From NCBI GenBank assembly GCA_951406725.2, contig OX597815.1:133982001-134046000 (forward strand): a stretch of DNA of 64,000 nucleotides, read 5' to 3'. This document shows positions 1 to 64,000 of this stretch, one piece after another (the first letter of the stretch is position 1; each line of letters opens with the position of its first letter). The position numbers and the translations under genes were made by a program. The notes under the pieces were generated by a model, which saw only the letters and a list, made by a program, of their open reading frames with translations, made no database searches and was not told where the DNA came from. Origin of the DNA: Octopus vulgaris (lineage: Eukaryota).

Positions 1-589
1 TCTTCCCCTCTGCTTCCTTTTCCACCCACCTCTCTTAAACAGTAATAAAATGTTAAAAACACATCTGAACATACCACCATAAATGCCATTTTTATGGCAT
101 AGCAGTAGAGCTTTGTAGAAAACCAATTTTATCAATATGATGGAATAATTTTTTGATAGTCTTGAAAACATTATTCTTTTTCCTGTTGTATTGAATAATG
201 TTCGCAAGATATATGTAAAGTGCTTGGATATTTTAGGCAAATAGTTTTATCTTTCCTTTATCCAGCGTTTTTATCACTTATTTGATTACACAGTTTTTCC
301 TTCTTTGTATAGAAAAAGAACCAATTCCTCAGTATAAGGCTGTGGATAGCACAGTCAGTACAGTGTCAATCAAAATAGTGTGACTGTTATATCCCTTTCT
401 ATTCTAACTTCAAATCCCACTTTGTCAGCTTTGCCTTTCCTCATTCTGGAGCTGAAGAAATAAGTATCAGTTAAATAATAATGACTTTTGTACTGATAGC
501 ATTGAATTTCTAAGGTTGATGGAATAAAATAGGACAGAAACTGCAGCTTGACATACTTAACTCAAACTTTCTTACATGGCCTGAGTGCC

Positions 590-1050
590 TGGAGTTATGA
601 TAGAAGACACATACCCAAGGTGCCATGCAGTGGGTTTGTACACAGAATTTTGTGATTATAAAGCAAAGCCCTTACACACAAGACATTGATATAACAACAC
701 CCTGTATGGTTTGCTACTCCCAATTTTATAACAAGACTTGGATTACCCAAGGCTATAATAGAAGACATATATCCAAGGAACCATACGGAGGGTTTGAACA
801 CAAACTTATGTGATTGCAAAGAAAAGCCCTTACACACAAGAGGTTGATATGATTGACAACACTCCAGTATGGTTTGGCACTCCTAATTTTATAACAAGAC
901 CTAGGTTACCTGAAGGTATGACAGAAGCCACTTACCCTAGGTGCCATTCTGTGGGTTTGAATAAAGAACTGTATGATGGCATGGCACAATACCTCTGCAT
1001 GGCTTGCCACTCCCAATTTCATAACCAGACCTAAGTTGCTTAAAGGCATG
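590..1050. repeat. Degenerate tandem repeat, about 3 units of ~160 bp, derived from an antisense SINE head
   Basis: Recurring blocks agaagacacatacccaaggtgccatgcagtgggtttg, aaagcccttacacacaaga and tcccaattttataacaagac. Confidence 0.75.
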
Positions 1051-1767
1051 ATATTGAAATAATTGATAACCTCTCTTGAAGATTGTACTCCAGATGTCTT
1101 GCCACATGGCCACAGTCCAGTGACTAAAAGGAGTAGAAGAATGAAAGAATTCCTGAATGGACAAAGAACAAAGCAAAAGGAAAGAGTTCCAAGTAAAATC
1201 ACATGTCACACTGACAATTCAGTCGCACTACATTAATGCTTCATAGAAAGACACTGTGACATGATAAAGAAATATGTTATGGATGGGGGTGGCATGTAAA
1301 AAGAAAACAATATATCTTTATAAAAACAAAAGCAAGAGGTTGTGGGGGAAAAAAAAAAAAACTGCTGATTCTTCACATAATTTATCTAAAAATGGTGTAA
1401 ATTAGATTCTGTGAAACACCACAGATATGGGCAACATTATTGAATGGTGTGTTCCTTTTAAAAAATAAACATAAACAGATGTGTAAGCAAAAATAATCAA
1501 TATGTATTCTATATTCTCTTTTCAACACTTCCACTTGATTAAACACATTAAAGGTTGTTGTTGTTGTTGTTTAGATTGTGGGTGTGTGTTGTTACTTTAT
1601 AAACATGAAACAACTGTTAAATTAATGTGTGTGTATATATGTGTGCACCCACATGCTTTGTGATTCTAAAATAACAACAGCTAAATGAACATACATACAC
1701 AAACACATATAACCATAAAAATATATATGTATGTATATGTACATATACATACATACACACACACATA

Positions 1768-1820
<53 letters not shown>

Positions 1821-3147
1821 TGTTTCCTTGTGACAATAGCTTAATCTCAATATTTTCAGAAAAACTGTAATGGAAAAAAAAACAAAATTACCAAGAAATT
1901 AACAGTTTCCTTTTTTTTTCTTTCTTCTGCGTTATGTTGTGCATGTGTGTGATTGTGTATGTGTGTGGTTAGTAAATTGAGGTAAATCAAAGAAGTTGCG
2001 TCCATGATAGTAAAAAAACAAACAAACAAAGAGAACACAAACAAAAACAAGCTTACTTTTTGACAAGAGAATATAATTATAATATCCATGTAATATCATA
2101 TAGTTGGGCATAAAGCTGAATTCAACCTGCTTTGTTTTTTAACCTTTTATGTGATAAAATTAGATGAGTGTTTTGTATGTATGTTTATTCGTGTGTGTGT
2201 GTGTCTGTTTGTTTTAGATGATAATGTTATGATAAATAAGTGAATAACACATCTTCATAGGTTATTGCCAGAAAGTTCTCCCTCAAAAAATATAAATAAA
2301 ATATAAATAATAATAATTATGATGATGATGTTGATGATGGGTTTTTTTTAATATAAATTTCGACACAACATTATCACTAGGAATATTTAGTTTCTACAGT
2401 AGGTAGATAGTGTACCTCTTAAAAAATATCATCATTCTGTCGTTATACTGATTGTGTTTGACTATGAAGAATGGTATGTGTTGGGGTGGGGGGCCTAGCT
2501 CTCATGCTTCCAATACTAATCATACTGCAGTTTCCTTGCTGTTAGTATTAGAATGATGATTTCTCTGATTAAAACTTGACATTCTTAAAACTACTCCCAC
2601 CACCATCATCTTTGCCTACTCTCACCAGTCCTCTTCTAAAATTTTTCCTTTTTCTTTTAATGGCTCAAGAGTAGTGTTTCCATATGTTTTTATGTTAATA
2701 TTTTAAAAAAAATATATGTATGCCCATGTGTGGTATTGTGTTTATGTATTTCTGCTGTTATGGGTACTTCATGAAGAGAAATCTGGTGTTAATGCAGATG
2801 GGGATTGAATGAATTTATATTATGTGAAATGTATATATTCACACATTTGTGTGTGTGTGTGTGTGTGTGTGCACATGTTCATGTTGGCTATTACAAAATT
2901 CTACCCCTACCCTACAACTCTTGAGTGTTGCAATGTTCAAAAGAACATGATGTTTATAATAAAAGATTCGCTACATCAGCTGCATGTATTCTGTTGATTT
3001 GTACTATATCTGGCAAACTGTTGCTAATCTTTAACTGAGAAACTGCAAAATTTTCATTAAAAATGGTTACATTTATGTTACTTTGATGTCATTATATAAA
3101 CTTGATATTGTTTTGGTGATATAATAGCTTGATAGTACTTACTATAA

Positions 3148-3650
3148 TAACAACTTGATGTCAGTGACATAACAACTTGATGTCAGACACATAACAACTT
3201 GTTGTCAGTGACATAACAACTTGATGTCAGACACATAACAACTTGTTGTTAGTGACATAACAACTTGTTGTCAGTGACATAGCAACTTGTTGTCAGTGAC
3301 ATAGCAACTTGATGTCAGACACATAACAACTTGATGTCAGACACACAACAACTTGATGTCAGACACACAACAACTTGATGTCAGACACATAACCACTTGA
3401 TGTCAGTGACATAACAACTTGATGTCAGTGACATAACAACTTGATGTTAGAGACATAATAACTTGATGTCAGAGACATAACAACAATTTAATATCATTTG
3501 GTGAGATAACAACAACTTGATGTCAGTGACATAACAACTTGATGTTAGAGACATAACAACTTGATGTCAGAGACATAACAACAATTTAATATCATTTGGT
3601 GAGATAACAACAACTTGATGTGATATAGTGACATAACAACTTGATGTCAT
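3148..3650. repeat. 22-bp minisatellite (ATAACAACTTGATGTCAGTGAC)n with a higher-order ~100-bp duplication
   Basis: About 20 head-to-tail copies with no unique spacers. Confidence 0.95.
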
Positions 3651-5426
3651 TTTGAGCGTTAAGGTTATTTAAGACTTAATGAATGGAATCTGGAAAAGTG
3701 CAATAATTTAAGGCTGAAGGTCACCTTTTTCCAGCTAACTATTGATGCAATAAATAGTTGGCTGGAAATTAGTGACCAGTGTTGACTACATATTTCACAT
3801 TAGTTATTTTGACTATACCGATATAATATGACTGAATTTTTATTGTTCTCTATCAATTTCATCAATATTTTCACTAAATTTCTTTAAATATTTCTTATTA
3901 AAAATAGTAATGACACAAAGGAACAAAGGAATTATTGTATTTAAATCAAGATGTTTTTTTTATTAATCATACTTTTTAGATATTTTAGATATTTACATGA
4001 TGGGTTCAATAAGTTATTTATGATTCCATGAAGGAGCTAATGATAAGAAGTTTGCTGACAACCCCCCCCCCCCCTCCGGTATAGAGACTCCCTTTTTGGT
4101 TCATAGTGTTTCAGTTTTGGTTCAATTGAACCTGAAGATGGTAATAATGAAGATTTCTAAAATAAATGCTAGACAAATTATGGGAATGGATCAATACCAA
4201 TCCTGGTATTTACAAATCACAAGTAGATAAGCGGCAATGCCCATCTTGGCAGGGTTCAAACTCAGATTGTAAAATGACATATTTCCCATTACACATTATT
4301 ATTTTCCTTGATTATTTGCCATATTGATCAAAATGATATATTTCATTTATAAACATTCTATGTATTCTTAATTCAAGACACTTTTTTGTTCACCACTCTT
4401 CCATGTATGTATGTATGTAGATATTTGTAAGTGTATATGTATGTGTGTATGTCTGTGTGTGTCCTGTGGCTGTCCATTTACAACAATGGTTGTAAATGAA
4501 TGTCACTGTTGCATAAGCAATGTTATTTGTCTCCAATCTTCTGCAAAAATATCTCTTATCAGGAGGAAATATTACTGCGCTTAGCAAAAGGTGCAGGTTG
4601 GTAACAGGAAAGGCATCCAGTCAGAGAAAATCTGCCTCAATAAAACCACCTAACTCATACCAGTGGGTATCAAACAAATATGATAATGACGTTGAATGAT
4701 TTTCAGTAGTAATCAGCTCCTAGTTTGCTTTTGTTTTGTTTTGTATTTTTGTTCTCTCAGAAGCATTTTATTTTAATGCATAACTTTCTGTTATACAAAG
4801 TCACACAATAGCATATATTATATTATGATTACTTAACAGAAAATATTTCTTTCTTGAAGCTAGAGCATCACTGCATCACCTGATTAATTTTAAAAAGGCT
4901 TTGATAAATGAAGTATGACGAACAACATATCTGCTGCTATTTGTTACATTCACATCTCAATCAAAGCATGTGCTCGATTTGCTCTGTTAACCTAATTGTT
5001 GAAAAATGTCTGTGCTTTATATTTGACTGTTTTATATCCTTATTATCTCTAACAATCCATGCAAAATACATTTTATTTAAATAACAAATCATTACAAAAC
5101 CAAATAAACAGGAGATATAGCAGAAACTAAACCATCATAATTGCCTCTTTGCATTATTTTCCTTTATGATTACTTTGAGGTATTGAGCAGATTGATATTT
5201 TGAAACTCTCATCATATAAAGAGTTCATATGCTGTTAATGCAGTATTGGTAGCAGCATTTTTATACTTGATTGGCCAGTTAAAATATCGATGTTGAAACT
5301 ACTAGCAATTTCCATATCCAGGATGATACCAACTGATGAAACTAAAAGCATAAACCACTTTTGAGTTGTGCTATATCACTGGCAGAAAACAGCAACAGAT
5401 AAAGAAGTAATAAAGAGAAATGGCAA

Positions 5427-5471
<45 letters not shown>

Positions 5472-5806
5472 CACACACACATGTATGTATATATATATAT
5501 GAAGCAAAATGGATGCTGAAGAATTTAGAAAGCATGGCAAACAGGATATTCAATATGATATGAGTAAGAAATTAAATTCCCTTTTGAACACTAATCTAGG
5601 ATTGGATGTATTTATATACTGTTGTCGATCAAAGGCATTCTAGACATGACTGCCTCATCTGATAAGAGAAAGACAGAGATAGAGGGGGATGCACGCACGC
5701 ACACACATAGAAACAAACTGTGTCTGATGGATAATAATGAAGATGTGTAGTGGTTAAAGATTGTGAGTGATGAATGTGAATAATGAGTGATAGGAGGAGA
5801 AAAAGC

Positions 5807-5859
<53 letters not shown>

Positions 5860-6084
5860 ATGTAGGATAAAATTTTTTCGAAAAAAATTTTATCAATGGC
5901 CAGGATATTAAAAAATACCTTTAAAGGTTAAAATTATAAACAACTTATAAACAAGGGCAAACGAAAAAATTTCTAATGACAAATATGCCAAAAAATTGGA
6001 CATATTGTCCATTACCGTATAATTTTTCACAATAAGCATGCTACTCAAAAAAAAGCCAACAGAAATCTCTAAAAAATTCGATTA

Positions 6085-6144
6085 TTACCATATCGGACTG
6101 ATTTCAGGGTTAGTTCGTAAGAACCCTCCCTTCGTCAGTGATAA
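6085..6144 (-). ncRNA. Minimal type I hammerhead ribozyme (copy A)
   Basis: Minus strand: TTATCA CTGACGA AGGG agg GTTC ttac GAAC taa CCCT GAAA TCAG-T-CCGA TA TGGTAA. Intact core, one mismatch in stem III. Confidence 0.78.
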
Positions 6145-6561
6145 ATGTGGCAAAAGAAATAAATGAGATACTTACTCATACCCATGGAAGAAGCAAAACA
6201 CTAAGTCATGAGCACAATTAAGTACCCCAAATACATCCAAAATAGAAATACTCCAGCCCATTCAAGACACGTGCGATTTGAACTGAGGCTCTCACAGAAT
6301 GAGAGAGTCCAGAAGTGAACACTTAAATTTATATTTAATGTAGGATAAAATTTTTTTCGTAATAATTTTATCAATGGCCAGCATATTAAAAAATACCTTT
6401 AAAGGTTAAAATTATAAACAACTTATAAATAAGGGCAAACAAAAAATTTCTAATGCCAAATATGCCAAAAAATTGGACATATTGTCCATTACCATATAAT
6501 TTTTCACAATATGCACGCTACTCGAAAAAAAGCCGACAGAAATCTCTAAAAAATTCGATTA

Positions 6562-6617
6562 TTACCATATCGGACCGATTTCAGGGTTCGTAAGAACCCT
6601 CCCTTCGTCAGTGATAA
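6562..6617 (-). ncRNA. Minimal type I hammerhead ribozyme (copy B)
   Basis: Minus strand: TTATCA CTGACGA AGGG-AGGGTTCTTACGAA-CCCT GAAA TCGG-T-CCGA TA TGGTAA. Intact core, stem I of 6 bp, stem II, palindromic stem III. Confidence 0.82.
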
Positions 6618-7117
6618 ATGTGGCAAAAGAAATAAATGAGATACTTACTCATACCCATGGAAGAAGCAAAACACTAAGTCTTGAGCACAACTAAGTATCC
6701 CAAATACATTAGCTTGCTAATGTCCGTTTGGGACTCGCGGAGCCTTCAGCAGAACAGGCGCACATGGAGAGGTAAATATATTTTCAAAAATTGTTTATGT
6801 AGTAAGCTTAGCTGATGAGCTTTAAGTGTCAATTCACCACAGAAAGTAAAATCAATTGATACTGGGATATCTATCCTCCTCTTTGTAGTTTTACAAATGG
6901 GGACAACCATTTTTCTAAATGTATTTGCTATATTCTCCATGCGCCTTTATATATAGTCAGAGATATGTGGTTTGGGAGAGTTTTAACTCTTCTTTCAAGC
7001 TAATGGGTACATATTGTATCCTGACTTTTAATATATTATTTGCATATTCGGATTATGTTTGCTGGCCATTTTATCATTATTTTTTAAAGATAATGATAAC
7101 TTATTTGAATTTTGTTT

Positions 7118-7165
<48 letters not shown>

Positions 7166-7556
7166 CAATACATACATACATATATTAATTCAAATAAACT
7201 GCAGATATAACAGAAACACATTACACACAGATGTATGAAACGAATTTGCATATACACATACACACATACATTAACAGCAATTTTTTAAAATACACTGGTT
7301 GCTAAAACGTACATATCTGAGTCAATTAAGGGTCAACCAACACACTGAGTGTAGCTCCTTTTGTATTGAATTCTTACCCTGGAGAAATACCCATTTAATG
7401 ATATTTGATATGAAAATTTAAATTAATTTAATTCTTTAAATTGAACTAATTAGGCATGGAAACAACTATAAGAGCAAAGAATTTGATATTGAACAGATTA
7501 TGTTCAAATAAATTGATATCTCCGTTTTCTTTTTCTGTTACTTAAATGATATATAT

Positions 7557-8422
7557 TAGATCTGATCAATAAGTATACGGACTGTTGCCATAGTAACAAA
7601 GCTAAAGCATGCAGAGTGAAGCTGCTTGGCAAAGATTGACCTTGAACACTGCCGTGCATGCACACTAAGTTTTAACATTCTAGCTCACTTCTGCTGTTTG
7701 CAGCAGCGCTTGAAAGGAAGGTGTGTAGTGTGTGATTTTCGCATTGACTATGACAGAGAAAGTTGTCATGGTGATACCTGCTCAGAGGCCTACACAAGGT
7801 TGCAGAAAGTGTATGGAGAGGAGTGTATAAGCCACACACAAGTGTACAAGTGGTTCAGATGTTTCCAAGATGGCTGAAAAAATGTCGATATTGACAAATG
7901 TTGTGGGGAAACCTGAAACCAGTGCAACTGAGAAAAACATCGCAGATGTGCATGCAATTGTGAGGGGGAAATCATTGAATCACCATCCACGAGTTATCAT
8001 AGGATGAGCAGATTAGTTATGGTTCAGTTTAGTTCATTATCACTGAAGATTTGGGTATGAGATGTGTGTTTGCCAAAACTGCTTTCAGCTAACTGAAAAG
8101 ACACCCGGCTTTCAGTTGCACAAGTTTCCTTAAATTGTGTTGGGAACAATAAAACCTTTTTGAAAACTTTGTGTATGCCTCTGAGCAGGTATTGCCAAGC
8201 TTTTGGCAAAATTTGATGTTGATTCTCTGCTCAACTTTCTCTGTCATGGTCAATGTGACGATCACACGCTATACACCTTCCTTCCAAGCACTGCTGTAAA
8301 CATTAAAACTTCGTGCATATGCACAGCAGAGTTCAAGGTCAATCTGTGTCAAGTGGTTTCACTCTGCATGTTTTAGCTTCGTTACTATAGCAGCAGTCTG
8401 GATACTTATTGATCAGACCACA
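7557..8422 (+). mobile_element. Defective mariner-type DNA transposon with ~125-bp imperfect TIRs
   Basis: Left end tctgatcaataagtat...gattgaccttgaac is mirrored at 8300-8420, in TA context. Mos1-like HTH remnant SEAYTRLQKVYGEECISHTQVYKWFRCFQDG. Confidence 0.88.
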
Positions 8423-8613
8423 TATATATATTTGAAAGAGTGTGTATGGTAGCCTGCAATATCTCTAGCAGATCAATAAACTATGCAAAGATTCTCTCAT
8501 TAAATGATGGATTGGTCAGTTGTTGCTTAGCCCCAGGTAATTCTGAATGAGCATACTTTTGACCAAAGGGACTATCTTATCCTTTTCGGCAAGATTACAA
8601 TATGACTATAATA

Positions 8614-9063
8614 CCATAAATCCTTGAGTATAATACGCAGGAGATTTTTAAGGGGCTGTACTTCTGAAAAACCTAAACCTTGTGTATAATACGCACCCCT
8701 TCTCTAACTTGAGTCGTGCGTAATTAAGCCAGCAGCACCTAGTCGAAGAAATGCTTCCGCGCATGCGTAAAACAATAATGGTAATGTTCTTATATTTGCA
8801 AATTGTTTTTGCTACATGTTATTCTGTGTTCAGAATACTTTTATTTTAATAAATGTTGCTTACTGCAAGTTATGGATGATTCTTTTATGACTTCATTGCT
8901 TTCAGGCTTAGCTTAATGTATTTTTGCGCCCGGCATCACAAATAGAGACTCAGACATTGCTTAGAAAATATTTTTCATTTTTAACCTCGTATATAGTGCG
9001 CACTAGGGATCTTGACCTTTAAATTTTGAGGGAAAAGTGTGGATTATACTCGAGGATTTACGG
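8614..9063. mobile_element. Tc1/pogo-superfamily MITE
   Basis: TIRs CCATAAATCCTTGAGTATAAT / ATTATACTCGAGGATTTACGG flanked by a TA target duplication. Confidence 0.85.
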
Positions 9064-10604
9064 TATGTGTTTCTGTTTTTGAAGAACTGTGGGGTATGAT
9101 GTGAGGGGAAAATTGTCTACTATTTCTTGCCGATCAAGTGAAAATGTAGAGGCTCTTCCATTGGCTCAACATTTAAGAATTTAAACTAAACCATGATGCT
9201 AACATAAAAGTTATATAGCATAGATTTTAAAAAATGACTTATTATTAACTTTAAATATTTATAATTTTGTAGAATTACTAGTGTGTTCTCTTAACTATAT
9301 ATCTGTAATGAAGGCAAAATCAAGGAAGAAAAATTTGAATGAATTAACAAGAAAAAAATCCTGTTTTTGTCGGTTGTAAAATTGTTAAAATGATAGAATA
9401 ATAGACTAAATGTTTAGAACTATTTACTTCAATTACTGATACTTGTATAATGAAGGAATACAGTGTATTGGGTCTATTCATATTCAGTCCCCCACCCACT
9501 TTATCATTAAAATTTATTTATTGCTATCCATCCTTTCTCTCTTTCTCTCTCACGCACACACATGCTCTTTACTATCCTTTATCCCTCATTGCTTACATCC
9601 ATTAATCTTTTATTCTCTCAGTGTGTGTGTGTGTTTGTGTCTGTCTGTCTCACTCTCTCTCCCCACTGCATTCTCCTTCCCAACTTCATACCCTCTTTTT
9701 TGTCACTCTCTTCCGTCACCTTCTTCTCTAACCCTGTCGCTCTCTCTTCACCTATCATACTGCTCATTCTGTTTCTATCCAACCAGTCTTCTTACCAATA
9801 ATCATGATCTCTCTCTCTCCTCCTTTACTCTCATTTCCATTACCCTATCATTTTGGTTCTCTTCCTTAATTTTCTCCTACCACCTTCTTTGTCATGTTGC
9901 TTCTATTCAGCCTCCTTAATAACAACTATCACATAAGTATTTATCACTCCTTCACTCTCTCTTTCTTTACTCTCTTTTCTATCATCTTTCTCTTATCACT
10001 CTGATTCTCTATATTTATTTTCTGTTACCCTCCCTTAACAGGCTCTCTTCCTACTTAGTTGTGTGATAAAGAGGGATATTGCTGTAAAGAAACAGTGCAT
10101 GGGTAGAGAGAACACTTTTAGTTTTGTTTAGCTGAGACAACCCTCTGGTGCTAGTGAAAGAATGAATGGAGACAGTAGACTAAAGAGGGCTCTTTAGTCT
10201 TCCTAAAGACAAGGCAATCTCTCTAGTGCTGGTGTTATGATAAAATGCACCCAGTATACATTGTAAAGTGGTTGGCAAATAAACAGAAACAAGGAGAAAA
10301 GAGGACTTGTTAGTCTTGCTGAGGATATGGCAAACTCTCTAGTGTTGGTGCCATGTAAAATGCACCCAGTTTACTCTGTAAAGTGGTTGCTGATAGGAAG
10401 AGTAACTAGCAATAGAAGCCATGCTAAAAGTGGAACAAGTAAGTGAGATGTGATCCTCTGACCATCTAAGAGGGCAGTAACTCCAAATAAGAGTGGACAT
10501 GCACTGTAACTACTTGTCCAGCACATGCCGGTATGAAAAACATGTGTAAGAGGATGGGGATGATGGCAGCAGTAACAATGACAGATAAATGTACAGTTAA
10601 TTAT

Positions 10605-10752
10605 TGGCGTTAGGAAGGGCATCCAGCCGTAGAAACACTGCCAGATCTGACTAGGCCTGATGAAGCCTTCCGGCTTCACAGACCCCAGTTGAACCGTCCA
10701 ACCCATACTAGCATGGAAAACGGATGCTAAACGATGATGATGATGATGATGA
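10605..10752 (+). mobile_element. RTE-LINE 3' UTR fragment with (GAT)n tail
   Basis: ggcgttaggaagggcatccagccgtagaaac...gcatggaaaacggatgctaaacgatgatg, same sequence as the 3' end at 42600-42745. Confidence 0.75.
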
Positions 10753-10772
10753 TATATATATATATATATAAA

Positions 10773-10934
10773 GGCGTAGGAATGGTTGTGTGGTAAGTAG
10801 CTTGCTTACGAACCACATGGTTCCAGGTTCAGTCCCACTGCATGGCACCTTGGGCAAGTGTCTTCTACTATAGCCTCAGGCTGACCAAAGCCTTGTGAGT
10901 GGATTTGGTTGACGGAAACTGAAAGAAGCCTGTC

Positions 10935-10977
<43 letters not shown>

Positions 10978-11172
10978 TGTGTGTCTATGTTTGTCCCCCC
11001 CCCCCAACATCAATGCTGGTGTATTTATGTCCCTGTAACTTAGCGGTTTGGCAAAAGAGACCAATAGAATAAGTACTTGGCTTACAAAGAATAAGTCCTG
11101 GGGTCGATTTGCTCGACTAAAGGCAGTGCTCCAGCATGGCCACAGTCAAATGACTGAAACAAGTAAAAGAGT
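10773..11172 (+). mobile_element. tRNA-derived SINE, family A (with internal (TA)n), full length
   Basis: A/B-box-like head (tggttgtgtggt...ggttcagtcc), near-identical to copies at 18446, 28424 and 56305. Confidence 0.9.
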
Positions 11173-13106
11173 ATATACAGACTGATAAACACATAATTAC
11201 ATACATGTATGCATTCAGAAGCAGAGAGAGAGATACATAGGTTATTAATACAAATGTAGGTAGATATTTAGATATATATATTTAGGTATATATATTTAGG
11301 TATATAGATACATGAGTATGTTGGTAAATAGATAGATATTAATATAATCGAAAAGTTGCTATGAAGGTAGCTATATACATACATAGGTAGATAAGGAGGT
11401 AGGTAAATAGAATGGTATAGTAAAAGATAATGGATAACCTCATAAGTGGATAGATACATACAGTTGTAGAGATAAATAGATAGACAGATAGATAGATATA
11501 GAGTGTGATACAAACATACATAGATAGGTAGGTTGATTAATAGGTATGTACTAAAGTAAGAGAAAATAAATTGCTTTGTCTATTTCCAGAGGAAGGAAAA
11601 ATAACGGAACATTTGAACTAAATGAAATGTCCATAAAGACATAACTATAAGAGATTAACTATATATGAGTTTCTCTGAGAGATAGGAATAAATAAATGGC
11701 TTATATTGTTAACATAATCTGATGATGTGCATGCCAGAGTATGTGGTGGAGGTGGTAGTGGATGGGTTGACCATTGTGGCTATTACATGCCCTTTATGTG
11801 TGTGGACAATTCTGTATTTGTAAGTATATTTCTTCCTAAAGTAACTTTTCTGAAACACAGATTGCTCTCTCTTTCATTCCATGCACAGATGGACACACAC
11901 ATACGTGTGTGTGTGTGTGTAGGTAGTATAAATCCTGATAGGGTAGAAAGTCAGTGTATTTTCAATGCAGCACTCAACAAAAAAGCGTTGAAAAAAAATA
12001 TATGTATCATAGAGCCAAACTGACAAAGAACATCTCCAAAACCCAAAAAACAAATTCAACTCCAGGTCTTTTTTTTACTAACTCATATATAAAAGGTATG
12101 AATCTTCTATAAGAAATCATTTATGATGAATTCCTGGAAGCACTAAATAAGTAGTTTTTATCCAAGTGCTGACTACCTTCTTTTTCTTAATATATATATT
12201 TATATATCCTGTTTCAGTCACAAGACTGTGGCCCTGCTGGATCAACTCCTTGAAAAATTTTAGTCAAACAAATTGACTCTAGTATTAACTTTATATATAT
12301 ATATATATAAATGTGAGTGTATGTAGATGCCAATAGAGTAAACTGATAAACCAGTTGACTTTACAACTGAATCCTATCTAACATGCATGAGTATATGTAT
12401 TATGGCTAAATGGTTAAGAAGTTTGCTTCACAATCATAAAGTCTTGTGTTTGATCTCTACACGACTCACTAATGACAACTATCTTTGCCTTGAGTAAAAC
12501 CCTAAGCCTTGTGAGTAAAATTGAGTAGATAGAAACTGTACAGAAATCTATCAGATGGATTGTGTCTGCTGATTCTGTCTGTGAATTACATTAAACCTAC
12601 ATGTGTCTGTGTAGAGATACATGGCTTAGTGGTTATGGTATTGGCCTCATGGTTGTAAGATTGTGGTTTCATTGTGTTCTTGAGCAAAACACTTCATTTC
12701 ACGTTGCTTCAGTCTAGTCATCTGGCAAAAAAGAACTGTTCTTTTGACAGAACAGTATCCCATCCAAGAGAGAGTATATATGCCAGAGAACCTGGGCAAC
12801 CAGCCCTATAAGTCTATATGACTGAAGAAAGTGCTTTATCTTATTGTTTTATTTGTCTTTGGAATACTCAACCACTTACATGCCATAGAGTGAAATGGTA
12901 AATCAGTTGACTTTACAACTGAATCCTCATTTTCAAAACTAATGGATATCCATTTTGTATTCTGTATATATATAGGTGTATGTGGTTGTGTAATTAATTA
13001 GAAGTTTGCGTCCCAACTACATGGTTCTGGTTTCAGTCCCCTGCATTGCCCCAGGCCAATCAAAGCCTTGTGATTGGATTTGCTAGACACCAACTGAAAG
13101 AAGCCT

Positions 13107-13107
13107 A

Positions 13108-13203
<96 letters not shown>

Positions 13204-13206
13204 CCC

Positions 13207-13245
<39 letters not shown>

Positions 13246-13247
13246 AC
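13107..13247. repeat. (CT)n(CA)n compound microsatellite
   Basis: Seen directly. Confidence 0.97.
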
Positions 13248-13429
13248 AAAGTAGAATTAGAAATAGAAAATTCTTGGTGTAGTATTATATATTTGAAGAA
13301 GTGCATAGGAATGGCTTTTCTGGTAATCTTATTACTTTAATAATTAGCAGTTTATAAATCATTGGGTGTATATTTATTGAAGTGGAAAAATGGTCAGAAA
13401 ATCTATTCCTATTCATTTCTTCAAATATA

Positions 13430-13651
13430 TGCAAGTGGGTACTGAAAAGCTCCTGGCTTTAAGAGTATTACAAAAGGCTTGGTTGGAGGCCCAACCTTTT
13501 GAATTCTTTTACAGGGCTTAGAAAAACTGAAGGGCTGCCACAATAACTGTGTGAATCCGAGAGGGGAATATGTTGAATAAAATCATAATTAACTGATCCT
13601 CCAGTATTTTCTTTTTACCCAAAGCCAGAAACATTTTAGCACCCCTTTGTA
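13430..13651 (+). mobile_element. mariner-derived MITE
   Basis: Imperfect TIRs (gggtactgaaaagctcctggcttt / aaagccagaaacattttagcacccc) and mariner C-terminal remnant CVNPRGEYVE*. Confidence 0.75.
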
Positions 13652-13899
13652 TATATGGGTGTGTATTACTGTTTCATCACCCTGACATCACATGATAGTT
13701 ATAAATGAACATCACTGTCATGCAAGTGATATCTCTCATTTCTAATCTTATGTGAGAAACATGTCTAGTCATAGTGAAAATATAATCTTTCTTGGAAACA
13801 GAAGAAGGGCATCTGGCTGTAGAAAATATCCCTTATCAAATTCCACCTGACCCTTTCAATCAGGGGAAAGTGGACAATAAAACAATGATTATGATAAAT

Positions 13900-14115
13900 A
13901 TTGGTTTCAAATTTTGGTGCAATGCCAGTAAGTTCAGGAGAAGGGGTTAAGTTTATTACATCAATCCTAGTACTCACCTGGTACTTATTTTTTCTATCCC
14001 AAAAGGATGAAAGGTAAAGTTGACCTCGGTGGAATTTGAACTCAGAACATAAAGACAGACAAAATGTTGCTAGGCATTTTGCTTGGCATTCTAACAATTC
14101 TGCCAGCTCATGCCC
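13900..14115 (-). mobile_element. tRNA-derived SINE, family B
   Basis: Reverse complement of gagctggcagaa...ctgagttcaaattccaccgaggtcaacttt. Confidence 0.8.
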
Positions 14116-15072
14116 TGATGATGATAAATATTAAAAGAATGTACTCTGTGCTGTTACCTCTTTATATTTGTAAAGATTTATTGTGGGAATTGGAAGAATT
14201 AAAGTTCCAGTCTTCATAGTGACCACTGGTTTCCTCTCAAGATGAGAATCTTCGTTCAGATGAGTGAATAATGGTGAAATCAATGTTGTATTTTTAGGTG
14301 ATGGATTTGACTGGGAGTTAGGTATTCCAGTTGTGTGTGATATGTAGGTGAAGCATTTGTTGGGAGTGAGGGGGTCGTGTTTGTATTTTTATTTGTATTT
14401 TTCTGTTAATGCAGATGGTGGTGTTGTGTGTGTGTTTTCAAATGTGTGTGTCTACATTAGTTTGAACAACAGAGACTTTTGGTCATAAAAGATTATTATG
14501 GAGGATTATGGATTTTTTTGGCAAGTTTTAATGTTGGTTATCTAAGAATAGTAATTTGGTTATTATTGGAAATGAAAAAGAATAACAGCAACCAACAAAA
14601 TTTCTCTATTATGGGAAATGGAATTAAAGGTGTGGTAGAATAAAAATTTTAGGCTGAAGTATTTTTTCTGTGAAGGTCATTGGAGGTAAGTGAGGTAGTT
14701 TTCATTGGGAGAGAATGTTGGGAACATTGTGTTGGGCTAGAAAAACGATGTAATGTGCTTGTGTGCATGCGTGAGTGCTTATGTGTGTGTGCATGCACAC
14801 GTGTGTGTGAATGGAGGGGAGAGTAAGGAGGTGATCACTTCATACAAATAAAGTTTAAGACTAACTAAACATAGACACACACACATATTCTCTGCATATG
14901 AGCATGTATGCATATAAGTACACAGTATAGTTATAAATATGCGCATACATTGCAGTGAGCATATGCATACACACACTGCATAGTTGTGCTTGCATGAATG
15001 TACACGCAAACACATATATTTATGCATACATTTTATATATATGATATATTTCTCTCTCACACATACACACTA

Positions 15073-15105
<33 letters not shown>

Positions 15106-16149
15106 ATATGTATATACATACACACACATACACACAAACACACACTCATTATGTATACATATAAATATCATGTACACATCTCATACACAACACACATTTA
15201 TATTACACACACACACACACACGCACACATTTTGCCCATGCAGACATACATACATACACTAATTCACACATCCTCGAACAATTTCAACAGAAACATCTCC
15301 ATTGATATATTGTCAATAATATTCCCTTTTATGATTCCTAAACATCCTTTCAAGTGACAGCAGAGCAACAATGAGAATTCACATGAGGTATGGTCTGTTC
15401 TGGAAGGAAGGAAGTGATATCTGACAGCAGATGTTAGGCATCTTGGTGGTGATTGTTGTTGCTGTTGTTGTTAATAAACAATGTACCACTTGATGGATGT
15501 ATCCTCATTGCTCTGATCCAATTCATGGATATATCATTTAAAATTTTTAACCCTTTTTACTGTTGTATATAATGGCAATTGTTTCTCATTATTGCTAGAA
15601 ATATTTGGTACACAAACACAATTTCATTATACATTGTCATCATCATCATCATCATTAATGTTATTGTTATTGCTCTTATTGAGAAGAGTGATGAATTGGC
15701 AGAATTGTTTGAGCATCTCACAAAAATGTTAGAGTATTTCTTCAAGATTAGAGAAGGAACTCATCAACTGATTAAAAGTAGCGAACAGGAAAGCATCACT
15801 TGCAATGTGCTTACAGTGAGAATAATTGTTAACCACTTCCCAGATGCAAAATGCATTTTAGGGTAAGCACTTGTGTGCTGGTGAGGGCTCTGAATGCAGG
15901 AGTCAGTGTCTCATCAAACAGTGAAGCAACCTCTTTAGATGTTTTGGCCTTGTCCACCATGACACTGGACCTAATGGGGTCACCCACCAATGCAGGTGAC
16001 ACAACTCCTGCATAATAGCTTGAGCTTTGTTGAGTCAGATGTTGTGATTTTGAGCTGCTGTTTCTATCATTCTCAATGTTTGATCTTATGCACATACTCA
16101 TTCTAGGGCACATACTCTGGAACACAAGGGAGTGAAACATCATTCAATG

Positions 16150-16500
16150 GGTATTGGTGGAGGAAGTACAGCTTGGCAGTGAAGTTAGTGAACTACAGCA
16201 GACATGTGCTGTTTGATTCCAAGCATATATTAATGATTTTCCAGTAGCTCTTTGCTAAGCTGTATGAGAAGAGCAACAGACTGGAGATAGTAGAATACAA
16301 TACCTTATTCAATGATATCCAGAGATGATTCTTTACCGAAGACTCAATACTACAAGAAACTGATTTCAGCAGAAGTAGTCGATGTGTTGAGCAACTGTGG
16401 AGTGGCAAATCAGTGAGACTAGATTGTCTTTCCTTGCTAGGCTGGTTCATAACTGTCTTGGCAGCTGTTTATTGTAACTGGCAGTAGACTGAGAATATTC
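16150..16500 (+). mobile_element. Highly decayed L1/Tx1-like LINE ORF2 remnant
   Basis: Frameshifted peptides IFQ*LFAKLY and ISAEVVDVLSNC-GKSVRLDCLS resemble the GKSPGxDG motif preceding the RT domain. Confidence 0.4.
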
Positions 16501-17182
16501 AAAGTCATGTAAGCAGAGGAGGAGTGATGCTGTTGAGGAAGTACCCTAACAAAGGAAGAACACAATAGGCAACATCAGATCCATAACTTCATTCAAAGCA
16601 GAGTTAAAGGTTTATGCAAGGGTGCTTGTTTGCTGAAAGATTGGTGCTTATCCATGATAGCCTCCCCGCCTCACATGATACATCATAGAGCAAGTCAGGA
16701 CTAGGTCTGGCTTTGATGGGACTCAGATTAATTCAGATCATTCTGAAGCAAAGCACAGGGTCAACCAACATTATCTAGTAACCTTAAGACCAATAAAAGA
16801 AATCATCATCATCATCATCATCATTATTATTATTATTATAATGGTGAGCTGGCAGAATCATAAGCATGTCAGAGAAAATATTTCGCAGCATTTCAATGAA
16901 ACCCAGTGGTGATATCATTTTTAGTTCAAATTCCTCTGAGATGGACTTTGCCTTACATCCTTTCGAGGCTGATAATATAAGTACCAGCTGAGCACTGGTG
17001 TAAATGTAATCAGCTAACCCACTGCTCCTAAAATGTTGATGGCCTTGTACCAAAATTTGAAATTATCGTCATCATTGATACTTCACCTTATTCCTTTGTT
17101 ACATTAATTTTTCCTGTTTGTTGTCTCATAAACCATCAATATTATTATGATTTAATTCCATACCTTTTGATGTCTTTGCAGG

Positions 17183-17272
17183 ATGGAGGAGATGGTAAGC
17201 AGTATGCTCCATTATAAATCCAAAGTTGAACAATTACGGCAGGAAAGGTTCAATTTGTCGGTGACTTATGAG
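17183..17272 (+). CDS. NCKAP5-like gene, first visible coding exon (MEEMVSSMLHYKSKVEQLRQERFNLSVTYE)
   Basis: Acceptor tctttgcag|G at 17182, ATG at 17183, donor GAG|gtaagc. 90 nt, open, coiled-coil-like, in frame with the next exon. Further upstream exons may exist. Confidence 0.8.
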
Positions 17273-17324
17273 GTAAGCTAAATTTCACTGCTACTTCTTG
17301 GTTCCTTTCTATTCTTTCATCTTC

Positions 17325-17688
17325 TTTTCTTTGACTTGTTTCAGTCATTAGTCTGTGGCCATGCTGGGGCACCACCTTCAAAGGTTTTAGTTGAACTGAT
17401 TGACCAGGACTTATTTTTATGTCTCATATTCTATCAGTCTCTTTTGCTGAAACAGTAAGTTACAGGGATGTAAACAAACCAACACTAGTTGTCAAACAGT
17501 GCAGGACCCCCACACACACATACACACAATGGGCTTTCACACAATTTTTGCCTACCAAATTCACTCACAAGGCATTGGTTGGCTCAGGGCTATAATGGAT
17601 GACACTTGATGAAGGTACCATGCCGTAGTATTGAACCCAAAGTAATGTGGTTGCAAAGTAAGATTCTTAACCACACAGCTATGCATGT
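17325..17688 (-). mobile_element. SINE family A, diverged, antisense
   Basis: cttgtttcagtcatt...gccatgctggggcaccacc...cactcacaaggcattgg...aaccacacagc. Confidence 0.82.
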
Positions 17689-18445
17689 GACTACTATTTA
17701 ACTTTCTTACTTTTCAAGATGGCAAGCAGCAGAATTGGTAGAGCATTGACTAAAATACTTTGTGAAATTTAGTTATGTCTCTTTAGGTTCTGTTTTCAAA
17801 TCCTGTGGTGGATGATTTTGCTTTTCATCATTTCAAGTTGTTAATAAACTAAGTACCAGCCAAGTACTTAATTGACTGGTACACTGGGATAGTGAAAATA
17901 GATAGTATAAGTGCTTTGGGTATTGAACTCACGATGACTAGATTTGATTCTGGAATAGAGTGATGCATTGAACAAGACCTTTCTTTCTAATTGCTTCAGT
18001 TTACTCAGGTAAAAACTGAATACCAGTGATTGTTGGTGGGTGAATTCATATGACAGACTGACATCCTATGCAGAGAGGAGTTTTGTACTTTCAGTTGTTT
18101 AAATGCCCATACAGAATGGGATATATTGTGGCATAATAGGCCTGTACATTTGTGACAGACTTGAGTACTGGGATCAATATAAATGACTATATGTCACTTT
18201 AAGATTTTTGACCTTGTTCCAATGTTAACCCTTTAAATTCCAAACCAGCCTGAGACTGCCCTTAGTTTTGTGGTACAGACTTCTTGTTTTAGGAAAGATC
18301 TAACTTAAAAGCTTCCATCGAATTCCCATGTTCATTTACATTTTAAACACCAGCTTAATAATGACAGATATTTTACTAAATTCATTATTTACAAAACTAA
18401 TTGAAACAAAGGCAGTGTATTTCAACAGAAACCTTTCTTAACAAA

Positions 18446-18619
18446 GGCATAGGAGTGACTGTGTGGTAAGTAGCTTGCTTACAAACCACATTGTTCTGGG
18501 TTCAGTCCCATTGCATGGCACCTTGAGCAAGTGTCTTCTGTGATAGCCTCGGGACGATCAAAGCCTTGTGAGTGGATTTGGTAGATGGAAACTGAAAGAA
18601 GCTGTCGTATATATGTATG

Positions 18620-18652
<33 letters not shown>

Positions 18653-18846
18653 ATGTGTTTGTGTTTGTCCCCCAACATCGCTTGACAACCAATGCTGGTG
18701 TGTGTACGTCCCCATAACTTAGCGGTTCAGCAAAAGAGCCCAATAAGTACTAGGCTTACAAAGAATAAGTCCTGGGGTCGATTTGCTTGACTAAAGGCGG
18801 TTCTCCAGCATGGCCACAGTCAAATGACTGAAACAAGTAAAAGAGT
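18446..18846 (+). mobile_element. SINE family A, full length
   Basis: Near-identical to 10773-11172. Confidence 0.9.
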
Positions 18847-19481
18847 AGTGTGTGTGTGTGTGTGTGTGTGAATAAATGTATATCAATAATACAGTTGAAG
18901 TTAAATATCCCAGAGAAATGTTCTGTATAGTAAAATTTTGCATGTGTAATATTGTTGTCATGTATCAAACGTTTTTGCAGCATGTTGATCTCACTATAGC
19001 AAAAATCTTCTTGATTAAATACAAGTTCTCAGATGAAACAATAACATTACTTCATTCTGACTTTCTCAAAATGTTTTCTTGGCAAAGATATTGCAGTAGT
19101 TTACCATTACCTTCCCCAACTGGATGGCTGTTGGCCCACCACAAGCTTGTCTGGCCTTCAATAGGTCTTGTTTTTAGTCCTGCTGGGTGTCCATATACTC
19201 TTCTCACAAGAGTCAGTTTTAGTTGCCAATTATAGGTAGTACTAGTTTATAGGGTCCAAATAATAGGTCTCTTCAGTGTGTGATAAGATTTCCGACCTGA
19301 CTAATAGATGTTATATACTGAATCAAGAAACTTCAATTAGTTGAAATTATCTAAGCAATTAGTAAACAAAAACGTCCTCTTGGAGTACTTAAAAAATGCC
19401 AATATCTGTCATTTCAGTTTGAATTATCAAAATGTATTTAACCAGATTAATGTTATTCTCGCCTCTCCTCTCTTTCTTCAG

Positions 19482-19571
19482 GAAAACTTACAGCAGTACC
19501 GTTTACAAGTTAGTAAGTTGGAAAGAGAAAATATGATGTTACTAAATGACTACAAAAAATTACAAACTCAG
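19482..19571 (+). CDS. NCKAP5-like exon 2 (ENLQQYRLQVSKLERENMMLLNDYKKLQTQ)
   Basis: Polypyrimidine tract plus ttcag acceptor, CAG|gtgagt donor, 90 nt, phase 0-0, heptad pattern. Confidence 0.88.
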
Positions 19572-21098
19572 GTGAGTATAAGTTTAACAACTTTATTTTA
19601 TTTCATGGATTACACCTGTATTGACTTCATAATTACTGTTGACAAATTGATTAATTGTGCCTCCAATGTAGCAGGGGAGTGCCTATTGGGCAGATGTGTT
19701 CTATGTCTAATTTTTAATTTAATTGCTGATTCATCTACAAAGTACAAGAATGAATCTTCCTCCTCCTCATCTTATCATCATCATTATTGTTGTTGTTCTT
19801 CTTCAGGCAGTGAGCTGGCAGTAGTGTTAGAGCATTGAACAAAGTACTTATTGGCATTTTGCTGTCATTAAGGACTTCAAAAAGTTAAAGACTTGGTCTA
19901 AATGCTTGCAACAGAGTAGAATCCAATAAAAGCAGTCAAGGACCAGCTGTTGATGTTACTTCCTAAATATTGAACTGTTAATATCCTGCTGAAAATTTTC
20001 TAAGTCAAAAGCCCAGTTCTGTAATGATTCTGTTACAGAATAAAAATAAATTATAGAGGAAGGGATTAGAATTTTGTCTCTTATATTAGATAGTTCCTTA
20101 CTTCCATCAAGATGGACTGTTTGACCAATGCAGTCCCATACAGTAGTGTGTCATACAGGACATTAAGAGTTAACTACAAACTAACTAGATTCTTATTAAT
20201 AATATTGATTTTTATTGCTAAGTGGTGGGCTAAAGCATTGAAAATCAAAGGACACAACACATTGATGATGATAGTAATTGAGTTGCTAGTCTTTGGCTTT
20301 CTGTTGCTACCCACAAGCATACTATAAATGTCCTCCCATGTGATCCAAATTATATAATAAAAGCTGGGGTTTGGGGTTTTTTTTTTTTTTGGCCTGTGCT
20401 GTTTATTTTTCCCGAAAATTTCAAGCCCTTTTTTTCACCGCTCATTTTCTTTTTTCTTTTTCTTTCCTCTTTCCTTCTTTGCCAGGCAACTAGTGCAATA
20501 TTAAAAAATGACTATGACACACAAAAATAAAACACTATTTAGCGTGAGATCAACAATATTTTATCTCTTTTGGCAAATGCAAGTAATTTTTGAAATATCA
20601 TCTTTTCTATTCATATAACTGGGAACAATTTTCTTATACTCAAGTTTCACTAACTGTTCATCTGAGAAAATTTTGTGCAAATTTGATGCCAAGTTTTTCA
20701 AAGCAACACAGATAATTTTTTCACATCTTTTAGGACTGTTTTATCCATGTTAGTATTTATATCATACTTATATCTTCTTGAATGATCTTCTGGGAATTTT
20801 GGTAGGATTAGGTAGGGTAAGGGTAGTTGAAAACTACTTCTAAACTGGCAACTTCATCTGATGTAAAGTGATGTTGTACTTTTTAAACATGGGCTTGGAG
20901 GAAAAGATTTCAAATGCCTTTTTATCAGAATTAACCTGTTGATAAACATATCTCTCAAATAATACTTACAGGATTAAAAAATGAAGTAGATACAGGATAA
21001 TTTTCTTCTTTTCAGTTACTGAGTTTAGAAAGATTTTAAAAATTTGAAAATACTTTCAAAAAGGTTTCTCTCTCACTCACTAAATAATATTTGAGAAT

Positions 21099-21218
<120 letters not shown>

Positions 21219-21594
21219 CTTGTGTTTCTATAAGCAATATTCCAGAACACTTTGATTTAAAAACCAAAATACAAATTATTTTTATTCCAGAATTTTGGAA
21301 ATAAATAATTTTCTCTTCATCCTCCTTATCATGTTTAAGACTTTATTTCTAAGTGCTCTACATCCTCCCTTACTCATAATTACATGCTCATACATACAGA
21401 TTTTAAATCAAACGGAAGATTTTTCTCTTTTAGGATTTCATTGGCTTGCTGTAGGTGAAATGAATAAAAGATTGAAGCAACTCATAATATATTTCTGATC
21501 TTAATTTGTCAAGTCTAGGTGGATGAAGTTAAAACAGCTATTGACGCTTGAAATCAAGAAGTTATACTAAAATGTACCCAATTCTGTATTTCAG

Positions 21595-21765
21595 TGTTAC
21601 TCTTCTGAGCATCATGAAAACCCACAGCAGTTACTGGAGCAGATTAAAGTGTTAGAAGCAAATAATTCTTATTTGCAGATGGAGAATGAACAACAACGGA
21701 AGGAGTATGAGAAATATGTAGATGAAATTGCTAACCAGGTGGTGCAGGCAGTGCTTGTACAGAAA
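21595..21765 (+). CDS. NCKAP5-like exon 3 (CYSSEHH...EYEKYVDEIANQVVQAVLVQK)
   Basis: ttcag acceptor, AAA|gtaaga donor, 171 nt, phase 0-0. Peptide closely resembles the vertebrate NCKAP5/NCKAP5L coiled-coil motif (YERCLDEVANQVVQALLTQK), recognised from memory. Confidence 0.92.
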
Positions 21766-22140
21766 GTAAGATATAACTGTTATTTCAAAGTTTTCATTCT
21801 GTGCATCATTTCTTAGATATGATGTGATAAGCTTGACTGTGTAGTTATAAAATTTATTTCTTATCTGTTTTGTGGCTCAGTTTCACTGCATATAACTTTG
21901 GACTTGGATAGGTGTCTCTCTTCCATAGCTTCAGGTTGACCAACACCTCTTGAATGGAGTTTAGTAAATAGAAACTACAGAAGCCTGTCATATATGTATA
22001 TACATTTTTATGTAAGTATGAGGCACAAGTATAGTGGTTAAGAAGTTTGTTTTGCACGACATGGTCTTGGGTTCAGTCTCACTGTGTGGCACCTTGGGCA
22101 AGTGTCTTCTGCTATAGTCCCAAGCCAATGAATATATATG

Positions 22141-22443
22141 TGGAGGCGCAATGGCCCAGTGGTTAGGGCAGCAGACTCGCGGTTGTACGATTGCGGTTTC
22201 GATTCCCAGACTGGGTGTTGTGAGTGTTTATTGAGCGAAAACACCTAAAGCTCCACGAGGCTCCTGCAGGGGGTGGTGACGATGCCTGCTGTACTCTTTC
22301 GCCACAACTTTCTCTCACTCTTTCTTCTGTTGGCCTGCTCACTTAGCCAGTGGGGTGGCGTCATTTGAAGGCTAAAACAATGCGAAGCGCATTATGACCA
22401 GTGATGTGTAGCAACATCTGATAGCCTGGTCGGTCACGGTGAT
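22141..22443 (+). mobile_element. tRNA-derived SINE, family C, GC-rich, inserted in (TA)n
   Basis: Head ggcgcaatggcccagtggttagggcagc...ggtttcgattccc with A and B boxes, TA runs on both sides. Confidence 0.8.
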
Positions 22444-22859
22444 ATATATATATATAACTAATTGCCTGTAACAATTCATGTTTCATCATAGTAAGATTTT
22501 TTTATGTTTACAACTGTCATGTAAGGCATTAGAATTTATATACTGTGCTAAATTTTGTAATGGTTTTTGGTCTAGTAAAACTAATATTGGTTTCAGTTGT
22601 ACTGTTGTCATTTATTACCCCATTATTTTGGTTGTAAGCAGTGATATTGTTTAGCATGTTATTTGGGTTGATGCTGATGTTGGTATATTTGTTCTTACTA
22701 TGAATGAGATACCAGAGATTTTGAGATTTCATATTTTGAAATTGTCATTAAAGTTGGGAGATTTAATTTACTTATCCTCTGTTAAACTCTTTGTTAATTT
22801 TGTAATTAGAATAAATTTGATCTGTGGTCCCACATTTCTGCCATTTACCTAAAGAGACT

Positions 22860-23085
22860 TAAAAATCAAACATCCAGTCATCATGGTGTTTGGAGTGATC
22901 ACTAGTGATGATGACGTTATACCTCCATTCATCTTCCCACACATCCTCAGACTCAACACAGAGACCTACATCAAGTGCCTGGAGGAGGTAGTGCTGCACT
23001 GGGTGCAGAGCGTGGCTGCTGGAAGACCCTATGTCTGGCAAAAGGACTCTGCACCATGCGACACAAGCAGGAGAACCCAGTCAGA
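22860..23085 (+). mobile_element. Tc1/mariner (DD37D/maT-like) transposase fragment
   Basis: MVFGVITSD..IPPFIFPH.LRLNTETYIKCLEEVV...YVWQKDSAPC.TSRRTQ, the catalytic-domain QDxAPxH region. Confidence 0.85.
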
Positions 23086-23383
23086 AACTTAAAATGATGC
23101 TATCTTTGAGGGTAGAACACTGAAAGCAATGACAATACTAAATGGATATATAAGGGGTATATATTGCTGAAAGGTGAAATGACAGATTATTAGAAGTTTT
23201 CAGAAATGATTTTCAAAAAGTTACCCATGAGAATTAGATATTGGAATGGTGGTCTGCAATCCCTAATGAGATCTGGTGTTGTATATGTGCACTTGTAAAT
23301 TTGTATCTGTGATTGTATGCATCCATGCATACTTACACATGCAATTGATATTTCTAACTTGTTTACTGATCTGCTGTTTGCAG

Positions 23384-23503
23384 GGCTTGAAAGAAGAATG
23401 TTGCCAACTGCAGGAACGTGTTCATGACTTAGAAGTTCAAAACAAACAACTTAATTTGTTGTTTCAACATCACTTTCGGTTTCCGAATGAATCAACAACT
23501 AAG
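23384..23503 (+). CDS. NCKAP5-like exon 4 (GLKEECCQLQERVHDLEVQNKQLNLLFQHHFRFPNESTTK)
   Basis: tttgcag acceptor, AAG|gtaaaa donor, 120 nt, phase 0-0. Continues the NCKAP5 motif (cf. DLREECVKLKTRVFDLEQQN). Confidence 0.92.
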
Positions 23504-23879
23504 GTAAAATTTTACATCATATGTTTCTTTTTTTGTTTTCTTCTTTGGTGCTGGGATGGTTATATGATTATTTGATTGATAAGCTTGCTTCCCAACCATG
23601 TGGCTTTGGTCCCACTGTTTGGTACCTTGGGCAAGTTTCTGCTGAAATTGTCCCAGGCTAACCAAAGATTTGTGAGTAAATTTGGTGGTTGGAAACTGAA
23701 AGAAGCCCTTTATATATATATATATCATCATCATCATCATCATTTAATGTCTGCTTTCCATGCTGTCATGAGTTGGAATGTGTGTGTCTGCATGTGGACC
23801 CTTGTCTTGATATCACATAACAGTTGCAAATGAGCATCATCATCATCATACCAGCAAAGTTCTCCATTTCCTGGTTTCT

Positions 23880-24112
23880 TATTTCTTTATTGCCTACAAG
23901 AGGCTAAACATAGAGGGGACAAACAAGGACAGACAAAAGGATTAAGTCGATTACATTGACCCCAGTGCGTTAACTGGTACTTAATTTATCAACCCCGAAA
24001 GGATGAAAGGCAAAATCAACCTCGGCTGAATTTGAACTCATGACGTAAAAACAGACAAAATACTGCTAAGTATTTCACCCGGCATACTAACATTTCTGCC
24101 AGCTCGCCACCT
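23880..24112 (-). mobile_element. SINE family B with 13-bp target-site duplication
   Basis: TTTCCTGGTTTCT at 23867-23879 and 24113-24125. Confidence 0.9.
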
Positions 24113-25357
24113 TTTCCTGGTTTCTATGTAAAAGATATTTATCTACAGTAAAATATCATTACCTTGCTTGGAAACAGGTGAGGGTTGGCAATAGGAAGAG
24201 CATCTGGCTGTAGAAAATCTGCTTCAATGAATTTCATCTGACGCAAGCATAGCAAAATGCCTGTTAAATGAGGATGATTGTTTGATATTGTGGTTCATAT
24301 TTTATACTGTTGTTCTTCCTATCATTTCATTTCACATTCATTTCAATGTTGCTTAATCAAAGCTAAGCTCATTTTTCTGCATTTTCACTGAACCTTATAA
24401 GGTCAACAGAAATTAATCATTCCCAAAAAAGACAATCATTTAGGGCAGTAAACATCGTGGTGAAGACCTGTCTGCTGCTCCCCACTCCCACCCCAAGAAA
24501 GTAGCAGTTGTTGTATGCAGTATGTATTGTTATATAGACAACTGTATTCTGTATAAGAAAGAACACCTGTATATTACATTCTATATTATGTCTATCTCTT
24601 TATTTTGTCTGTTGTCAGCAGTGAGACATATGGTCAAACTGAGAGAACACTGGTCAGCTGGCTGTAGAGTCAATAGTTTATTAAATTTTGTTAATAATCT
24701 TGTATTAACCTGTAACAAAGCAGATACCAAGGAAGTCACAAGTTACTGCATAAAGCAATTCTTTATAAATGGCAAGTGTTTCACTTTGTAACAATACCTG
24801 GAAGTGTATATAGTGGGAAGCTTAACACATGCTACCTTGTTTAGCTCCATCACCTGGTAGTTTCCCCAATCGAGGAAGGCCTGCAAAGATCATGGGTACT
24901 GCTCATCTTTCCCTGGCCAACTTCAAGTTATACTCTATGTCTTAGAAAGGTAGGACACTTGGAACATTCTGCTTTTAGGTATACAAGGTCACACCAGGAA
25001 TCCCTTTCATCATAGGCCAGTTCAATTAGTGGTGAACCAGGACTAAATGCTACCAACAGCACTTATCATAGCTTGAAACCAATTCCTCCATATCCAGTGG
25101 CTTCACACAAACACATTCACATAAATGAACAAACACCAATATACACATCCCTTAAGAATTAGAAAAGCCATACTTAGAATAAATTATTTATTAACCATAT
25201 ATTTTCATATTATTTAACACTGTACATCTGTGACAGATATTATCTTGGGACAAACACTGCAGTTAATTAACCCTTTCTTGGTATATTTGCATTGAATATG
25301 ATACACAGATTGCTATTTTAAACTAATCTATTTAAATTTCTGTAATTTATTTTCCAG

Positions 25358-25501
25358 TTGCCGTGTCTTGAAACTTATGTCACTGATGGAAATGAAGTAA
25401 ACATTGAAGGCAGAAAATTATCATTGTTAGATTTTGCTTCTTCAGCTGGAATGATGTTTGACAAAGGAGCAGAATCTCTCCAGAGTCTTTGTAGCCATTA
25501 T
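25358..25501 (+). CDS. NCKAP5-like exon 5 (LPCLETYVTDGNEV...SLQSLCSHY)
   Basis: ttttccag acceptor, TAT|gtaagt donor, 144 nt, open, phase 0-0. Confidence 0.78.
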
Positions 25502-27469
25502 GTAAGTATACATTCTAAAGATTCTATCACTACTCTGTAAAATTTTCACACACACATGCACACAAATTCAGCGAAACTAATTTTGGCAAAAAATGGGAAA
25601 AAAAAATATAGTTAATGCAAAAGGGTTATAAATTGAGAGAGGTTTGCGTACTTTGAAGAGAGATGTGTCCTGGCATTTCAAAGAAAGACCCAACCTGAAA
25701 TATCAGAATTTATCTCTTCTTACAACACATGAACTTATTTTATGAATTTTAATAATTCTGATCCTAGCTTCTTAAGATGGATGACACCTCTCACTTGCAG
25801 ATGTCTTCTTCAAATTTAATCCTTCACAATGTAGCAACAGTTAAGGTAAAGCATGGAGAAAAATTAACAAAACATTATTACCGAGGATATTTAGCAGGCA
25901 TATTCAAAGACTCAGTCTTCAGTGACACCATTCTGTTAATAAATGTCAGTGAACCAATTATTATAACCAAATGTTTGCATTTTGTTACTAGTACTATACA
26001 GCATCTGTGGCATGTTTACTTGACTCTCAATGCACTTGTGTATATTGGTATAAATAGGTACTGTGAGGTGGTTTGTGTCATTGTTTGTAAACAGGAAGAT
26101 AGGAGTATTGTTTAAACAATAAATAATTAAATTAAATCATTAAATTATTTGTACTGAATTAAAACTTTTCCATATTCAAAAGATGCAACAGAAAAAAAGA
26201 AAAGAAAGAGAGAGAGAGAGAAGGAAAAAGAAAGCAAGTCTCAGTTACAATAACAACAATAACAAAATGTTTAACTCCATTACATAATGCAGATTGGATG
26301 AATGTAAAAGAGTCTAAAATTGAAAAGATTATTAAAAACTAGTAATGTTAGGCCCAACAGATATTGCTGGCAAATTTTGTGTGCATCAATGAACAGCCAG
26401 CTGCTGGTGTGTGTGTGTGCACATATGTACTCAAATAAATCAATTGATTTCTTCTAACAAACCAATTACATTATACAATTTTATTACAAAAATTAGCTTT
26501 GGTTTACAATCAAAGTTAAGATGCCAGTGAGTTGGTAAGGGTGGTTTGGTATGATATAGAATATTTAATTTTACAATTGGCTTGAAGGACAAACTAAAAT
26601 TATCTACATTCTTAAGAGATCCAATCCTGTTTAAGTCTTGGAAATTAACATTTCCCTTCATTTCTTCCATGTTTATTATTATCAACATAATTATTGTTAG
26701 CAGTTGACATTGTTCTGTGTCCTTAGTCAAGGTCTTTTAAGTCTTCTTTCCTATAGCTTCATGACAAATCAGGAAATCCTGATTATAACTTACCACCATT
26801 TTGTCCCTTGTATAGTAGTATGACATACATTATATGGACCTTACCTTCCCTTTACTCTATATACTTTGTAACCCATCTGCTCACCTAAATCCTTTTCATG
26901 CAACCATTTCTCTGCCCCACAATCTTTAACACTTATACATATCCCATACTGAGCTCTTATGTCTAATTCTTTTTCACCAAACTTGAAGGTTAAGAGGTTT
27001 TACATGAGTGAATTTATATTAAAAATAAAAAGAAATACTTTGAGAACTTTATCTTGAATACAAGAAAATTTTAGTCATACTGTAAAGGGAAGGAAAATAC
27101 ATTGAAATAAATTAATCTTCCATGATACACATTTTGGAAGTTCACGTCTTTTTTTCTTACCAAATCCATATGACAGTGGTCATTGATCTCCTTCTGATTG
27201 CTGCTTTCAAAATTCTGTTATTTTTTCATGGCATGGGTATATTAGTTAGATAATGAAGAGAAAGTCAATGTAATGAGACTTATTGCTATGATTTTGTTTC
27301 ATCACCAGGTCTTTGTTATATATACTGTCACTGTTAGTTCATTGGTTTAATGTCTTCCTTGATACAAAAACCTCGCTGCTAGTTCATTCTTAAAAATTTT
27401 CTCGTTGCCATCTCATTGCTAATATATTCTTATAGTAAAGTATCCTCATTGCTAGTACTTTTTTTTTAT

Positions 27470-27915
27470 GCTTTACTTGTTTGTCATTGGACTGTGGCCA
27501 TGCTGGGGAACCACCTTGAAGTTTGTTTTTATCTAAACAAATTAATTTCAGTACTTTTTTTTTTTCAATCAGGTACTTATTTTATTGGTCTCTTTTTTGC
27601 CTAACTGCTAAGTTACAGGGTTGCAAACAAACCAATACTAGTTATCAAGCTATGGTGTGGGACAAACACAAAGGCACACATGCGTGCATGCACACACACA
27701 CACACACAAACAAACACACACACACAAACAAACAAACACACACACACACACACATATACAATAGCTTCTTTTAGTTTCTGTCTACCAAATCCACTTTCAA
27801 TGTTTTGGCTGGTCCAGTCCTATAGCAGAAGACACTTGCCTAAAGTGCCATGCAGTGGAACTGAACCCAAAACCATACAGTTGGCAAGCAAACTTCTTAC
27901 CACACTGCCACGTCT
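27470..27915 (-). mobile_element. SINE family A, diverged, antisense
   Basis: Reverse complement of family A with internal (CA)n. Confidence 0.82.
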
Positions 27916-28423
27916 GTGCATTATTTTTATTTTCATTGGTAGGAAATTCTTATTACTAGCTCATCACTAGAAAAATCCTTCACCAAACTTTTGTTTGCTT
28001 TAGATAAACAGTATTTAAATTTGCTGTTGTTCTTCTGTGAGCATTGTCATTTCTTTGTCAATAGACCTACGAAATAAAGGAACTAACTGAATCATTGGCA
28101 TGATTCACTGAACAATGTGTGTACTAAGTATTCCATGTTCCAGTCTGGTGTCAGACTTCTGTGTATTCTCTCTGTTATACAATGAATATGGGTTTGATTA
28201 TTACAATCAGGACACATTGAAGTGTTTCGGGTGCATTATGGAAGCCACAGTATTTTGCACTGTTGGTGCTACAAGAAGGACTTGTTGCACTGTTACAGTG
28301 AGGTATTGGTGCACTGTTTGCTGTACTGTTAGTCACAAAATTGCACTGTCTGTGGTGCATTTTTACAATCAGAGGATGTTACATAATATATAATTCAAGT
28401 TTACAAAAAGCAAAAAAAAAACA

Positions 28424-28594
28424 GGCGCAGGAGTGGCTGTGTGGTAAGTAGCTTGCTAACCAACCACATGGTTCCGGGTTCAATCCCACTGCGTGGCATC
28501 TTGGGCAAGTGTCTTCTGCCATAGCCCCGGGCCGACCAATGCCTTGTGAGTGAATTTGGTAGACAGAAACTGGAAGAAGCCTGTCGTATATATG

Positions 28595-28627
<33 letters not shown>

Positions 28628-28826
28628 ATGTGTTTGTCTCCCTAGCATTGCTTGACAACCGATGCTGGTGTGTTTACGTCCCCGTCACTTAGCGGTTCGG
28701 CAAAAGAGACCGATAGAATAAGTACTGGGCTTACAAAGAATAAGTCCTGGGGTCGATTTGCTCGACTAAAGGCGGTGCTCCTGCATGGCCGCAGTCAAAA
28801 TGACTGAAACAAGTAAAAGAGTAAAA
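28424..28826 (+). mobile_element. SINE family A, young full-length copy
   Basis: CpGs retained, very close to 56305-56706. Confidence 0.92.
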
Positions 28827-29768
28827 GGTAAGGAAACAAGCAGGTGTATTAGTTTGATGCTTGGGAAGTATGGAAAAGTCTTTGATATTTTGAGCCTATG
28901 TTCTTCAACAGAAAGGGATGAGAGGAAAAAGATGGAGAGAGAAAAAATGTGTAGGGAGTAACAATACTTTCATAATCAGGAATTGTCACACATAGTGTGC
29001 TGCCCATTGTGCATTATTGAAGAGAAGACATTACAGTGTTTTGTTAACTATGGTGGGGTGGTGCAAACATTTTCTTTTAAGATCTGATAACCTTGTGATT
29101 AATGTTAATGTTTACCTTTGAGCTGTTGTTATGCTTTAGCTGTAAGTCAGTCCATATCAAGCAAGCCTATTATTAAAAGCGTTCCAGTCATGACTTTTCC
29201 CTCTTAATACTGATAACCCAGCACCATATTTTCTACCAACATGTATTTTCTAAGAGAGTAGAGTGTGATTTGAGTGATTTTGTTGCTACTTCTAGCAGGT
29301 CAAGCAGTCATGTAGTGGCTCCTTTGTTGCTTCATGTACATTTGTTTAATACAATGTTGTGTGCCGCTTATGCTTGGAATGGTTTGGTAGAATTGTTAGA
29401 GTATCAGATAAAATTCTTTATATTTCCATAACTAGATACCTGTGCTATTTTCTCTATAATAAAACACCAATGCTTGTCCCTCTGTCATACTTCTCAACAC
29501 CTGACATAAAATTACCTCCCACCTCTCAAATATTCCTTCCCCTTACTTAGTCAAGAGACCTTTTCTTTTTCCTGTCTTGCAAGTTACTTTGCAAACTCAT
29601 TAGAAAAGCACCTAGTACACACTGTAAAGTGTGTATTGGGTGCATTTGGGAGAGGGCATCCATCCATAGAATCTATGGCAAAGCTGACACTGGAGCTCAA
29701 TGCAGCCCTGCTGTTCACTAGATACCATCACACTGTCCAGCCCATGCCAACATGGAAGACAGAAATTA

Positions 29769-29802
<34 letters not shown>

Positions 29803-30273
29803 CGTGTACATGCTTTGTCTTGGTATAAAAGATGGGCTACAGCAAATGCTCTGCTTAATATCACAGATTTGCTTGTCAGTTGTTTGACTTTAACCAGTTG
29901 AGCATATCCCTTAGTGGCTGACAATATGTGCATCTCTGATCGTGAGCAGAAGTAGTGGGGAAGCATCATAGTCATGTGGTGAAAGGAATTTTGGGGGATT
30001 TGAATAATTCACCTTTGAAAACATAGATGTTTTGTTCAACATCCAGAAACAACCCTTATTCAGGGACCTTTTGAGTGGGATTGGCTACTTGACCTGAAAA
30101 AAATTCTAACTAGGCCCCCACCTGCAAGGTCATGTGCTGTTTATCTTGATATGAGATCACCATGTTGCACACATATGGTTGTGATGCATGTGCCGGGTAG
30201 TCATGATGGGTGTATTGGGCTTCGTATATTTTACCCCAGTGTCACTTTGATGGCATGCATTGCTCTCTCACTC
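29803..30273 (+). mobile_element. Unclassified interspersed repeat flanked by (AAT)n, second copy at about 41512-41830
   Basis: Shared blocks taaaagatgggctacagcaaat, aaacaacccttattcagggacctttt and ctctctcactc(aat)n. Confidence 0.75.
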
Positions 30274-30297
30274 AATAATAATAATAATAATAATTAT

Positions 30298-30537
30298 GCC
30301 AATTATTGTTAGGTCATTGGGGACAGTATCAGAAGGCATCTAGCAGAATATAAGGAAATTGGAATAGAGTGCCCAGTAAAACTGTTACAAAGGATTTGCC
30401 CCCTTGACACAGCCAGAACAATCAGGAAGGTATTAGATAGTTGAAAAGAACAGATAGCATGGAAACATAGACTGCATGCAGCAAACCTGCTTCACATGCA
30501 AGACTCCAGGAATTCCAACAAATCGTGAGTTAAAAAG
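30298..30537 (+). mobile_element. 3' fragment of an R4/Dong-like (RLE) non-LTR retrotransposon in (TAA)n
   Basis: Remnant PIIVRSLGTVS...IGIECPVKLLQRICPLDTARTIRKVLDS*, resembling the LQKxxLLGTAxIxRKVL terminus. (TAA)n on both sides. Confidence 0.65.
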
Positions 30538-30554
30538 AATAATAATAATAATAA

Positions 30555-31162
30555 TCTTTTCTACTCTAGGCACAAGGCCCAAAATTTTTGGGAAGTGGGG
30601 GGGGGGGCAGTCGATTAGATTGACACCAGTATGCAACTGGTACTTAATTTATTGATCCCAAAAGGATGAAAGACTAAGTCAACCTCGGCGGAATTTGAAC
30701 TCAGAATGTAAAGACAGATAAAATACCTATTTCTTTACTACCCACAAGGGGCTAAACACAGAGAGGACAAACAAGGACAGACAAACAGATTAAGTCGATT
30801 ACATCAACCCCAGTTTGTAACTGGTACTTAATTTATTGATCCCGAAAGGATGAAAGGCAAAGTCGACCTCAGCGGAATTTGAACTCAGAACGTAACGGCA
30901 GACGAAATACAGCTACGCATTTCGCCCGGCGTGCTAATGTTTCTGCCAATTCACCGCCTTAATAATAATAATAATGATCATTTCTACTATAGACACGAGG
31001 CCTGAAATTTGGGGGAGGGGGTTAAGTTGATTGCATCAGCCCCAGTGATCAACTGGTACTTATTTAATTGACCCCCAAAAGAATGAAAGGTGAAGTTGAC
31101 CTCGTGGAATTTGATCACAGAATGTAAAGACAGACAAAATAGCTCTAAGCATTTTGCCTGGT
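30555..31162 (-). mobile_element. Cluster of three SINE family B copies (one dimeric/chimeric)
   Basis: Three repeats of aaaggatgaaaggcaaagtcgacctc...aatttgaactcagaa. Confidence 0.85.
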
Positions 31163-31345
31163 CTTTTATGTCCTGATTCTGCCAGTCTTTTATGTCCTAA
31201 TTTTTAATCTTGCTAAGTTCAACTTCGCTTTTTGTCCTTCCTTCCTGACTTAATAAAAACAATGTACCAATGAATTATTGGGGTTGATATTATTGACTAA
31301 GCCTATCTCCCAAGTTTGAGGACTTGTGTCTATCTTACAAAGTAA

Positions 31346-31388
<43 letters not shown>

Positions 31389-33699
31389 GGCCTTTATGCA
31401 AGTGTTAGATTAAGCCTCAAGGTCACAGTATGTTCCAATAATATACTTATTTGATTTGTTCCTTTCATAAGAGTTTAATCCTGGTGTCTGATACAATAAA
31501 GCAATGGGAACAATATCTTATTGTTGCTGTTGTAGTTGTTACCTCAATACTGTATAATAACTAACTGTTGAATGTTGCTATCCCAGTGGAAAAGGAATCA
31601 TTGCCATGCCAACTATGTAGCATATAACCAAAGCTAAGTTTAATTTCTTCTAAGGAAATGAAATATTCTGAGCAGTGGGTCTCTTTCTTACTTTTCTCTT
31701 TCTACCGCTTTCTGTCTCTCTTTCTCTCTCTCATCTCTTTTCCTTTTCTCTCTCATCTCTTTTCCTTTTCTCTCTCTCCTCTTTTCCTTCTCTCTTTCCT
31801 CTTTTCCTTCTCTTTCTCTCTCTCTTAAATTGGAAGTGTTTAATTTCAGCCAGCAAATAAGAAGTCCAGTTTCTTTCCCTAAAGGAATTTTAAATAATTA
31901 CTTCTCAAATAAGACGAAAAATAATTTTAAAAGCTATTCAAAAAAAGAAATGAAATTTACTCTTATTTTTGGAGGAGCTATTTACTGTGGTGAAAACCAG
32001 AGGCTGGAGTTCAAAACTGGTTACAGCTCTCATTAAAGCCATCAATAACAAATTTGAATTTAATTGCTTTAATTATAATTTAATGGTATAAAAAAAAAAA
32101 GAAAATGTTTTCTCCACTTCTCAAAAGCATAAAAATTTTGAGGTAAAATCTTTTGTGATATATAAGAATGTAAAAGTTTTTTTTTATTTTTAATGTGTGA
32201 AAAACCAAAAAAAATTAATGCTTATTTTGTATTTCTTTAATAACAAACCACATAAAAAAAAAAACACAAATAATATTTGTCTATATCTGTCGTTTTGGTT
32301 TGTCTATTTCACTGGAATACTTTGAACACTTATATATGATGAAATTCAGTCATGCTGGCGAAGTAGCAGGTTTCAAGGCAGTTGCTTCTTATAGTGGAAG
32401 CAACCAAGTATATACTTGCTGTCATGGTTTAGGAAGGGTATGGATAGAAAAATTTAAGACAGAAATAATAGAAACCACTTAGATTTTTAAGTTGTTCATA
32501 TTGTGACCTAAATTTTATCCAACCTATATATAGTGCCTTCTTAAAGAAGGAGAAGAAACCATAAAACTAGGCAGGTGTTGTGAATATGAGGAATGAAAAA
32601 ATTCTGGAAGGCTAACAAAATTTTCTCTCATGAGCAGTATTGTTTTATATGAAGCTTTTCTGAACGTATTTGCATTTTATAAACAAAAACAAAATATTTT
32701 AATTTATCAGCCTTATAATCCATTAGAAATGAAACTCAGTGTATATGCATGTATTTGTGTGTTACCTGCAAGAAACTAGATGTGTATATACACATGTGTG
32801 TTTTTGAATGCATGTTCATATATTTAAACATATACATCCACATACATGCACATGTATATATAAATCCATATACACACACATATATATATATGAATGTATT
32901 TTTGCATAGCCTTTTTTTCCCTGCCCAACATTCTACTGCAACAGTACCCAATAAAATAACTAAAACCAATCATACATGATGCCTCTATAGAATTGTATGT
33001 TGCTACATCTGATTAAAGAAATATTATTGCCATATTCCAGAAAAACTGAAGACATTAGGAAATTTATTCAGATCAAAACATTCATCTTTGCAAAAATATT
33101 TTTAACAGAAATCTTGTCCATGTTTGTCACTAAAGCAATCAATAAAATACCTCATTATTATTGTTTTAATATAATTTTATCTCATCATTAATTAGTGTGT
33201 TCATGTGATTAGATTTATATTCTATGATCTTTACATGTTTTTCTTACTACAATCTTCTTCTATATTTCCCTAATTTAATATTTATAATCTGTAACCATTC
33301 TGTTTAATTAGTTATGTTTTTGCACCCTTTCATGGATTCCAGTTTTGGTTTTATTATATGCTAGCATAAAGTCTACTATGTACATTCAATTGTCATTCTG
33401 TACATGTGTGTTTGTTTGTGCGTGTGTGTCATCATCATTGTTTAATGTTCGCCTCCATGCTGGCATGGGTGGGACATTTATATATGTATACACACACACA
33501 CACATATATATAATATCATGATGATCATCATCATCAGCAGCATCATTTAATGACTGTCCCATGCTGGTATGTGATGGGTGGTTCAACAGGATCTATCTAG
33601 CAAGAGGGCTGTGTTGGTCTCCAGTATTTACACACACATATAGACACACACATATATACTGGAGATACTGGAGACCAACACAGCCCTCTTGCTCTCTGA

Positions 33700-34480
33700 A
33701 CTATTCTTACAGCTACACTTTTGAAGCTTCCACCTCCGCTACTGACTTGGTCACCTAAATAACAGAAGCCATCAACTAGCTCTAGCTTACCCCACTGGCA
33801 GTCAATGGAATTTATTTTCTGTAAATTTTCAGTGTTTATTGTACCTGTGCTCCTTCAACACAAAAACTATTTTCTCAGCTAATCTTCCTCTGATATTGCT
33901 GAATCTCTTAGGTGTCTATAGCTTACACTAGGTACATTTTATGGGGTTTCTACCTACACCTTTCCTACAGATTGAGCAGGGCCATCTACCTGAAGGGATT
34001 TGAGATTTGTCTGCTTTCCTACTTACTAAGATTTTGGTTTTTGCTAAGTTAACTCCAAGACCCTTCAATTCCAAAACTTGCTTCCGCACCTGAAATTTCT
34101 TCTATAGCTCTAGTAGTGATTCAGCTATAAAAGGTCATCAGCATAGAGGAGCTCCCAGGGGCAGCCTGTCTTAAATTCTGCGGTTATTGCCTGGAGGACT
34201 ATGATGAATAAGGGGGAGCTGAGGACTGATCCTTGGTGAACCCCTACATCTATCCTGAATCCATCACTACATTCATTGCCAGGGAGTGGGGGACCTTGTC
34301 AAAGGCTTTCTCCATGTCAACAAAAGCCAAGTACAGAGGTTTATTTTTGGCTAGGTATTCTCCTGCAACTACATTACTGGAAATATAACAACAGTGGTGC
34401 TTCTTCCTGGCACAAAACCAAACTGCATCTCATCTAGATTCTCTCCCTAATTAGTCGGGCTATGATCATCTTCATGACTG
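33700..34480 (-). mobile_element. RTE-clade LINE reverse transcriptase remnant
   Basis: Minus-strand peptides FVDMEKAFDKVP, GVHQGSVLS..LFIIVLQAITAEFKTGCPWELLYADDL and FCYLGDQVSSGGG, with frameshifts. Confidence 0.9.
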
Positions 34481-34659
34481 ATATAGACATACATGCATTT
34501 ATGCACACACACACACACACTCACAGATATCCTAACCATCACTTCTCTGTAATATATCATTTACTCTAAATTTTTTACTTTTAAAATCAGTTTTTAAGAT
34601 GCAGCATTACCCAATTTTATATCATGCATTGATGTACAAATTCATTTTTTTACTTGCAG

Positions 34660-37032
34660 AGCTATGAAGATGGTATTCCAAGGATTAATTCCCCAACACC
34701 ATGGCTGAAAGAGCAACTTAATGAACATTCAGACAGAATCAATGCTTTTTCAGATCGGCTCAGTATTTTATCTGATCATGTTTTGGAAGCTCAGCTGAAA
34801 GCTTATAGTGCTGAGGGCCTTGCAAATACTGACCTCTTATCCCCTTCATCTTCTCCTGTTCGTCAGGCTTTTTTAAACTCATGTTTGAAATCTTATCAGT
34901 ATGATTCAAATGCTAAGATTTGGAAGGCAAATCAGTCATGTGACAATTTCAAGTCTAAGCTCTATGCTACTGTGCGTCCACTGAATTGCCACAAGACTTT
35001 GCCTTCTATAACAGTAACAGAGGCCAACAGAGCTGCAACTACATGTTTACTTCATGACCACAACAGCTGGAAAAGAAATCTAGTTAAAGCCAACAACTAT
35101 TGCTCATACAAGAATCATCTAGTTGGTATAAAGCCATGCAGGGAAAGCTGTAACAGAAGACAAACAGACTCTATTCTGCATTCAAATTACTTTGCTCAGA
35201 TGTCTCCTAGTGACATTCTTGAAAACAGTTTAGATGGTCTGCCAACACCAACAGATGAGCCTTGTGTGCAGCCAACATTTCCAGTATTCAGGGCCGAATC
35301 GCTTAAACGTAAACAAAGCAACACTCAAGAGAAGTTGTCTTCATCCATAGAAAAAATCCCGGAAGCCACTGCCTGCCAACCTAGTCACCAAACTTTATCT
35401 AAACGGTTTGTTGAAGAGCCTGTGCCTTCTAACACCATTCCAACTATTGCAAGACCAAGTTCACTTGATATCATTTCTCCAACAGACTCACCATCTCAGG
35501 AAGATTCTCAAACTTCTCCCCTGTCTCCTTATCTAATGAACAAAAATGATAGCTCCATGATGAACCAATCAACAGATTCTGAAAATTCTCCAGGTATGTC
35601 AGCATCTGCAACGTTTGACCACCATAACCTTGTCTCAAGCTCATACTTAGATTCAACAGAGGATGAAAAAGATCTTTTTGATGAAAAACGGTCATCTTTG
35701 AATTCAGATTATTTCTCTTTAGATGCTCAACTTTCAACATCATCTTACATGAATTCTTTAGCTCCATTCCACAATGACTGCCAATCTCAATCTAATACAG
35801 AAATGCTGCCTTTATATTCTTCAAACCATTCCAAAAGTCACCATATACATAACAGGAATAGCAAAATGTGTCAGAATAATTTTGAACAAGAAAAAGACTG
35901 GAATGTATTAATGCCAACTTTACTCAATAAGAGAACACTTCCTGAAATTTATTTAGCTTGCAATGAATGGCAGAAAAATGTTGCAAAAAGTATGAAAGAA
36001 AATGATATGAGTTCTGAACTTCGAGAAATGTACAGTTTGTCATCTGATTCCAGCTCTGAGAGTATCAAAGCTGAACATTCCGGCAATAGAGATGATGGCT
36101 ACTCAACCATGTCAAGTGACATGCAACCAGAAATGCTTGAAAAGTTTAGTGACTCAGCTGTGCTGAAACGTGATCGGGTAAATAGGAACAGCATGGCTGA
36201 GATGAATTCTAACTGTTGCGGACCAATTTTATCGAAGCTGGTTGAAGCTGAAAGAACATCTACAGACAACTGTATCAGCAGTTCAACTAATTCTGATAAT
36301 AGTGTTGAAGGTTCAACTCTGACAGCTAACAACTTCCATTCTTCTAAATTATTTTCCTCAAAACAGTTGCCTGAAAAGGAACAACATGTGCCGGAAAATT
36401 CTTTCCAATACTTCAACAATGCTAAAGCGCACATTGAAAAGAAGGATGATAATAATGATAACAATGTTCTGGTTAATATGTGTACTAATACCTTCCCTAA
36501 GTGTCATTACCTATCAACAAAGGGGAATTTCTCATGTGCTTCTTTGCCAAAACAAATTGGAAAATCTTCATATTCAGCTGGAAATTCTACAATTCATTGT
36601 CAACATTCTAAGTTAGCACATCTAAATGTTCCCAGTAGAGAAAATACAACCCTTACAAAGCACATAGTTACAGAACAAAACCTTAATGTTAATAATAATT
36701 CAACAGTTCAAGTTACACAACCAGATCACCGTTTAACATTATCACAAAGTCAAATTCATCCTCAACATCTGAAACGGTCAGTTTCAGACTCGAGGCTTCT
36801 GATCACTAATACACCTAAACTACGCCTGGACTCAATTTTCTCCAATAACTTCAATAACAGTTTGAGTGATTGTACTATATCAATGTCTGACCTCAGTTCA
36901 TCACAGGCTGCCCAGTCTTACCAAATGTTATCAGGCTCCCTACACAGGTCTCCATGGCAACCATTGGTGCTACCAACAAATGAACAGAATAATATTTTAT
37001 CATCAGAAACAAGTTGGTCCTACAAAACAAGT
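34660..37032 (+). CDS. NCKAP5-like exon 6, very large (2373 nt, 791 aa) Ser/Asn-rich exon
   Basis: Lies within the 828-aa ORF 34654-37140. Acceptor ttttacttgcag, donor AGT|gtaagc, phase 0-0. An ORF this long in AT-rich DNA is not expected by chance. Confidence 0.92.
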
Positions 37033-37260
37033 GTAAGCTATCAAGTTTCACATTTTCCTTTTGATTTATTAGCAAATTTATCTTTTAATTGCTTACTTGT
37101 TTTGTTTTCAATATTTGTTTATTGTAAGTCACTTGTTTGAATTTTCTTTTCAACTGTATTGTCTGTGTTACACACACACAGCTTGGACAAGTATTTTCTA
37201 CTGTTTCTTTGAGCTTGCCAATGCCATGTGAATGGAATTGGTATACAAAAACTGTATTAA

Positions 37261-37481
37261 CTCTTTTGTTACTGTATTTATTTTTAGATGCTCTGTGTTT
37301 CTTTCAATTACTTTGAATATAACAAAGAATTTAGTAAAATCACTTAGTTATCATTCAACTAGTGTTAGGAACATAAATTGTGGCTAAGGTTTAGTGGAAG
37401 ATTTTAATTCAAATCTTATGAAAACAAGACATTTGTACTACAGAACCAGAGTCGGTTTCAGCCGGGTTTGTAACGAAAAGG
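37261..37481. mobile_element. piggyBac-type MITE (TTAA target), related inverted copy at about 18229-18445
   Basis: ttaa|ctcttttgttac ... gtaacgaaaagg|ttaa. Confidence 0.75.
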
Positions 37482-37766
37482 TTAAAGTGCATAGAATTAT
37501 ATACATATGTATGTTCTCTTCTATTTTAAATTATTCATGTAAAGAAGGAACTGGTTTCTAACAAAGATACAAAGCTCCACCATTGGAAGAAGATAAAAAT
37601 AAATTCATATTTTGGTCTCTATAAAAGTCTTGCATATTTTTACAGTTCTGCTTTCAGATTGTATTTATAATGTGCATGTTATCTGGTTGAGTTCTTTCTG
37701 AAAACCGTAGCTTATCCAGATTGTGACTTAAGCATTTACTCACAAAACCAATTATTGTTGTTATTG

Positions 37767-37804
<38 letters not shown>

Positions 37805-38408
37805 AATGCTAATTTATAATCTGGATGTATGTATGTGTGTATGTATGAAAGTTTAGAAGGCAACATGGTGGCAGCCTCCTGATCAAAGAGTCGATAGCTG
37901 GTATCTTTGCACTGATACTGCACTGTATCTCAGTGTAGAACAGTTCATTTCCATGGCTGTTTTCACTGAGCTATATATATATTATATATATAGGTACCAT
38001 GTGGAGGTAAAGTTCACTGTTGCAAACAGAGAAGACATTGTATAGGTGATAAGTGTCTTGTCAGCTTGTGCTTTTGAGTTCAAATCTTGTAGGCTGTACA
38101 TCACCAATGGACTGCAATATTGGAAACTACGCTGTCATTACTCTTACCTCCTGTAGACTAGTGGCTCTATACCTGAGTGACAGCACATCTTTGGAGGTGT
38201 TGTGAACTCATAAAGGGACAGAAAATGTAAAGAGGGCACTATAAATGGGGTTTTGACTTTTTTTATGAATAAAATATTTAAACCAGATACAATACTTTTA
38301 TTTAAAAATTCTTTGTGAAGGTTAAAATATGAATGGGACACTGTGTTAATAGTGAGCAGAAAACAAGACTGATGATGCTCCAAGGGCTAATATAATTTTG
38401 TTACATAG

Positions 38409-38695
38409 GCACAGGCATGGCCATATTGTTGAGAAGCTTGGCAAGTGTCTTCTACTATAGCCTCAGGCTGAACAATGCCTTTTGAGTACTTAGACAAGTC
38501 GTGTGTGTGTGTGACTGTTTATCCTCCTACCACTGCTTGACAGTCAGTGTTGGTTTGTTTATGTCCCTGTAACAGCAGTTCAGCAAATGAGACTATTAGA
38601 ATAAGTTGTGGGGTTGATCTGTTCAACTAAAATCCTTCATGTTGGTGCCCCAGCATGGCTGCAGTACACTGACTAACACAGATAAAAGATAAAAG
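38409..38695 (+). mobile_element. SINE family A, diverged and internally deleted
   Basis: ggcaagtgtcttctactatagcc ... ccccagcatggctgcagt. Confidence 0.72.
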
Positions 38696-39247
38696 TCCTT
38701 GCCTGCTTTAATAATTCCTATAAAAATTTAGCATTAGTCCACACAGCTATTTAAAATGTGGCACATACTGTTGGGTGGAATACTAATATAAGAAAATATG
38801 GATAATAAACTAATAAACCACTACACAAAATTAACTTCTGTTTAATTAAAAATATCATTTTTTTTTAAACATGGGGGATGGTTTGCAAAATGCCATCTCG
38901 TGAAAGGTGGCACTGAACTAGAAAAGGCTGAGAACCACTTCTGTTTGATGTTCAGAACAAATTCTTAACTACACACTGTACTAGGTTTCTAGTCAAGATA
39001 CTTAACCCTCATTGACTTAGTTCATTAAGTTCTAAAAAGATATAATTGAAGTACAGCTGGCTACCATAAGAAACAGAACTATTTGATTAATGAGTATTTT
39101 TGCTATCTAGCTTTAATGACTTCAGATTCTCTTATGGACCTAGGGAACACTTCAAGAAAGCTCCTGTTCATATGTCTATATGTATTATAAATAATTATCT
39201 ATCTTCCCTCTTCTACTTTTTTTTTTTTTTGTAAATGATTCATGCAG

Positions 39248-39361
39248 GTCTTCAAGAAGGAACATTCACATGACAACGAACATCAAGATACCAATGATGA
39301 CCATAATATTAAATTTAAAAAGGTAGCATCAGTTCCTTCTGAACGGAATTCTGTTGAAAAG
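39248..39361 (+). CDS. NCKAP5-like exon 7 (VFKKEHSHDNEH...SERNSVEK)
   Basis: Poly-T tract plus atgcag acceptor, AAG|gtaaga donor, 114 nt, phase 0-0. Confidence 0.8.
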
Positions 39362-40629
39362 GTAAGAGTAATTGATTTTAGTAATTTTTCATCCGCCATT
39401 TAAAAGAAATTAAACATGAATGTAGATTTTTGTTTTAAATCTTGCAATTTTGTTTATCAATTATTTCTTTATGATGTTGTTTGACTTGTAAAGCATGTAA
39501 TTTGGAAGAGATTTGGTCATTATTTCTAACAGATAGAGTAACTGCATATACTATAGGGCAGATGACTTCTGTAAAAAAGGCAATGCAGATTGCGAATTAT
39601 AAAAGTTACCTCTGTACTTGTCCTTAGGCAAAACCAAAGAGTGTTGAGGTTTCCATGACTGTATGATCTGTGACAAAGTGTTTATAGATATTAGATTATT
39701 TCCTCTAATATCTTGTATAGATTATCAGGGCTTTAGTTACCAGGAGGTTAATAAGAGCAATGAAGACTGCTGGGTTTAAAGGTTGCCTCTAAACTAGTCT
39801 TTAGAGGTGACCAGAAAGTAATGGTGTCTCCATCAGACTATACAGTATGATAGGGATTTTTTTAAAGAGAGCCTAATATCCCCTCTTTATTGCATTTAGT
39901 TTATCAGAGATAACCTTTGTTGTGATGTAATAGCTAATGAGCAGATGGCTGTCCCAGACAGTCTGCCAAGACCAAGGATGTCCAATCTACAATGTGTCAG
40001 CCTTTGTCGCAAGTGTAATAACAAATGAATATAAAGTCATTAGTAGCATATTGATAGTCTCCATGCCATCAAGGAGGAGTTTTAGATAAAGAAATGGGGA
40101 TGGACTTATTATGTTGACATCCAAATTAACAGACCAATGTCTTCTGGATCCATGTAGTTAAAATGGGTGGGACAAATTGGCTAACTGGTTAATAAAGTGG
40201 CCAACATGCATTGTTTTGTCTTGTTATGTAAGATGACTTGAATGAAGGAAGAGGAAATGACAGAAGTGAGTAATAGAAAAGAACTGGAGTGATAAAACCA
40301 AGGGCTGATATAATAGAGAATAATAGAAGAGAGAGAAAGACAGAAAAAATTTGCTGGTTAGGGGATTGAATTGAAATAACATGGGCAAAGAGGATTTAGG
40401 TACAAATATACATTCTAGTTTCCTGGGTTATATCCAATAATTATATGTAAAATTCTTAATATATTGACAGCATATGCATAAAAATATATTCATAGACATA
40501 GTTACATAGTAACATACTATCATTGTTCAGACATTGGTTGTAAAAATTTTTTTTTCAATTGGCCACAAGGTCAGTGGTTTTGAGGTGAGGGGGCTAATCA
40601 GTACCATCAACCCCAAAATTTGACATTAT

Positions 40630-40852
40630 CTCTTTAGCATTTAAACTGGCCATATCTGGCCCAAGTATTCTCCCTGTATTATGTTCAAACTGGCCAGATC
40701 CAGCCTCTCACACCTATCTTACAATGTCACTCTAAAAATAAACAATCATACCATCAAAATTTCAAAGCTATGAGATAAACACATGTGAATAAATTCAAAA
40801 CAATGTGAATAAATAATATATTACATTTGACAATAATTTGAATGCTAAAGGG
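40630..40852. mobile_element. piggyBac-type MITE family 2, nested in a SINE B, with TTAT target
   Basis: ttat|ctctttagcatt ... aatgctaaaggg|ttat, inverted homologue at 46583-46798. Confidence 0.78.
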
Positions 40853-40986
40853 TTATTGATTCTGAAAGGATGAAAGATAGAGTTGACCTTTTCAGGATTT
40901 AAGCCCAGAACATAAAAAGTCAAAAGAAACACAAGATATTTTGTCCGATACCCTAGTGATTCTGTCAATTCACTAATAATAATAAT

Positions 40987-41418
40987 CCTTTCTACTAAAG
41001 GCACAAGACCTGAACTTTTGGTGGAGGAGACTAGTCGATTATATCAAGCCCAGTGTTTCACTGGTACTTAATTTATCAACCCCAAAAAGGCAAAGTCAAC
41101 CACAGTGGAATTTGAACCCAGAATGTAAAGATGAACAAAATGCTTAGTGGCATTTTACCTGAAGTGCTAATGATTCTGCCAGCTCGCTGCCTTAATAATA
41201 ATAATAATGACTTCAAATTTTGGCACAAGGCCAGTAAGCTTGGGGTAGGGGTTTAGTCCATTACATCGACTACAGTATTCAACTGGTACTTATTTTATCA
41301 ACCCCTAACAGATAAAAGGCAAAAATTGACCTCAGCAGAATTTGGACTCAGAACATAAAGATGGATAAATGCTAAGCATTCTGCCCTGTGTGCTAATGAT
41401 TCTGCCAGCTCACCACCT
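40987..41418 (-). mobile_element. Two tandem SINE family B copies
   Basis: Each ends in ttctgccagctc(g/a)c..cctt and they are separated by (AAT)n. Confidence 0.8.
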
Positions 41419-42154
41419 TAATGATGATGATGATGATGATGGTGATGGTGATGATGCAATGCCAGACAGTAACTCTCATGGCTCCTGATTTTAACTGATT
41501 AAACGTGTTAAGATGTACATGTTTGTGTTGGTGTAAAAGATGGGCTGTAGCAAATATTCTGCTCAATACCACAGATTTGCTTATCAGTTGCTTGACCATA
41601 ACTAGTTGTTCCTTAGTGGTTTGAATAATTCACCCCTAGAAATAAGGGTGTTTCATTCGTTATCCTTAAACAACCCTTATTCAGGGACCTTTTGAGCAGG
41701 ATGGGGTACTCAACCTAAAATTCTAAGTGCCTGGTGTACCCTTATCAGACAGGTAGTCATGATTGGTTTATTGGATTTTGTATATTTGTACCCTGGTATC
41801 ACTTTGATAGCATGTGCTACTCTCTCACTCAATAATAATAATAATGATAATATTTAAAAATATATTCATATACATGAGTTCAACTCCCAGGCTGGGCTGT
41901 GTATTGTGTTCTTGAGCAAGACACTTTATTTCACATTGCTCCAGTTCACTTATCTGTAGAAATGAGTTGCAACATCACTAGTGCCAAGCTGTTTCAGCCT
42001 TTGCCTTTCCCTTGAATAACATCAGTGGCATGGAGAGCAGAGATGGTATGCATGGGTGACTGCTGGTCTTCCATAAACAACTTTACCTGGACTTGTGCCT
42101 AGAAGGGTTACTTTCTAGGTGCAATTCTATATCTTCATTGGTGTAATTCCATAT

Positions 42155-42747
42155 GAGGTGGTGAAGCATGACCTTCGAACGTTGGGCCTCACAGAGGCAA
42201 TGACAAAAGACTGAGACCTCTGGAGGTATGCTGTAACTGAGAAGACCCAGCAAATAAAGTGAGTTTACAGCTGTAACCTACACCAGCCCACTCAAAAGTA
42301 CCTTGGATCATAGGGCGACATGCTGTGCTTGAGGAGACCTATTGAGTCAAGTACATCAACATCAGCATCAATACCAAAATCAAATCCAATCAAATTACAA
42401 TCAAATCGAAATTGTAGTTGTGACCTTCGTACTGGTAGCATTTAAAAAGCACCATCCGAACATGGCCGATGCCAGTGCTGCTTTGACTGGCTTCCATGCT
42501 GGTGGCATGTAAAAAGCACCATTTGATCATGGTCGATGCCAGCTCCTCTGGCCCCTGTGCCGGTGGCACGTAAAAAGCACCCGCTACACTCTCAGAGTGG
42601 TTGGTATTAGGAAGAGCATCCAGCTGTAGAAACACTGCCAGGTCAGATTGGGGCCTGGTGCAGCCTCCTGACTTCCCAGACCCCAGTCGAACCATTCAAT
42701 CCATGCCAGCATGGAAAACAGATGGTAAATGATGATGATGATAATGA
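42155..42747 (+). mobile_element. 5'-truncated RTE LINE: ORF end, 3' UTR and (GAT)n tail
   Basis: EVVKHDLRTLGLTEAMTKD*DLWRYAVTEKT followed by UTR ending gcatggaaaacagatggtaaat(gat)n. Confidence 0.8.
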
Positions 42748-42807
42748 TTGGTACATAACAATAAAAAAAATCTTTCAAAAATTGCATTGCTTTAGTAACT
42801 ATCATTT

Positions 42808-43175
42808 ATCTTTTACCTGTTTCAGTCATTGGACTGTGGCCATGCTGGGGCACCATCTTGAAGTATTTAGTCAAACAAATTGACTCCAGTACTTATTTTT
42901 TTAAGTCTGGTACTTACTGTACTTTTGTCTGGTACTTTTGCCAAAGCTGTGAAGTCATGGGAATGTAAACAAACCAATACTAGTTGTCAAGCAGTGAAGA
43001 GGGGACATACATAAACACGCACATCCACACAACATTTATGACTGGCTTCCAGTTTCCATCAACTAAATTTACTCACAAGGCATTTGTCAACCCAAGGAAG
43101 ACACTTGCCCAAGATGCTGTGCAGTGGGACTGAACCTGAAACTATGTGGTTGCAAAGCTAGTTTCTTTGCCTGTG
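42808..43175 (-). mobile_element. SINE family A, diverged, antisense
   Basis: tgtttcagtcattggactgtggccatgctgggg...gacacttgcccaag...gggactgaacc. Confidence 0.8.
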
Positions 43176-43716
43176 CTTGATTAGTAGAAAAAAAACATTA
43201 TACAGTTAGTGATCTCATATATAGAGAAATATATCCTTATGTTTTTATTTGATATTATCTTGTTAAAATTGGATCAAGTAAGTCTTCCAATTATGTAAGA
43301 GAATTGGTAGATGTGCATCATAAATATCAATTTCTTTATATTTCCATTTTTTCTCTGGCTACTTTTTCTTTCTCTGCATTTTTACTTTCTATAAGATTTC
43401 CTTTACATTTTCTCCTACAACTGTTAGATTTCTCTGTTTCTTTCTCCCCCCTCTCTCTCTCTCCCTCTCTCTCTTTCTCTCTCTCACTATTTGTGTGCGT
43501 AAAGACAGGGATATATATGTGTATATATTTATAAACTTTATGTATAATGTGAATATGTATATAAATATTATATATATATTACATGTGCATGTGTTTTTGC
43601 AAATGTGTAAGTGTCTTTCTTACATATGTATATATATGTGTGTGTGTGTGTATGTATAATATACATGTAAATGTCAATTGCTGAATATGAAATTATCTTT
43701 TGTTACTTGATTACAG

Positions 43717-44661
43717 GAAAAACTTCAGCTTCCACGACGACCACAACAGTCTGATGTGACTCAAAGTGCTGAAGAATGGTTACTGCAATTTTCCAAAGAA
43801 GATATTGAAAAGAATCTAAGTTATTACAAAAATCGTCAGAAAGCATCCAGACATCATTCTACTCCATGGCAGCAAAATACCAACAGCCCCAACATGCTTT
43901 GTTGGCAGACTCTACAACACCGCCAACCCACACACGGTGTACAGGCTGGTCGTTATATGACTCTACCAGTGACAAACATTTGTCAGGAGCAGTTTGAAAC
44001 TGAAGATATTGATGTTAATAACTTAATGAGTCCAAAAGAAATTGAAGAGCAAAAGAAATTCCGACAGGAGTTTTATAGCCTCTGCTGTGTGGATTCCAAC
44101 CGAAGTCTTTTCTCTGGTAGCAACAATGAATGTGATGGAGAAAACCAAACTCAAACTTTGAAAAATCTCCACTCCAATAATGAGACATGTCATGAACACT
44201 GCCAGTCGAACCTAGCAGAATTTGACAATGTTTCTCTGAAGATTGACAACCTTTCTAAAACTGTAAAAGAATTACAATCAAGTTTCTCTAGTCTGAACAG
44301 TGTTGAGTGTAACTCTGACATTGATAGTGATATATTCAATCCCAGTGGTCACAGTAGCAGTGTTGAAGGTTATCATTGGGTAGAAGATGAATTTTATTTA
44401 ACGCCTTCCAGTGGGGATATCATTTTTACTAGTTGTCCCTCAAATGAATCTTCAGCATCGTGTGACTGGATGAATGAATATGCTGACGACAGTTCAGAAG
44501 CATTTGAATTAAAAGATTCTTGTGAAGAAGACCAACAGTTTCTGCAGAAGCTGTGTGCTGTAGCCAACCTTAATGTTGACTCAAGTAAAGTACATGGTGG
44601 CGCTGAGAAGTTATCAACTCCAGAGAAAGATATCAGTGACATGTTGGTGATGAACCCAGAG
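43717..44661 (+). CDS. NCKAP5-like exon 8 (945 nt, acidic/Ser-rich with a short coiled coil)
   Basis: ttacag acceptor in frame with ORF 43756-44688, GAG|gttagt donor, phase 0-0. Confidence 0.9.
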
Positions 44662-44771
44662 GTTAGTATAGCAAGAAATTACAAATAACAAAAATGCATT
44701 GCTCTACAGATATACTTGAACAGAATTTTGCAAACCAAACTGCTAGACTGTGAAAATATATCTGTTCTTTT

Positions 44772-45085
44772 ATCTTTTACTTATTTCAGTCATTGGACTG
44801 TGGCCATACTGGGGCACTGCCCTAAAGGGTTTCAGCTGAGCAAGTCAACGCCAGTCCTTTTTTTATAAGTCTGGTACTTATTTTATTGGTCTCTTTTGCC
44901 AAACAGCTAAATTACAGAGATATAAACAAACCAACACTGGTTGTCAAGTGCTGGTGGGGGAACAGATAGAAGCATGCATACACATGACAGGCTTTCATAC
45001 AGCTTCTGTCTTCCAAATTCACTAAAAAAATGCCTACATCAACTTGTGACTGTAGTGAAAGACACTTGCTCAAGGTGCTGCACCA
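44772..45085 (-). mobile_element. SINE family A, diverged, antisense
   Basis: tttcagtcattggactgtggccatactgggg...gacacttgctcaaggtgc. Confidence 0.78.
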
Positions 45086-45872
45086 TAGGGATGGTGGGAG
45101 TCGAGTCTATGATCTATGCAAGGTTTTTGGATTGGTGAGATTGATATAGCTGTGCCAAGTTACTGTTAGTAAGAAAATAACATTAAATATTTTCACAGGT
45201 GAGTGAATCCAGCTAAGGGGTCAAGTGACACTTGGTTGAGTGTGTTTAGGCCTACTACAAGATGGTCCCTTATGTTGATTTTGATGTATGAATGTCTCAT
45301 TAAAACCTGCTTGTTAAATTAGTGTGCAAAATGGCTGAGTATTTATGAACCCTTACAGATACATGTACCTTTAACAGGTAGAGTCAATGTGACAAAGCTG
45401 GATCTTTGACTTACAGGTACAGTCCATCTAATGGACTTCAAGTACAGTTTCCATCTTCTCACAATTTTTAGTGGTGGGCAATATTTATGGCACTTTAAAG
45501 GAAGTATTTCTTTAGTCATTTTATAAGACAGTACCAATCATTTTTAAGTCAATTAAAAACCGAAACTGCCTTAACTGTCCCAGGATTTGATCTTAGGACA
45601 GTTCTGATGTTAATTGATGTTTAAGTAGACAGTCAGACTAGTATGTTCAGCTTATCTTGAAGTGCCTAATTCATAGCCAGGAAGCATAAAACCCACACAC
45701 CATTCTTGGTAGCAAACTATGATTATGTTAATGACATATTATATTACAGGTATACACTGTTTAATGGTATTGTATGTTAATAGTATATTATGTTAAAAAA
45801 TATTGAGAATATTTTATGTTAATGGAATACTATAAATAGTATATGTTAATGTTATGTTCTTTATTCCTACAG

Positions 45873-45981
45873 ACTCGTGCTGACATGTTGGACTCTATGA
45901 TTGACATAAATACAGCCAACGAAAGTGAAGACAGCAGCAGTGATGAACAGTTATCAGTTCCCATGTTTAAACATAAGAAAG
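45873..45981 (+). CDS. NCKAP5-like exon 9 (TRADMLDSMIDIN...PMFKHKK)
   Basis: ttcctacag acceptor, AAG|gtcagt donor, 109 nt, phase 0-1 matching the next exon. Confidence 0.83.
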
Positions 45982-46582
45982 GTCAGTATGCTTCTAATTT
46001 AGAAATCTAACAGTAGTTATTAAAGAAACCTCAAAGATAGAGGAGGGGACTCTATCTAGAGACTACTAGATTAAATGCATTCTAGGATTGAGTATTATTC
46101 CTCTCAGTTATACCATAAGCTATTTTGTATGTATGTGTTTGCAAATTGAGTTACAAAGTAAAGTTATTCAATTATTGTCATTGCTTTAGTGTTCACTTTT
46201 CCATGCTTGCATGAGTCAAACGGAGTTTACTGAAGTAGATTTTCTAGTTGGATGTCCTTCCTGTTGCCAACCCTCACCTGTTTCTAAGTAAGGTAATATT
46301 TCCATGACCAGATATGTTTACTCAGGATACTGGAAATGAATGATACTGCTTGTATGACAGTGGTATTCATTTCAAGCATTGCACAATGTTATACGGCAGG
46401 CTTCTTTCAGTTTCTATTTAAGAAATCCACTCACATGGCTTTGGTTAGCTCTGAGCTGTAGTAGAAGATACTTACCCAGTAAATATATATTTCTATAAGT
46501 GTTGACTCTTGTCCCATTACAAGCATTCTACTTTCAATATTAAGTTCTCCACTATAAGTAAATGGTCTGTTGTTATTTTTAA

Positions 46583-46798
46583 CCCTTTAGCATTAAGATT
46601 GCTCTATCAAATGTAATGCTTATTTATTCACATTGTTTTGAATTAATCAGGCATTTCCTTGTAGCTTTGATATTTTGATGATGTGATTGTTTATTTTTAG
46701 AATGACATGGTAGGCTAGGTATGGGAGGCCAGATCTGGCCAGATTTAACATAAAACAGAATATTTGGGCCAGATATGGTTGGTTTCAGTGCTAAGGAG
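46583..46798. mobile_element. piggyBac-type MITE family 2
   Basis: ttaa|ccctttagca ... tgctaaggag|ttaa. Confidence 0.8.
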
Positions 46799-46865
46799 TT
46801 AAACTTACTTTAAAATATTAACCTCAATTTAACATATTTATATATTTTCCTATTTTCTTTTTTAG

Positions 46866-47302
46866 GACGACAAAAACTTGTATCAAGAGCAAATGCACAA
46901 ACTAACTTCCACAACCTCTTTACAAGGTTTGGCCACCAAGAAAAAGAAGCTGTGTCTGCATTTGATTTTCTGGATCAGTTTTCAACATCAAGTACCAATT
47001 CTGAAACCATAATGCCAGACAATAACTCAGAGGATTTACTTACAGAACTAAGTCCAGTATCTCACTCTTCTAAATCAACAGATATTTCTCCAACTGCTCC
47101 CAATAAATTCTATGATTCAAAGAGGTCACAGCTGTTATCAAAGAAAGTATGGAAACAAACAGATAGTTCTTCTCGTGGCAGTCTAGCACGAGTGACTGCT
47201 ATTGAACTCTTAGGTAATTGTTCAGGTGACTCTCTTGACTCTCCTGAAGATGCAATTTCTGCAAGTACCTTATCTCTGAGTGACTCTTGCTGTGAATCAT
47301 AA
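46866..47302 (+). CDS. NCKAP5-like terminal coding exon (GRQKLVSRANAQTNFHNLFTRFGHQEKEAVSAFDFLDQF...SDSCCES*)
   Basis: tttttag acceptor. The phase-1 junction G|GA restores the frame of ORF 46952-47302, ending at TAA. Confidence 0.87.
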
Positions 47303-47552
47303 TAACATCGTTGCATTTTCTTTATGAAGATTTTTCTAATGAGGGCAGCAATATATTCAGCCATTTGCTAACATGGCTCAATCACACACATCATGTATGC
47401 AAACACATACGCACACAAATACGTATATATATTTGTATGTAAGTATATATAAATATATGTATGTAAAAACGTGTATGCATATGTTTGTGTATGTTTTAGA
47501 ATATATATAAATATTCATAATATATATTTGTTTGTATATAAATATATATGTA

Positions 47553-47596
<44 letters not shown>

Positions 47597-49839
47597 CACA
47601 CACATACATGTGTGTGTGTGTATACATATACACATACATACACGTGTATGCGTGTGTATAATATTTAAATTTTGCTTTTTGGTCATTTATTTATTCATTT
47701 CTCATACTTTGAACTTTTGTTTCAGGCCCCGTCAAAAAAAATAAAAAAATAAAAAAGTCAATATAAACACCCCCCTTCTGCCCCATCCTGATCCCATTAA
47801 CCATAATTTTTTAAAAAATGTTTTAAAAAAATAAACAAAGGAGAAATAGGGGAGAGAGAAAGAGAGCATGTTAATACTAATAATAAATAATAATGGGTTC
47901 TTTTTATGAAGTCAGGAAGGATGTAAATTTATATATGCTGATTAACCACAAGATCTGTCATATTTTGCTTATCTTTTTTTTTTTTTCGAATATTTCGATC
48001 ATTTGCACAGCAAAACTTTCTAATTAAGAAAAGAATTGACTGAAAATCTGTGGATTTTTAGCGGTTTCGGTATATAAATTATCATGAATTAACTGAATCC
48101 AACATATTATATTATAATTCAAATTTAAGCAGAATGATTTCCTGGCATCTTTGGAGTTTACTAACCACAGGATTTGCTGTTCCCAGATCCAGCCTTATTT
48201 TAATCAATTATTTCATAGAATTTGCCTGCTGTACCAAAGTTTTCTACTTTTATACTTCTTATTACAAAACAAACAAAAAAAATTAAAAAAAAAAAAAAAA
48301 GCAACAGAAATGAAACAAAAAAATTATAATATTAATTAATATTAATAAATTGAGCAAAAAAAATTACTTTGAGAAAGCTGAATTATATTCTTAGAAAATT
48401 TACATTTTAAAAAGTTTTTATTTTTTTTTAGATAGTTTTAAACTTTAATCTTACTTTAGATATGAGTTGTCCTTTTTTTTTTCTTCATAAAAAGAAAAAA
48501 AAGCATAAATCAAAACTGGTTTGTTTTTTTTATCAATTTCCCCACCTACATCCCAAAACGGTTTTGCTACAAAGAATTTTGAAATTGTGTATATGTAAAT
48601 CATTTTTGTTCCTGTTGTTGATTGGAAAGTAGCATTGTAAAAAAAAAAGTTTTTTTATTATTATTATTATTATACTTTTTTTTAATTCCAATATTGCATC
48701 TGTCATTAATTTGTCATCTCCCCAGAATTTCACCAATGAAATCAGTTATTTTTAACTACTTCAGAACTTCATATAAGTTCAAGTACTATAAAAAAAATTT
48801 TTTTTTTTAATTGAAAATAAAAAGATTCAACTTTTACACTAGAAATGCCTTCAGAATCAACAAAAATAACCCCCCCCCCAAAAAAAAAGAATGATAAAAT
48901 GTTTAGAAATAGTCTTTTGTACCTGAGATTTTTAGCTGTTAAGTCATTCCAAATATTTGCAGAAAAGTTACGTGCCAAACACAAAAAAAAAGAAAGAAAA
49001 CCCCAAAAAATAGTCTCACCATTTTTTTTTTGCTATGATACCTATCAGTTTTAGAAATGTTTATTAATTCTAAATTCATTTAAAAAAAAGAAAAAAATAA
49101 GAAAAAGCTATGACATATGTATAAACACACACGCACACCACACACACACATATATATATATATTCATTTATTTGCAAGTTGAGGATTTTGTCTATCACTA
49201 TTCTAAGTTTCTTGTGAAACATAGATACCAAAAATTCAGAGTAATGGCTGAAGGAAGCCTTTAACTTTAAATAAATGAACTCTGCTACATATATTGAGTA
49301 CTTTGTAAATCTATGTGTGCATGTGTATATATGTGTGTGAGTGTATGTCTAAATACATATGCATGTGTGTATGCATCATTAAATCTAAAGTAATGTTTGT
49401 CTTGGAGGATGTTTCCATTCTCTGTAGTTGTTCGTGAGAATGAAGAAATTTATAAATTTTTTCCCGAATCAAGATAATCTACTCCAGCTTCTGGATATAT
49501 TTACATATTTGCCATTCTCCTGATCTTGCCCATACTTGGTCAAGCAGATCTACCAGGAGGTAAGGCAGGATAGTATGACAGCAGTGATTAAATGCTCTAA
49601 AATACAAGATACTTCATTAGAGTAGGAAGGGGATTCTTCACTGGTATAAATACTTCACAATTTAAGATGAATGAATGTCTACTCAAAAGTGTTTGGCAGT
49701 ACTTCTTGATTGAATATGGTTGATTCTATGATACTAGATTTGCTGGAGTAAACATGTCCTTGATATGGTTCTTAAGGAGCTTCTCTAAGAAAATACCTAT
49801 TAGCTGAGTTAAGCATCCTGCCATGATTTCTAATGGATA

Positions 49840-50070
49840 TTATCATCACCTTTTTCTTTTCACGCTTGCATGGACTGCATGGTTTTCCTCCGGTACAGTG
49901 TCTTACCACTCGTTGCTTTTGCTTATCATCTTCACGAGGTTCAGCATCCTGAGGTTAACCTTCACCACTTCTTCCTCAGTCTTCCTCTTCCACAGGTTCC
50001 TTCCAGTCAGATCACTTTGTACTTCTTTATTCACCTGTCATCTTCCATACACATCCCATATTTGTATCAG
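49840..50070 (-). mobile_element. Decayed RTE LINE 3' fragment
   Basis: Minus-strand remnant EGTCGRGR...EVVKVNLRMLNL, similar to the element at 42155. Confidence 0.55.
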
Positions 50071-53000
50071 AACAGTCTTCTCTCATTTCTATAGTGGCTG
50101 TTTATGGTAAATAACAGCAGCATAACTACCTCAGTCAGAGAAATTCACTATCTCTTTTGTCTCAAATTTGTGAAGCTCAATTTCTCTCCTCATCTGACGA
50201 CTGATTTACTCTCAAAAACAGAGTAAACCCTTTATTGCTGTATCATGGGCCACAGGTTACTGACATTAGTCTTTGCTTATAAAATGACATCTAATGAGTT
50301 CATGTTTCCAACACAGTGATAATGTAACCCACTTATCTCTACTGAGTAGTCTGCTGTTACTTAAATAAGGGGTTACTACTCTCTTTATCTTCAACCCTTC
50401 CTGGGCTCTTGAGTATTGTCCTGTAATCTCTGTAATTTGAAGTTCAGCTTCTGTATCACTTTTCAGCACTTTCATGAATTGTATGTGCTAACTTTGGCTG
50501 AGCAACTTTTTTTAGCTCAGCAATTACTGAAAAGACTTTCCCTTAAGTTTCTACCTGTCTAAGAAACCTTCCTTTCTTATAATTACTGCTACTGTGGCAT
50601 GTGTTCATTTCACTTTGTGATGTCCCACTTGTCATCTCCCTACTGCTGTTTGAGAATGTAGTTATGTTGATTATAATGACTAATATGAAGTGGAAGGTTC
50701 CACTTGCACCAGGTATTAAATGTGTGATTTGTTATCCCAATACAGTCTACAGAGTGTAATATTAGAACTAGATATCATCTCAGTATCAGTTCATTTATAT
50801 CAATGTATGTTTGAATACAAGTGAACAAAGGTATTTTTACATAAGCAAATTTATGACAGTTTCTCACTTTGTGAACTGCAATATAACCTGAGACAGATGG
50901 CTTTGTAGGTTTTTTGGAGCATGGTTATTCATGGCTCATCACTGCCCTCTTTTTATCTTGTGGAAAGTTGGAGGCAGAGCTGTTGTATACCCTTTCCACA
51001 CCTCTATTCTTTGCTTTGTGAGCTCATATAATATATATATATATATTTATATACATGCACACACTCAGTCCAAGAATGGTTATGGTATTGCATTTATTTC
51101 TTTATTCCAATTGTTTCAATAATACATAATTTAGGTACATCATGATTATATGTTTGTACAATGTTACAATATATAACATGTGAGCCATGTTCATCTCATC
51201 AGGTAATGGCCAATAGAGCAATATTGTTCATGATGTATCTGAACCATCTATTGTTGAAACAATAATAATAATGATGGAATAAATGTAATTCTAAGCCTTC
51301 CATTCTTGTACTTAATGAATTTATGGTCTTTGATTAATGAATCAACCCTGGAATTTCAGTTTGTATGAATGATTTCCTTTAAAGAAAACCTTTCATTGCT
51401 AGACACTCTGTTAGCTAATACTCACAGGAGTAATGAATGAGGATACAGCTTGGATTTGTAGGTCCCCTTTATTATATATAAGGGATAAACTGTATGGGAC
51501 ATCACTTTTCGATTAATGGCCACTTAAGTTCATATCTGTGTTAGTGTTTTCGAATCTCAATTTCTATGTAATGTGCCTGGATTACAGGAGGATTGAACTT
51601 GTGCATGCTGATGCATATCTGTGTGCATGATTGTGGCATGTATTAAATAAATTAATGGTGCTCAGACTTCAAAATTATGTACTTTTTCTTCAATTGTCTT
51701 TTTCTTTTTAACATGGTTTCTTTCATGCTATCATGGATTGAATGGTTCTGTAAATTTAAACTTTTCTATTTGGAACAGATTATCTTATGGTTAAATGCCC
51801 TTCCTTAATGTTAACCAGTTTGAGTGATGCCTAATTCATCATCTTAGTTTCGACTAAGTACAGTATGCTTTTCTGAGAGGCAACAAAAATGCTGATGACC
51901 AGGTTTGAACTCATGACCTGTGTCTCTACAGACCAGCATTTTAACCATCCACTCACCACACAATGTATAAAACTTTGTGCATTTCATTTTTAGTGTAATA
52001 CGTGTATACCTGGTCTCAGGTGAATCTTACTTTTCGTTATGCTCCCTAAATGGAGGTGACAACTTAAAAACCAACATCTCATGACCGGTGCAATGACTAG
52101 TGGTCAGAACATGGCTCAAGAGCATCTGAAAATGAGTATTAAAGCCTTTGGTTTATTTTCATATTAAAAGGGATTTCAAACTTAAAATACTTGATGTGTT
52201 CTGAGTATTAATATTCACGTTATATTACTATGTTGTTGTTCAGTTCAGTCCAGTCCATATGTTTATTGGAGGGTGGGAAATAGGAGGTTCTTGTTTTCGT
52301 GTTAAGTATTTGGGTCCAAATGACACCTCCCATGACCACCACTTACCAATATGGTGTTTTAAAAAAATACAACAAAACACTATAAAGTAACATTAATATT
52401 TTCTACAATAGAATTCAATGCAGCAGAATGTTATGCTTGTCCAACTTTACTAAGGACAGCACATTTTACAATGATTGAAATGGGGTTTTAGTTTTTACAT
52501 TGTATTTTTTGATTTTATTTTTTTTAAATCTATTATGGTAAAAAAAAATTGAAAAAAAATTCAGTGTCCCCCAGAAATGTATTAAAATTTCCTAAATATT
52601 CAATACAGGTAGTCTTCCTAACTAGGCAGGTAGTTTTGTTATCTATGAATTAATCTGTGCAGGTAGTAGTTCTATTAGATAGGTTTAAATGGTGTTATTA
52701 TTACTATCTATATTGTTGGTTTGTAAATAAAGGAGGATAACACTTACTCTATTACAAACACCTTTATCATCATCATACTCTTATCTCAGTGAGGGAACCT
52801 TTATGCAAGCAATTCAGACCTGCAAGAAATAAGAGCCTAATCTCTCAAACTATACCCTGCCATTTTAAATAAAGAATGACAGGTAGGACAATGATATATA
52901 AATAAAACATAAATGGAATGCTTTTGACCATAGTTTTTAGGTTTCGTTAGTTAGGCTAGCAAGGTAAAAAATGAGGTTAATACCTGATATATTCTATGCA

Positions 53001-56000
53001 ACTTTGTGTATTTATATTTTTTTATATATACAGTTTAACAACCTGATCCTACCTTATCTTTCAATAATAAATATATAATTTACTCTTTTATCTCTGTAAA
53101 GAAATCAGATAATTCATAAGATATGACCAATAAGACAGCTTCAGTCTGTTAGAAATAGTAACCAAATCTCCCTCAACTTGCGACTAACTGGCTCAAAATA
53201 CCAACAGAGAAGGACATATTGGATAATGTTGCTCATTACGAATAATCCAGGATAGTTATGTTGGAATGCCTTTGATCAGAGGCCTGTTCAAACAAGATGC
53301 AGCCTGGAGCTAAACAACAAAAGCTTTTGTCTGATGCTTGCTTTATTTGCAAAAGCGGTTCTGTGATGATGTTCTGAAATTAGTTTGTCAACAGAGTAAG
53401 GTTTAGATATTCTAGAATTTTCTAATTTATTTACTTATTTTATTTGTTCATCTCCTTTTTCTCTCTCTGAGATGAGTTTCAAGTATTGTCATTTTTGTCA
53501 AAAACAATTACAATTATAACTATTAATTTAATCTTACAAATTAATTGCATGGAAATAAAAAAAAAATGTCATGTGAAATACTTTGGCTGCCGAAATATTC
53601 TTTATTTGGAGAAGGAAAACATTAGATGGAAGATTCAAGTTTTAAGAGTCTTACTCCAATAGAAACTTAACTTTTTCTAGTTATTCCACTCCAGATAAGC
53701 ATTTAGTAGGTACACATCATTGCTCTTTGTTTTAAGATAAAGAGAAGTTTTTCTTTTTCTGTTTTCATTTTTTACAAACTTTATCCCCCTTCCCTTAATT
53801 TCCTAGTTCTATAGTTTTTACACATTTTCAATTCAAGTTAAATCTCCCATTGGGAATCAGATTGTTGAATATATTAGTGGTGAAATAAGTCATAACTGCT
53901 ATGTGATCAATGTAAATTTTGGTAGAGACCCTTCACAGAAGTAAACTAGCAAGTGAAGTTCAATTGTAACAATACATACAATATATATATATAATACACA
54001 CACATGCATATATATATATAGCATGCTAATGTGCCTACAGTCCAGCAACTGAAGCTAATGAAAGAAAATAATTATACACATAAATAATGGAAATTTTCAT
54101 TTTCAAGTCTTTTTTTCTCTTAATTTCTGTTTTTACATTTTATTTTTCAGTCTTTCAATACAATTCATTGTACTGAAGTTTGAAATTGATAAAACTGATG
54201 TAATTTTATAAACTAAATTCAAAGGAAGCACAAAAGCTAGAATTAAAACTTTAACTTCCTGTATTTTAAAAAAAAAAGAGGGGGGGCATCCAATTTAAAT
54301 CTTTCTTTACATTACATTTTTTATTGAAGTTTAATGTGTTTTTTTAACTTTTCATTTCCAATTTCAGTTTATAAAAAGTTCCCAAAATACACACAAAATG
54401 AATTAAGTGGGCTTCAGTTGAAATTATATATATATATACGCATACATACACATTTATAGGTTAAAGGTCAACTTTTAACTCCCCTGTTTTGCACCCAATT
54501 GTTTTAGAGTATCTTTGTGTGATACATACAGGAATTCATATAATAGTTATTAAGATTTTGTTATCTAGTCCTACCTTCTCATTTTGTGGTCTAGTGTATA
54601 TCATCTGGTTATATATATAGTGCACACCACCTCAATCCCAGCCAACCCTTTAGAATAAGAAGTGAATAATTATATTTCCCCAACCCTTTTCCATTGTTAG
54701 AGCTGTGTAATATGGGTGTTATGTCATATATATCATGCATGTAACAAATAGATATCCCACAGTAAAGGAGAACGGATCTTAGCACAGATCTTCAAGTTGA
54801 AAATGACTTTCTAAAAGAGAGAATTTTTTTCTTTCACGAAAAGGAAAGAGGTTGACTATTACGAGAACGAAATGGGATGATATATGCATTAAAGTAAAAA
54901 AAAAAAAAAAAAAAAAGACAGACATCATCTCCCTTCTCTAATTCTAAAACAGAGAATTGGTTCTAATGAGCCAATATAGTTACACCACTAATGCAAACAA
55001 AGATACTGGAAATGTCTAACTTTAATACATTGCTTACCCCTAAATACACTGGCTACAGATTGGCAGCAGTGTATGACAAAATTGTTAATTTTACTTACTA
55101 AATTTACTAACAAGCGTCATTTTGCAGATTTTCTTTAGAAATTCTTTTTTTTTTTTCATATTTATAGCTTGTGTGCTTCATTTTTGTTTTGCTTTGTTTT
55201 TCCTTTTTTCAAAGAGGAGGGGATGGAAAGCATTATAGCATGAAAATAAGTTATCTGTTTTATATATAAATATATATCTTCATCCCAACAAAACATCCCC
55301 GTCTTCCTGTCCCAATCTTTAGTATTTATAAGAGTAGTTACCTATATACTCAATATAATCGCTATTATTTCAAAACAATTCTCTTGTTTAACATGGTTTT
55401 AAGAAAAAAGAAAAAAAAACCCAGAACTACCAGGAAGCAACAGCAGCAATAATTTCCTATAAAATCTCGCCTAGTCCATACATATTACAACACCTCTTTA
55501 GTCAGTGTATTTGGAAATAAACATATAATTCAGCATAACAACCATTAAAATTTCAGTTCATTCTTATTTCCTCAAAATAAAACTGCTAAAATTTTTTTTT
55601 AAAAATCCAATGTTTTTATGGATTTTTTTTGATTTTTTAAATCTCCCTTCATTCCTTGTCAGAAGTGGGAGTTTAATGTTTCATTTGTCAAAGAAATTGT
55701 CACAGCCTCTCATTCTATCATCAAATCTCAACTTACAGATGATTTAACAGGTAGAAAGGTAAAAGTCTATTTTATACCAACAAAGATCTGAACTTCTTTA
55801 TACTTTTTTCTACTGATTCTTCTCACACTTTTGTTAGTTTTTTTTAATTTTCTTTTTGTCTTGAATTCTTTGGAGAGAAATAAAACAAAAACAAAAGTCT
55901 TGTTAGTTTCATGTCATTATTATTATTATATTGATGTTTAAGGTGGCAATCTGGCAGAATTGTTAGCACAGAGCCCCACAGAGGTCAACTTTGTCTTTCA

Positions 56001-56304
56001 TCCTTTAGGAATCAAAATGAAGTACCAGTCAAATATTTGGGTCATTGTAATGAACTAGTCGCCTCCCATATTTCAGGTCCTATATTAGAAATAATTATTA
56101 TTATTGTGTTTAAGGTAGCGAACTGGCAGAATCATTAGCACATTGGACAGAATACTTAGCATTTCTTCCAACACTTTGCTTTGAGTTCAAAGCCTGCTGA
56201 AGTCAAATTTGCTTTCATTCTGTCAGGGTTGATGAAATAGTAGTTGAACATTGGGATCAATGTAATCAATTAATCCCTTCCCCTCAAAATCTGAAACCTT
56301 TATA

Positions 56305-56706
56305 GGCGCAGGAGTGGCTGAGTGGTAAGTAGCTTGCTAACCAACCACATGGTTCCGGGTTCAGTTCTACTGCGTGGCATCTTGGGCAAGTGTCTTCTGC
56401 TATAGCCCTGGGCCGACCAATGCCTTGTGAGTGGATTTGGTAGACGGAAACTGAAAGAAGCCTGTCGTATATATGTATATATATATATATATATGTATGT
56501 ATATGTGTGTTTGTCCCCCTAGCATTGCTTGACAACTAATGCTGGTGTGTTTACGTCCCCGTCACTTAGCAGTTCGGCAAAAGAGAGACCGATAGAATAA
56601 GTACTGGGCTTACAAAGAATAAGTCCCGGGGTCGATTTGCTCGACTAAAGGCGGTGCTCCAGCATGGCCGCAGTCAATAGACTGAAACATATAAAAAAAA
56701 AAAAAA
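56305..56706 (+). mobile_element. SINE family A, young full-length copy with A-rich tail
   Basis: Near-identical to 28424-28826. Confidence 0.92.
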
Positions 56707-57408
56707 GTATATAACTGATTGCGACACAAGTAGGTTGTTATTGTACATGCAGTAGGATGGAACCTGAAATATGCTTGCAAAGCAAATTTCTTAACCACAC
56801 AACCATTGATAGCAATCATATATATATATATATATGTGTGTATGTGTCTGTCTGTCTGTCATTATCGTTTAACATCCATTTTCTCATGCTTGCATGAATC
56901 GGATGAAATTTGTTGAGGCAGATTTTCTGTGGCTGGTTGCTGCCCCTATTATCAACACTCACCTGTTTTCAATCGAGTTAATATCTCTCATGTCCCGACA
57001 TGTTTTACACATAAAATAGAAAACAAACATCACTTGTAATAACAGTGATGCTTATTTACAAACATCATGTGATGTCAGGACAAGGGTACACACACTTATA
57101 TGGCAGACTTCTTTCAGTTTCCATCAACCAAATCTACTCACAAGGTTTTAGTCAGCCTGGAGCTATAGTAGAAGACACTTGCCCAGGGTGTTATGCAGTG
57201 AGTTCAATCTCAGAAGCACATGGCTGGAAGGCAAGCTTCTTAGCCACACAGCTATGCCTGTGCCTTTTGTGCAAGTGTGTGTATCATCATTGTAATATCC
57301 ACTATTCCATACTTGCATGGATCAGATGAAGTTTATTGAGGCACATTTTCTATAGTTAGATGTCCTTCCTGTCACCAACTCTCACCTGTTTCCAAGTAAT
57401 CAGACATA

Positions 57409-57750
57409 AGTTAATTTTTTGGCTCAAAAAGCAAAAAGCAAGGCCGTGGAGTTATGTACAGGGTGGTGTTCGTGCAAAGAGTTCAGGCCATTTCTGGTCA
57501 AGAGACCTTGAACCAAGCGGTCGTCGGCATCTTCACTATCTCATCCGGCAGCTTATTCCACGGAACCGCAACCCGGACGGAGAAAGCCCCTCTCCTTCGA
57601 TTGAGATGAAATCGTCGCAGATAGAGCTTTTCGGAGTGACTCCACAGCCGACGCTCTGGAGCAGGAGTGAAGAACAGCTCTTTCGAGAGGTTACACTTTC
57701 CGCTTATGATGTTGTGAGCAAGAATGAGATCACCACGGCGTCGGCGTCAG
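57409..57750 (-). mobile_element. 5'-truncated CR1-clade LINE 3' end
   Basis: Minus strand RRRRGDLILAHNIISGK...FFTPAPERRLWSHSEKL...RRGAFSVRVAVPWNKLPDEIV...FK, the CR1 ORF2 C-terminal signature (RRxRGDLI, FSxRV, WNxLP). Confidence 0.88.
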
Positions 57751-58275
57751 GTTGAAAATGAATGACACTGCTTGTATGTCAGTGACACAACTATCACATG
57801 ATGTTAGGAAAGGAGCCAGTAACACACACACACACACACACAAAACAGAGGGCTTCTTTTGGTTTCTCTCTACCAAATCCTCTCACAAGGCTTTGGTCAG
57901 CATGGGCTAAAGTAAAAGACACTTGCCATTCAGTGAGACTAAACTCGGAACCATGCAAACTTCTAACCACATAGCAATGCCTGTGACTTGTTTAAAATTA
58001 GGAACATGTTCAATATACTTTCCTGAAAGAACTACTTGACAAAATTACCTCCTATGATGTTTTCATAAAAGCTGACCCTGAACTGGAGCAGTAGAAAAAA
58101 AGAACAAGTTCACAACAATGAAAGAACAATAACATTATTGAGGAAAAATACAGGGAATTTACATTGCATTTAGTCCAATGTTAACAATGACATTTGAAGA
58201 TCCATACAATATGGAAACAAATCCCAGCCACTGATTCGCAATAATGAAGCACTGTTTGGTATAAGCTGACTGCCA

Positions 58276-58367
58276 TCAATCTTCACTGTCCGATACCCCA
58301 TCAACCTCATCTTCTTCAGGTATGGGGTAGCGCAAGAGGGCAGCTACACCGGTGAGTTGGCCAAGCT
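58276..58367 (-). CDS. PELO: pelota last coding exon (QLGQLTGVAALLRYPIPEEDEVDGVSDSED*)
   Basis: ttttcttgtag acceptor. C|AG gives Gln, then the QLTGVAAxLRxP motif and acidic tail, ending at TGA. Confidence 0.96.
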
Positions 58368-59054
58368 CTACAAGAAAAAATAGAACTGCATTATTACAAA
58401 AATACATGTGCATATGTGTATATATAAATATAAGTTTGTGTGTATACATGTGTGTGGGTGTACACACACACACACACACATATGAAAATTTAGGTTTGTA
58501 TGTGCCTTCATTTGTTTTACTTTTGTTTTTTTCTATGATATTTAGGCATCGTTTTACAGCTAGATATTCTGGTCACTAACCCTTGTTTTTCATGTAAGGA
58601 ATCTCTTGTTCCAAGCTTCAGAGGCATGGAATGAAAGAAAATTTTATAGACTGGGAAATACCAACAAGGACATTGCACAAACATTGATTTTTTTTTAACA
58701 AGTTTACCATCGTTTTTCTGTCCACTTGTCTACACTTGAACATGCCAGATGGAGTTTATCAAGGCAGGTTTTCTACACCCAGATGAACCTTCCTGCCCAA
58801 GTTAGGCATACTTTCACAGAAGATTGGAAATGAATGACACTGCTTGTATGATGGTGACACTCCTTTATAGCTATTATGTCATGTCAAGACATGGAAACAC
58901 AAACATAGACACACACAGATGCATATATGGATTTCTTTCAGTTTCCATCTTCCAAATCTACTTATTAGATTTTGGTCAACCCAAGGTGTTGTGCAATGGG
59001 ATGGTACCCAAAACGTGGTTGGAAAGCAAACTTTATAACCATACACACCCAGAT

Positions 59055-59085
<31 letters not shown>

Positions 59086-60734
59086 TACACACATACCACC
59101 ACCATCGTCATATAACTTCCATGTCCCATGCTACTATGGGTTTGATGGTTTGACAGGATTCGAAGGGCCTGAGGACTGCATGGTTTCACTGGGTTATGGT
59201 TTGAATAACTGAATCAGTTCTATTAAATGCATTTCTCTCATTTGCAAATCCAAATGCTTGTATATATACATATATATACACACAAATACCTACAGAGACA
59301 CAGTCCACCCTACCAAATCTATTGAGAACTTTTTCTCTGTTTTGTACATACTTTTTTATCATTAGTTTTATATGAAGGAAAGGTCATGCTCATGGCCTCT
59401 ACAAATCTTTCAATATCCATGAGGCAGTCATGGTTACAGTCTCAGGTGAGCAGTTGCAGGAGGGTGAAAATCTAGAAGGCTGACTTCCTAAGAAAGTACA
59501 ACTGGACAATGTGTGGTAGTAATGGTGATAGGAACATATGGGTGACAAGTGAAAAAATGAGTTCAGAGTGCTTCAGTAGAGGCAGTACAAGAGCAGGCAG
59601 TTCTGAGAAGTGAGGCCACTGAAGTAGATAAGGAAAAAACAAGACACAGCATATCTATGGCCCAGAGGTTTGAGAATATATAGTATTTGGCAGCAACTTC
59701 AAACCAATCAGTGCAGCCTTGGATGTCTGTTTCTTGTTGTAGCAACACTGTCCCAAATGTGGGGAGGTATCCCATGGTGGGTGGGTATAAACCAATTTTT
59801 GTAAAGAGTTATTGTTGGGAGCTGAAGCATTTTCTAGCTCTAAAGAAGGAGGTTAATCTTTGTGATGCAATCTTTGGCTCTACCAAGGATGTGTTTCTGT
59901 TGGAAGACTTCCTCACCATCATCTCATTTAACATCCATTTTCCATGCTGGCATGGGTCGGACGCTTTGATAGGAGTTGGCCAGCCAAGATAGCTGTCCAG
60001 GCTCCATTTGTCTGTTTGGGCATGGTTTCTATGGCTGGATACCCTTCCTAATGCCAACCACTTTACAGAGTGTGCTGCATACTTTGTACATGTTATCGGC
60101 ATGGGTACAGTTATGTGGCACTAGTACAAGTGCATTTGCATGAGTGCATTTTATGTGATGATAAAGTCCAGCATTGGTGGCAATCACAAAGGCTGTAGTT
60201 ATGCGCTGTCCTTGTTGGGATCAGTGGCGGAATCAATGGTGTTTTCTTGATATGTGCAGTAATTGTGTCTTTGCAAGTGTTCAAAGTGACAAGACTGACA
60301 TAATCCCATTGAATGATGATGTTGAGGTCTCTGTGATCATGGAGTTAGGGTAGATTAGGTGTAAGGGTGTCTAGGTTGCATGTGGATGGCACTAAGCTGC
60401 AGATGGAGAGGAATGAAGGGATTATCAGCATAAAAATGTGTCTTTTGAAATGACAGCAAATAGGTCACTGATATGTATGAAAGAGGAAGAGCGTAGGCAC
60501 ATAACTGAGCTCTAGGAGGCACCAGGATTGTTAGAGTATGAATCAGAGGGAGCTTCATAAGTAATCACAATAATGGTGTGATCTAAACAAGAAACCATTA
60601 ATCCAAAAGCAAGACAGAGGGATCACACAGATGAGCAAGTTTGCCAGGTTTGTGTACCAGGCTGTCAAAAACTTTGTTGATATCAAGGGCAAAAGTGTGG
60701 AGAGAGAATATAAAAGCTTTAAAGCAACACTTAC

Positions 60735-60841
60735 GTTCTCCTGAGACGTGTAGACTAGAAAAGATCTTAACCTCTGCTCCATTTTCTTTTACTTTATCCA
60801 CCAAAGCAACATAGCGCTGTCGCTTTGGAATATCCCTGGAT
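60735..60841 (-). CDS. PELO: pelota penultimate coding exon (SRDIPKRQRYVALVDKVKENGAEVKIFSSLHVSGE)
   Basis: ttcctttag acceptor, AAC|gtaagt donor, phases 2 and 1 consistent with neighbours, hallmark IFSSLHVSGE. Confidence 0.96.
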
Positions 60842-62751
60842 CTAAAGGAAGGAAGGGAGACAATCTTAATACAACTTAAAATTTTATTTCCTATATTTTG
60901 ACTCTGTAACAGTTATAGGAATGAACATTTTTAAGTTAGGATATTTTGCTCCTGGTAAAGATTTTAAACCAAAAATGAAGCTTAAAGAATACAGGTCAAT
61001 TACAAAGAACAATGTAAAGCACAAGTAAAGGTGAGTTTTATGAACTTCTTTTGCAGTTTCTAGTACACATTTCACATTTTTTCCAAAATGTACCCTACTT
61101 ATATCAAAATTCCTCCCTTCACACCACACACATCTTATTTTACCTATTTCATAGATTGTTTGATCATTATTTTTTTTGGGGGGTATATAATCTGTAGTTT
61201 CTTGAACATAAGGTATTTTTTTGTAAAATTACATTTTGGTCTCAGTTAATTATTATACAGTATTCCTACTGTTTTTGACAACAAATTGCCAGTTATTAGA
61301 GCACAGAATAAAATGTCCCACAGTAATGTTCTGACTCTCTACATTCTGAGTTTAAATCCTACCAAAGCAAACTTTGCTTTTCATCATTTAATGTCCTTGT
61401 TCCATACTGGCACAGGATGGATGGTTTGACAGAAACCAACAAGACTGAGATTTGCGTTGAGCTCCAATGTCTGCTTTGGCAAAGTTTCCACGACTGCATA
61501 CTTTTCCTAATGCCAACCACTTCACAGGGTGTACTGGTTGCCTTTCTTTCATGATACTGACAGTAGTGAGGTCACCAAGTAACACACAGGACAAGATCCC
61601 CTCAAATGAGTGAGGCTGTAGTATTTGGGGCAGTGACTTTGTGCCAGATGCTGTGAAGCAAGAGTATGACAGCTGGAGAGGAGCAGGTGTTTTGCTATAG
61701 AGAAGACATATGGCTATCCCATGTCAATAAAAAAAAATCATCCATCGAGTGTGGTGGATTGGCTAACTGTTTGAGTGTTGGGAAAGATGTCCCATAGTGT
61801 CTATTCCAGCCCTTTGAGTTCTGAATACAACCCCTGCAATGACACTGGTCAAAATTAACATTATCATTTCTAATGTCTGTTTATTTCTGCTGATATATAT
61901 ATATTGATCAGTCAAGAGCTACAGCGGAAGACACTCATCCGGACATAAAGTAAGACTGAGCCCAAAATCATGGTTGCAAAGTGAACTTCTTAAACACACA
62001 GCCATATCTGCTCCAATGTTTAGTTTCTTTTACTTGTTTCAGTGATTGGGCTGTGGCCATGCTGGAGTACTGCTTTGAAGCATTTAAACTGAGCAAATCA
62101 AACCCAGTACTTGCTACTTTTTTTTGAAGTCTGATACTTGCTCTATAGGTCTCTTTAGCTGAAATGTTAAGTTACTGGGACATGCAAGCTTCTTAATCAC
62201 ACAGCCTTTCCTGAACCTATACTTAAATGCATTATTTGTGAGAAGACATGTTAGATTACAACTTGTATCAGTTTCACACATTCTGGGGTCATAACTAACT
62301 GAATCACAAGAAGTTTACATTGGACTTGACATTGTAGATATAAAAAAAACACCCACTATCATCATTTAAGGTCAATTTTCCACATAGGCACGAGTTCACG
62401 AGTTCAACAGGAACTGGTGACCCACAGGACTGCACCAAACTCCAATGTCTAATTTGGTATGGCTCCTACAACTGGATGCCCTTCATAATACCTACCACTT
62501 TACAGCATATACTAGATACTTCTTATGTGGCACCAGCATTAGTGAGGTCACCAAATAACTTGTAAAACAATACCTTTCACCTGAGGAGGGAGCAGTATTC
62601 AGAGAGGTGATTTCATGCCAGGTAATGAGAGGCTAAAGTTTGATTAATGGAGAGAAGCAGGTGCTTTCTAGATATGAATAGCACAGTTTTGTAACTAAAA
62701 AGACAAAAATAAAATTAGGTTTATAACCAACAAAATAGAAAATGATCTTAC

Positions 62752-62823
62752 CTGAACAACTCATCTGAAACCATTAGAGTTTCTATGGCTAAGAGATCTG
62801 ATGCCTTTTCAACAGGCTTTATA
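62752..62823 (-). CDS. PELO: pelota (eRF1-like ribosome rescue factor) internal exon (IKPVEKASDLLAIETLMVSDELFR)
   Basis: Minus-strand ttttttcag acceptor and AG|gtaaga donor. Matches PELO eRF1_3 domain (VEKA..AIDTLLISDELFR). Upstream exons lie beyond the window. Confidence 0.93.
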
Positions 62824-63460
62824 CTGAAAAAAGAAATAGATAAAAATAATGTTGCTGTATGTGATAGAGTTATTACAGCTACATGTCAAACAGTAGAAAT
62901 AATAAATCATGAAATGCTACCAGGAAGACAGATGACATTGAGGAAATAACTATAGAAACATGACTATTACATTGATGATGTACAGAGGAGATGGATAAAA
63001 GATAGAAATATCTATATCTTATACACTTTATGTCAAGTTAGTATAAGAAATATAGTTAAGCAATACAGAGTATAAAAAAAAAAGAAACTAATTATAAACA
63101 TTAATGTAACGGTTTCAGTGTGGCCATGTGGTTAAAAAGCTCACTTTGCAACCACGTCATTTCAGGTTCAATTCCACTGTATGGCACCTTGAGTAAGTGT
63201 CTTCTACTATATGACCAAACAGACTCCAAAGAGGCTGTGGTAGGTCTACATCAACAGGTCTTATATTAATTAGTAAAATTGATAAAAGTGTTTACTGTAC
63301 TCTTTTTATCAATTTTATTAATTAATATTTCTTGCCAACACCAACCTCTTTGATCACACATTCTAGCCCTGGGCCAATCAATGCCTTGTGAGCAAATTTG
63401 ATTGGTGGAAACTGTGGAAGTTTGACACATTCACACACACATTTATATATATATATATTT

Positions 63461-64000
63461 TATCTTTTACTTGTTTCAGTCATTAGACTGCAACCAGGAT
63501 GAGGCACCACCTTGAAGAATTATTAGTCAAATGAATCAACTCCCAGTACTCTTTTTAAGCTTGGTACTTATCCCATGCCAATAATGCTAAGTTGTGGGGA
63601 CATAAACACACCAACATTGGTTGTCAAGCAACAGTAGGGGAGGACAAACACTGACACACAAATACATACATATATATATATATATATATATCTATGACAG
63701 GCTTCTTTCAGTTTCCATCTACCAAGTCCACTCACAAAGCTTTGGTTGGCCCGAGGCTATAGTAGACAAATTAGCGCGCCGGGCAAAATGCTTAGTGGTA
63801 TTTCGTCTGTCGTTACGTTCTGAGTTCAAATTCTGCCGAGGTCAACTTTGCCTTTCATCCTTTCGGGGTCGATAAATAAAGTACCAGTTTCGCACTGGGG
63901 GCGATATAATCGACTCAATCCCTTCGTCTGTCCTTGTTTGTCCCCTCTATGTTTAGCCCCTTCTGGGCAGTAAAGAAATATATAGTAGAAGACACTTGCC
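63461..64000 (-). mobile_element. Antisense SINE family A interrupted by a SINE B insertion
   Basis: Family A body 63461-63766 resumes at 63981 (tatagtagaagacacttgcc). Confidence 0.82.
63767..63980 (+). mobile_element. Young 5'-truncated SINE family B with 9-bp target-site duplication
   Basis: TATAGTAGA at 63758-63766 and 63981-63989, CpG-rich. Confidence 0.9.

Follow-up and report, generated by a model that had tools for sequence, protein, structure and literature searches.

The window, a 64,000-nt stretch of Octopus vulgaris contig OX597815.1, contains on the minus strand at 5852–6709 one whole insertion arm of a repeat family, in which a non-coding 477-nt unit, circularly permuted, runs through 1.8 turns. 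The arm is 5′-truncated at 6709, and its 3′ end corresponds to the "long" end of the family. The first-pass annotation had described this segment as two direct repeats, and this pair was confirmed (5852–6236 and about 6330–6709, with 94% identity). The 93 nt between them (6237–6329, minus strand), taken for a spacer, were not unique; they are the last 93 nt of the 477-nt unit and were found in other copies. No match to the unit other than 5852–6709 was detected within the window. The 3′ end of the arm enters a (TA)n microsatellite at 5811–5856, which is the likely target site. The segment at 5852–5934 (minus strand), flanked by the 3′ end positions of the short type (about 5935) and of the long type (about 5852), constitutes a tail of about 84 nt of the type known from Penelope-like elements (PLEs). 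At the other end, the arm is joined head-to-head, with a 5-nt microhomology (TACAT, 6705–6709), to one full unit of a second, 408-nt hammerhead family on the plus strand (6710–7120), which is 90.5% identical to its family majority and runs 3′ into (TA)n at 7121–7158.

Each repeat of the 477-nt arm carries on the minus strand the elements that had been pointed out, namely, helix I (TTATCA/TGGTAA), the core CTGACGA, GAAA, and an AUA triplet, and a distance of 477 nt separates the predicted cut sites 6568/6567 and 6091/6090. The predicted cut-to-cut monomer (6091–6567, minus strand) has the unit length of the family. In copy B (6562–6617, minus strand), the core (6611–6605) and GAAA (6582–6579) are intact and helix III (6579–6569, ATCGGTCCGAT) is palindromic; 4 nt are deleted from the helix II insert, and helix II was predicted to be out of register, the AGGG/CCCU pairing having a probability of about 0 when the segment was folded alone. 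In copy A (6085–6144, minus strand), the core (6138–6132) and GAAA (6105–6102) are also intact, and helix II is as in the family, with a probability of 0.72–0.99 for the AGGG/CCCU register, likewise obtained for the family majority; here, a G-to-A change at 6099 breaks the palindrome of helix III. Of the features that had been assigned to both copies, the palindromic helix III was found in copy B only, and the AGGG/CCCU helix II was predicted for copy A only.

Window copies A and B alone (2 of 123 copies) have C opposite C in the stem that closes helix I. The predicted costs of forcing the hammerhead fold were 13.4, 11.0, and 6.0 kcal/mol for copy B, copy A, and the family majority, respectively. 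The suggested check against Rfam Hammerhead_1 (RF00163) returned no hammerhead family at this locus with E up to 5 and up to 10. The window arm differs from the majority by 3.4% (median of family arms, 4.0%; n = 105). Copies A and B differ from each other by 3.8% and have five non-majority bases in common, suggesting that they stem from one template lineage. Because both copies have structural lesions, the proposed release of a 477-nt monomer or circle by this locus is doubtful. The window copy has decayed since insertion and, judging from the predicted folds, is probably a poor ribozyme; the locus is probably without function. Assembled contigs from four sequencing runs, possibly of RNA, covered the repeat at the family level only; none spanned the locus or had usable ends, and they weigh neither way on transcription or circles.

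A search of the octopus genome with the unit yielded 3232 first-look candidates, 40 of which were scored. Exact matches in the genome numbered 176 for a two-part hammerhead pattern and 282 for a 37-nt motif lying downstream, and no match was obtained with the reversed control in either case. The 176 matches against none for the control indicate that the hammerhead pattern is not due to chance. The genome-wide copy-number check proposed earlier therefore revealed a dispersed family, with hundreds of sites or more. In total, 137 loci were analyzed as three sets: 29 best DNA matches, 27 loci found by the hammerhead pattern, and 81 loci found by the downstream motif. The last set was drawn from the first 100 listed places of the motif and is the least biased. 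Twelve fetched loci were excluded as duplicates. The family-majority unit is 477 nt long, includes the sequence at 6237–6329, and is AT-rich (33% GC) and non-coding (longest stop-free frame, 65 codons); its circular fold has a z-score of −6.55 (60 shuffles). The largest arrays comprise about 3.2 units (locus L010). Two complete tandem hammerheads were found at 1 of the 81 downstream-motif loci, 11 of the 29 best-DNA loci, and 1 of the 27 hammerhead-pattern loci; their rarity in the first, least biased set counts against the retrozyme reading given below.

In the fold of the family majority, helix I has 6 bp and is closed, beyond a 3×3 internal loop, by a 3-bp stem. Helix II, of 4 bp and with A-U rather than the usual G-C at its base, bears a distal hairpin as well as an internal loop. 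Helix III is formed by an 11-nt palindrome. The calculated energies of helix III were about 0 for the monomer hairpin, −13.9 kcal/mol for the two-copy duplex, and −7.7 kcal/mol for the pair of window copies B and A; the difference between duplex and hairpin indicates that the palindrome favors a dimer. Conservation among genomic copies, the lack of which the annotation had named among the grounds for rejecting its ribozyme, was observed in the core: mismatches amounted to 1.1% in the core vs 4.7% elsewhere (11 of 989 and 1524 of 32146 non-CpG cells, respectively; base-matched permutation P = 0.002). This count covered 110 loci, none chosen by the hammerhead pattern, in which the mismatch in helices I and II was only slightly under background. 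Among 92 copies not selected on the core, 73 had an intact core, and 43 had an intact core and all helices intact. According to these mismatch counts, the catalytic core is under selection in the 477-nt family. As for stem covariation, U-A was replaced with C-G in the helix II insert of 9 of 131 copies, and A-U with G-C at the closing pair of helix I in 7 of 123 copies from 5 loci; each compensatory change may be a single inherited event.

The motif had been classified as a minimal hammerhead. It resembles the min-HHR of PLEs, as described in the accessible part of PMC4209133, in its type I topology, the palindromic helix III region, and the expected action as a dimer. The min-HHR, however, has little or no helix III, a helix II of 7–8 bp, a helix I of 4–5 bp, an extra base 9.1, and G10.1-C11.1, none of which was found in the family majority. 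Under that definition, the 6-bp helix I with its closing stem, the 4-bp helix II base, and the 11-nt palindromic helix III make the label "minimal" wrong; as modeled, the motif is a canonical-sized type I hammerhead with extensions. It also differs from the hammerheads of the autonomous PLE families sampled in the same genome. Lunse et al. 2017 reportedly dealt with PLE hammerheads that cleave as dimers, and a long palindromic helix III may already have been described there.

The 137 loci contain 234 arms, of which 200 have canonical 3′ ends, 105 at the long site and 95 at the short site. The short site is located about 84 nt upstream of the long site, and both are TATA-like in the unit. The 3′ ends enter TA tracts (168 of the 200 canonical ends) and not poly(A). 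The 78 head-to-head pairs comprised 56 short+long, 2 long+long, and 1 short+short pairs, and 19 pairs with a non-canonical end; hence 56 of the 59 canonical pairs combined a short and a long end (P = 6e-14). Truncation at the 5′ side was variable in position, with 5–33% of arms stopping per 21 nt in bins with 10 or more arms at risk. In PLEs, one of the two inverted repeats may bear a tail, according to the accessible parts of PMC3846280 and PMC8557442. The tail of a Poseidon PLE lies between two internal reverse transcription (RT) starts, and both target strands are cut and extended (PMC11167929). The 477-nt copies, with their inverted 5′-truncated arm, tail on one arm only, and microsatellite insertion, have a PLE-like insertion signature. 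They share partial tandems, microsatellite targets, an internal RT start, and microhomology at 5′ junctions, as well as the inverted 5′-truncated arm and one-arm tail, with endonuclease-positive PLEs (Neptune and Penelope/Poseidon; PMC3846280, PMC8557442, and PMC11167929, accessible parts), and differ from these in having no ORF and a tail of about 84 nt instead of 30–40 bp. Mobilization by PLEs is thus suggested by the insertion pattern and not by an identified partner family.

The annotation had offered two affiliations, a retrozyme and a PLE pLTR. In support of the former, the tandem unit is dispersed, non-coding, and AT-rich, its type I hammerhead is conserved, and its palindromic helix III favors a dimer. 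Animal non-LTR retrozymes, as presented in the accessible parts of PMC7229834 and bioRxiv 10.64898/2026.07.22.740005, likewise have tandem units that are low in GC, strongly self-paired, and without coding capacity and that carry a type I hammerhead; they occur as dispersed monomers with few dimers or multimers alongside autonomous PLEs and have a dimer-type helix III. The 477-nt unit agrees with non-LTR retrozymes in being strongly self-paired and without protein coding and in having a GC content under 45%. Retrozyme units are 170–400 nt in PMC7229834 and 51–972 bp in the bioRxiv report, compared with 477 nt here. Unlike the animal retrozymes in those texts, which have a helix III of 1–2 bp with a short loop, the family has an 11-nt palindrome, an extra hairpin in loop 2, and A-U at pair 10.1-11.1; its two-ended tail and (TA)n targeting are not described in the accessible parts of either source. 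The bioRxiv report, in its accessible part, proposes that animal non-LTR retrozymes represent non-autonomous PLE derivatives and gives a pLTR homologue for 21 of 57 Xenopus retrozyme families, whereas none was found for the 477-nt family in four PLE families. All the features tested point to a new non-LTR retrozyme family, for which cleavage and circRNA formation are predicted.

In the reading that we consider likely, what lies at this locus is a 1.8-unit insertion, partly decayed, from a protein-free 477-nt family that has conserved its type I hammerhead and shows a PLE-like insertion pattern. The family would be a non-LTR retrozyme that the reverse transcriptase-endonuclease of a PLE copies in trans. 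Loci with at least two units would be transcribed on the hammerhead strand, and adjacent hammerheads would pair via the 11-nt helix III and cut as a dimer, the monomer probably being circularized. A PLE protein would nick both (TA)n strands and, on each strand, prime RT at one of the two fixed TATA-like internal sites, which are separated by about 84 nt; both the fixed positions of the ends and the pairing of one short with one long end were observed, and the enzyme is what we infer. Synthesis of cDNA would pass the ribozyme cut site, as observed in the copies described below, and may exceed one unit. Finally, truncated 5′ ends would be joined head-to-head or to the flank via microhomology, such as that observed at this locus.

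The predicted cut lies after position 145 of the unit. Of 123 canonical-end arms in the downstream-motif set, 57 reach position 156; 1 of these stops within 141–151 and 5 within 136–156, and 52 pass 135. Because cDNAs pass the cut site, a cleaved linear monomer is not the usual template, and a circle or an uncleaved multimer is likely. The strongest rival reading, which we place somewhat short of an even chance, accepts the same family and PLE mobilization and holds that the template is an uncleaved linear multimer, with template jumps regenerating its length and no circle, and that the hammerhead acts at a different step or needs a protein to act. This reading accounts for the read-through of the cut site equally well. 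It also agrees with the in vitro behavior of the Poseidon PLE, in which cleavage was not needed, uncleaved RNA was the dominant substrate and main template, and no RNA ends were at the cut site (PMC11167929). In the accessible part of bioRxiv 10.64898/2026.07.22.740005, only 1 of 9 Xenopus retrozyme dimers was cleaved. At L012 and L028, both tandem units have an identical helix III lesion, which again favors an uncleaved multimer; however, the lesions affect CpG sites and may have arisen in parallel.

Selection on the hammerhead core argues against an uncleaved multimer. Moreover, 5′ truncation would shorten the arrays in each round unless length were regenerated, yet the arrays at L010 reach about 3.2 units; heavy truncation combined with arrays of this size suggests that a circle or template jumps restore the length. 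Tandem units in one locus were closer to each other than background (median 5.0% vs 7.4%; 28 of 31 comparisons), as were inverted arms (4.4% vs 7.5%; 54 of 56), comparisons from the same locus not being independent. On balance, we rate a circle as the template a little over even.

We consider it improbable that an autonomous PLE family outside our sample has this unit as its pLTR or 3′ end and that the copies are its ordinary truncated stumps. All insertion hallmarks are PLE-like, and many PLE families lie outside the sample, given that each PLE protein search produced 12,000–26,000 candidates, of which 104–150 were scored. Against this, arms extending beyond the tail-to-hammerhead distance wrap into the same 477-nt unit and not into an ORF, and none of the 78 unpaired arms showed a shared non-unit 5′ extension or, with two PLE protein queries, a sense PLE ORF within 400 nt. 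On the 5′ side, none of the arms enters a shared body bearing an ORF, and the suggested linkage to RT and GIY-YIG ORFs was seen at 0 of the 78 unpaired arms and not beside the window copy. In four autonomous PLE families (young Neptune-type, young 775-aa, and two AT-rich families; 30 loci each), no DNA match to the unit was found except co-located copies. As no RT/GIY-YIG ORF is linked to it, the unit is not a pLTR on present evidence.

Among the PLE families sampled, the Neptune-type family (L062–L096) is very young, its 104 scored matches having a protein identity of 98–99%. Its tandem units measure about 4.5 kb, and it has a CxxC linker; Pfam RVT_1 scored above the cut-off and GIY-YIG below it. 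The minimal hammerhead of this family has a fixed CUGUUGA core, with U at the normally invariant A6, at 29 of 29 parsed loci. The 775-aa family (L187–L216), also young, showed 100% identity over 240 aa in 150 scored matches and two 3′ ends 32 nt apart, at 16 and 8 of 30 loci, which parallel the ends of the 477-nt family; a hammerhead scan of its loci was negative. The hammerhead of a further PLE family (L217–L246) has a helix III with a 6-nt palindrome and, in its core, the U3-A8 variant TTGATAA. One of the 78 unpaired arms, at L046, is joined head-to-head to a truncated Neptune-type PLE. A co-insertion was considered here and rated down on arm age, the PLE arm being 0.6% from its family and the repeat arm appearing older; the junction is weak evidence for a partner.

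It is very unlikely that the unit is a satellite-like or SINE-like repeat with a vestigial hammerhead, spread by DNA-level duplication or by LINEs. The tandem arrangement and the damaged window copies would suit such a repeat; fixed 3′ ends, short/long pairing, variable 5′ truncation, and inversions do not arise from unequal crossing-over, and the 3′ ends run into TA tracts, not poly(A), so that the insertion-end data already largely refute it. Least credible of all is a host-regulatory ribozyme antisense to the downstream gene, because the window copy, although about 13 kb 5′ of plus-strand coding-like frames, is one of hundreds to thousands of copies with typical divergence (3.4% vs a median of 4.0%) and carries damaging private changes. 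Since the family is dispersed, the position of this copy near a host gene looks incidental. The name NCKAP5-like given to that gene was not upheld, as no such Pfam match was found in the seven window ORFs scanned and the Atlas gave no lead; naming of the host gene via Pfam, PDB, and Atlas yielded no name.

The 408-nt family adjoining the arm has 105 candidates in the genome (L297–L336). It is non-coding and includes head-to-head pairs; about 80 nt separate its two 3′ ends, and its circular fold has a z-score of −7.3. The window unit of this family contains a third, decayed hammerhead (6807–6866, plus strand), with the core CTGATGA at 6812–6818, a helix III formed by a 10-nt palindrome (ATCAATTGAT), and an AUA triplet; G12 is replaced by A at 6848. 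A single co-insertion of the 477-nt and 408-nt arms was considered. Both arms are long-ended, a combination seen in 2 of 59 same-family pairs, and they differ unequally from their respective majorities (3.4% and 9.5% for the 477-nt and 408-nt arms, respectively); two events are therefore more likely.

A third family, found on the minus strand of L139 and at L247–L266, has 179 candidates, an 8-nt palindromic helix III (ATTGCAAT), an AUA triplet, a variable helix II insert, and two TA-linked ends, in the same layout as the other two; no PLE ORF was found at the L139-type loci scanned. Homology between the 477-nt and 408-nt units was not significant, as 20% of shuffles reached the tail score and 8% the whole-unit score, and only 1 of 6 copies exceeded its own shuffles in the comparison of the 477-nt and L139-type families. 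The retention of the fold with different stems in three families supports the hammerhead structure and does not imply common ancestry. A TGGCCA motif was noted in the tails of all three, about 20–35 nt past the short 3′ end and followed by a hairpin; its being common to the three families is treated as a lead only. Hammerhead-like motifs with palindromic helices III of 10 and 8 nt were also seen at L294 (+2576) and L056 (−2471), respectively, and possibly represent further families.

In a broader proposal, which we advance tentatively and rate well short of even, the genome would harbor a radiation of at least three protein-free retrozyme families with a long palindromic helix III and tails of about 80–95 nt, circulating as RNA circles and copied by a PLE protein that primes one (TA)n strand at each of two fixed sites. 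If this is true, the strict short/long pairing and the cut-site read-through would prove directly from the genome that the PLE machinery reverse-transcribes retrozyme circles and needs no pLTR homology to do so. Both the mobilizing enzyme of animal retrozymes and the choice between a circle and another template are stated as open in the accessible parts of PMC7229834 and PMC7761336, to which bioRxiv 10.64898/2026.07.22.740005, in its accessible part, adds co-occurrence and pLTR homology, mainly in vertebrates. The 477-nt family adds evidence of a different kind, the insertion pattern, with near-strict PLE tail asymmetry, no stop at the cut site, and a protein-free unit. The value lies in this family-level evidence on partner and template, not in the window locus itself. 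The in vitro assay of PMC11167929 could test both partner and template form, since the RT starts and the target are defined and several young autonomous PLE families exist in the same genome.

No description of the 477-nt family or of cephalopod retrozymes was found in the papers covered. The word "ribozyme" does not occur in the main text of PMC13282606; the family may be cataloged under another label in the supplement or repeat library of that report, in Repbase, or in Dfam. In the giant squid, 235 Hammerhead_1 matches are given in the accessible part of PMC6962438.

Three other features of the window were observed. A minus-strand frame at 60601–60912 has a weak match to eRF1 domain 3 (E 0.005, below the cut-off), and we take it to be possibly an exon of a pelota-like gene. 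A tandem array of a 22-nt repeat with a 98-nt higher-order duplication occupies 3081–3640. At 7542–8436 lies a large inverted repeat, the arms of which (7542–7765 and 8232–8436) are 83–87% complementary, possibly a head-to-head insertion or a MITE.
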